A stretch of DNA of 62,638 bases, the filler included, from Sluysia triapertura (Eukaryota): the NCBI GenBank assembly GCA_046118255.1. It is 4 parts of 4 records of this genome, joined end to end, with 100 filler letters (N's around TTAATTAATTAA, not from the genome) between each part and the next. Parts side by side here need not be neighbours in the genome. Positions count along the whole stretch, not along the records: positions 12,217 to 30,280 come from JBJNIA010182391.1; 3 more parts are not named here. One strand, given 5' to 3'. Made by a program: the position numbers and the translations under genes. Below are positions 1-62,638 of this stretch, piece by piece (position 1 is the stretch's first letter; every line of letters starts with the position of its first letter). Under the pieces are notes generated by a model. The model ran no database searches, was not told the DNA's origin, and saw only the letters and a list, made by a program, of their open reading frames with translations.

Positions 1-520
1 GTATAAATTACGCAACCCTCTTTAAGGTGTTGCACAAAAATGTTACAAGATATTAAGTGTATTTTAATATTCCCAGAAATTATGGTGAATATATAAAAAC
101 TTAACATGTAAAAAATTACTTAATATACATGGATTTTCTTTCTTGATTAAATATTTTTGGATTGCGGTTTTCTCCTTGTTATTCTAAAAATTTTCTATCT
201 ATTTATATTAAACTTATTAAGTCGCCATCTTAAATAATTTAATTATTTCTTTATATATCCTAAAATAAATTAATTTCTTTTCTTTATATTTTTAAAAAAT
301 TCAAAATAATTTTAAAACAAATTAATGAGTTTAAACAAAGATAAATAATTAACAATTTTAAATAAATTTTTTACCTTAATTAAATTATTTCAATATCTTT
401 TAATATTTTTTAATGTTTTTTATAATATTTAATTTTTTAAATATTTTTTTTATATTTATTATGATTTAATAATAATTCAAAATTATTACAATATTTGTAC
501 ATAAAAACGTAATACGTAAT
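1..520 (+). repeat. Dispersed repeat, related copy at about 46600-47150
   Basis: Shared colinear words AAATTACGCAACC, TTCC..ATGGTGAAT, AAAATTACT, CATGGA and CCATCTT, followed by a long AT-rich tract. Confidence 0.55.
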
Positions 521-1582
521 ATTCTGACATGAGTAATCCGCATTATTTCTTTATATAGCAATTTTATTTCGTGTGTTGAATTTAAATATAGCATTGATTT
601 GTTATTTATTATTTATTAGTAAAGAAAAAGTCATTTCGCTTACATTCTTTGTCGAAGCGATCATAATTTTTTTACTAACAGGAATGGATTTAAAGTCATT
701 CTTAAGGAAATTGGAGCACCCTCTATTTGTGATTTGTGTAAGATAATTAAATCCTACAAATGAATCGCACATTACAACTGAACCCATAGGAATAATATTA
801 TTTGCACGCTTCTGAGTAAGAAATAGACGAAAACAACTACAAAATGAAAGAATATATCATCAATCTACAAAGCTACTAGGTAATACTTAACGTTTAAAAA
901 TATTAATGTATTAAAGTATTAAAAAAATTGTATTAACGTACTATTTCAAAATGTAAAAGTGAAAAATTGACTCATCTTGGTATCTTATTACAGAAATATA
1001 AGTAATTTTTAGTACAAGTTAATTTTTACTTATATAATAACTTTTTACTTTCAATAATAATATTATTACGAATAATTATTAATAATTAAAATGTTTCTAA
1101 AACTTTTATTCTGATTATTTATGTAATTAAAAAATTAGTTATGAATATATTATGATTATGTTTTTATTTTTATCTTTTTATCATTTTGGTTTCAAAGTGC
1201 ATTAAGCAGTTTTATTTTATTATAATTTAGATTAATAAACTCAGAAATACAGTTTTATGTATTTTTGATGTTTGAATTTATTTACTTTGCGAATAATAAT
1301 ATTATACAAATATTAAAATTTTTGGAATTTTAATTATTTAATTCATAATAAAATGTAATAATTTTAATATCTTTTAATATTTGAATTTTTACCTTAGCAA
1401 TAATAATAACATATAAATATAAATAATTTGGATATTTTATTAAATTTAAAATAAATTTATTTGCAATTTTATAATATGTACACGAATTGTAATTTTAAAT
1501 AAGATTTTATGATCGAAATATAATTTTTAAATTGTAATATAATATAATATTAAATTTCATGATTTATCGAAAATAATTGAGT

Positions 1583-2461
1583 ATGAGTGAAGATTCAGAC
1601 AACGTCAAAGTTGTTGTTCGTTGTCGACCATTAAATGAAAAAGAATTAGTTCAAGGATGTCGGATGGCAGTTGAGGTTTTCTTGTTAATGATTTTTTGAT
1701 TTATTGGTTAAATTTAGGTTAATGAAGTTCAAGGCAGTATATCAATATCTAGTAAAAATGATAGAAACGAAGGTGTGAAACAGTTTACGTTTGATTTTGT
1801 GTTCGGACCCAGTAGCAAACAAGTTGATATATATAATAAAGTTGCTAGAAAAATTACAGATTCAGTTTTAACGGGATACAATGGTAGACTCAAATTTTTT
1901 TATTTTAATATTTTAGGAACGATTTTTGCGTATGGTCAAACTGGCACTGGAAAGACTTTCACTATGGAAGGTGTACGGGATGTTCCAGAACTAAGAGGTA
2001 TTATACCAAATTCATTTGCGCACATATTTGGAGCAATTGCAAAAGCTGAAGATAATGTCCGCTTTTTAGTTCGAGTTTCTTATTTAGAAATATACAACGA
2101 AGAAGTAATTAAAAATAATTTTTTTAATCTGTTAAGGTTCGCGATTTATTGGGAAAAGATCAAACTCAACGATTAGAAGTTAAAGAACGACCAGATATAG
2201 GAGTTTATGTTAAAGATTTATCAACTTTTGTTGTTCATGGAGCAGATGAAATGGATAAATTAATGACTATTGGAAATAAGAATAGTTAGATTTATTCTTA
2301 ATGATAAAAACATGTATTCAGGAGTAACTGGAGCTACAAACATGAATGAACACAGTTCACGTTCTCATGCAATTTTTACTGTAACAGTTGAATGTAGTGA
2401 AACTTTTAGTGACGGCCAAACGACATTTAGACAAGGAAAACTTCATTTAGTCGATTTAGCT
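1583..2461 (+). CDS. KIF3A: Kinesin-2 motor subunit KIF3A, 5' part. Exons 1583-1675, 1718-1883, 1917-2104, 2137-2284, 2322-2461; downstream exons not found in this contig
   Basis: Spliced translation [21 protein letters not shown]...[38 protein letters not shown]...[29 protein letters not shown]...[11 protein letters not shown]...GKLHLVDLA closely follows KIF3A. GT-AG introns are 42, 33, 32 and 37 nt, and a GT donor follows at 2462. Confidence 0.93.
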
Positions 2462-2789
2462 GTATGTTTGAGTTAATTATTAAAAGGTTTCTAATAATTA
2501 ATAAACTCGCAATACATTATTTAGATTTCATAACCAATGTCATTTGAGTGCCAATAAAAATCTTTGTGATTAAAATAACATTCTTTAAATTCAGCTATTG
2601 ACAACTTATTCGGTTCTTTATTTATTTTAAACGAATTACGACTTACTGACATTTGAACCGTAATAGTAAAAATATTGAATCTTTATCATTATGAGTTTAT
2701 TCACATTTTTTCACAAGTAAAGTTTTACATCACTGTCTTTACGTTTATGCGTATTTCCAAATTAAGTTTAGAATTATCTTTAACAATTA

Positions 2790-3600
2790 TGTCATAATAA
2801 TATTCATTATTCATAAATTTCATTCATAATAATATTCATTATTCATAAATTTCATTCATAATAATATTCATAAATTTCATAATAATATTTATAAAAGTAA
2901 TAACATTGGCATTTTAATTCATTTATTTAGTATTTTAATAAATTTAGTATTTTAATTTAATAAATTTCATAAATTTAAAAAAAAATAATAACATTAGTAT
3001 TTTAATTTCATAAATTTTAACATTAGTAATTTAGTATTTTAATTTAATATTGATATTTTAATAGTAGTATTCATTTCGTAGATTTAGAAATAAAGCAATA
3101 AATAAATTATTATTGTTATTATTATTTATTATTAATGTGATTCATGTTCTAAATATTTCAATTATTATTATTGTTATTAGAACAGTAAAATTATATTAAT
3201 AGAATTGTTCAATCTGTTAAGATTTATTATTATTATTATTGTTATTATTAATATTGTAAAATTATTAATAGAATTGTAACCAATTAAAATTATTACTGTT
3301 TATTGTATAGAATTAAACTATTTTGTAAAATTTATATTTAGAAAATTATAGAAAAAATTGTAATTATTTAGAACAAAATTTTTACTTTTATTATAGAATT
3401 AAATTTAACTATTTGAAAAGTGGAATATAAAAAGAGAGACAGTAATCATAAAAAACATTACTTGTGGATCAATCTACCATATTGTGATCGAGTTATCAAT
3501 CATTGATCGAATTACCATTTCTTGTCGCCAGTCATTCTTCGTTGATCGAGTTATACCATATTGCAAGTTATTTTCAATCCGTATAATAATAAAGGAATTT
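2790..3600. repeat. Dispersed repeat in the KIF3A intron, including a 32-nt tandem unit at 2793-2890; inverted copy at about 45420-46170
   Basis: 3418-3560 (AAGTGGAAT..TAAAAAGAGAGAC..TAATCATA..TTGTGGA.CAA.CTACCATATT..TGATCGAGTTA) matches the reverse complement of 45470-45622. Confidence 0.7.
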
Positions 3601-6600
3601 CAAGACTTATTAAAATTAACTGTGAGTAACTCTTTATTATTTTATTTTTATTTCTACGAACTATTAATAAAATTAAATATTTAATTAATTATTATTAAAT
3701 AATTTTTTGATTTTGTTTTGTTTCTTCTAATTTTACATAAATTAAATCTAAACTTAAAAAACACTTAAATAAAGTTAAAATAAACAATTTACTAATCTTT
3801 TAATAAACTAAGCCATCTAAGTAAGAGTGATACCACATAGAAAAATGAAACTATTAAGCATTTTTATCCTAAACAATTAGGACGAGTATTGTAATTCACG
3901 CCTCTAATTAAGTTTAATATTAAGTGATAATATCAAGAGTATAAGACAATCGTGAATTTTATAAAGCAATTTGAATTGATAACATATAGTGAAGATTTTA
4001 ATAGTATAAAATAATATTCGAAAATTTTGGCAATTGATAAGTAGAAGTTAAGTTCTTAAGATAAAAAAGAAAGATAAGTCAAGCGTTAAATAACTAAATC
4101 AAAAACAGTAAATAACAAAATTTATTACAGACATATTAATCATTTAATACTCTCCTAATTCATCGATTTTTGATTGATTTATTTATTTCATTAAAATATT
4201 CTAGATATTATACTTTAATCTAATATACTTTAAATCATCTGAAAATCATTTAATTTATACTGTTGTGTATTTCTTAAATCATTACACTCAGACATAATGA
4301 ATTAGCATCACAATGTAATTAATAATTTTCCATAATATTATTTATAAATCTACCTGAATCAATATTGAATTCAGAGTCATATGGTATTTTAGTACATGCA
4401 TAATAAGCTGGATTTGCTTCTTTATTACATTCAATACATTCAATTGCCAAAGTATAATAGAACAAATAACCTATTGTTATTTAAATTAAATATATTATGA
4501 GCAGCTTTACAACATTTTCCATTAAAAAGACCATTATCTCTAAATATATGAGTATTATTTAATAGTTTATCAAAATAATAATAGCATTTGGATTTGCTGT
4601 TCATCTTTTGTCATGATTATTTGTTTCTTTATCCTTGATATCTGTGAAAATATAATGTCTAATTCTACTAACACATTCACGAAAACATCTGGACAATCAT
4701 GACCAAAATATTCTTAATATTTTTAGAATATATAAACCATAAGAAACCATTGTAATTTCTAAGCAAAGTTCTGGTTTTAGTTTTATATTATCTGAAGAAA
4801 TTTGTTTTACATTAGTGTCCGCATATGACTGAATTCTATTATTCAAAATCAACATACAAGTTCTGACACAAATATTTACTAAATTCTAAATAATCTTACT
4901 GAAATATTATCTTAGTCTCTATTTAATGATTATATTAATTTTATATCTAGAGTAGATCATGAAATTTAAACAATAATATTTATTTTTTGGACAATTTCAT
5001 AAAAATACTTCAACATTTTTACACAACGAGTGTAATTTACAATTAAATAAATCTAAGTAATTTGAACACTATTTCTATAATCGTATACATATAAAATATA
5101 TTGACTTTATTGTTTGTTTATTAAATTGTTTAATTTCTTCTATTGTCACCGAAAATTTATATCCACAATTTTTAATTCATCAATATAATTTTTCTGAATA
5201 AGATGCTGCAGGATGTAATTATGTTATTGTATAATAAGAACAATAATGATTATTTTAAATATTGAAAACATGCGGTGTAAATGATAATTTGATGTAACAA
5301 CCAACCCCATAAGATATATATTGATAAATGTATAAAACTATTGAATTTATTTTATCAATTACCCATCCTAATTGAATTTAAATTAACTTTTTAACTCTTT
5401 AAATTCAAAGCCCAAAAAACAGTTTAAAATTTTGGTTGGATTTCGATACCACTTAATTAATCAATCAGTTTACAGATCACTACAAATCTTTCATTTATAT
5501 TGATAATTCAGTAAGTTTATAATTGATAAAGTTATTAACTTAGATTTCACGAATTTTCAAGCTAGCTTAAGCTGTTAAAAACTCATTTCCAAAATCTTTA
5601 TTCAATATACAATAAGAGAAATCTTACTCAATAATATTGTATTTATTTTGTATATATTTGTATAACATTTTTTACATTATAATTATTGTATAATATGCAT
5701 TCGTTATTAATTTTTCTTTTTATAGTTAACACAACAAAGTTAGAAAGCGTTCATAATTGTAGCCCTTATTAAATAAAACAATTAATTGTTAACTAACGAA
5801 ATGAATCTTTTAAAGATCACACTTCTATTACAAGTCTTCTAAGACATAAACCGTATAGCGTAGGTGGACTTCGACTTCATAGAGGAACCCCAGCAATTAT
5901 GATTTACCGAAGCTAGATCATGCTCGTTGGTTACATTTAAGAAATATCCGAAATTATTTTCTAAATTTACGTTACATACAAACTATTCAGATGCAAAATG
6001 TCATTCACAAAACAAGAAAGAATAATTTTTAAAATGATCGAAGCATACATCCTTTTGGGTTTAAGTTTAAATGAAAACAAAACATTTCGAAACAGTGATA
6101 ACAATCTTGATTATAGACAGTGCAGTTCTAACAATTTGTTAAATGATTTCAATACCACAAATGAATTCCTTCTTATTAAAAGACGTATCAAAGGGTTCAT
6201 AATTATTAACAACCACAAAGATTCATTCCTGTGCATAATTTAACTCTACAATCTCCCATTACTCTGTCCTGATTAATGCATGGCTAATAAGTTCAAAATT
6301 CATTATTTATTTATAGATAGATTAACAAATTATAACAAAATATCTTCTTAGAACACAAATGATTTTTTAATTAGATCATTTATAACCCATTCACAAACAC
6401 TAACTTCCAATCGAATTTCAAGTCTTAGTTACTTAAAGATAATAAAAAAATTAAACCAACAAATTAACCATTATGAAATCTATATCTCTTGTGATAGAAG
6501 TGAAGATGTTTCAAGTTTCAATTCCCATCTGCATGTACCCGCTCGCTTAGAGCGGAAAAGAGAAGATCGTTGTACAACTAAGTCAAAACATCGCTCTAGA

Positions 6601-9600
6601 TGTTATCAAACAGTACTATTCATGCATGCATAATGTAAATATTATAGATTCATTCATTATACTTTTATTTTTGTATTATTCGAAATATGAATATTTTTAT
6701 TTTTATGTATTTTAAAACCAATACACCTTACCCTTGTTTATAAAAAATTAAATGTGTGGTGCGCCTTAGTTTATTATCATGAAATCAATGTATTCAAATC
6801 GAAAATAGATAATCATTAAAAACTTTAGGTAAGAGGAATCAATATGAATGGTTCACAACGTTGTCAATATGGTATTCGAGTTGAAATACACTCTAGCCAC
6901 CTTTCTCAATCATTTTATGATCATCTAAATTTAATACATGTAATAATATACATTCGTTCATAAAATATGATTCGAATAACTATTCTACTATAAGATTTAA
7001 ATTTAAAATCCAGTTGAGTTTTTATCATGATAAAATTATCGAGAATAATTGGTTGTACGATCCTCACTCAATCATAAATCAACCCCAATAACACCATCAT
7101 TCATGTTATCATTCTTAATAATCATAATCTTATTAATTTTATAAACAAATTTAAATCCCACTCAGTTTCAATCCATATTCTTTGAAATAACAACATCAGC
7201 TTTAATTTATCATTTTTTCAACGACCACAATTCTAGAATGTTTAACATACTTCTACAAGTACTATTTCGCTAGGTCCACGAATACTTATCTATACATTCT
7301 TGCTAAACATTTATCCTCAATAAGAACAAGTAATTATACACTAACAGAAAAAACACTTTTGATTTCTTGCGTTACCTCCGTTAATTTACATCTCACGACT
7401 CTATTTTTCTACGAATGTTACATTTTCATTCGATGTGTAGTCTTTTCAAAAATACTTTAATTAAATTAATTAACAAATGTACTTTTATCAATTGTATATA
7501 TAAAACATATATCTTATCTAAAATATCATGCATAAATAGTAACACGATTTATCCATTAATCATCTTTACTACCAGGTTAAATGACAAAGATGTTAGTTTT
7601 GATTCCGAACAACATTCGGTTATTCGTTCCAGATGTAACCTTAATTTTGTTAGATAATTATAAGTTAATTTTTGTTAAGCTGTATCCTTAAATAATTTAA
7701 AGATTAAAATCTGACGCAAATTTATTAAATCTTTATATTACTAGAATAATTCTAGCATCAAAATCTATCTACATTTATTATTAAGGAAAGATCTTAATAA
7801 TTTAGTCTTTTATCATATTTTGTATTATAGTATAATTCTTTTACGTAAAGTTTTGCATATTTTAATATAAAATTGATAAAATTTTAATAAAAGTTTCGGT
7901 ATTCAATCTAGTTTACATAGAAGTTTATTATCTAACATTTAAATTAATAATCAATTTGATCATTCGACTTCCAGGAGTAGAATTAATTTTAAAATATTAG
8001 TATTTTTAAAACATTACAAAAGAGTAAACTTTAGAAAATAAATAAAATAAGATCTCCAACAGATTTAATCGCACTCATATAATAAACCAAATCCAAGAAC
8101 GTAAATTGTTGATTATAGGTGGACCCATAAAATTCATTATTTTGTAAGATACTTTTAGGAAAAAGGACAAAATTTCCTTTTTGAAAAATTTAAATTCTGT
8201 TTAAGTACAATTTTAAAAGTTAGTATTTTCCTTTTGTTTTAGAAAATTATACAAATTATTACTATAATATAATTCGAAATAAAAATTTTCGTTTAATAAA
8301 ATTATTAATATAATTATGCCAAAATGTTCGAAAACTAAATACAACTCAAAATTAAAAAGCAGTAAATATTCGTCCTACAATCAAAATGCGAATAGCGCCT
8401 ATCCAGAATCAAAATACGTGTTAATAAATATATATTCAGGAATATTAATAAATACACAGCAATCAAACTAGTAATAATATTTATAAGTTGTAAGTTGTGC
8501 GTAGTGAAAAATCACTTTTATTTATATTAATTTTTTGGCCAATAGCTTATTCTAGAATAATTTATCTACAGTTAATTTTTTATATCTACCTTAATGGTTA
8601 ATTTTATATTAAAACAAACAGTAAGTAAATTCTAAAGATTCTATTGTTATATATTAGTTATTATATTTTATTAGTTATACAAAATATAGTAGATTATTCA
8701 ATGGATTATTATTTTGTTCGTTTTCACTATATGCATTTATTATATTATTCTGCATTACAATAATATAATAATGATAATATAGAAAAATATATAATAAATT
8801 ATAACATAATATAAACAATGTAGAATAACATAATATTGATAAAATTCTTATAATTATAATGTAAACAATTTGTACGCAACAATTGACAAACGTGGAATGA
8901 CTGAGAATAGTATGGTGCTCTAACTAGGTTCGAATGTTGATTGAAAATAAAATCATTTTTAATAGAGATAGTACGAAATTAAAATATATAAACATTAGCA
9001 AAACATTAATAAAATGTCTCAATGTTTTAGGAAGGCTTGAACACTCTATAAAAATAAAATCATCTTAAATTGAGATTGTATAGAAATAATGTGAAATTAA
9101 AGTTTGGGAACATTAAAAACCAATATTATAATTGATAAGATGAATTATTATATAGAAATAATTTGAAGTCAAAATTTATAAACACTAAACTTCAATATTA
9201 TGATTTATTAAATAAATAAAATCCTTTTAAATTAAGATCAGATAAAAATAATATGAAATTTAAAAACAAATCATATTAAATTCAAATTGTGTGAATAAGT
9301 GTGAAAATTTTAATCTGGTTTTAATAATATTTTGCGCATTCGGCCGAAAATAAATAATTTATACTGTCAATTATAATTTATTTGTTTGGATTATGTAAAT
9401 GATTTCTATGATTATAATTTGATTAATTAACTCGTACAATTATAATGATTTTATAATAATTTGTTATCAATTTGTTCGAACTATTGTGAATAATTTGAAA
9501 ATCAATTAAACTGTTGGATATCTCACACACCACACACAACTATTGATTATTATTAGCAACATATATAATTCATTTTATTGTTATTGGTTATTACTTATTA

Positions 9601-10739
9601 TTAGACTATAAATACTACGTTGTCATTGATTATTACATATTTATTGATTTTATGTTGAATTTTAGTCGGAATAATAATAACCAGAGTGTTTAAATAATTT
9701 TATTTTTAAATTAAATCAAAAAATTTCTAAATTAATATTTTATCAACGTTGGCAGCTAAAATATTTTAATAAAACTTTTAAAAATTAAATTTTGTTTAAG
9801 GTCAACCAAAAAAGATTATAAATATAAGTTAAAAAATTTCAAAAAACAATTTTTTACTCGTTTTGTTAATTTACTTCGATTAACTTTGGCATCCAAGTGG
9901 CCAGCATCCAACGTTGTTAAAATCATTAGTTTGCTATTATAAGCTTCGTATCGTAAGGTACATTTGTAAAATACCTACTTAAAATTCCAAATTTTTCTTA
10001 ACGTTTTTTTCTGGAACTGTTTAATAGCTCCATTTGTAAAATATTTCTTAAAATTGCAATTTTGAATTAACTTTTGTTAATTGCCATAAATTTATCATTT
10101 AATATTATCATATATTTGTTGTAACCAGTTAAATTTTTTTGTAATAAACCTTAGTGTCATAAACAAGACTTTTTTGATTTTATACCCTAAAATAAAAGAA
10201 ATTAGTATAAAAATTATTCGAATCTTTTAACAGATTCTACGTGTGGTGGCCAACCTTATCACTTAAAATTTTAATTCAACATTACACATTAAAATCACAT
10301 TTCATAACATCTCATATGTTACTATTACAGATTCATTAAAATTGATGACACTTTAAATCATTTTAAATTCACATTTTCACAAAATTAAAATCATAATCAA
10401 CATCCAAAATCATCAAATGTACATTTCAAAGTTAATTCAAAACATTTTGAGTTCACAATTCTTCAACATTCAAATCATTAATAATATTGAAAAACATTAA
10501 ATTTACATTTCAAAGTTATTGTAAAACATCTTTACAATCAAAATGGAATTGCTTTTAACATATTTAACTACGTTGTTATTTTTTTAGTAATGGATAAAAG
10601 CTGCTGAAAAGATAATTAGAATCAATGAGATGTAAAAGAATTTATAGATACGTAAAAGAAGCAGAAATTCATGTAATTTTTTTAAAACTTTTAAATAAAG
10701 ATATAAAGAAAATAAGTTTTATGTAAATTAACTTCATGT

Positions 10740-10743
<4 letters not shown>

Positions 10744-10780
<37 letters not shown>

Positions 10781-10857
10781 GTATTTTAATTTTATTTCAT
10801 TGTTATCAAATTTTATTATTATTATGCTCAATTTTATTATTATTATCAATTTAATTT

Positions 10858-10910
<53 letters not shown>
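10744..10910. repeat. (TTA)n microsatellites (10744-10780, 10859-10910)
   Basis: Read directly from the sequence. Confidence 0.95.
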
Positions 10911-11275
10911 GTTAAGGATTTTATTACTATTAATTAGATTTACTAACATTCACACTATTATCATTAATTAATGTTTTAATGACCATTATCATCACCATTT
11001 TGACCATTATTTCGGCTGTCAGTTTGGACAGCTACTTAATTTTTACAATAAAATCAGATTACATTTAACGTCAGCATAGTTATAGCTCAATAACTATTCG
11101 TAACAATTGAGTTGTATAACATTTGGATTTTTATAGGCCTTTTCATGAGAATAAAAATAGAAACAGAATTATTAGTAAAAAATTAAAATTCTCAAACAAA
11201 AAATTAATAGGAAAATTAGTTAAAATTAGTCAATTTACTGAAGTATAAATAAAATACAAGTTTATATACAACTCA

Positions 11276-11948
11276 TTGATGATCTTATTTATTTCATCTA
11301 TAATTATGTATTACAACAATATGTTTTCAATATCTATAACATCTTCAACCACTACAACTGTTTCCACCGCTATTTCTAGTGAGTGTGCACAAGCCACAAA
11401 GTTACTCGTAAAATTACCTACAAATACGAGATTTCAGAGACGTGAAAATAAACTCGGCATTTTGAATATATTAAATGATAATTCTTCTAACATTCTACAG
11501 AAATGTTATCCAGCAGATCATAACGATATCATCGAAAATAACATTAATTTAAATGATAAAGCAATGATGAACCACCTACCTAACATTCGAGTTCTTTGCA
11601 ACGATTCCAATTCAAATGAAAAAGGCAATACCATTAACAAAGAATAAGTTGTCTAATCACAGGTCTATGGCCCATTACATGAATGCATGTTCCCCTATAA
11701 CTATTGAACCATTTAAAGAATTGTTAAAGTATTCAGATTCTCATACGCCTAGTAACATGGTACCAAATTATGACAATGATATCCTTTGCAACAAGAGTGA
11801 CAAAGAGCTAATGCGTTTCAGAAATTTGCAAATTTCTTCAATAACTGACAAAAGAAATTTTCATCATAATGAATCTACACCGTTTAGAAATTTTATAAGA
11901 TGTAATGCGAGTAATGATGAATTTCCAATTATAATTAATTCAAATTAA
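11276..11948 (+). pseudogene. Frameshifted orphan ORF (11276-11647 plus 11616-11948), homologue of 27590-29179
   Basis: SSNILQ / YP..DIIENNINLNDKAMMNHL / KGN / TIEPF occur in the same order as SSNLMQ / FPCITDIISSN..ITLNDVNRVMNKL / KGN / TIEDF in the 529-aa ORF. Confidence 0.6.
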
Positions 11949-12116
11949 AGTGTGGAGGGCGTTACAATTTTGCTATATTTTTTAACTTTAATTTTTATGT
12001 TATTTTTACTTTTAAAAATATTTAACTTTAAGATAAATTTAATTACAATGAAATAATTAAATAATTCTAACTTAAAATTTAACAAAAAGGGCTTAAGGCC
12101 CAAAACAATTATAAAC

Positions 12117-12216
12117 NNNNNNNNNNNNNNNNNNNNNNNNNNNNNNNNNNNNNNNNNNNNTTAATTAATTAANNNNNNNNNNNNNNNNNNNNNNNNNNNN
12201 NNNNNNNNNNNNNNNN
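12117..12216. other. Artificial contig spacer (44N-TTAATTAATTAA-44N)
   Basis: Identical 100-nt structure at three places; the 12-mer gives stops in all six frames. Confidence 0.95.
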
Positions 12217-12781
12217 CTTTATACAATATTTTTGAATCCACTGAAATACCACAAAAGAAAAAGTCATTTATTAGTAGACCTAAGTGCTACAAAGTACCCA
12301 GAATCATATTTTTTACGTTGAGTGGATCAATTATTTCATTTGGTATACTGTTCATATTTTTAGGGATTGACTGGTATTTTGATGCCTCAAAATATTCCAA
12401 ATTTGCTGACCCAGCTTCTCTAAAACAGTTTCGTACTTATCAAATTTTATGTTGTAGAACTCAAGCTGAATCATTGTGTTATTTACAGCAAATTTTGATG
12501 TTGAAATATTCTAAAGTGTTGTCAAATAGTACTTGTATCATTCGCATAGTAGCTGGATCTAATGCAAGAAAATAGATAAATTAAACAAGATACTAGAAAA
12601 TTGTGAAATCTTGAAAATAAAGATTTTTTACATCAGTCTGAAGCAAACGACATAATTCTAAATTTAAAAGATGCATCAACCAAACAATTCATAAATAAAA
12701 TTAAAATTTATCAAAGAATTCTCAACTAATAAATAAAAAGTCAATAATAACTTAAAACCTATTTTAATTAGTTATCGTGAA

Positions 12782-13532
12782 ATGTCATCAAATGTTTTAA
12801 GTCATTATCAGTTGAAGGTGAGCGTTCTTGTCGAGACAGTATTCGTAAACAAAATGTACATTCTGCCATAACCAAAGAAGCTTGTCGTTATTTGATGAAT
12901 AATATGATGTTAAATGTTGAAGATTTGGGTAGAGAATGTATTATTAATTGTGCCAAAACAGCAATGTCCAGTAAACTTATCCAAGTCGATATAGATTTTT
13001 TTGTTAAGATGACAGTTGATGCAGCAATGGCTATAAAGGTTGACAAAAAAGATAGTAGTGCATCATATCCAATAGGTTCTATCAATGTTTCAAAGGCTTA
13101 TGATCGTTCAACGAGAGAAAGTGTCCTTTTAAATGGTTATGCACTTAATTGTACGATGGTAAGTTTTCAGACGCCAAAGTTAATTATAGATGCTCATATA
13201 GCATTGTTGGATTTTAATCTCCAGAAAACCAGATTGAAGTTAGGTGTTCAAATTTTAGTCAGTGATCCTGACAAATTCGTAAACGTGAAAGTGATATAAC
13301 TAAAGAACTAACAGAAAATATTAAAAGCTGGTGCTAATGTAATTTTGACTAGCGGTGGTATTGATGATCTATGTATGAAATACTTTGTCGAAAGTAAAAC
13401 AATGGCAGTACATCGTTGTAAAAAACTGATTTAAAACGAATTGCTAAACCAACTTGTGGCACATTATTATGTACTATGTCAATTTTAAAAAATGATGATG
13501 AAGTTTATGATCCATCTATGTTAGGTCATACT
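12782..13532 (+). pseudogene. TCP1: TCP1/CCT1 (chaperonin alpha) intronless pseudogene with an internal deletion of about 100 codons and frameshifts
   Basis: LSVEGERSCRDSIRKQNV runs directly into KEACRYL...LGRECIINCAKTAMSSKLI...GYALNC...LDFNLQKTRLKLGVQILVSDPDK...ILKAGANVILTSGGIDDLCMKYFVE...YDPSMLGH. Confidence 0.9.
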
Positions 13533-13832
13533 GATTTAGAACCTGGAACAATGGATTCTTTAAAATGTGTAATAGTCGGTAATTTATTTCGACCTTATAA
13601 TTCAATATTTGCAAGTACTGAAGCTGGAAACAATTGAGCTCAAGAACTCTATACTGATAGAACAGAATTAATTGATAGTGTCATCGAAATTGTTCGTAAA
13701 GAATCAGAAAATTGTGAATGTTTGCAAGAATTTCAAGTAATGGATGCTCTCTGTGGCGGTATTGGTGTTGGAATGGAGACATTATTAATTAGCAAAATTG
13801 TAGAATAATTTCCAGATCGTATTGCGTGTACA
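13533..13832 (+). pseudogene. TUBB: Beta-tubulin fragment (about residues 67-166) fused in frame to the TCP1 pseudogene
   Basis: [91 protein letters not shown], with stops at 13635 and 13806. Confidence 0.92.
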
Positions 13833-14616
13833 AATATAGTTACAAAATTCATGGTGCAATCGCAAACAATACGTAAAACAGTGTCACATTATCGAGCTAG
13901 GTTTATTATTAACATTTTTCTTGTTTTATCGTTTTTATGAGTTTATAATCGATAAAATAACAAATTTTGTAGTGTTAAATTTCTTAACTGTTACAGGCCT
14001 TACGCCTATTTTGTTAAGCATAATTATATCAAAATTTAAGTATTTTTGTTTAAACCTAATTGAATTAAATTTAAAGTATTTTTGTTTATTTAATATTGTA
14101 AACGATTTTCAAAAAAACTAAAACTAAATAAAAATAATAGTATAGTTTGTAAACTAAAATATCTATTGCCCTTAAATAAATTAAATAAATAATTCTTAAA
14201 TTAAAAAGTAACCATAATTAAGGTGAATCTTTTAGGAATTTGGATACAAGAGAGTTCTTTTCTAGAATTAAGTATTTAGACTAGGAAAGAGATTAACCTT
14301 TGAAGAGAATAAAAGGTTTATAGGTGATTAATATAAGAAACTTAGAACATAAGCTAATTTTCATAAAAAACCATCAGAAGTTTTCTAAGTATAATAGACT
14401 GTAGATTCATAGTTTTGTTATTAATTACAAGAAAAGAGTACATATTTGCATATATTTCAATTACAAGAAAAACCTTTTTTCTTTAAGTTTACGTGCTGTT
14501 GCTTACGCGTACTTCTCAGGATTAAAACGTACATCGTAAGCGGACCTTTAGAATAAAGTAATCAATTTGCAAAGTATAAGAAAATACCATTTTAAGATAT
14601 TACGTTTTTTGTTTAT

Positions 14617-14695
14617 TGTTACAGAAGTGCCCTCTTTACGACATAAGATGCTTACTGTAGTCAGACCCTGCTCAATTTTCTATTTTGCTGCAGGT
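14617..14695 (+). repeat. Conserved 70-80 nt dispersed motif (other copies at about 15330-15390 and 61441-61510)
   Basis: GTTACAGAAG.GCC...TACG...TAAGA.G.TTACTGTA....CCCTGCTCAA....TATTTTGC is shared with 61441; the CTGTAA..CCTGCTCAATTTT.ATTTTGC..CAGGTT part is shared with 15350. Confidence 0.7.
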
Positions 14696-15729
14696 TTAGC
14701 TTTAAGTATCAGTAAAAACCACAGCATATATATAATTTCTCAGCAAGTCGCCATATTGAATTTCTCTTTCACAATTAGTAAATTGATTTAAATTAAAATT
14801 TTTATATTTTAAAATTATTTTTTTTAATATTATTTATTTAAAATTATACTAAATTTTAAATATATTTCTTTTTTAAATTATTTTTAATTTAATATTTAAT
14901 GTTTAAAATTATTTATACTAAAAATTTTAAATATATTTCTTACAAATATTTACTTTTTACTAAATTATTTTTACATTAAATATAAGTATCTGAACAAAAT
15001 AAAAATATTTATAAAACATTAAAAAATAAAACAAATTAAGGATAAAACAACTCCAACAATACCTAAAAAGGTTTTAATTATAAAATATTAATTTTTTCTC
15101 TACTCTACATACTATAATTTTATGTTATATTTAGTAATAAATTTTCAAGACTATTTATTAAATTTGTAATTGAACTCATTTTAAATTTTGATAGCAAAGT
15201 ATTTGTAAAATTGAAATTATTATTTGGATTAAATTACCTCAAACTATCGATTTAAGTTGTTAAGCATAATACTCTCTAACTACTGCAGAATAAGGATAAC
15301 TACTAAAGTGGTTAAAAACGATTATTTTGTAAACGTCATAAGTCCTTTCCTGTAACGTGATCCTGCTCAATTTTATTTTGCCTCAGGTTATGAGTTGAGA
15401 ATACCGCAGCAAAAATATAGTAGGAAAACACATTGCACAATATGCTATAATCTTATACCAATGCCTCGCTATAAAGAAGGTTCAAGATAGTCAAAAGTAC
15501 TTCCTAACCAACTTCATCATAATTTCTTAGGAAGATTCAGAGTTGATAAGATCGACCTTTTAATTCCAATTACAGAAATTCTTCATAATTTGTTAATAAA
15601 AAGCGCTATGCCACTGAGAAGTTCAGAAATAACTTTTGTAAAAGTTTACGTGCTCACTATAACTCTTAACATTAGCATTAATAGAACAATGCGTTAAATG
15701 TGATGTACTTAATATATGAACACACTTAT

Positions 15730-17404
15730 TCAAAATATAATGTCATAAAGTTTGTCAATTACCATTTTTTTAGTTTGAATTATTGCGATTGTAATAATAA
15801 ATAATATGGTGGATGGTCTAGTACAATGTTTTTGGGAGTAATATTCCGGATAACCTTTTATGGAGGTTATTGATATATTATGAGTTGTACAATGATATTT
15901 TGAAAAGAAATTAAATAACTGTGTAAGTTTGGTTCTTCTTGAGGGTTTATTGTCATTAAAAACATTTATTTTTAAACTTCCATTTGTTATATATCGAGTG
16001 TAATTGAGTGATGAATTTATTACTTGAAAAACTGTTTCTAAAACCAGTTCTGGTTTAGCATAACAATTCATATGTGCATAAAACATAACATTTAACTTTA
16101 CAAAATCTTTTTTTAATTTTATTACTTGTTTAATTTCAGTTATCTTATAGATTATACTAGATTTTTTTGATTTAATAACAGAATAGAATGTCTTTAAGTA
16201 TCTATTAAGATTTAACTCAACTTTATCTAGCAAATTTAATGTTAATTTTACCAACTTAGTACTGGTACAGTGAAACATAATTAAAAAAAGCTATAGTGAA
16301 AATTTATTATACAACTAAGATTTATAATTAAGTTAAATTGCCGAAATGATTTATTTATTAGCATCATCCGTGAGACTCCGACCTCATGTTTACTGGGAAC
16401 TTCTCGCTGCAGATCATCGATCCAGAGTGATTGATTGTTAACTAAAAAATAATTATATAGATATACAAATTTAAAACTAACATAAAAAAGTATAACTAAA
16501 ATCGGATAAATAAACTCAATAGATGGTATGATGTCTCCATTTAATAACAAAATATAATATTGATTTTTCACAATAACACGAACAGATAGAAACAATTCAT
16601 AAAGCAGTAATCTACATTGAATAGAAAAGTTCGTGGAAACTGTTTGAGTACTATTATTGGTGCATAATGTAATTAGCTTTTTATAATTGAATAAATACAT
16701 ACTGAAATTCGCTATTGCTTCGTTGATCAAACTTAAGTCTCCTACACTCTCTTCAATTACTTCATAAACAGTCTTGTAAATTTAATCTCCTTGATTTAAT
16801 CGTTGACAATAAACTTTTATTAGACAGGTTAGTTCCTTGTAAAAACTAAATCATCATATTCGAATCCATGAAAAAAATTAATGTACTTTCTGTCGACAGT
16901 AAAGTGATTTGTTTGAAAATCTGAACTAATCAAAGGTTCTAACGGTAATTTGTTAACTAAAGTAAACAAAAACTTTTTTACAATTGAATTTGTATAGCGA
17001 ATCCTCTCATTTTCCACCACTTTGTAAAGATCATTGGTATATCTTACAATAAAACTGTGTGAGAAATTATATGGTTCTGTAAGCATCATTTTTGCCAACG
17101 AGCCAACTTGTATCCATTTTATACACTGAGCACATGGGCACCAAATAAACAATGAGTTATTAGAATTGAAATCATTGATTGAACTGTTATCATATGACTT
17201 CGTAATCCATTCTTTTTTTAAATTTATTATTTCTTGGCATTGTATTTTATAATCGCAGGATGATATAACTTCATTCATAAAAATACATTTCGGATTGAAA
17301 TGAAAACATTCTTTGATAAAGTACGAAAGATGTATTGGTAAAGTTTTCATTAGTTTTACACCTTTAAAATCAAAATCTGGTAATGAATTATTGATAGTGA
17401 ACAT
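15730..17404 (-). pseudogene. Orphan ORF of about 560 codons broken into three pieces (17404-16829, 16730-16281, 16278-15730)
   Basis: Each piece aligns in order to the 29179-26800 ORF chain (PC..IxxxxG...ML; DIIPSIEFI; LINKS..Q..LSCIIN; P..VLET; NDNKP). Confidence 0.7.
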
Positions 17405-17532
17405 AAAAATTATTTTTTAAAATCTCAGCAAAATATTTTTAGTAATACAATTTTTATTTTGTATAAAACTTTGTTAATTGTGGTTCTGTCTACTTTTAAT
17501 TGTGTCTGTCTTGTAAGTGTTTCTGTTAGACT

Positions 17533-17694
17533 GCCCAATCAGAGTGTTTTTTAAAAATATTGAGAATGATATGCACTCTGATTGGGCGATGATAAAATTG
17601 AATTTTGACGATTGATAACAAAACAACCACCGTCATCAGTGGTGTCATTCTAATGACATTTTTAATCAGTGTAAATAGTACTGATGACGGCGGT
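17533..17694. promoter_or_regulatory. Two inverted repeats in the leader: a 14-bp CCAAT-containing IR and a 15-bp IR with a nested palindrome
   Basis: GCCCAATCAGAGTG (17533) pairs with CACTCTGATTGGGC (17574). ACCACCGTCATCAGT (17626) pairs with ACTGATGACGGCGGT (17680) and encloses TGTCATTCTAATGACA. Confidence 0.75.
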
Positions 17695-20520
17695 AACTAG
17701 TTTAGTGGTTTTACACAAAATTATTAAAATTATATTATATAATTGATAGCAATAATAATAATAACGACAATAAGATTACTGTTATCATTATTATTGTCAA
17801 GAAATAAAAATAAAAATAAAATACATAAATATTCCTTTTACTAAAAACCACAAGATTCTTTCATTCTAACATATTAGCAAAAATAAAAAGGAATAAAACG
17901 AATGTTATACTGTGAAGGAACAACCGTGGCTAAGTGTACAATGTATCATTTGTAGCTGTTGCTTCACGGTATGATAATGAAGTCTTTAAAGTTATCTTAA
18001 ATTTGTTTTTGAAAGATGTAATGGTTTAAGTTGTTAGTGAAATGAAGAATGTTGGAATGATTTATTAAAACTTATTGAAGATTTGTAATTGGAAAACAAG
18101 ATTTATGCATTGGATAGAATGGTTTGAAATGCTTAATGAAAAGTTGAAGTTGTTTTAATTTTAAATAACGATTACAAAATAAGTCTTAGTACTTTATAAT
18201 GTAATTACTAGTAATTGTTAATGATGATTATGTGTATGTGAAATGGATTTAAGTTGGTGTGGTTGATTAAGGGTTCAGATGTAAATGATCTCTGTTTCTG
18301 AGGTAATTGTTAGCGTTGTTTGATAATGCTATTATATTTATGATTTGTGAAGTTTATATTGTAATTGTGATTTGTTTGTTGAAATATCTAGTGAATGAAT
18401 GTTGTGAATTATTTGAGGTTAAATGTCAAAGTTTGTTATGCTATGGATGGTTAAAAATGTTAATTGAATTGTTGATATGTGTGAGTTGATGAGGTGTTAT
18501 AAATATCGAATGTTATTTTATGATGTTTGTGTTGGTGAAGTTCGATAGCAAAAAATGTGATTATTTTGAAAATTGGATATGGGTGAAATTTAATTTGTGA
18601 ATAATGAATTTAAAATTTTGATTAATTTTAAGTTATGAGTGTTGGCCACTACAACCTAAACCAATACGTAATGCACAGAATATAGAATTGGTCATAACTT
18701 GTGCATATCGTTACCTCATAGAAGTTAGGTAACGACTGTGGAAAAATATGGTTAACAGTATTAAAACGAAATGACAATATTCAAGCTGTCTGGAGAGAAA
18801 TCTTATTCCCTATAAAAAGTTCAAAAGTTCTAAAGACGGTCAAGTAAACTGATCCTTTGGAAAAGACAACACAAAAAATACTCAAAAACAAATATGAGTT
18901 AGTTTTTTGATTTTAAGTCAAGCCTTTTTGGGTTTATTTATATAATCATTAAGATAATTCATTGATATTATTTCAATCATTCTCAGTTGTGGGAATTTAT
19001 AAAATTTCAGGGTGCAATTTTAGCCTATATCACCACTCAAACTCACAAATAAATGCATTAAAGAAAGTTTTGTGTATATTATTTTTATTTTATAATAAAA
19101 ACTCAATAATTATACGAATACAGAATCTCAATATATTTTTAAATATCTCAATGAATTCACAAATATTAATTTATAATAATACGCCTCTAATATATATTTA
19201 ACAACAATATGCCTTCAGTATAAAATTTTAACATACTTTTTAATTATCGAAATTAATAACTGTTCTTTAATTCTCAATATACGAATTTAAAGTTATAAAT
19301 CACTGACTATAAAATTCTAAATCTACAAAAAATCCAGGACGATAACACAATAAATGTTGTAACTCATGTTAACAATAAAGTTTAACTAACTTTAACACAA
19401 TAAAACCTCTTTTTTGAACTTTAGTCAATTGTAGAATAATAAACTCCAATCACATTGTTTTCCGCAAATGGATTCAGGTAGCCTTACTAATGGATGTAAA
19501 GTTTAATAAGTCTTCTTCCAAATATTGTATACTCCGTTTATCTCTCCGACTAACTTATTCTCTTTTTATTGCATAAATCTAATTGTTTAAAATTAATCAA
19601 ATACTAAGTTTATTTTCCATAGAAATCTTTTGTGTCATACGTTATGCGTCAGCCGTACGTCATACATCGATTTCAATAACTTATTTCAATTGGTATCTTC
19701 ATGAGCATTAGTTTAATATATTATTATTTGTAATATATTATTTGTACTTAAACACCACCACACTTATAAATTTAATTTTGGAATATAAAGACTAATTAAA
19801 ATAACTAATTTTTGCATTATCTGCGTCGACGAGATTCGCAACGTTTCATCATTAATAATATTTATAAAACTCATTATATACACTAATTCTAATATTATTT
19901 TATAAAGAGCAAACATTTTCCATTAAGTATTAAATAGACAAATTTTAATTAAATAATTTAACAAATGTATTTTAATATTTTTACAATTAAGACCTTATAA
20001 AAAGGTTATTTCTTCGCATTCTTTATTCTTATATTTTGATTCAAATATTTTTATACACTTATTTTGTCGTCACATTTCATTGTAATGTTTTATCTTAATC
20101 CCTCAATATTACCTATTTTATTTTTAAACCATGAGTTATAATCCTTGTGTTCCTCTTTACCTTTAATCAAATCCAAGATGTAATTGTTTCCTGTTCGACA
20201 GAGGCACCTAATTTTGTTTTAAAAAATGAAATTTGAATATAGTAATGATTTGATTTACTTTTTATATAATTAGATAAATCCATAAGTCCATAAATCCATA
20301 TTTAGATAAATTCATAAAATAATATTTACAAAATGTCATTATCTATTAAACATTATTGTTTAAATATTATAATTCTAGATCCTTTAAATATCTAAATATA
20401 TACAGTTTTTTATTGCATATATTTTTTAAATTATGAGTAACATTTTTATTTGCAATTTTGTCTAATTCACTGAATCTTTATTTTACATAGTTAATATAGA
20501 GTTATTATTTTAAATTAAAT

Positions 20521-23500
20521 ATGGGTAAGAAGCAGCATCAAAAGGATAAACTGTAATAAATTTTTTCTTGAATTTATTATACATTTGTAGTTGGTTAACA
20601 ACGACTGAATGGAAAACTATTTATGGAGGTAAGAAAGCTACCCAAAGTCAAAAGTACCATCGGCAACCTTTCAATTATTGCTCTTTAAAATACGTACCTA
20701 CGAAACAACCTTGTTGCACCAAAGAAGGAATTGTATTTGATTACGAAAACATTTTAAATTTTTTAAAGAAAAATAAAATTAATCCAATAACTGGGAAAGT
20801 ATTACAATTGTATTTTTTAATTTTTATAGAAATTAAAAGTAAAAGATTTAATTAGAATAAAATTTTTCAAAAATCTTGAAGATGAATTTCACTGTCCTGT
20901 TACATACAAACTTTTTAATGATTCTACAAAAATAGTTGTGGTTCCATCATCAGGAAATGTGTTTTCATATGACGTTAGTCTTGAATTTTAAGTTACAATA
21001 TTCATTTAGGGTTTGTTGGTAAATAATAAAAAAGGTGATGAATGGTTTGATCCAATATCAAATGAACAATTTCTTAAGAAAGATTTGATTGTAATTCAAG
21101 ATCCTGAAAATCCAGATCGCTTTAATATGGCTACGTTTTATAAAAAAACTGATGAAAATAGTTTGTTTTTGTAATTTTATTGTTACATTCATATTAGAAG
21201 GTGAAAATTCAACAACTCCAATATTAAAAATTACTGATCCATTAACAGCAGAAGTTATGAAAGAAATGCAAAATCAACGAAAAGTAATAATTATAAAAAA
21301 GTATTTAATCTTTTTTCAGTTAAAACAAGATTTAGAAGCATCAAAAACAGAAAATAATGACAAATCAAAAAAACAAGATACAAAAGATAAATTTAATGAA
21401 GCTAATTATTCAACTGGAATGGCAAGTGCTTCATTGACATCCACATCAGCTCCGTTGACGTATATAAACGAAACCGCTATTTTATCTGATGATATTGTTC
21501 GTTATAACAAAGTGAAAGAAAAAGGTTATGTTTCTCTAGTAACAAATTTCGGAAGAATAAATTTAGAATTATATTGTGATACTGTACCAAAAACGAGTGA
21601 TAATTTTATGAGATTGTGTAAATCGAAATATTACGATAATACCAAATTTCACCGTTTAATACGTCATTTTGTTGTAAGTTTTTTCATTAAAGTGACTAAT
21701 TTTGGAAAAAAAACATTTACTTTTGTAAATAAGCTATATAAACATTCTAATAATTTTTAAACGAAAACTTTTCAAGAAAAAGACACTTATTTTAATTGGA
21801 TAGTAGGTTCATCAAAAAATTGATATTTTCAGCTACAAGGCGGTGATCCAACTGGAACAGGAAATGGTGGTGAATCTTGCTGGGGAAAACCTTTTCCAGA
21901 TGAGTTTGTCAAAAAATACAGTCATGATTCAAGAGGTGTGTTATCGATGGCTAATTCAGGGCCTAATACAAACAAAAGTCAATTGTTAGTAATCGTTGTT
22001 ATTTCTGAATTGAATGTTTTAAATTTTTTAAGATGGCAGACGTGTATATATATGTTTTAAATTAAGCAGTCAAGATTTTGAATATTTTGAACTCTGATAA
22101 ATCTGAATCAGAAACATCGCCTAGGTAAAAACGAAAAAGATATTAAATTTAGAGAAGTTTATTTCCTAAAAAGGTACCGAATAATTATGAAATTATGTTG
22201 CTTTAAAATGGAATTAATAGTTACGATTCATAAATTAAGTACGTGGTAAAAACGTCATAATGAATATTATTAGTGATTGTCAGAGCAATTTTAATGGACA
22301 TTGTGTGACTCACGTTTTGTAATGAAAAGTTTCTTCTACTTTGCATGCACAAAAGATTATTATAGCGGGGCGTCTGTTATCAGACATCGTATTGGCCTCT
22401 TGTGCACGGGTTAGGTTGTCGATAGAGTGGAAACTACGTAGTTCAGGCAACTTCTTATTAATAATCTTGGAGTCTTTCACCAATGATTGCTATGCTGCAA
22501 AGAAAAAGACAAATAATCGTTGATTAGTATTCTTTTCTCTAATTCTTTTTTCATGTTCTCTAAACTCGAATCTAGAGAATTCAATTTCGATTATTTTTAA
22601 AGTAAATTTGAGTTCAAATTATGACCTTTATAATTATGTGTTACATTTATTTTACATTTTCTATATTTATATTGTTTCGAAATTAAATCTTAGTTTACTT
22701 TTTATTTAGTTTCATTGTTTTACGACCGGCTAAGCATTTGGATAATAAGCATACGATATTCGGACGTGTGGTTGGTGGAAATTCGATACTGAATGAAATC
22801 GAAGCTGTGGAATCTGATAATCAGGATAGACCTATTGTTAGTTTAACATATTTTTGAAATAATTTATATTTTTTGATTATTTTTGTACTTAATTAATAAT
22901 CGAAAATAATTAATGATCAATATCATACAGAGACTGTTTGAAAATACAAGGTGTCTCAAAAGTAACCGAAACGCAAACTTAAATAAAAATTAGATATCAA
23001 AAACGACAAGTTTAATAGGTGTATTTAGTATTCACAAAGTATTGAAGTGCCACTTTGAACTTCAATACAAGTACGACATTCATTCTGGCAAGTTTCCTCT
23101 GAAATTTGGCTCCATTCGTGCTGAATACTTTGTTTTAGTTGATCAATTGTCCTAGGCATTTTAGCATAATCTGTGTTCTTTAGAACTCCTCATAGAAAAA
23201 AATTAGGCGGTGTCAGATCCGGGAATCTGACAGACCATTCGATTGGTCCTCGGCGTCCATTCCTACGTCCAGGAAGTGTTTCATCAAGCCATTGTCGAAC
23301 ATCTTTGGTTCTCCATCTTGTTAAGAATGAAAAAATGCAGCTGCCATTATATCTCTGTTTTCGGACGACCTTCTTTAGGAACATTTGACACTTCTAGTTA
23401 CTTCAAATTTGGATACATGATTGAACATTGTCGGCATACTCGGTACAGGTGTTCTGAAGTTTGCTTCCCATTTTTCTTCAACATGCTTATAGCCAGTCCT

Positions 23501-26500
23501 TGCACAATAATTCTTAATAACGAAGATACGTTCTTTTAAATCTAAAGTCCTTGCTGCATTTTTAAGAATGAGGGTCCAACAGCGCAATAACAAAATCAGT
23601 AAGATTACGCAACAAAAGTCATTCCAAAGAATACTATTCGCAAAAGGAAATGAATGGTAGCGAAGATAACATAAAATGACAAAAGAAGAAATTACATTTG
23701 TCGTTTTTGATATCTAATTTTTATGTAAGTTTGAGGTTCGGTTACTCCTGGGACACTGTATTCTAAAAGCAGTTAATTAATGATGTAAAATGATTGGTGG
23801 AAATGATTGCCTCGATTTTAAACGAATAATGTAGTCCTTGTTACATCTTTGTCGTAATCAGTCGATATCGTCCCCGAAAGATTATTTCATTGATTTTTCG
23901 GCAGCGCTCATGAAGACATGTTTCAATTTCCTTTTTTACAAATGACAGTAAAATTAAACCGATGAACACTGGCATAAAAATACAGTATATTCTCTCAAAT
24001 TGGCCAAGCTAACAATTAATTTTATAAAAAATTTGAAAGAACACCAGGAACAGGAAATTTTATATTTTTTTAATAAGAAATAAAAATGGGTCCGTAATTC
24101 ACCTTTTTAATATATTCAAATTTAATTATAGATCATATTTCTCACCATATTTCACTAAAAACACTATACATCGTTTTTTCTTTAGGGGTATCTCAGAATT
24201 CTCATTATAAGCTTAAAAATTATATTAATTTTGAAATTTTTTTCAAATAGTTCTTTTCAAATTGGCCAAAAAATAAAAAAACCCAGGTTGGCCAATTTGA
24301 GAGAAATAACCGTATAGAAAATGATCGATTACATTTTTCTAAACCTAGTGGAAATGACTTTTCTAAAAAGGTAACTGCAAATTGTTCGATCAGATTATAA
24401 CTTTAACTTTGATATTCAAAATAAAATAGCATCAGGAATGATAAAATATTCAATTCATTATTTTTTCTAAGCTAGTTGATATTGTTTCAATTAAATATTA
24501 CTGACATGAATGTCTTTATTAGTTGTAGTTATACATCATCAAGTAATTCAATTGGAGAACGTTTTTAGATGATTCTTATGATTATTTGGATATTATTTTG
24601 AAAAAAAGTAATATGGATTTAGTATAGAGAATTAAATATTACAGTGGCACGGAGAATGCTTCAGCCATGGACCTTCAAGATAGTTTAGTGAAGGATCTAT
24701 GTATAGATGGATAATGTGCCCACACTAACATTCGACTGTATATTTGTGCTGTATATGCAAACAATTTATATTATAACACGAATAAAACACGAATAAACAC
24801 TATTACTTATTTATAGTTTCCGATTTTAGTAGACTTTTAATTACTATATTGCATTTAGTTAAATAAATTTCGTTTCAAAAGTATAGGACACACAGTATAC
24901 AAACTGTACAACGTATTGTACAAAATTAGTATTTTATTGAAGTTCATGAGTTTTTCAATACCTCTACACACATTTTTGTCACCGAATTAATGTATTTAGA
25001 CTTTTTATTTCAATCTTTTCCCAAGCATCAAATATTGTATTTTTTAACTCAAAAAGGGGAAAGTAATGCAAGTATTGCCAAAAAGTTAAACAGATCAAGA
25101 CATGTGATATTCAGTTATTTGGATAATAGTTACAAAAAGCAGTGAAAACAAATGGGCTGTCCTAAGGCACTTTCTAATCGTCTGAAAAATACAACATTGT
25201 CTTCAACTCGCACGATGTCAGATTTAGAGCTAAACTCCAGTAAACCAACAGTATGGAGAATATTAAAAAATATTTGTGAGGTGGAATTCATTAAAATGCT
25301 TGCTAAATCTCCACTTACTGATGCTCATAAAATAACAAGATAATATTCGCATATGAGCATAAATTTAATTTAGATGGTCCTGATGGTTATACATACTATT
25401 GGCATTATCTAAAGGATTCAAAAGAAGTATTTTCTAAGAGAATTTGTGGAGGATGATCAGTTATGGTATGGGTTGCCATAATTGATGATAAAAGCTAGCT
25501 TTACGTGTGGTTCCATCAACTCTTAATGGTGATAAGTACTATGGTAAAAGAAGCAGTAGTTCCATATGTCAAATTTGCAGAAAATATAAATGTCATCTTT
25601 CAGCAGGATAACACTCCTTGTCTTTGAAGATGACCTCAGTCCAATAGGAAATTATTCTACAGTCAAGGAAAACAGTATAACAATATATCTGAATTAAAAA
25701 TGCAATATTAGATGCTTGGGAAAAGATTGAAATAAAAAGTGTAAATACATTTATTAATTCGATGATAAAAATGTGTGTAGGGTTATTGAAAATACCTCAG
25801 GAACATCAATAAAATACTAATTTTGTACAATATGTTGTATAGTCTCTTAAATACAAAGTTCGTATAATGTGTGTCCTATTATACTTTTGAAACGAAATTT
25901 ACTTAACTAAATGCAATACAGTAATTAAAAGTATAAAAATTGGAAACTATAAATAAGTAACGGTTTTATTTATTAAATAGTATTGTTAATTTGTTATAAT
26001 ATAAATGTGTTTGTATATACACAGCAAAAATAGGAGTTGCAATATCTTCTAATAGTTCTCTTGTTTCTTTTTCGATCCAAATATTTGCTGAAATAAATAT
26101 TTAAATAGTGATATCGCTCGAAATCATCTTCTATGTTAATAAATCCAGATCTTGAAAAACTTCTTTACATTGATGTGGTCCTGTCATAATTCTTGATCCA
26201 CTATTTTCTCAACTATTTGTATCTCAAAATTCAAAAACATTAAGACGAAAATAACACAGAAAGATAACAATGACAATATTAATAATAAGTTCTTTTTTTG
26301 TAGTTAGTTATAAAAATAAATTTAATATTTGAGAACATAGATTTGGTTGCAGAAAGATGTACGATGACTGAATAAATATTTAAATGAATTATTTACATAA
26401 AAGTCGAATATCTTAAAATCGACTATTTTATCAAACAGGTATCTAATTGTAAAATGTTATAATAGAGGATATGAAAACTGTTTTAATATTTATTAAAACA

Positions 26501-26751
26501 TTCTTCTGATAAACGTAAATAAATAATACCAAATTAAAAATATCTTTTTTTATTTTTAGGAACCAATTGAAATAATATGTACAGAAATTTACGTAGATCC
26601 TTTTGAAAAAGCAGATGAAGAGATTCGAAAAGAGCGAGAAGAAATGTCGAAAGAGAAAATCGATGAAAGTTTATTGCCAAGAAATAAACAAGAGGAACAA
26701 GAATGGCGACAGAAACAAATCAAAGGCACTTTAAGAGGTTGGGTATATTGA
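20521..26751 (+). CDS. PPIL2: RING/U-box cyclophilin PPIL2 (Cyp60). Exons 20521-20552, 20591-20798, 20830-20973, 21010-21160, 21198-21283, 21320-21673, 21833-21984, 22710-22836, 26560-26751
   Basis: [18 protein letters not shown]...[11 protein letters not shown]...[14 protein letters not shown]...[28 protein letters not shown]...[24 protein letters not shown]...[15 protein letters not shown]...[15 protein letters not shown]...VDPFEKADE. All introns are GT-AG with consistent phases. Confidence 0.93.
22947..23758 (-). mobile_element. Internally deleted Tc1/mariner-superfamily transposon in PPIL2 intron 8
   Basis: TIRs of about 60 bp (..GTGTCTCAAAAGTAACCGAA..AAAAATTAGATATCAAAAACGACAA) are flanked by TA. 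Transposase remnants are [22 protein letters not shown] (N-terminal HTH) and [34 protein letters not shown] (WIGRRG-WPPRSPDLTPLDFFLWG type). Confidence 0.9.
23983..24312. mobile_element. MITE, 330 bp, with TA target duplication (pogo/Tc1-like ends)
   Basis: TA|CAGTATATTCTCTCAAATTGGCCAA ... TTGGCCAATTTGAGAGAAATAACCG|TA; extra CAAATTGGCCAA at 24258. Confidence 0.8.
24741..26032 (+). mobile_element. Degenerate Tc3-like transposon with inverted repeats of about 310-340 bp
   Basis: [36 protein letters not shown] and FQQDN match Tc3-type transposase; 24741-25050 is the reverse complement of 25690-26032. Confidence 0.88.
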
Positions 26752-27108
26752 TTAATTTAATATTTTTAATTGAAAAAATATTAATACAATAATGATATAT
26801 AATTATATAATTGGTTGTTGATAGAGTAAACAAAGGTTGTCCATTATTGCTTCCAATTTCTAGAGTTTGGAATTTTGTTAGATTATTCTGATCCTTAAAC
26901 TTGACTGGGTACACAATGTAAGAATATTGTATCTTGAATAAACATGAATTTGTAGTGACGGTTCGATAATACCCACCTCGATCTCTACACATGACAGGGC
27001 CCGATTATTATAGTTCGATTTGATTTTATTCGTAAAACGTTTTTATTTATGTTAATAACATTTTTATCTAATTTAAAAAACTTGTACTCTTTATAAGGTT
27101 TTACATCA

Positions 27109-27561
27109 TTATTTTTTTAAAACTTGCTTAAGGCACATCAAAATATTTGCGTTAACCCGGTGAGGGCGAATAAAATAAGAACACGTTGACATTATTTTAT
27201 TAAAATATAATTGCAGTACATCCCCAGTCGTTTCTAAAACACAAAACGGTATACTACTAAAAGGAAAAATCTTACATAGACAATATTTCCTCGCGGATAA
27301 GTTCACACCACGGTAATACTCCCTGTTTCTTTCGCTACAATCTGAATCACTGCTTCCGCCTTCGTTACACTTTAAATCACTGGGATCGAAGGTCTCTTTT
27401 TTACTTGCTTTATCAAATTTGAGTAGTGGTACAGCTCCACTAATACAACTCGTAACAATGCGCCCACTAGTGCAACTAATAACAAAACATTTACTAATAT
27501 AACTAATCTCAAGACCTCTATTAATGTAACTCATCTCAAAAGATCTGCTAATATAGCTCAT
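27109..27561 (-). CDS. Continuation (frameshifted) of the orphan protein, with 9-aa repeats
   Basis: Frame opens near 27645, overlapping the 529-aa ORF end. IPFCVLETTGDVLQLYFN matches KPELVLETVFQVINSSLN of 16278-15730. Confidence 0.55.
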   Translation of the reverse strand: MSYISRSFEMSYINRGLEISYISKCFVISCTSGRIVTSCISGAVPLLKFDKASKKETFDPSDLKCNEGGSSDSDCSERNREYYRGVNLSARKYCLCKIFPFSSIPFCVLETTGDVLQLYFNKIMSTCSYFIRPHRVNANILMCLKQVLKK

Positions 27562-27589
27562 CTCGAAACATCTATTAATATAACAAATT

Positions 27590-29179
27590 TCAAAAGATCT
27601 GATAACGTAATTGTAGAGAAGTTTTGGGTTTGTGGTTTCGTAAAATTAAGATGCTTAAGAGTTGTGGCACGCTTTGAGTGTTGTATATGTTTACTGAAGA
27701 TCGAAGTATTGAAGGATCGTTTAGAAAATTTTTAATCCTAATTTCAATGGCTATTACGTCATTAATAATTTCAACCTCGGTCTCGTCATCAAGTGATTTA
27801 ACTATCTGCATTCGGTGCTTGGTTCGATGAGAAGTTTTATTTAAACTATATTCGCTACCTAACTTGGTGCTTTTTTTATTTATGTTATTATAAGACTGGA
27901 GTGAATTTATTATTGCAACATTTATTTTACAATTTAAAGGTATACTATAATAATAAGACTGTTTATTAGACACATTTATTAAAACTTTGCTACTATTTAT
28001 AAAAAAAGAAATATTGACGGGACTCCGGTTCAACTGCATCTGCTTCACCACGGACCCGAGCATGTTGCGTGTAGATCTATGAATAAAATAATAAAAGATA
28101 CAATATATAACATAATTAGAATAAGTAATAATGTAGACTAATATAAATCTATTACTTGGTATGTAATCAATTGTTGCAAGATTTTCAACCAGCTTGGCGT
28201 TTCCAATATCGAATGACGTTACCAGATTGACTTTGATATCGTTGGTGCGCAGCATGATATTCATTGGGTAATGTACTTGTTGGTTTATGCTGATTACACG
28301 GTTTGGCTTGATCACATTGCTTTTAGTTCGCTTTGGATTATTTACATACTTTACATAGACCACATCGTCATACACTACCTTGAATACATTACTTTTAGTT
28401 CGTTTTGCATTATCTACATACTTTACGCTAATTACATCGTCGCGAACTGCTTTGAATACATTACCTTTAATTCGCTTTACCTTATTTACATGAGCCCGCC
28501 AGTCTGAATTCATTGTGTCGAACATAACAACCTTTATTAGATTTAAGACATGTCTATCTATCATAGCACGAGAAAACCAACCAGTAAAATCTTCTATAGT
28601 CGATGCTACTAAAGGAATTGTTATCATGTTACCGCTGCGAGTCAAATTATCGAAAGCATTTCCTTTTGAAAAATCGTCGTTGTGTACCGTATCCCAATCA
28701 ATGCGAAGCGATACAATTGAATTGTAAAATTGACCTGTGATTTCAAACTGAGTTTTAATTAAACCATCATCAATTTCTATAAGTTTGAAATCGCTATTTT
28801 CTAGATTAGCACTCAATTTGTTCATGACTCGATTGACGTCATTTAGAGTTATAAATTTTAATTTATCTCTATTTGAGCTGATAATATCAGTAATACAAGG
28901 GAATTCGTTTTGGTATTCGATTGTATTTGAAAGTAGATATTGATATTGCATTAAATTAGAACTACGAATCTTTATTCTGCGATCGTTTATTTTATCAACA
29001 TCCGACATTCTGGTAGAAAACACGACACCAGGTCTTTCATCAGCTGCATGAACATTTATTTTAGTTAAATAAAAAAAGGTTCTAGAATTAAACTGTAACA
29101 TAGAAGAATTGGATTGACCAATTTCCAACTGAATATAAGCTAAACATGGGCTTGTAAAATTACAACCTAGCTGAGACAT
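27590..29179 (-). CDS. 529-aa apparently intronless orphan protein with a 24-aa tandem repeat and a central hydrophobic segment
   Basis: A 1.6 kb open frame in very AT-rich DNA, with homologous broken copies at 15730-17404 and 11276-11948. No family recognised. Confidence 0.7.
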   Translation of the reverse strand: MSQLGCNFTSPCLAYIQLEIGQSNSSMLQFNSRTFFYLTKINVHAADERPGVVFSTRMSDVDKINDRRIKIRSSNLMQYQYLLSNTIEYQNEFPCITDIISSNRDKLKFITLNDVNRVMNKLSANLENSDFKLIEIDDGLIKTQFEITGQFYNSIVSLRIDWDTVHNDDFSKGNAFDNLTRSGNMITIPLVASTIEDFTGWFSRAMIDRHVLNLIKVVMFDTMNSDWRAHVNKVKRIKGNVFKAVRDDVISVKYVDNAKRTKSNVFKVVYDDVVYVKYVNNPKRTKSNVIKPNRVISINQQVHYPMNIMLRTNDIKVNLVTSFDIGNAKLVENLATIDYIPSNRFILVYIITYSNYVIYCIFYYFIHRSTRNMLGSVVKQMQLNRSPVNISFFINSSKVLINVSNKQSYYYSIPLNCKINVAIINSLQSYNNINKKSTKLGSEYSLNKTSHRTKHRMQIVKSLDDETEVEIINDVIAIEIRIKNFLNDPSILRSSVNIYNTQSVPQLLSILILRNHKPKTSLQLRYQIF

Positions 29180-29640
29180 TAACTTGTGATAGAATATGAA
29201 TTTTTTAAATTTTCTGAGTTATTCACTAATGGTTTCGTATTATTTTCGTTAATTGTTTTACATAAATTTATGGTATAATAATGGCTGCTGATTATTTTTA
29301 CAAATGGCTGCTTGATTTATTATTTTTAATTACTAATGGCTGGAGAATTTGGTTAACAAAGTAAGCCAATAGAAATCATTAATATTTTTAACTATTCATA
29401 GAGAGTAATCAATAAAAATCTAAGCTGTAATTTCAGATTTCCTCAATAAAGTTTCATGAACCAATCAAACATAGACCTCCCGCTTTGTATCATTGGAATT
29501 TTAAACGAAGCACACCCACACCCACTTAGCAAAACGCCCAATTATAATCGTTGATTTGAACAATTCAACACACACCACAAATCAACTCGAATTTAATTGT
29601 GACATTTGTGACTGTGTGCGAAATGATTATTTTGTAAGAA

Positions 29641-29696
29641 TCAATTATTACGTAAGAATGTGAATCGATGTTGAGAGATTCTTACGTAATAATTGA
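29641..29696. promoter_or_regulatory. Perfect 19-bp inverted repeat with an 18-nt loop in the copy 3 leader
   Basis: TCAATTATTACGTAAGAAT (29641) pairs with ATTCTTACGTAATAATTGA (29678). Confidence 0.8.
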
Positions 29697-30280
29697 GGTG
29701 TTATAACTGTGAATAATGACAAAATGAACATAATAATGTGATAACAAGTAATAGTAATAATGATTAATACTAATAGTGATAAATAAAAATAAAAGTGCAT
29801 ACTAAAAAGAATAATAATAATACTAATAGTAATAAAATAATTCGAAAGGAAATACATAAATCTTGATGTCTTTAAAAAAAACATGATCTTTTTCTAATCT
29901 TGAACTCTTATTCTAACATATAAAGTAATACGGGAAAGTAAAAGGAATAAAGTGGATAGGAGACTGTGAAGTGGTAATTGGAAATAGAATGTTAAAATTA
30001 GTTTATAAAAATTGGTTGAAACGGTTAATGGTTGGAGACAAGATTTATGCATTGAATTTAATAGTTGTGAATGTTTGTTGACTGGTTGAAGTTTTGAAAC
30101 GCTTTTTAAGAAGATTGGAGTTAATTTGATTTTTGGAGATTATTGCGAAATAATTTTGTATATGTTATGGTGTTATTGAAATGATTAAAGATGATGGGTA
30201 TGTTTGTGTAAGGTGGATTTTGAATGTTATTGTTGCTTGAAATTTTGGGTAGAATGGTATTGTTTCTGAAATGGTTAATA

Positions 30281-30380
30281 NNNNNNNNNNNNNNNNNNNN
30301 NNNNNNNNNNNNNNNNNNNNNNNNTTAATTAATTAANNNNNNNNNNNNNNNNNNNNNNNNNNNNNNNNNNNNNNNNNNNN
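30281..30380. other. Artificial contig spacer
   Basis: 44N-TTAATTAATTAA-44N. Confidence 0.95.
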
Positions 30381-30944
30381 TCATATCTTTTTATTGTAAT
30401 TACTTTTTCATTTATTCTATAGTTCATGGTTAATTTAAATTTGATGTGAAATTTATTCAAATTTAGTATGAAATTTATTTATTAATTTATTTTAATTTAC
30501 CAAAATTTATTATACTTACATAATTTATTATTCTTACATTAATTTATTATTCTTACACTATTATTATTACTCTTATTATTTATTATAATTACCCATATTA
30601 TTATTATTATATGTTTATAAAAATTATTCGAAAAACAACAATCCTGTCATTTCATTTTAATAAATGTGTAATTTACAAAAATTCGAATATTGAATTTGAA
30701 ACTGTTAAAAATATTCGACTCATACAGGAATAATAATTAAGAAAACCTATTTTAACTATATCACTTTTTAATATCTAAAAATTAAAAATAACGAAAACAA
30801 AAATTAAATATGTCATCCTAAAGCAGAAATCATACTTTTTAGTTAAATATTCTTATAATAATCTTTAAAAGTGTTAATTAGATACTTTTACACAAATTAT
30901 TTATGGATTAATTCTAAAATCAGAGTTTTGAGATATAAAGATAT

Positions 30945-30946
<2 letters not shown>

Positions 30947-31010
<64 letters not shown>
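30947..31010. repeat. (TTA)n microsatellite (others at about 31548-31593, 33392-33447, 38272-38346, 50548-50590)
   Basis: Read directly from the sequence. Confidence 0.95.
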
Positions 31011-31547
31011 TACGAAAAAGAAAATGTGCGTATATAGAAGACAACTTTGTTTTCGAATAGTTAATTTTAATGCATTTCAGACAACTTCGAAAATAAAATT
31101 TCTTTTTTATTTACCATTTTTATTATTGAATTATTTATTCCGTAACATTAAAATTTCAAACAATATCCTCTTATGTAATTCACATTTTTATCAATACACA
31201 ATTAAAATTTGATCATAATCATTAAAAAATCGTTTAATTTTATTATTAAATTTGATAAACTTTCAATATAATTTGATAAATTTGATATACTTTTCCATTA
31301 TTAAGAAATATTTCTTCAATTTTATCATCCTTAATTTATAATAAATTTTTAATTAAGTAATTTTTAATATTTCTTTTAACTTACAAATTATTTGTCTTTT
31401 TAATTATCAATTGGAATTATTAAAAATTAAACTTTAAAGTTTAAAATTATTAATGATTTACTAGAGAAATATCTTTAGTCTTTTTTATATATTTTGATTA
31501 AAAGAGTTGAATTTTTTGTAATAATCAAAAATATTATATTTAGATAA

Positions 31548-31594
<47 letters not shown>

Positions 31595-33391
31595 CGTTTA
31601 ATAAACATCAGCGATAAAGTTTTTTGTACTGTAAAAAATTAGAGATACATGGAGATCCAAAATTGTCAGAACAATGAGATGACTAAAACGGATTACAGTC
31701 CTAATCATTGAACTAAAAATTGTATTCGTGCTAAATCTCATTACTAATTTCATCAGTGTCCCAAATGTCATTATTATGATTTCGTCAATACTTAAAATAT
31801 TTATACTCTGCCTACATACACAGTCATATCTCGATTTAATACCAACTTTATATGTGGCCATTTTTATATATTTCCAAATATAAATACAAATTAACTATGA
31901 TGATTGCTATTATTTGAAGTAGTAGTTTTTAAATTTAGTAATTTTATAATATTAATATATTAAAGTTTGTATTTTTTAGTAAAATAATTCAATTATAGCA
32001 GACCAATATTTAAAGCAATTTAATTTGTTAATTAATTTATTTATTTCCATCTATCTTTTAATGCCATAAAATAAAAAAGATGAAAGATAACAATAAATCG
32101 AGATATGACGGTATTTAGAACACGTATTTATTATCAGTAGCGCAATTGAAATATAAGTTATGCAGAATGTTTTAAAGCAGATGTTTTTGAGAACAGACCA
32201 AACACTTCTAGTTGTATTTTGCATATTATGACTTTATAACAACTAAGAACAAACTAACAAATAAATGAATATGAATGTATATTTAAATAATAATATGACT
32301 ACGTGAATATTATATCAAAAAATTAAATATTAGAAAAACAAAATTGTCTACATTGTCACAATGATACAGAAAGAAAGAAAGAAATATGTTAATTGTAGAA
32401 TTAAATTGATTGTATAATAAAATAAATTATAGGAAAAGATTAACTACAGAAAAGACATTATCGAATGAAATAAAAAATAATTGTTATGATGAAATAAATA
32501 TAATGGAAAATAGTATGAGACACCATAAATATACTCGGTCATAATGAATATTTACTATTAAATACAGTATTTAAATTCGAAAAATCGCAATTCGTAAAAT
32601 CTAAATTAAAAACTTATCATTTGTAATATTATTTGATATTTTCAAGAAGCTTAAAAGATAACAAATCATTAAAATAATTAAATGTTTAAAATTATTAATT
32701 TGGCTAAATATAATTATATATTATACCTTTTGTTATACCTTAACAAATATATGTCTGACATGCTCAATTTAGTAGAAGGCAACGTTAGTCACTGATGTCC
32801 GCAGCAGACGAAGATTTGCTGTATCGCTAGGTTTATTACGATTATTATGTTAATATTCTAGTTTTTAACTCTTAAATATTCACGTCAATCTTTTCCATCA
32901 GATATAAGTGATTGAATTAAACCCGATACAAAATAAAAGGATAAAATATCTATTGAAATAAAACTTGAATAAAATTATACCACATTGTATTATATTTTTA
33001 TTACTATTATGTTATTATTATTCGTTTGTTTGTCTTTAGTTTGTATGTGGTTAATAAAATGTTAACTATAGAAATGTACCACGTACTTTATTTGAAGATA
33101 GCTAACTAAATATTGATTCATTTATTAAATTTATCAGTATAAATAATTTAATTTAATTTTCTTTCTACAAACCAATTAAGAAATAACTGAATTTTCTCTT
33201 AAATTGTTATTATCAATGTATTGATTTATTTAAAATTTGATAATCATAATCATTTTGACAGCATATTCAACTTTCAGCAACTTTACTATTTTCAATATAA
33301 TCATCATTGTATCAGTGCTAATACTAAACTTTATTACATATTATTGTTATCACTATCATTATCATTATTAGTATTATAAATCTCTATTTTA

Positions 33392-33430
<39 letters not shown>

Positions 33431-33673
33431 CATTATTATTATTATTAATTAAAACGACCATGATAAATGACTTAATAGTTAATGCATATAAAGATACTAA
33501 TGATTTCAAGCACATATATGTGGTTTAAAAATTTGTAATATCAATTTCATATGGATTTAAGTATTACAATATTATAATTGATTTTATATTTAATGTAATA
33601 AAATTTAATAAAAATTAATATATACAGATTTTGCAAATTTTAATTATAATTTATTCTATTGTAATACATACAA

Positions 33674-33847
33674 ATGTCGCAAATTATTAAATTATTATTT
33701 TTATTGCTAAATTTCAGTCTAATGAAAAGACTTTCTACTGAATATTCGAATGGTTCTTATAGCTTTGAAAATTCATACATAAATGTGTCAGAATTTGTGG
33801 TGATGAATACTAAGACTACGGCTAACAAAGAAATTATCTGGATTGAG
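33674..33847 (+). CDS. Putative first exon with signal peptide, possibly of the downstream glutamate receptor gene
   Basis: MSQIIKLLFLLLNFSLMKRLS...IIWIE ends at a GAG|GT donor. Confidence 0.4.
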
Positions 33848-35783
33848 GTTATTCTAAATTAATTTAAGTAATTATTAAATATGTTTGAATAATATTTTAA
33901 TAATATTTAATATGTTTGAATAATAATCATTTTTATTTGGTTTAAATAATCAAAGTTTATGTAATCGCTATTGATTCAGACATTCATATTTATTATCATT
34001 TCTTTAGATTGAATAAGTGTATCGATTAATAAAAATGTAAAATGAAGAATAGTATAAAATAATTATTTAATTAAAATATTTATTTTTTGTTATTACAAAT
34101 TTTTTTGAATTGTTTTTAATTATTTCTTAAATAAAGCTTGATAAATTTGTAATATTTTATTATATTGCGATAAAATTTTAGGTACTTTCAATTCTTCTTG
34201 TTAATAATTTTATTCTAATCAGATTAGTTATACCTTTTAACTATGAAATAATTTAGTTACTTGTCAGTAATATGTTTATTTTATGTTTTCGGTTAAATAT
34301 CAAAGTTCATTTGATAGAAGTGCAACTGCTACGTGATACCGCTTTATGGTGACGAAATAATGAAATTAGAACTAAACTAAACACAGAAAGCTAAGATTTA
34401 AACGAATTTCACTTATTTCACTCCTTTGTGAAATTGCAAGACTTCTTAAATGTTGCTCAGGACGTACTTATTTACAATGTTTCTGAATGAAAAATCGTTC
34501 GGTTCAAAATTTATGTAGTAACTACATTTAATGAGAATTCTTTTCTTTTAACATTGGCTTTAGTAATGCATATATTTTAATTTGATTAAAAATAATTAAA
34601 AAATTATCACGGTAGTAATAGTTGTACAGTTAAAAATGACATCAATGATTATTTAAATAACATTGATAATTATTATTTGTAATAATAACGCAGATAAACT
34701 CGTACTTAAGTATGTACATTTTTTGTTATTTTTATTATGCTGATTTATTACAAGATGGTTATAATTTCATATTCATTTCACCAACTGATTGTTTTTTCGT
34801 TATTAATATTGTAATTGGCAAACATTTTAATCAGTTCAGGATAATAAGTTTTAGAGTCTTCTACCACAATCAATTGCCATTAGTGGATATCCACAAATGA
34901 TAATTAGATATCTTGATTTAGATGATTTTTGATATACCCAACCAACTGTTATGTCGTACTTTGATGCATTAAGCAATACGATTTGTAAATATATTAACGT
35001 TTCCGAAATATTTTTACTCCAGCCAATGCAATTTATAATTTAATATCAAAGATAATGACTGATTTATATAACAAAGATGTTCAATTCTGCGGAATAGACA
35101 TTGTTAATATATCTGATTATTCATCTACTATTTGTATTTTATGTTATTCTATTGTTCAATAAAAAGTCTTTGTTATAAATTTAATTTTGTTGCTCGAATT
35201 AATTTCTTTCGTTATAGTTTTATGCCTTAATCCTAAATTAAACGTTTTTAAAGTAATTTTTAAGTTAGATTACAAAATAATAAATGTTTATAACGTTAAA
35301 AAAATTGTAATAAAAATTTTTCATGTAATTAAAATAATAAATTGTGTAAATCCATCCGCATTACTATTTAAAATAAATAATTAAGTAGAATTAAGCATGT
35401 AAATAAAGGAAAAATATTAAAATAGTAATTTAATTTGGTTATTTATGATAAATAATTGTTGTAAATTTATTCCTATATTTTCAACCGTGTTAGGCACAGG
35501 ACATGATGCCTTTTCTGCTTTTAATATTTTTAATGTATTTAATAGAATATAGTCTTAAACCTCTTAAACTATTATTTATGATAAATATTACTATAAATAA
35601 AATCATCAGTGTTAAAACGAACTGTATCAAAAAATATTTCATATTTCATAATTATATTAAAATAAGCTATTTATTAAAATTGTATAAAATTATATTGTAT
35701 TTTGGTATTAAGTAGCAGTATACTGCTATATCATTATATCCCATTACATATCACACTTTATAACTGCAACTAAATCATTGCAG

Positions 35784-36014
35784 GTTGGTACTTGGAAACT
35801 TCACAGTAAATATGGTGCCTTAAAGTCACGTCTGAAAGTAGATGGTGTCGAATGGCCCGGAGGATCCAGTAAACCTCCACTTGGAAGACCTCCCAGATTC
35901 AAATTAAGAGTTTCAACTTTAGAAGAAGAACCATTTGTTATTTTTAATAACAAACGTGATGAAACTTGTGGTAATAATGCAATATTGTGTCGAGTTCTTG
36001 AAAGATCGTTACAT
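35784..36014 (+). CDS. Exon of an NMDA-type ionotropic glutamate receptor (GluN2/Nmdar2-like; ATD-S1 linker)
   Basis: CAG|VGTW...VDGVEWPGGSSKPPLGRPPRFKLRVSTLEEEPFVIF...TCGNNAILCRV|GTAAGT. The WPG..PP.G.P..F.L....LEE.PF..C....LCRV pattern is typical of invertebrate NR2 subunits. Confidence 0.8.
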
Positions 36015-36618
36015 GTAAGTTATAAATTTCACTAAATTAGAACAATATTAGAACAAATATTCAGTTGCAATGTTAATTCCATTGTTTATAAATTTGCTTT
36101 TTCTTAATTTTAAGAAATACGAAAAAATTTAAATAAATTAATTTAATTTATTAATTTATTAATTCATAATTTATGAAACTGAATACTAAATTTAAATTAG
36201 ATTATTTATATATTCTTGACCATGTAATACAAGAAATATTTATATATCTTTTTAAGGGTATTTTATAAATTCAGTGTGTTAAAATTAATTCTTAAAATTA
36301 TTGTTAGATTAATGTCGTGAAAAAATTGTAAAAATAATTGTAAAATTTCACCCTATTAAGAACTGATAAAAACAAACTAAATTTTTATTGTACAATTCCA
36401 AACTAATAAGATGAGACGCCTAACAATAAACCTAGTAGAATCAGTATTATTACTGTAGTATTTGAAGCATTATTGTTAAAATTGATTTTTTTCGCAAAAT
36501 CGAGAAAATGAAATATGATTAATGATATATTACGTTTCTTGTAAGTTGATTTATTTATAAACTTAATATAAAGTAACATCACTTTTGCCAAAAGACACTA
36601 CGTTAAGCTTCATAAAAG

Positions 36619-36700
36619 AGACTGACCGTGAATTGAATCCAGGACCTTCTCTCTTCACAGCTGTTCAATTCGATGATCTGACTACTGGAGCTATCAGCCC
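36619..36700 (-). repeat. tRNA-derived repeat (pseudo-tRNA)
   Basis: Reverse complement GGGCTGA-TAGCTCCAGTAG...GGTCCTGGATTCAATTCACGG-TCAGTCT has A/B boxes and a 7-bp acceptor stem, with a scrambled anticodon arm. Confidence 0.7.
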
Positions 36701-38280
36701 GTCTAATAATTTTGTTTTATTATAGTCAATTATACCTTCATTATTCTATGGCACTTTAAGCCTGTACAAAAACAAAAAAAATAAATTATAAGCTGGATTT
36801 GTGTCGGTTGTCTCGTTAAATTTATAGTTCACAAATTTCTTGTTTTTTAACTCGCAAAGTACTCGGATTATTATCGCATCTTTATTTATTTTAACTTCAA
36901 ATTATTTTATATAATTGATTCTTTTATTTGAAATGTCATAAAATTAGATTTTAAGGATAAACGTTAAACTCGGTAGTTAATGGTACTCATTTCTATTACA
37001 ATTAATGATTATCGAGATGAAAGTGCAATTTTACGTATGAGTTTTAATCCAAAACCCTTTAACGAAGGGTTATATTAAAATATTTATTATTGTTACGTCT
37101 GTTTTATTACTTGTAACAATAATTTAATAGTAAAACAAACTTAACTTAAAATCTTACTGAATTTTAATAATTCTTAAAATCTAATATAAATTATCACAAA
37201 GAATTTTACTTACAATACAAATTAATTTATTACTTTAATGACTCCTTATTTCTATCAAATCTATCTTAATTCCTTTTATAATAATTCTAAAATAAATAAA
37301 ATCAAAATATACAACTTTAATTATATTCAATATAGCGTAATTACAATAATAAGGAAATAAAAGCAAATAATTTCAATTATTTTCTCTTGAATTATGAATT
37401 CTTACTATTACCAATCTAACACTCAAAACTACCGCTACCGAACACTAGTTCAAAATAAAATAAGATAAATAAATAAAATAACAATAATAAAAATGAAATG
37501 AAATGAAATGAAAACAACGGTTATTCCTTAATAATAATAAAATATAAATTTCTCGCCTCACAACAAAAAACAATTTCAATAAAATCCCCCCAAAATAATA
37601 TTAATTATTAAAATAATAAAATTATAAAATAAATTCAAAAATTATAAAAAAAATTATAAAATTATAAAAAATTATAATTCAAATACGATACTAATTATTG
37701 TTACAATTATGTAATAAAATTTTGAAGTATTTCTTTTTATACTTTCCAATCATCCAATTATTCCTAAATTTTTTGACCAAACAATCTCTCACACAAATTA
37801 CTGCAACGTTCTTTGAGAATTAATTCGACAATAATAACTTTGACAGTTGCATGGTAAGACTGTCAAACTTTATTAGATACAAAGGACAAAAAAATTAATT
37901 TATGATTTTGGTAATTTTAGTGATGGCGTTATTTTTGTCATAAAATTAATCGAAAATTTGTGATGACACATTAATGAAATTTTATTTTTTAAATTTTTAA
38001 AAGAGATTTTACAATGTTTAACTTTAACAATAATTTACTTTTAAATATTTACTTTAAACATTGTTGTGAAAAACTTAAACAAATAAATGAATCTTATTAA
38101 CGTATAGAACATTATGAACTAAATAAATAATATAATATAAGATACATACGCTTATATTAATTCTTTGAAATAAATGCTCATAATTTGATGATGGTGTTAT
38201 TTTCTAGTCTGTAGTTTTATAATAATATTTTTCCTATATTTCTATATGCAATATTTGTGAGGCTTCTAACATTATTATTA

Positions 38281-38349
<69 letters not shown>

Positions 38350-41300
38350 TAGTAGTTGGATCGACCGCCCACATATTCATTCATGATTGATGATTACAAG
38401 TTCATTAAAAACTTATAAGTAGTGACACTATATTATGATTTAATTGTTTAATAATTGTTAATTTGGTATCTTGAAATTATCTAAAAGGAATATTTCATTA
38501 AATAGCTATCTATGAAGATATAATCAATGTTGAATTGACAAATAATTCATTACATGTTAATATTATGATTAAATTAGATATTTATGATTTTATAAATTTA
38601 ATAAAATTAAAATGAAAAAGTATTAAAGCTCATCAAATTAATATCTATATCCAATTGTAACCCTAATTATCATAATATAACGATTAATTCATAATATAAA
38701 ATATACAAATCATCTCTATTAATTATTTAAAATTGATGATTCCATAAAGTTGTTTTTAAAAATCTTTTGTATTTATTTCAAAACAATCCAGGAAATAATT
38801 TTGGAAGATTTATCCAACACAAGGTTTATTAATAACGTTATATTTTGAAAAATTACAGAACTTTTTTATTATTTATTACTTGTTAATAATTTTAGTTCGA
38901 AAAATGTGAATGGCAAATACTATTAAATTATATAATAAACAAAGAGTGTACTTCAAAATTTTGTTAGAATTAGCAATAAATTGATTGTGTTTTTAATAAT
39001 AATCAATATCAGCAAATGATAATAATTTAGAATAAGATATAATCATGGTTAGAAAAAAGAAATAATATTCAATATTAATAAAATACTTACATTAAATTTA
39101 GAATTAAAATGCCTACATGTAAAAACAATATAAAAGAATTCACTAAATTTGTAATTCATAAAAATGAGAAAACAGAAAAATCCAGATTTATTTGGGACGT
39201 GCAACAAACACCAATAACTTCATCACAATCTATTAAAACTTTGGATTTAACGCAGCATCTTTAGTTTATACATTAGTTGTGAGTTGCTTTAAATCTATTC
39301 AAAAATATTACCCAAATATCTGTTCGTTTTTGTTCACTGAGTATAATACCTTTTTAAATATTGTAATTAAACTTAAACATTAAAAAATATTTTAATAAAT
39401 ATTAAATACTTTCGTAATAATTTTCTTTGTTTAATAATTTATTTGTAATAAAAATATTGAATATTAAAAAGAAAGATTACATTGATTAACAAATTCGTAA
39501 AAATCCTGTAGAAAAGCCTACGTACAGTTAAAAGACATTGACCACAAGCGAGCTCATTAATTCATTCATACCAGAAAGCAAATTTAACTGAAACAAGCAC
39601 AGGATTAACATAATATATTTCACTCAGTTTAGTGATCCAACTCTGAAGCTGTCGAATATGCTACAACCATATTCAAAGCATCACCTACACATTTACTTGT
39701 CTTTTAGATGTTTTCATTTACGTAAATAGATTATAAATAGATTATTTTCCACTCAATAAACTTATCATTCTTAGAAAAATTAGAAAATGAACAAAATAAT
39801 CCAGAACTACCACCACCATGAATGGATAAAATAAATGAAAAATCAAAAAATACATTAAACAAATGAGAAAATGTAGAAGTTACAACTTGGTTTATTGCGC
39901 ACATTGTTATTGGGATATCGGCACTCTTTTTGATTAGGGAAATGAATGTTAAGGTTATTAAATAATATATTCTTTCATGATAATGAAATTTTCATTTCAC
40001 ATGTGACTAATTCAAATTCTGCATAAATTATTTAAGTTCTTTCATCACAATCAAAGAGAAAAATATATAACAATTTAATGACTTTAAAACCACTAACGGA
40101 TATTTTAACAAACAAATTACAGATCACTGTTAATAAAATGTCTCACGATTTGAATAATTCTTCATTTTTATCCATTTTCTATTCGCTTAAATTTTCAGTC
40201 GTGCACTAATGTGTGAATTCACTAAATGTGCTTATCTATTTATACTGAAATTTGTTCTATACTATTGCCTATTTTGCTATCCACTGTAGCCAATAGGCTT
40301 CATTATGCAGTATCCTCTATCTTTAGATTACAGTATTGGGCTTTTCTTTTTTTATTATACGTATATATTATGACCAATGCATACTGATTTCTTTGATTAT
40401 AGATTTCTTATAGTTAGTCAGTTACTATGGTTTCAGAAGTTTCACTTTATTTATTTATATATTTAAAAAATAGTATTTATTTTTCTTATTAGTAATTAGT
40501 GTTTCTTTTATATAAATATTGGTTTTCCTTTAGTGCAGTTTCTATGGTAATGTATTGTTTCCATAGTAACTCATTCACATCCTATTTTTACTGTTTCTAG
40601 TGTATTTCTTGATTTCAGGTTATTTTGCTGTCGCTATTGAAGTATTTTAATTTTATGATTATCTTTAAAATAATAATACTAAATTAATATAATAACGATA
40701 ATAAGAATAATAATATACTAATAAATGAACCAATCAAATCCAAGAATTCTTTATCGCAATAAAATTTTAATAAGCGCATCAAACAATTAATTACAATAGA
40801 ATCACAACTTCAAACTACATTTCAGACAGTTTATAATTCCTAATAAAATAATTACATTAAAATCTGACCAGATCCGTGAAAAGACCATTCTTTTAAAATT
40901 GTTAATTTTGCAAAGGTAATTTAAATAACTGGTAAAATCTAATTTATTTAAATTCTATTATCTATATTTTAAAATGAATAAACCTTTTCATACTCATTCA
41001 GACTTTGGATGTTACTTCTTTGTTTTCATTAGCTTTTTTATATTTGTAATTAGAATATTAATTTAAGGTATTTTTATTCACTTTATTTTGTTAACTCGAC
41101 CTAACCTGAACTAGTGTAATTACACAATCAATAGCAGTAAATTGAACCTCCAAGCTTAAGATTAAGAAACTTTTAAAATCATGTAGACAATCATATGTTC
41201 TACTATACGATTTTGATTACAGGCGGACTCGAATACTTAATACTCGAATAATTTAAAAGAAAATTCTTATAAAATTGTCTATTACTGCAAAAATAAAAAT

Positions 41301-43901
41301 TTTATTGTAGAAATTTTACGGTTTATTGGAAGAATAAAATAAAATTTCATTACATTTTTATGGTTAAAAGAAAATTTATTACAATTTTTATAGTTTCGTA
41401 TTGTTGGGCTTATAAATAATTTGAGAATTATTATGAAATGACACAAAATAAAATAATAAAATCTGTAACGAAAATTGGAAAAATTTGTGATGATTGAAAT
41501 TAATTATTATTGCTTAAGATTATTCATCGGGTTCAGTTGTTAACAAATCCAGATCAATCGATCATAATCTTGCGACCAATTTCGTAAAGTTTTTATTTTT
41601 TAACGAAGAAATGAATAGACTTAAATTCTTAATTACTTTTAGAATACTTTACTACTAGCCATAAACTATATTCAAAATAATTTAATCTAATTATTAAGAA
41701 ATAATTTAATACAATGTTTAATATATATTATTAAACATTGTTGTTTCTTTTGTTTCAAACTATATAAACCGTTTTTCTTATATTAGGAGATTTTTTACAT
41801 AAATTTATATTGTAATGTAGACGGAGACCTTGTTCTTGTTATTTATTTCATTGTTCATTAAAGAAAAATAAAAGATTGTAAAGAATATTGTTCTAAGTTA
41901 TAGAGAAATTGATAGGCATGGATCTTAGAAGAAAAACTGTACGAACAAATTAAACCACCTGTCGAACTCTATTATTGGATTTGAATAAATTGAGAAAATA
42001 TAAATAGAATATATCATCAGAAAGAGTTAGATTAAGGAAATATTACAGGTATAAAAGGATACTTACAAAATTATACAGGTACGTCTCTCTAGGAAGTATA
42101 AATCTTGCACTGCAGCCTAACTCGAAAAATTAACATTATTTTGCAAGTAATTTAGTTGTTATTTAGGTGTTATTTCTAAATTATTTTTTGGTCGCATGTC
42201 TTAAGCTAAAGTTAATGAAACCAATAATAATATGTTAATAAATATTAATAACGTTAATAACAATAATATTTTAATAATAATCTTAGAGCGTGATGCGCGT
42301 AGTGTAAATAATTTGTATTATTAATTTTTAAGGTGTAACGCCTATATAAAATATTACACTTAATTTAGGTTGTAATACCCATTTTGTTGATTAGAAAAAT
42401 TATAAAAAGTGAGAAATATGCAAATAAAATACAATACAATAAAAATTATCCACACGAGAATTAATGATTTACAAAAAAATAGAGATAAATAATTCATTGT
42501 CATTTCGCAACAACCGGCAATAATAGACGACAGAAAGTACAAAAGAAAATTGGCGACAAAAACCGCTAAAAATCAGACTGTGATTGCTATGTGAAATAGC
42601 GTTCGATTTTGAAAAAAACATATAAATTAATTACACGATAATACGACTGTCATTCACGAATAATAACATTGTATACCAATTCCTTCTGAATAATCGAACA
42701 GCTATTGTCGTCAATTTATCTTTATTGAGACAAAAAACAGTAAGTTTGTTAATGGAGATCAGCTTTGATTAATTTTAAGCATGTAAAAATCTTTTCAGAT
42801 AGTTTAAAGCTACCTTTAAAATCTATTATAAAATTTATCTCAGCTATTAATATAATTGTTTTATTTACTATATTTTTATTTGGAATCTCATTTTCGTATT
42901 ATTTCTTTATAGTGTTCATGGAATTAATAAAATATTTTGATATCGTTCGATTTATGTTATTGATTTTATGCACAAAAATAATTAATTTAAATTTTAAGTA
43001 ACGTATTAATTAGTACAAGTTAAAAATTCATAATTATAATCAGAAAACATCAATTAAAGAAAGATTTAACATTGTGGGTGATTTAAAATAAAGACAGTGA
43101 CTGGATAGATATAAAACTAACGTAATCTCGAATAATGCTGTAATAATAACAATATTATTATTAATATTAATATTAGTAATAATAATAATAATAAATAACA
43201 ATTATAATGTTGGAATTGTCCAGCCGTTGAATTATAACAAACATGGAATTATAAAATGTGGGAAGAATTGAAACAAAGTAATAGATAGAATATTACATAC
43301 AGAGTTCGAATAAGAATGATGATGAAAACTTCCATAAATATCTTGGGGTTCCAAAGACCTTTATAGAGCGTTGAAGGTTGAAAATGGTCTAAGACCTTTT
43401 GAAGCGTTGAAATACCCCTGACCTGTGAACCGTGAAACCATTTGAAACCTCATCGACCTTTAAGAATCTTTGAAACTTTGATAAGTATTGGAGACTTGAG
43501 TAACTTAATAAGGCATTTGAAATCTTTAAAACATTTTAAAAATGAAATTATTGTTACTAATAATAAAAATGTGGTTCAACCTCTTTACTTACACAAAAAA
43601 CAACAAACATTAAATCAAATGCACAGACAGTTAAACACTTAAACACATGAAGAACTTTTCATACCAAAGATATTGGTTAGACTCTTAATTAATATGATAA
43701 TGAATGTTCTATAAAATCAAGTTTTTCTCAAGCTCTTTATTCTTTTCGAAAATGTATTTTTTTCTATTAACCATCCTCCCAAGATCTAAAGGTGCTCAAG
43801 AAAGCTTTTGTCAGCATCCTTCTAGTGTTATTAAAGCTTATGGATCTAAAAATTGAAGGTCGTGAAGGTTGTCGATATAAGTCACAGTCGATCTGACTTC
43901 G

Positions 43902-44068
43902 ATTCCATGCCAGATATGTGGATCTACATAGTCTGGATTACATTTTGGATGTATCACCTGTGAATGACGTAAAAAAATTTTCAGAATAATGATCAAATTT
44001 AAGGATGTTCGTGAATACGTGTAAAAGTTGTCGTTAGAATCGTATTAATATTGGTATGTCAAGAAAAG
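43902..44068 (+). pseudogene. Nuclear receptor C4 zinc-finger DBD pseudogene fragment (NR1/ROR-HR3-like)
   Basis: IPCQICGST*SGLHFGCITCE*RKKIFR, then a deletion or frameshift, then NTCKSCR...INIGMSRK|GT. Confidence 0.8.
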
Positions 44069-46313
44069 GTATTTGTACTGGAAAACATACTAATTTTAGA
44101 AGCATATATGTGCTAAAGAGGTATAAGAAAATATGAATAAAGTATTATTAATAGTGTGAAAAATTGCAGTGCAAGTAGTAATATTAGTGATTGCACTAGT
44201 GTAATTTTAATGATAATAATAATAATAATTAAAAATAATAATAAAAGTGAATTAAAAATAAATGCTAAAGCAAGTGTTGATACTAACAGAATTTCTTTAA
44301 AACCTAGTTATAGTTATATGTAGTTCTTATACTACTACCATCATTGTCAAATGTGACTAAAAAAGAACAATTAATATCTACATATATTCAATGTAATGAA
44401 AATCAGTACATCAAATAATCACTTGTCTTTGCCGAATACTTACTTTTTTAACTCATCACCTCATATTATTACATATAATTTTGATTGCAATAATACCAGT
44501 ACTAGTTATAGTAGTAGTAGTGGTGGTAGAAGTTGTAGTACAGGAAGTAGTAATAGTAGCGGTAGTTTAGAATGTAGTAAAATATTAACGAATAAAAATC
44601 TAAGACAGAAAGAAAAGCAGAGCATAAAAAATTAGTAATCGATCAAAAAATTCAACAGCTGTGAAGTTTTTAATAAACTAAGTAAAACTTTAAAAAATGT
44701 ATATTCTTCATGATTTCAAAGAACAAAATTTCGATATTGCGATTGTATGCTGTGAGTATGGTCTTAATCCAAATAATAAAATGATAATGCCAATAATTAT
44801 AAAGAATATCAACAATATCAATGCAATGAAATGAAGGAATTACACCGTAACGATGTGAATAATCATAAAGAAAATTATCAGTTCCAAAAATTTCAACAGT
44901 GCTGCAAACAGGTCGAACAAAAGAAATACAGAAACAAGGATATATAAACTATGCTAAAGAAAAACAATAACTAAGTTATGGAATGAGACTATAAATGGCC
45001 ATAAGAAATTCGAACAATATCAAGCTATCGACTCGAACTGCATAAATCTATTTATCCATTCATATAAATTATTTAGTGTTTATTCCGTTAAGATGTACAT
45101 ATATCATGTCATGAATACAAGGAATTAATTAATATATTCAAAAAATTATTCAAAAATTATGTCAAAGAGAAGCACTAAATTATTACATATTAATAAAATG
45201 AAATACTGAGCTGTATCAATTAGACGAAATAACAAATTTTCTCAATAATAGATTTTCTTAATGGAATTTTTTATTGAATTATTAATGGAAACATTTTAAT
45301 AAAACCAATTTTTTAACTAATGGATTTTTGTAATTAACTAATTTGTAATAATTTTATTTATATTTACTTATAAAATATCTTAATGTTAATCTTTCTTACT
45401 TCCTTTTCTTATTTAATTTTACTCTTTAAACTAAACTCGAATATTTTAATCAACAAGAAATGATTCGTAATGACTGGTAACTCGATCAACAAGAATTATT
45501 AACAAGAAATGATTTGTAATAACTGGTAACTCGATCAACAAGAATTATAATATGGTAGCTTGTTCCACAAAAAATGCTTGTAATATGATTAAAGTCTCTC
45601 TTTTTATACTCAATTCCACTTTCTATATTTGATAATTATTAAATATAAAATTCTGACAAATAATAACAGTACAAAATAGTTAAAATTTGATTCTGTTGTA
45701 TATACAATTTTATTTGATAATTATTTAAATAAAATTCTGACAGTACAAAAATAAAATAGTTAGAATTTAATTCTGTTCTAAATAATTTTAATTGGTTAAT
45801 ATACAATTTTTCTATAATAATTTAATATATAATTTTCTAAATATAAATTTTGTTAGTACAATAATTTTATTAGTTAATTCTATTACAACAATTTTCTGAA
45901 TAATAATAGTAATAATCTTTCTAAATAATTAAATAATAATAATAATAATAATAACAATTTATTTATTGTTTTATTCTTAGATCTACGAAATAAATAAATG
46001 AATATTATAAATTAAATTAAAATGCTAATGTTATTTTGTTAATTAAAATACCAATATTATATTATGTACATTTACATTTATTATTATGACATCAAACGTT
46101 TTAATATATTATGAACATTTACATTTTATTATTATGAATATTACTATGACATTAATTATTATAAAAATCAATGAAGATTACATACCAATAATGTAAAATC
46201 TAAATCAAATTGTTTGAAACTGCACAAATCCAGTCAAATAATGTAAAATCTAAATAAAATTGCTTGAAGTTGCACGAATCCAGTTATTCGATTAACTAAA
46301 ATCGTTCTTCTCG

Positions 46314-46413
46314 NNNNNNNNNNNNNNNNNNNNNNNNNNNNNNNNNNNNNNNNNNNNTTAATTAATTAANNNNNNNNNNNNNNNNNNNNNNNNNNNNNNN
46401 NNNNNNNNNNNNN
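46314..46413. other. Artificial contig spacer
   Basis: 44N-TTAATTAATTAA-44N. Confidence 0.95.
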
Positions 46414-46463
46414 GGACCATCGTCTGCGCAGTCCGACTGCTCTACCACTGAGCTATCAGCCCC
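46414..46463 (-). repeat. tRNA-derived repeat (Ala/Cys-like 5' half), cut by the contig end
   Basis: Reverse complement GGGGCTGATAGCTCAGTGGTAGAGCAGTCGGACTGCGCAGACGATGGTCC has a canonical D-arm and A box. Confidence 0.75.
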
Positions 46464-47557
46464 GTCTAACAATTTCATTTTTTTTTAATACATTCAATTA
46501 TACTACTTGGCACTTTTTAGGCCTTTTACCCCAACATATATAAGTATAATAATAAAGATTTTATGTAACTCAACCGAAGTTGGTACTTATCAGTTTATAA
46601 TGAAAATTACGCAACCATTTTATGGTATTGCTTAAAATTAAAATGAAATTTATGTATATTTTAAGATTCCCGGATGGTGAATCAACCTTAAAGGAAAATA
46701 AAATTACTAGTTCATGGAATCTTGCAATTGACTAAAAATTCTCTAAATAATAATTTTAATCTTCTCCGGATGCTAATTTCAAAACTGTAAATTTTTAACT
46801 CTAAAACACTTGTGTTGAAATGAAATTTTGCTTACCTATTTATACTAATTGATTTCTCTCTCCATCTTGGTTTTTCTTTCTTTGATTCGAACAAAATTTA
46901 AATTGATTTAGGATAACAAAATTGTTTAAAATAATTTAATTCTTGCTACTTTTGTTTAATTAATTTAAAATAATTATTAATTTTATTATTTTTATTTTAT
47001 TTTCGTAATTTTATTTTGTAATTTTATTTTCAATATTTTATTTTGTATTAAATTTAAAATAATATTTTGTTTTCCAAAATATAATAATATTTAAAATAAA
47101 AAATGATTAAATAAATAAAATACAAATATGACACATATATACAAAACACGATTCACACAATGTTAATTCTAACAGTACTATTGAATTTTGTACTATAACA
47201 TTTTATTAATTTTTGTAATATATAATTAATTTCGAGTTCTTTGAATATAACTAATATAGTTTCAAAATTATAAAATTGCGAGAGCATTGAAGCTTTATCA
47301 GAATTTCATTCTGATTCGTAAAACAAAAAGTTAATACAAATCCTTTTCATGGGATTTTCGAAAAATAATTATCAATATAACCTTTAATAAACTGTATAAT
47401 AATTCTCATCAAATTTTTAACCTCCATACTCAATTTTATAGTTTCAGTTGATTTACAAAACCGAACGGCTAGCCCTAACCGGTAAGCCTAGTGCGTTGTT
47501 GAACTCACTAGAATCTTATTTTATTCTGTTAGTGTAAGGTTAAGAAAACCCCAGCAA

Positions 47558-47604
47558 TATAATTAACTACATAAGAACAAAATTGTTAGACGGCGCTGAT
47601 AGCT
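47558..47604 (+). repeat. Truncated third copy of the tRNA-like repeat with its upstream flank
   Basis: TATAATTAACTACATAAGAACAAAATTGTTAGACGGCGCTGATAGCT matches the reverse complement of 36689-36735 and 46451-46502. Confidence 0.7.
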
Positions 47605-48104
47605 GACACCGCATTTTCAGCACTATAAGACGTATCCTAAAAAATTAACTCAATTTTAACTCAAAAATCGTATAATCCGGATAATACTGTAATTTTAATA
47701 ATAATAACAATATTAAAAATAATAGCGCATCAAGTTTATATATATTAATCAATATTCTCATTTAAAGTTTATGCTTTCTCAATATACTCGTGTAATTAAT
47801 TTAGAATCGTATTATTATATTTTTAATAATACTAGTGTGAGAATTACTGTGAAGTGATTGTTTATATTTTCTGTTCGTAGATTTATGTATAGTTTTATGT
47901 TAATTATAAATTTTGATTGTTTCGATTTTGTAGACTTTCATTCAACATTTTATAGTAATAAATTGAAATAATTACGCTTTACTGTTTTCAGTAATATTTT
48001 ATTTTAAATAAGAACTATATTTGTTAATTTTAAATTTTAAAATTATTTAATATAATAATATGTAAATAAAGCGTTATTTCATTTTTGTACATATTAGTAC
48101 TGTA

Positions 48105-50543
48105 ATGGATCATTTAATTTATTTGAAATGGATATACAAATCAGTTCGTTGCGATTCTTTACATCCTTCAGTATGTTATACTTTTTAATCTATCATTAAT
48201 TTAGTTTCTCACAGAATCGCTTAAAAAGTCTTTTAGTAGTTGCGAAATTTATAACGAATTTGGTGAAAAATATCTAACAAATTATCCTTCTAATTCAGGT
48301 TTTTCCTTATTATTTAATGACACAATTAAGTTAGATTTTTTTCAAATATTTGACTATTTTTTGAATCATCCTGCAAAAATCATGGAATTACTATCTGAAA
48401 AGGATGTAAATGATTTTATAAGTAGTTTAACGAGTAGTGAACCTTTCGATACAGTTTGTGTTTTTCTTATTTAATTTATAATATTCAGAATAAACATATT
48501 TCATTAATTAAATGCTACTTAAAGGCTTATATTTGCGAAATAACACCTTTAGAAAGGATTCAATATGTTTTAAATTCTTCAGTTGCAGCAATTCAGTCCA
48601 AATCATATGAAGAAGAATTTAACGGTTCAAATGATTTTTTAAATATTCGAAAATATCTTTATATGTGGTTAGAAAACAATGCTTGTAAGGGAATGGAAAA
48701 ATTACATATGAAATTAAACCAAGTTTGTAATGCAATTTCATTTTACTTAGTATTATAGAGTTATTCGCGTTCTGAGTGGATGTGTTATGTAAAGAATTTT
48801 AGTGATTTAGGTTCATTGTTGTTATATACTATTAATTATTGTGCTCAAAGTCGAATAGGAGAATGTACAGGTTAATTTATACATAGTCTTAATTTATAAC
48901 AATTAAAAAATAATTCTAAATTTGTATTAAAATTAAATTTGTATTTCGATATTAGTAATTCTTTATTTGTATAAATGAATTTTTAGTACATGTACCATCT
49001 ACTCAATGCATTTCAAGTGGCGAAAGTTTGTGTGAGAATAAACGTCGTGTTAACAGTACCGAACTGTTACGAGTATTCCCGGAATTATTACCGGAATCTG
49101 ATCAAAATTATTCAATATTCCCAATAATCTCAGTTGATCATTTATCAAAAATATGGCCAATTACTGATCATAACATTAATAAAGTTGCCGATTCGTTATT
49201 AAGATGCCTTTGTGTTGCTTTGGTCTTTCATTACACATCAGGAGTTAGCCTTAAAAACTTAGCTACTCTTTTAAGTACGCCAGTCGTTAATAATACAGGT
49301 TTTAATTTTTTTAATTACATACATGAACATTTTTAAATTTACGTTTCTTAAATTATAAGTAAGTGATGCACCATAATATTGTAATACAGTGATATAGATA
49401 GCATTGTAATACCGCATAATATTTGTAATTCTTTCATTTGGATTTTCATAAAGATAGTAGAAAAGTTTTCAGGAACATAAATCAATAAGTCAGAATTCAT
49501 TCAATTACCACGGCGAGGAAAACTGGCACATTGACACGTAACCTATTCGATAATACAGGTATCATGACAGTTATTAGAAGGAAGATCTATTGTGGTTTAG
49601 ATGTACGTTTAAGCTAATGTTCCTTCAGAAATATTTTTCATTTCACGATAACTACACCAAAGCATGTATGAAGAATATTATCTCTAAACTGATGCTACAT
49701 TATAATTCTGTGGTTTTCAGGGTTTATATTGCGAAAGTACATATCAATGCAAAAAATATTTTTAAAATTAAATTTTAATTGTATAATAATAATAATTTAT
49801 TTGATAACCAAAAGTGTATTCGTTTTCTGATACTAAAATCAAGTAATCTAATTTTACATTTATTTTAATCAAAATAATAGTTATTGATTAATATCTCCAT
49901 TGATTTATTAAATTTATTATAAAACTATGCTTCTTTGGATCCTAGAAGTTTTTCAATTTTTCGTATGATTTTTTTAGATATCTTGTTGCTAAAGTGATGC
50001 GCTAGTGACAAAAAATGGATGATAATCGGTTAGAGGAAGGTCGGCGAGTAAAATCTACCGATATGATGATTTCTAAACTGATTTTCACGTTTTGTGTTCT
50101 ACAGTTATCGTGCAAATTTAATTCCATTTCTGTTGACTTTTAATTTTGGTTTTCTACTTTGAGTTTTATATTAACCTCGATAATTTGTTTATAATATTCA
50201 TCATAATTCAAAATTTAAAAATTTATAAAAGTACTCCTATTGAAATCTACCACATATGAGAATAATCTGAAATTGACTTTTGGTGTTGGAATCGATGAAA
50301 AATTTATCTGATAAGCAATATTTCTTTTGTCGCGAGAAACCAACTTTTTATCAAACGTTAAAATATTGTTTATGTTAAAGATTATAATGTTATGTGACTT
50401 GAAAATGTGTCTAAACTTGGATTCACCTTCAACTAACATATATATCCACGAGGAAGACATTGCAGGATTTTTTATATTATGTTATATATGCAAATGAACT
50501 TAAGTTCTACTGAGAGTGTTGCTGAGCTATATTACTTAATTAC

Positions 50544-50582
<39 letters not shown>

Positions 50583-53500
50583 TAACAACATATTAATTTA
50601 TATTGCGCTTATATCTACTGCACAATAAGTATTCAAAAGCGCTTAAAATAAATCTTTCACTGTAATGTTTCTGAAACTGAATGAACTTTGCCTTTTTCTT
50701 AAATATTTCATGATCTTCCAGTAAACCTGGCATTCCGTGGTAGCTAGTTGCATATTTTTGAAACAAACCTATCACCTAGTTTATTATCATTGTGGATTCT
50801 GTATAGATTATTATGTCTCAATGAAATATTCATCTTGGTTTCCAAAGTTTATATTGTTTCTAAGAGATACTCCTCAGGACTTCTGTAATGCAAGCATTTG
50901 TAAATTATTGTCATGATTTTGAATTTTGCTTTTACAAATTGCTCAAAACAATTTCGCTTTAAATGTACTTTATTATATGTTCAAATAATTCTTTTGGTCC
51001 TCTCACTTCAGATACCACTTTTACCGCTTTATACCTTTACTAAGTTTTAATTAACAAATACTTTTTAACCATGTATTTTGGTTCTGCTTAACTCTTTAAT
51101 TTCTTATAGATCAACTTAAATATGAAGATAACAAGGTGAATTATAAAAAATGATAGTTATACTGAAACTTTAATATATAACAAATAATGTGATAATAAAA
51201 TATACTATTAAACTATTAAGATTTCGTCTTAATAATAATAATAATTAAATTTTACTTCTGATTTTAATGCTAAATTTATTCTAATATGAATAGTTTATTA
51301 TTTTTTGTAGTTCAGTTAATCCTTAAATTATTTAAGAAAGAAAATCGTATAAGTAAATAACTTATGATTTTAATCTTTGTACAAAAATTATTAAAGATCC
51401 GAGAATGACGTTCACTGAGCAACAATCCAAGCAGTTCAGAAAATTAAATACCAAATTGAGCGAATCGGGATAACGAACAATCTTTTAACGAGGTTCTTTT
51501 AAATACTCCGAAAAATTAAATGTCTATTGAACGAGAAGTGATAAATTTTAATATATTTATTTCTTATAATTTCTTATGCATTCTATTTCTTATTATTTTT
51601 GAATAGCGTTTAACGCTATTTATATGAATTTTTACTAATTGGTTGTTACACCCTGAGTAATGAGTTAAAGGCAATACGCCTTAAAATATTGGACATAAAA
51701 TTACAAGGTGCGACGCTTATAATAATAATCATTTAATTGGCGTTACGCCCTAATTTATTATTAACATTTCTTTAAATTATTATAATTAACTTATTCTCAT
51801 TATTAATTATGTTTTTATTGTTTATTATTACGGCGCAACAGCCATTGAGAAATATATCACTCTTTGACAATTTTTGTTTATGACCTAAACTGAGGCATCC
51901 ATGTAAACAAATGTATGTGATTTCAAAAGTTTGAAATAAATAAGTCCAAATTAACAATCTTGGAACATTATTTATCAAAGATGATATTCCTGACCATGGA
52001 GTGTCTTCAAGATTTTCGTTTCTTAAAAAGTTTGAGCTGTTCTTTCTAACGCTTTGCACATTATATGCAGCTTTAATGGAACGTTATCCCAGTTTTTTGT
52101 TGTATTAAGGGAATATCGAATAAATATTAAAATAAATAAAATATTAATATTGTCTTTCTATAATAAATATTTGTTCAAATTTTTTTAAATTAAATCTTGC
52201 TTTAAAAAAATTGTTGAAGATACGAAAGATTTTCATGGTTAGCTAAGAATTTTAGAAAACGTAAATTTATGATTTTATAAATTTATGATTGTATTCAAAA
52301 TCAAATCTAGAATGCGTTAATCTTAATCGTTGAACTACTCCATTTGAATATTTCATACTTTAATTCCCTTTAAATTAATTTTATTAAATATATTACTAAT
52401 TTTTAGATACATCAACATTTAAATCAATACCAGCATTAATTTCGGATACCAAAAGCGATACGAATAATAATCATGGATTTTTCCTAGATTTGAATTCAGA
52501 TTATCGAAATGACAAGCTGAAATGCATTTTTAATAAGGTTATTATTATTATTTTATTAACATATTGCTGATATGGTACGTATCTAAACAGTTATCCTATG
52601 ATGGAACATTGATGCCATATATAATCCAATCTGGGCCGGCCCAAGATATAAGATGTCTTCATGTATGACAAAATAATGAACTAATAATTAATTTAATTTT
52701 AAAGAAGCATATGTGATGTATACAACTTTTAAATTACAGATAATGCCGCAATTGAAAAGAATGTATAATGTCAATCGAAATAATTTATTTGCAAGATTCT
52801 TAAAAAAATTTGTTAAAACTATTGTGTTTAATTATCTTTCTTGCTTTATTTTAGTTTACACAGCTAGTATAATTTAATATTTTAAACTTCTTACACTTGT
52901 CACAAACTTATAAACTGGTTATATACTATCACGAGACTTTTAACTTGTCTCGTCCAGTTGAGATGAGAGTGCAGATATGAGTTCTGTTTTGAAATCGTTG
53001 TATGACGAACTTTTATTAAATATTTATTAAAATATGCGAAAAATGAGTAAATCATGTTTAAAAGTTGTTGCACGTAATGTAGCAATTTCTTTCCATTAAA
53101 AATATTTTATTTTTATTTTTTCCTACTTTTCATGAATAATGTTCACTAAATTATAATAATCATTTAGTTGCAATATAAGATCTTTTTGTAAAATTTTCAA
53201 TTTTTATTAATATAATGTAAAATTTATATCCCCTATCCTTTCTCACAACTTTTATAGTAATGCTTATTTATTATAGTAACTACACGTTTCTATATATCAT
53301 ATTTCTGGTATATTTGTTAATTTTTTGTGAAAATTACTTGATACTTATTCTTTGTAAGTTTTCTTAAATCAACTATTAATTAAGTGACTCTTTATCTAAT
53401 TCGTTTAATTTTTTACCAGCCTCTTTCTTAACTAAAATTATAATTTATCTTTGTCTTAAATAACTCCTCACTTAATTTATTCAATATAAGTTCAGTTCGG

Positions 53501-56500
53501 AAATTGAGTTTTTTGCTTGTCTCTGTTCTTAAAGATTATAAAGTGCTAAATCCTAATTCAATAAACTATTATTTTCAACCTTTAAAATTTGTGAAGGTCC
53601 TTAAACTTCGTTAAATTCTTCGGAACCACTAAAATTCTTATAAAAGGAAAAGGTTCTTTAAATTTTCAAAATCTTATTCTTCAATTCCAATAAAAGCCTT
53701 AAAAAGAAACAATCGAACTATTTTGATTATAGATCGAATGAAAACACACATTGTATATTAAAAGTTTTAAAAAACAAATTAAAATTATTTAGTTTTGATA
53801 AATGCTCTAATTCTAATAAAATTAACACCTGAATATCATTACATATATCAAATCGTTTGTCCATTTTGTCTGCTTTGTGATAATTTGTACAGTAATTGTC
53901 AGTGACTAAAATTGCAACTCAGGTGTTTATAATTTTTAAAATTTTGTTTTTTTCTTTTTGTACATTGTTTCCAATGTTCTAATAATATAATTTTTGCATA
54001 ATCCATATTATAGAGTTTAAATAAATTAGACAAAAGTTAATCTATACACATATATAACAAATTATTACAATAATAAATCCATAATATACAGTTTAAGTAA
54101 ATTAGATGAATTGTTAATAAATCTATACACAAATATATAATTTCAAGTTATTAAATTCCTGTGTATAAAACTTTTTACAATATTGATTATAATTAAATCA
54201 TTATAATTATTCAGCATACATATAAGAAATTATAATAAATTAAATCATAAGAAAATTTATACATTCATAAGTACATTTGTGATTTATTAAATTTGCATAA
54301 CTCATCATTAAAAATTTCGTATTTCAATTAATATTTCATATTTCACATTCATCATTAATCGCATTTGTAGTAAAGTCACATTTCCATTTATTCATATTTT
54401 GATATTACTAATAAATTCGGTCAAACTAATTTACTGTTGTTTATTATTAAAAATCATATGCTGTCTACTATACATTCATTTTCTTTAAATTTATTATTAA
54501 TTCGTCGAATATTCATAAACATTTATAACAAGCATTTGACTTATTCAAACATTCGTTATTTTCTCATAAATTTTATAGTGGCTCATGTATTAGAAACATT
54601 TTTAAAATCAATTCATACATTGAGATTTGCAGTCTTACTTATTTATTATTTGCATTTTCTATAATCAATTTTCCCCTCATCAATATTTCTCTTTTTAACC
54701 CATTTAACTCCTTTTGCGATTTTATGTAATGTATTTTTTATTCTGCAGTTTTCTCTATGTATTAGTTTATTAGGGTACATATTGTCGCTTTTGATGATGT
54801 ACTTTTACTATGTATTATTTTTCATACTATGTACTTTATTTATATCCGACTTGCTGGTTGGTATTTGTTTGTCTATTAGAATTCACGTCTTAGTGTTTTT
54901 TTCGTGTTTTATCAAAGTCTACGCTTGATGTGTAATATTTTCTGGATACTAATTAAGTGAAATGGATTCATTTGTCTATTAATTTCTCCTTTTTTATTTG
55001 CAGGTGTTTCCTGTTACATTTTGGTGTTTATAACGATGCTTTTTGAGTTTTAACCGTTTATGCGTTCGAATGTGAATATTCATGAATATTTGGTTATCTT
55101 TCAAAGTAAATGCAATACAATTTTATTTAAAATATTTTTATTATCTGTTCTGAGTCTTCCAAAAGTGTTATTAAGTAAAGAATTAATTAATTAACAAAAA
55201 TGAACCATTTAAAGCCAATAGCTGTTGTATCAAGTGATGATTTTAAATCTCCCACGCAAATAAGAGTTCGTAATAGATTTTCTGACAAATAACAGGTCTA
55301 GTCGATTTAAATTTAAATAATACTGTCAGTTGATTTTTAAAATTGAGAAATATTTAATATTAACGATTCAGATTATTTAAATACCTTTACCGAAATACCT
55401 TTATTAATGTATAAAATAGCCAATTTTATTTGTGGTGGTTCAAATTCACTAACTATGATTTTATTGTATCACTATTACTTAACACTGTTTCACCTCCTCA
55501 AATGTCACCTCTCCAAATAAAAATTTTCTAAGTACATATTTATTAATTGCAATTTTTATTTATTAAATATTCATGCCACTAATTATTGCTGTAGGGTAAG
55601 TCTATTCCATTAGCTTGTATAGCTTATAAATTATAATCAGTAATAAAAGTGAAAGCCAAATACATATATCATATCCTAAACAGAATATCATCCATCAACA
55701 AATTTATAAATTACTGGTAATTTATATGTACTAAACACATGAATGTATCGCAGTGATACATCAATATTACCGCAGTTAAAATAATCAATCAAAACGGAAT
55801 TATTATTTAAAGGAAATATTTTAAGTATAAAATTGTTTTTTTTGTAAGATAATCTCTATATAATGTAACTGCCTGTCTTATTTTAGCAATTTAGTAATAT
55901 AATTCAGAGCTACATCACAATATGAGTTTTGTTAATCAGATACAACTAAATCTTCTGTAGTTTCAGATACGTTTTCTTGATTCTGTGATTCAATTTCATT
56001 GCTAGATCCGAATTTATTGTCAGTGATGTTTATACAATTTTCCATGCGCTAGAAAATACCTGCAATCATCATTAATTTCTACCTTCAATTTATTTATACT
56101 TTTATATCGATACATCAAAATGTTTTAAATCGTATTTTATTACGCTTATCTTTGTGCCAGTGTTTAATAAACGTGTTAAAACCCATTGACATTAAAATCT
56201 AAATTTGTCTACCATCCAATTTATTATTTATTTTAAACTTGAGAGAAAGCTTTTAAATGCGAAACTATTATTGATAAGATTTTAATCAAGACACATTTAC
56301 ATTATCTTATAACATTTCAATCATTAAATTCCATTCACATAATATGACCTCATGTTATAACCTAGTCATTCCACTGGACGTCTTGTCATTTTTTGAAACA
56401 TTTCTGTAATTCTATTGTTCAAGTTTAACTGTTTCTGAATAAGAAACTGATCTATATGCATTTATATACATTTTCCAGAGCGTGAACATAAGTTTGTGTA

Positions 56501-59500
56501 TTCCATATATTCTCTTTCTTCGTATCGTTTAGGGTTTTGATAATATTGTGCCAGAATGTGCCTATTCTTTTGCAATAAAATATGTTATATTTGGATATTC
56601 TTTTCGAATATGACCATCTTCACTATATGTAAAGTATTGCTTATTACCTAAAACTGCGATATCTGCGCATGATTCAATTTTTCATTTGTTAGTCTTTCTT
56701 TCTTTGATCTAATTAAAATTCTTGGGCTCAGTTTCGCGTATTAGCGTCTTGAAACTTTTCGAATTTGGTAATCTTCGATTTTTCGAGCCAATATTTTTTG
56801 TTTGTTGATCGAATTTCTCAGACATTTTCGAATTTCCTTGTCATAAATTTAAATTAATAGTCTCTTTCATGTAATTCAATATTTTGGATTATTCAATATT
56901 CATTACAAATGTTTAATTAATTACAAATGATTTACTTTAAATGTTATTTTATTTTATTTTATTTTATTTTATTTTATTTTCATTAATTTTTTCGACTAAA
57001 GCATTTAAAATAATTTATTTTCCTACTTCTAATAGTCTAATTTCAAGTATTGCACACACAAATACACATTACTATTTCATTTTTTCTTATAAACAATTTC
57101 AGTCGTACTTTTATTTTGAACTTTTACCATGTGTAAATGTCACGATAAACACTGATGAGTCAGAAATTTTTACAAATCATATTTTGTTTAATTTAGAATT
57201 TATTTCAGGCAAATGGCGATACCACTATTAATACTAAATTCGATGCGAATTTGGATAACAATGATAATAGTAAACATGATGTCGAAGCAAATAAATCGAA
57301 AACTTCGGAATCCGATGATAATTCGCCAGCTGATGTATTTTTAACTCCTACAGGTTTCACTTGATTTGAATTGACCACAATTTGTTTATTTTATATGAAA
57401 TTAAAAATTTTCTAAAAAACAGTGTATTTGACAATCAAAACTTTGGGCAAAGCTCATTATAATAAATCTATCATTGATAACTGTACTAAAATTCAGATGT
57501 CATCTATTAGGTTTCGAGTGTCAAAATACGGTTTACTTTAAATGAAGTTTGAAGTTTCATTAAAATTCTTCACATCTATTTCTGTGTGCGTAGGATTTTT
57601 GATAGGCGATCAAAGGAAAAAATATTCAGGAATTGAATAGAAATTATATGTAAATTTTTACGTGAGTAAAAATTATGACATTTATTAATGGGAGCATATA
57701 CTTTTACGTGTTTCACGTTTTTTTCAGTTATAAAAGAATACTCTTTCCTACATTTGAAATGTTTTTTTTGATATAAGTGTTTACATTTCACATTGTATCA
57801 TGTTAAGGTTATATAGTATTTTTCGCTAATATTACACGATGGCCAATAAAATCTTGAGTTCCATTTATAAAATTTTTTCTCCATTTTTTCCTATAGTTAA
57901 TTTCTATTATTTGGTCATTTTTCTGTGATATGGATCAGGATTCGTAAGAAGAATATCTTTCGATATTTTACATACTTTATCGTGCTTTTCTCTCAAAAAA
58001 AATTTTAAGTAGGATATCATTAATTTTGACGATACTTATAACATTAATTATCAAGGCAATATTCCGCTTAAATTTTTGTTCTCGATATTTTCCCTGGTAG
58101 CTTTCTTTAACAAATGATGCAATTTCCAAAATCTGATATAAAAGTAATGATCGATCTTTACAAGTAGAATCAATGGCACATCAATGGAATAGATTTTAAA
58201 TAATAAATTAACATAACACTTGTAACGCTAGCACAATTACCAAATGAAAATTATACTTATTCATTACAATCTGCTTATTTTATATTTAAATACCCTAAAA
58301 TCTTGTATATATACAAATAAAAAAATAGAAAAATCAAAGAAAATTATGATGCGGCTTATACTGGAGTAGTTGAAAAAAAATAAATAAAACTTTATTCAAA
58401 ACCTTCAAATCCTGAATTTTCCAAGTTCAACTCACATGCATTTAGAAGCCTCAAAACTTCAACATTAGTGCTGTTTATATATTCAAGATTTTAGGGTAAA
58501 TAAATTTTTAATAAAAGGATTAATTTACTTGATACTTGATCAAAAGATAACATTTTATCATGTTATTATGATGTAATGTAAGAATTTGGTAGTGCCTCTA
58601 TTTATTGAAATTTTATACCAATTTATAGAAGAATTATCTGTCGGATTCAATCAATTGCCAGTTCAATCCACAAAATTGCTTCCAGCTATTAATTCTGCCA
58701 AAATGTCTAATTCTCCATCTACTTTACCTCCTCCTGATGTGGCAGATATTTTCAATCTCAAACAACGATACCAACAAAAGAAAAAGGAGCAGTCTTTTCC
58801 AGTATCAAACAATGTACCAACCAAGAAATCCAACGAAACCAACTGGTTAATCCAACAACAACAACCAGTCAATAAAAACTCAAGTCCACTAAAAAAGGTC
58901 AAATCCAAATCAAATTCAACGACACCTGCAATATCATCACAATCATTGTCTTTAATTAATTCGCCAATTAATGAAACGGATAGAAAAAAACTGATGATAA
59001 ACTTGTCATCGAAACGACAACAGATAATAAATCAACGCAAAGAAAATGATGAAAATCGTAACAAATTATTAGCAAATCATAAAAAAGAAGCATTTTTCAC
59101 TATATCTAATAGTAATTCGCCCAAGAAATCATTTCCAGATAAAAGTAATGTTTCAATAAAAATTTTGACAATTAACGATAATGTGAATATAATACCATCG
59201 ATAAAAGAAGACAAAGATGTATTTAAAGAAACAAAAGGAATAAGTTTTATTAGTAGTGATGATAATGACATTAAACAAGAAAAAATCGAAGATGTTGAAG
59301 AAAAAATAGACATGGACAAAACAGTGAAGGAACACAGAGTTAACATGGAAAATAAAAATGAAGAATCACAATATATAATGGAAAAAAGTGAGCAAAATAG
59401 AATACAAATATTTGACGAAACTGTTGAAAAAGTAGACATAAATCAAGATAAAACTGTAATATTAAAAGAAAATTTTGAAAACCAAGATATACTTGAACAT

Positions 59501-59670
59501 CAACAAATTAATAATGACGTAAATGACGCTATTACTAATGAGAAAGAATCATCAGTCTACAATGATATCAGTTCTGATTACCAAGTAGATATGGTTCCGG
59601 AATCGGTTTCAGTACATATGGATACAGTTGGAAGTATAGAATTGATTGAGAAAGAAGAAGGCATTATTGA
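48105..59670 (+). CDS. CAMSAP: CAMSAP/Patronin, 5' part. Exons 48105-48170, 48205-48298, 48331-48453, 48489-48722, 48759-48870, 48987-49298, 52407-52537, 57197-57353, 58629-59670; CKK-domain exons not seen
   Basis: YLKWIYK..SSCEIY, HISLIKCYLKAYICEITPLERIQ..YMWLENN and NFSDLGSLLLYTINYC parallel the CAMSAP N-terminus and CH domain. KLMINLSSKRQQIINQRKEN..HKKEAFF parallels CAMSAP coiled-coil 1. Splice phases are consistent across all nine exons. Confidence 0.78.
49980..50880 (-). mobile_element. Degenerate Penelope-like retroelement remnant (RT thumb to GIY-YIG linker)
   Basis: GLFQKYA..EIFKKK..HYSERFILSAF, then GESKFRHIFKSHNI..NNIL..DKRNIAYQI, then SLAHHF, resembles the order of Penelope C-terminal motifs. 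Confidence 0.45.
51850..52100 (-). mobile_element. Mariner-like transposase N-terminal remnant
   Basis: VQSVRKNSSNFLRNENLEDTPWSG resembles the HTH-linker motif F...LED.PRSGRP. Confidence 0.45.
55431..56900 (-). mobile_element. Degenerate LTR-retrotransposon gag(-pol) remnant
   Basis: Two eroded CCHC knuckles (YFTYSEDGHIRKEYPNITYF.CKRIG) near 56560-56640. A purine tract GAGGAGGTGAAACAG is followed by TG...CA (55484-55431) on the minus strand. Confidence 0.45.
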
Positions 59671-60727
59671 GTTAGTTTATTGTTCGATGACATTTTTAAT
59701 AATCTTTAATTTTCAACAAAAAAGTGAAAATTTTTTATTTTCCACTTAAATAATTTTTTGTTCATATTATTCAAATATTCCATTAAATATATGTGCAACT
59801 CAAATAAACAATTAAGTTATTAATTGTATTACATATTATAAATTATTTTAAGTTTAAACCGTCTACCTAATGACCACATTATTAAATTTGTTAATATCTT
59901 TTTATAACTTTTGTTAAAGCCTTATAGTATTACACTTAGCTACTTATGGAAACAAACGATACCTTAGTAAATACGGGATTCTCTTAATTTTAGTTCTACT
60001 TTCTCGTAAAATATTCAGAAATACATGTAGATTTTTCCGAACAGATGATAATCTATAACCAGTTATATATGGATTCGAAAGGATTGTGAATGTATTTCAA
60101 ACATGTTATTTATTTCTATCCTTTCTAAGTATTGAGTAACGGTTTTTGTTACTTTAGAAATGTAAATTTCACAACAAATGTGTAGGAAGCCATCAAATTA
60201 TGGTATAAAAATAATCTAATTCAAGATTGTCTGTTCTTCCATATTAAATATTACAATGAATAATATGATAAAATAGGGTTTCAATTGACCAAGAAGAAAT
60301 GACAAATGTTTCTTATCATTTAGAAATAAAAATAAAAATCTCCAGCATTATTTTTAAATTGTAAGCTAGCAATTATACATTTTTAAAAGCATCGGGCTAT
60401 TGATGAAGTCTATATCCTTAACATTCATTATCTTTAATGATATCGATATTGCATCATTAAATTCATGTACAATTTTTTTAAAAACATCGTCTGAAAATAT
60501 TTACTTCATTAATTCATGATATTCGTGAATTAGTCAAAAAAATTCCACAAATCTGTCATAAATTCAATGGAAATATTTAGAATTCAAATAGTGCACGATA
60601 ATGAAAATATAAAGCAAAATATATCAATATTACATAACCAGTACCAATAATGTGATAAAGCCGGACGTAAAAAGCATAGAACATATATGATCACTTTACA
60701 TGTTTGAATAAAAATTAAATTTATTAA

Positions 60728-61665
60728 TGTTAGGTTGTCATCACAACCTTACAAAATAATTCAAAAATAATGACACTTTAAAATTATTTAAAACTATTTA
60801 AAAACATCAAAAAATTAATCAAAATAATATATAACATTTTAATATAAAACCATTTATTAATCTTTAAAATTACTAAAAAACAATCATTTTCCAAAAAAGA
60901 AAATAAAATTTCTAAAATAGAATAGAAGCTTCTAGAGTGTTCTAGAATATTCTAGAAAACTCCATCGATTTTCATTGGATGATGACTAGTACATAAACTA
61001 GCATCAATTCAATGAAAATCGCCATTTTGGAAATTACAAATTTGTCAATCTTACGTGCGATTCAAGATAATTGTGAATTTTAGTAATTGTAACAGTTTCG
61101 AGCTATTCTGCGATCAATTTTTGGTAAATTATATTTTTTAACTTTCGAAGTTAAAATCATAAAATCCAAGTAAAATTTTATCAATTCATAAAGTTTTTAA
61201 GTCCCTGATATATTGAGGGATAAAATCTACGTAAACTCTATTAGCACTAGATTAAACGCTCATGGAGCTTCAATCTTTAAATGAATTATTTTTATATTTG
61301 TAATCTAATGTCTTAAGCGATTTGAATTTTTGTATTTTTTAATAAAAGAATTAGTATTTTTACTATTTAATTATTTAATATTATTAAACAAGACCCTCTA
61401 GTTAGAGACGTCACTTTTTAGGTGATCTTATAACTTATTAGTTACAGAAGCGCCAACAATACGTTGTAAGACGTTTACTGTAACTGGGCCCTGCTCAAAA
61501 ATATTTTGCCGTTACGTGTTAGAAAAACCAGAGCATTAATAAAAAATGTACTATTTTCTTTTGTTTAATAATACATCTAATTTTTAATAATTTCCACATT
61601 ATATTGTTTACGCTTTTTAAAATTTCAATTGCTTCATATTTTTTCAAAATCATATTTTTCTTACA
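60728..61665 (+). repeat. LTR-like non-coding repeat
   Basis: TGTTAGGTTGT start with hairpin AGGTTGT-CATC-ACAACCT, a C/A-rich tract, TTCTAGA triplet (60930-60957), CGCCATTTT and the dispersed motif at 61441. Confidence 0.4.
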
Positions 61666-62638
61666 ATTCATTATTTATCTTGTTCCAGATGCATCTTTGT
61701 TTTAATCAGTTCTTATTTACTTGAATTCACAAACTAATCATACTTTTTATTCATCGTAGGATCTAAGAATCTAGAAAAAGATAATAAAAGTATAAAAATA
61801 ATTATTATAATTATACATGAATAAAGATTTGTAGCTGGATAAAGTAAATATTCTTGCGGCTCAAGAAATTAGGCTTTCCTTAACCAATTAACCGGGTGCA
61901 TAATTTTTTAACTGTGCGACATATAGTGGGCTCGGGGCCAAAAATACAACACCTGCTTGTTTTTAAATGTATTTTAATGATGTATTTTAAATGATGTATT
62001 AACAGGTCCTACCCATTGTATTGTGTCTTGTATGTAACGTGTGGAATCGTCCATTCTCGTTTACCCCAAGTGGGGTTAAAGTGAAATTTAAATAATTTTC
62101 AAATACAAAAAGGTTTTATAAAAAATTTACCATCACCAAACATTCAACTTGAAAAGAAAACATTATTGATGCATATCGCATGGTGTATAACTGTATAAGG
62201 CAGTTATAAACTGCAGAAATCGGAATAGTTTATAATTTAGTAGTTTAGTTTATAAATTAGTACTTAGAAAACAGTTACAAATATTCTTAGGTCTGTTGCA
62301 TGTAATTTAGGATTTAGTTTTCGTTAGTTATTTCCGATTTCAAGTTGCAACAAGTGTAGTCTATTGTACTTTATGTGTGGATATAGAATAAAAACTGAAT
62401 CGAGGTTAAAATGAAACTTTGGGCTAATGACAAAATTCCTAGAATCATGCTGGGTTAGTGGAAATAAAATTGGTCTTGTATCTTATTTTTCCCGTTTATA
62501 AAATTAGTTTTGTCACAAAATAAAAAAATTGTATAACTAAAGTATAAAAGTGCTATTTTTACAGCAAATAAAATTCGAATAAAATCGCAAGAAAGTTTTT
62601 ATCAAGGTGGGCCTGTAAATGGTAAAATATTTTATATT

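Follow-up and report, generated by a model that had tools for sequence, protein, structure and literature searches.

The conserved leader found upstream of the open reading frames in this window, a composite stretch of 62,638 nucleotides from the genome of Sluysia triapertura, is quite probably the front half of a long terminal repeat (LTR), 2-3.4 kb in length, from a CsRn1-like Ty3/gypsy retrotransposon. The back half of the repeat would then be made up of intron-free pieces of host genes, which are likely to have been captured by template switching and whose translation probably extends Gag at its N-terminus. The LTR reading accounts for the many "leader plus variable cargo" cassettes that are scattered through this genome.

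Three copies in the window and the limits of the unit

The window harbors three copies of the repeat, referred to here as c1, c2 and c3, all of which are decayed solo or broken LTRs. Their features, with positions counted along the window, are as follows.

15805..18653, minus strand: c1, a complete, solo-like long LTR of 2,849 bp, TGTAGTGG...CCACCATA, with ends fixed by genome matches
18646..18653, minus strand: 5' integrase attachment end TGTAGTGG, in agreement with the CsRN1 5' motif TGTGGYG as listed in Table 3 of PMC3601003
17405..18645, minus strand: conserved leader, likely the U3 (promoter part), with a C/A-rich tract, a (TAT)n tract, a hairpin and paired CCAAT boxes; common to LTRs with different cargo
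17630..17692, no strand assigned: inverted repeat CCGTCATCAGT...ACTGATGACGG within the leader, visible in the sequence
17535..17585, no strand assigned: inverted CCAAT box pair CCAATCAGAG / CTCTGATTGG, a candidate, and likely, promoter
16829..17404, minus strand: c1 cargo ORF of 191 aa, read as a decayed piece of the N-terminal zinc finger plus zf-CW region of host-type KDM1B/LSD2
16281..16700, minus strand: LTR ORF continued past a break, with the segment VSFKF.YL..YFLV that is common to several cargo types
15805..16278, minus strand: C-terminal part of the LTR ORF; the equivalent frame in 5' LTRs often crosses the primer site
15846..15865, minus strand: putative, and likely, relic of an earlier LTR end with its primer site, CCATA-AAA-GGTTATCCGG (cf. 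CCATA-AAA-TGGTGTCAGG)
27006..30280, minus strand: c2, a second long LTR of a sister lineage, its 5' end cut by the contig end and its 3' end near 27006
27590-29179 (529 aa) and 27109-27561, minus strand: c2 ORFs
10242..11950, plus strand: c3, a third LTR, of the TGTGGTGG lineage, 3'-truncated near 11950
11279-11647 and 11616-11948, plus strand: c3 ORFs

An earlier note on this DNA had proposed that the leader at 17405-18653 is homologous to 29180-30280, and this relationship is upheld. The c1 and c2 leaders are joined by collinear blastn matches of 66.8% over 250 bp (E 1.6e-16) and 62-65% over a further ~200 bp, and their local alignment score of 72 lies above all 60 window-shuffled controls, the best of which reached 48. 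The likeness also proposed for 10242-11275 holds for the terminus, TGT(A/G)GTGGCCAAC..ACTTAAAATT, which is common to c1 and c3, the ends of both copies being recovered by a single profile (E 2.6e-32 and 7.2e-18, with the profile built from both families), but it is only marginal for the leader body, where the local score of 51 compares with shuffled controls that average 42 and reach 59, and the global score of 56.5 with a control maximum of 46. The description of this third stretch as inverted carries no meaning, because 1-12116 (C137949) and 12217-30280 (C182391) are separate contigs.

The sharp end that had been noticed is a genuine property of the family. The AT-rich, 619 Mb assembly of 263,945 contigs gave 4,396 candidate matches, 40 of which were scored; 38 of these begin no more than 10 bp away from 18653 and have unrelated flanks. 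Such genome matches define both boundaries of the unit, at 18653 and 15805. The idea that terminus, leader and ORF move as one unit is correct in that these parts stay together across the many dispersed copies, yet they make up one LTR of a larger gypsy element rather than a unit in their own right. Nor do the ORFs constitute a single orphan family, as had been supposed: tblastx between the three gave no match, the first appears to be KDM1B-derived, and they are different cargoes carried by related repeats, with the window copy c1 continuing beyond its ORF to 15805.

The c1 flanks have no polypurine tract before the repeat, no primer site after it and no target-site duplication (TAGGT vs TTATT), a duplication having been one of the checks originally suggested. 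The paired CCAAT boxes, ~42 bp apart near LTR position 1050-1200, are present in most long copies of the c1 lineage and absent from the c3 lineage. In c2, the missing 5' end can be gauged from a 79% relative, C245576, which starts with TGTAGTGGCCAAC ~340 bp beyond the point where c2 is cut.

The element to which the repeat belongs

Across the first 64 termini, shared 5' flanks revealed no common internal region, and the link to gypsy came via one copy, L142. Here, the C-terminus of an integrase and GGAGGGGGC-TGA directly precede a long LTR that is 85.3% identical to c1, end to end over bases 1-2849. A search with the L142 junction yielded 35 contigs, in all of which the integrase tail adjoins the terminus; in 33 of them the polypurine tract GAGGGGGC-TGA stands immediately before it. 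The c3-type terminus TGTGGTGG is likewise found after the same tract. Upstream of the terminus lie gag, protease, RT, RNase H and integrase, the last identified by its zinc finger and rve domains. The gag of L185, L203 and L193 contains two CX2HX9CX3C motifs, and the best named relatives of the RT (RVT_1) come from gypsy elements in spiders, insects, tapeworms and flukes.

On the other side of the repeat, the primer site TGGTGTCAGGAGT, which may be of the tRNA-Leu type, or a near variant of it, is present at 26 of 30 ORF0 loci, all found with sequence that lies behind the site, and the remaining four stop short of it. After the primer site comes a long ORF0, followed by a CHCC-type gag and then pol. 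The distance from LTR start to primer site is 62, 107, 153, 939, 2343 or 2924 bp where a start could be detected, with none detected at the other loci. Ahead of the primer site, likeness among lineages is confined to the final 10-20 C/A-rich bases. At L358 there is a 31-bp tRNA-like 3' end with CCA that is complementary to the primer site, for which neither ARAGORN nor Rfam named a tRNA.

Cargo is found in both positions. The same cargo type lies behind the polypurine tract in C16859 and ahead of the primer site in L244, the two being 71% alike over 1.9 kb. A myotubularin cargo precedes the primer site in L249, and in L376 a c3-type LTR of ~2.5 kb with a CCCH finger is followed by a degenerate primer site, ORF0 and gag. 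With the polypurine tract and integrase before it, the primer site, ORF0 and gag after it, and cargo at both positions, the long unit, cargo included, is a terminal repeat, and the LTR identity of the stretch is near certain.

Two direct terminal repeats and a target duplication on one copy were found only for a short-LTR form. This is C29277, a whole but internally deleted element with a 106-bp LTR pair that is 93.5% alike and with TGGTGTCAGGAGT as its primer site. It is flanked by TCTTT, which reads as a target duplication of 5 bp, or of 4 bp if the LTR end is taken to be longer. A matching pair of long LTRs on one copy did not turn up in 20 gag-bearing regions and 18 primer-site contigs, where ~11 kb would be needed and most contigs are shorter. 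The upstream LTR of C16859 is damaged and carries a cargo unlike that of the downstream LTR, the two repeats sharing only 75% identity over 500 bp. Perfect 5-bp target duplications flank three of 14 two-ended copies with hand-placed ends, and one more has a single mismatch, against 0 of 182 perfect in swapped controls; 5-bp duplications are found in L093, L086 and L050. An automatic scan gave 2 of 19 against a control rate of 0.9%. With c1 likewise devoid of a duplication, it follows that many copies have recombined or decayed.

These junctions also bear on whether the unit could be a DNA transposon of the Pack-TIR, Ginger or Helitron-like kind, non-autonomous and bounded by inverted ends of 8 bp, that captures gene fragments and is sometimes nested in gypsy elements. 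The short inverted ends TGTAGTGG / CCAC(C/T)ATA, the variable content and the mostly missing target duplications would all suit such an element. However, its 5' end would have to lie at a fixed spot after the polypurine tract, as it does in 33 of 35 contigs, and its 3' end at a fixed spot ahead of the primer site, and the cargo has had its introns removed. The fixed junctions contradict a DNA transposon or Helitron, and we rejected this explanation as scarcely credible.

The element is termed CsRn1-like on the basis of its Gag motif, LTR ends and integrase tail. As described in two accounts of the clade (PMC2582038, PMC3601003), CsRn1 elements have a Gag CX2HX9CX3C motif, LTRs of ~150-380 bp that end in TGT...AAA or TGT...ATA, the 5' motif TGTGGYG, a GPY/F integrase tail, a tRNA-Trp primer site TGGTGA(G/C)CCCGT and a 4-bp target duplication. 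The present element shares with CsRn1, PwRn1 and AgCR, as far as these descriptions extend, the Gag CHCC motif, the LTR ends, TGTGGYG, the GPY/F tail, a gag-pol overlap in another frame and the order PR-RT-RH-IN. It differs from the clade, so described, in its LTRs of up to 3.4 kb, its primer site TGGTGTCAGGAGT, its 5-bp duplication, a 2-kb ORF0 in frame with gag, and protein-coding cargo inside the LTR.

Host gene pieces within the repeat

The long LTRs have a leader of ~1.2 kb in common and then diverge into their cargoes. In c1, the cargo at 16829..17404 is, by profile similarity, KDM1B-derived: a profile of 12 c1-type ORFs, the window ORF included, finds chains of KDM1B/LSD2 as its only PDB matches (E 5e-8), over the zinc finger and CW region. 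A single c1-type copy matches KDM1B in PDB at E 0.001, and the window ORF by itself gave no match. A zf-CW search of the genome for the KDM1B parent gene returned four matches, none of which is the parent. The KDM1B fingers are the most widespread cargo seen. A 333-bp in-frame gap in the window copy was considered as an intron and discarded, as it is without GT-AG borders.

In other long LTRs the cargo is a piece of a myotubularin (E 6e-15), the N-domain of a dynamin (E 5e-10) or a CCCH finger. The last is found at the end of the fuller relatives of c3, and searches with the c3 cargo itself gave nothing beyond this finger, which leaves a RasGEF-like character unsupported. The c2 cargo of 529 aa had no match in Pfam or PDB and no informative match in the Atlas (three hypothetical clusters at 0.91).

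The myotubularin and dynamin-like cargoes are the most instructive, as they can be compared with host loci. The myotubularin cargo gave 157 matches of 41-99% protein identity among 150 scored candidates, and was embedded in LTR sequence in every copy checked. The host myotubularin gene lies on C12727, where its exons are bounded by GT-AG and the host exon is nearest to flatworm proteins (monogenean and flukes, 47-49%), which makes a flatworm host likely. C63815 (L305) had also been entertained as a parent exon and proved to be another LTR copy. Most myotubularin cargo copies match a single exon up to its borders, and two join the following two C12727 exons exactly across a 561-bp GT-AG intron. 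The dynamin-like cargo lacks an 82-bp GT-AG intron that is contained in three leader-free loci; it begins 44 bp ahead of the ATG of the host gene and terminates where exon 2 does, with ~4 shared bases at its 3' junction, a putative switch point. Host introns are thus removed exactly in both cargoes, as in LTR-mediated retrocopies. Both run in frame into a resident LTR frame that is common to the KDM1B type, and the cargoes end mid-gene without a poly(A). The capture of host mRNA pieces into the LTR is well supported.

Intron loss alone does not name the enzyme responsible, and the chimeras could in principle have arisen from retrocopies made by a LINE that inserted in existing solo LTRs behind the promoter and were then spread passively by duplication or gene conversion. 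Such an origin would also sit well with the absence of target duplications from most solo-like copies. It is nevertheless highly unlikely given the properties of the cargoes themselves, with 157 myotubularin matches at such varied identity and always inside LTR sequence where checked, with ends that fall mid-gene and pass in frame into the resident frame without poly(A), and with cargo-bearing LTRs at both ends of the element.

The frame from repeat to gag

With capture within the LTR as the preferred reading, a second issue is how the cargo would be expressed. The primer site is readable as the codons IKWCQEYKK, and ahead of the site this frame stays open for at least 40 codons in 13 of 23 copies, as compared with 2 of 23 for the second frame. 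Only the second frame serves as a control, since the third is closed by the conserved LTR end and would be unfair. The other ten copies, some of which are short LTRs, have no long open frame ahead of the primer site. Beyond the site, ORF0 spans ~2 kb and is rich in N, K, Q and T; it is open into gag, for 246-459 codons, at three of 16 gag loci. In L359, 766 codons are open from ahead of the primer site to the start of gag.

Comparisons between copies gave dN/dS ratios of 0.12-0.19 in gag and pol and of 0.42 in ORF0. The myotubularin and KDM1B cargoes, at 0.62-0.66, appear to be under weak constraint at the residue level. Stops are as rare in the cargoes as in gag-pol, with six in 1,954 codons where 84-100 would be expected under neutrality, although this depletion is inflated because the counted copies share ancestry and were selected by protein score. 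Given a frame that is open through the primer site and ORF0 into gag, together with the scarcity of stops in the cargo, a cargo-Gag fusion is likely, and the cargo would be translated as an N-terminal extension of Gag.

Within the window's own subfamily the frame is interrupted. The region equivalent to 16281..16700 belongs to a single frame of 380 aa in L142, and the break ahead of 15805..16278 is present in L142 as well as in c1. As this break is common to both, the subfamily spread without one open LTR frame, and probably moved in trans. This weighs against read-through being strictly required.

The break is also what would be expected if host mRNA pieces had been captured in the LTR but the cargo were a separate small U3 gene with an internal promoter, in which case the genomic RNA would begin close to the primer site and Gag would not be joined to the cargo. 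There is a precedent for a gene in this position in mouse mammary tumour virus, the superantigen gene of which lies in the U3 of the LTR. The confinement of conservation among lineages to the last 10-20 bases before the primer site would fit the very short R-U5 that this arrangement entails, and integrated elements with short LTRs exist that have neither CCAAT boxes nor cargo. In 13 of 23 copies, however, the LTR frame crosses the primer site and enters ORF0, ORF0 in turn leads into gag, and the sole promoter-like feature found precedes the cargo. We consider an unfused U3 gene unlikely. Mouse mammary tumour virus resembles the present element in having a protein-coding frame within the LTR, and differs in that one fixed viral gene occupies U3, whereas the slot here takes changing host mRNA pieces.

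A proposed route to capture and its known relatives

For the preferred reading, in which the cargo is joined to Gag, a route can be proposed. Transcription would start just behind the paired CCAAT boxes, and the R/U5 region would therefore be very long (1-2 kb), with the cargo within it. In the general scheme of reverse transcription, as outlined in PMC6894440, synthesis begins from a tRNA primer and is followed by a first strand transfer. Minus-strand synthesis from the primer would thus copy the whole R/U5 before that transfer takes place. During this time the reverse transcriptase may move over to a co-packaged host mRNA, follow that template until close to the 5' end and then return, and this switch and return would set a 5' piece of the mRNA behind the promoter, as in the dynamin-like cargo. 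Gag would stay translatable in in-frame products alone, and only these would spread. A jump that comes early would produce a short LTR (60-940 bp) that retains just the last 10-20 bases.

Beyond this, the LTR may act as an exchangeable N-terminal module for Gag, a slot following the promoter that is refilled from host mRNAs and from which reading continues, past the primer site, into ORF0 and Gag, with some captures, such as the histone-reading KDM1B fingers, kept as helpful to the element, for instance in tethering particles or integration to chromatin or in blunting silencing. We offer this as a tentative idea, possible rather than probable.

Gene capture by LTR elements has so far been described in animals as a rare replacement of internal genes. 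In the Drosophila cases of LTR-mediated retroposition (Tan et al. 2016, PMC5131818), the accessible text describes the retrocopy as having replaced internal ORFs between the LTRs in every instance. Those cases and the present one have in common that spliced host mRNA pieces are fused to an LTR element on the sense strand, often in frame, and can spread on. Unlike the Drosophila fusions, as reported there, the cargo here lies within the LTR and leaves gag-pol in place, and one slot is exchanged repeatedly, with more than 100 diverged copies.

Host-derived sequence inside an LTR is also a feature of Cassandra, Helenus and Ajax, which two reports (10.1101/2023.07.14.548913, PMC10886601) present as non-autonomous LTR elements with small-RNA genes (5S-like) in the LTR. 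By these descriptions they have no coding body, whereas the cargo here is protein-coding and lineage-variable and the element has gag-pol. The rice elements Retrosat2, RIRE3 and RIRE8 are set out in the accessible text of PMC3485330 as having LTRs of >3 kb, for which a long R-U5 has been proposed, and an ORF0 that evolves fast and precedes gag-pol. They resemble the present element in being gypsy elements with long LTRs, a long R-U5 proposal and an ORF0, and differ in belonging to a plant lineage, in that ORF0 is a separate frame, and in that no host mRNA capture in the LTR is reported in that text. A literature search of openly readable articles turned up no account of mRNA being captured repeatedly within a gypsy LTR.

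Here, capture apparently recurs in the LTR itself, such that the cargo is copied to both ends while the element keeps gag-pol. Since the cargo also persists in solo LTRs, behind a promoter, this would amount to a high-volume route to promoter-ready chimeric genes. Should the cargo truly be fused to Gag, two features would be new for retroelement biology, namely a primer-binding site that lies within coding sequence and a Gag whose N-terminus can be swapped. The family also offers a natural record of first-strand transfer errors, in LTR lengths that range from 60 bp to 3.4 kb and in primer-site remnants within LTR ends; such remnants, of which c1 has a putative example at 15846..15865, are clearer in L039, L186 and L233.

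Primer-binding site and the 3' ends of the LTRs

The primer-binding site lies directly behind the 5' long terminal repeat (LTR) of this CsRn1-like Ty3/gypsy retrotransposon. At genomic locus L358, positions 1490-1525 contain what looks like the 3' half of a tRNA with an encoded CCA. On the opposite strand, the same segment resembles an LTR end with an extended primer site behind it. This arrangement likely records reverse transcription that reached into the primer tRNA. At the 3' ends of the LTRs at loci L039, L036, L186 and L233, what are likely an older LTR end and the start of the primer site are kept 30-50 bp internal to the present end.

Further cargo and host genes

Cargo is also found ahead of the primer site at L247:2605-3546 (-), where a weak galactosyltransferase match (E 0.0006) falls below the cut-off; this is possibly another capture. 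An LTR of the TGTGGTGG lineage is found at about position 3300 of L337, 1 kb past exon 2 of the dynamin-like gene, a host source of LTR cargo, and appears to be located within or just behind that gene. A zf-CW exon is well conserved on L354, a short, GC-richer contig of a composition unlike the rest, which may represent foreign DNA within the assembly. On contig C212923 (L117/L118), the 3' part of the second LTR (window 27006..30280, -) occurs twice, as identical 529-bp pieces inverted to each other, reflecting either a fold-back artefact or a palindrome.

Other repeats and host-like frames in the window

The third LTR is cut off at 11950-11967 by sequence with the end GTGTGGAGGGCGTTACA, which looks like the terminus of a different LTR family. 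The end of a repeated element, TGTAACGTGATCCTGCTC..., is found at 15340-15400 (+) and recurs in L042, 1 kb behind an LTR. Two inverted repeat pairs are possibly nested DNA-transposon ends.

Inverted repeat pairs in the window
24741-25044 and 25696-26032: 80% over 340 bp
22933-23016 and 23691-23773: 85% over 85 bp

A frame at 12895-13299 (+) matches TCP-1/cpn60 (E 1e-17). Its sequence seems diverged, and it could be a fragment of CCT1 that lacks introns and has decayed. The cyclophilin-type frame at 21152-21760 (+; E 1e-15) likely comprises exons of a host gene.
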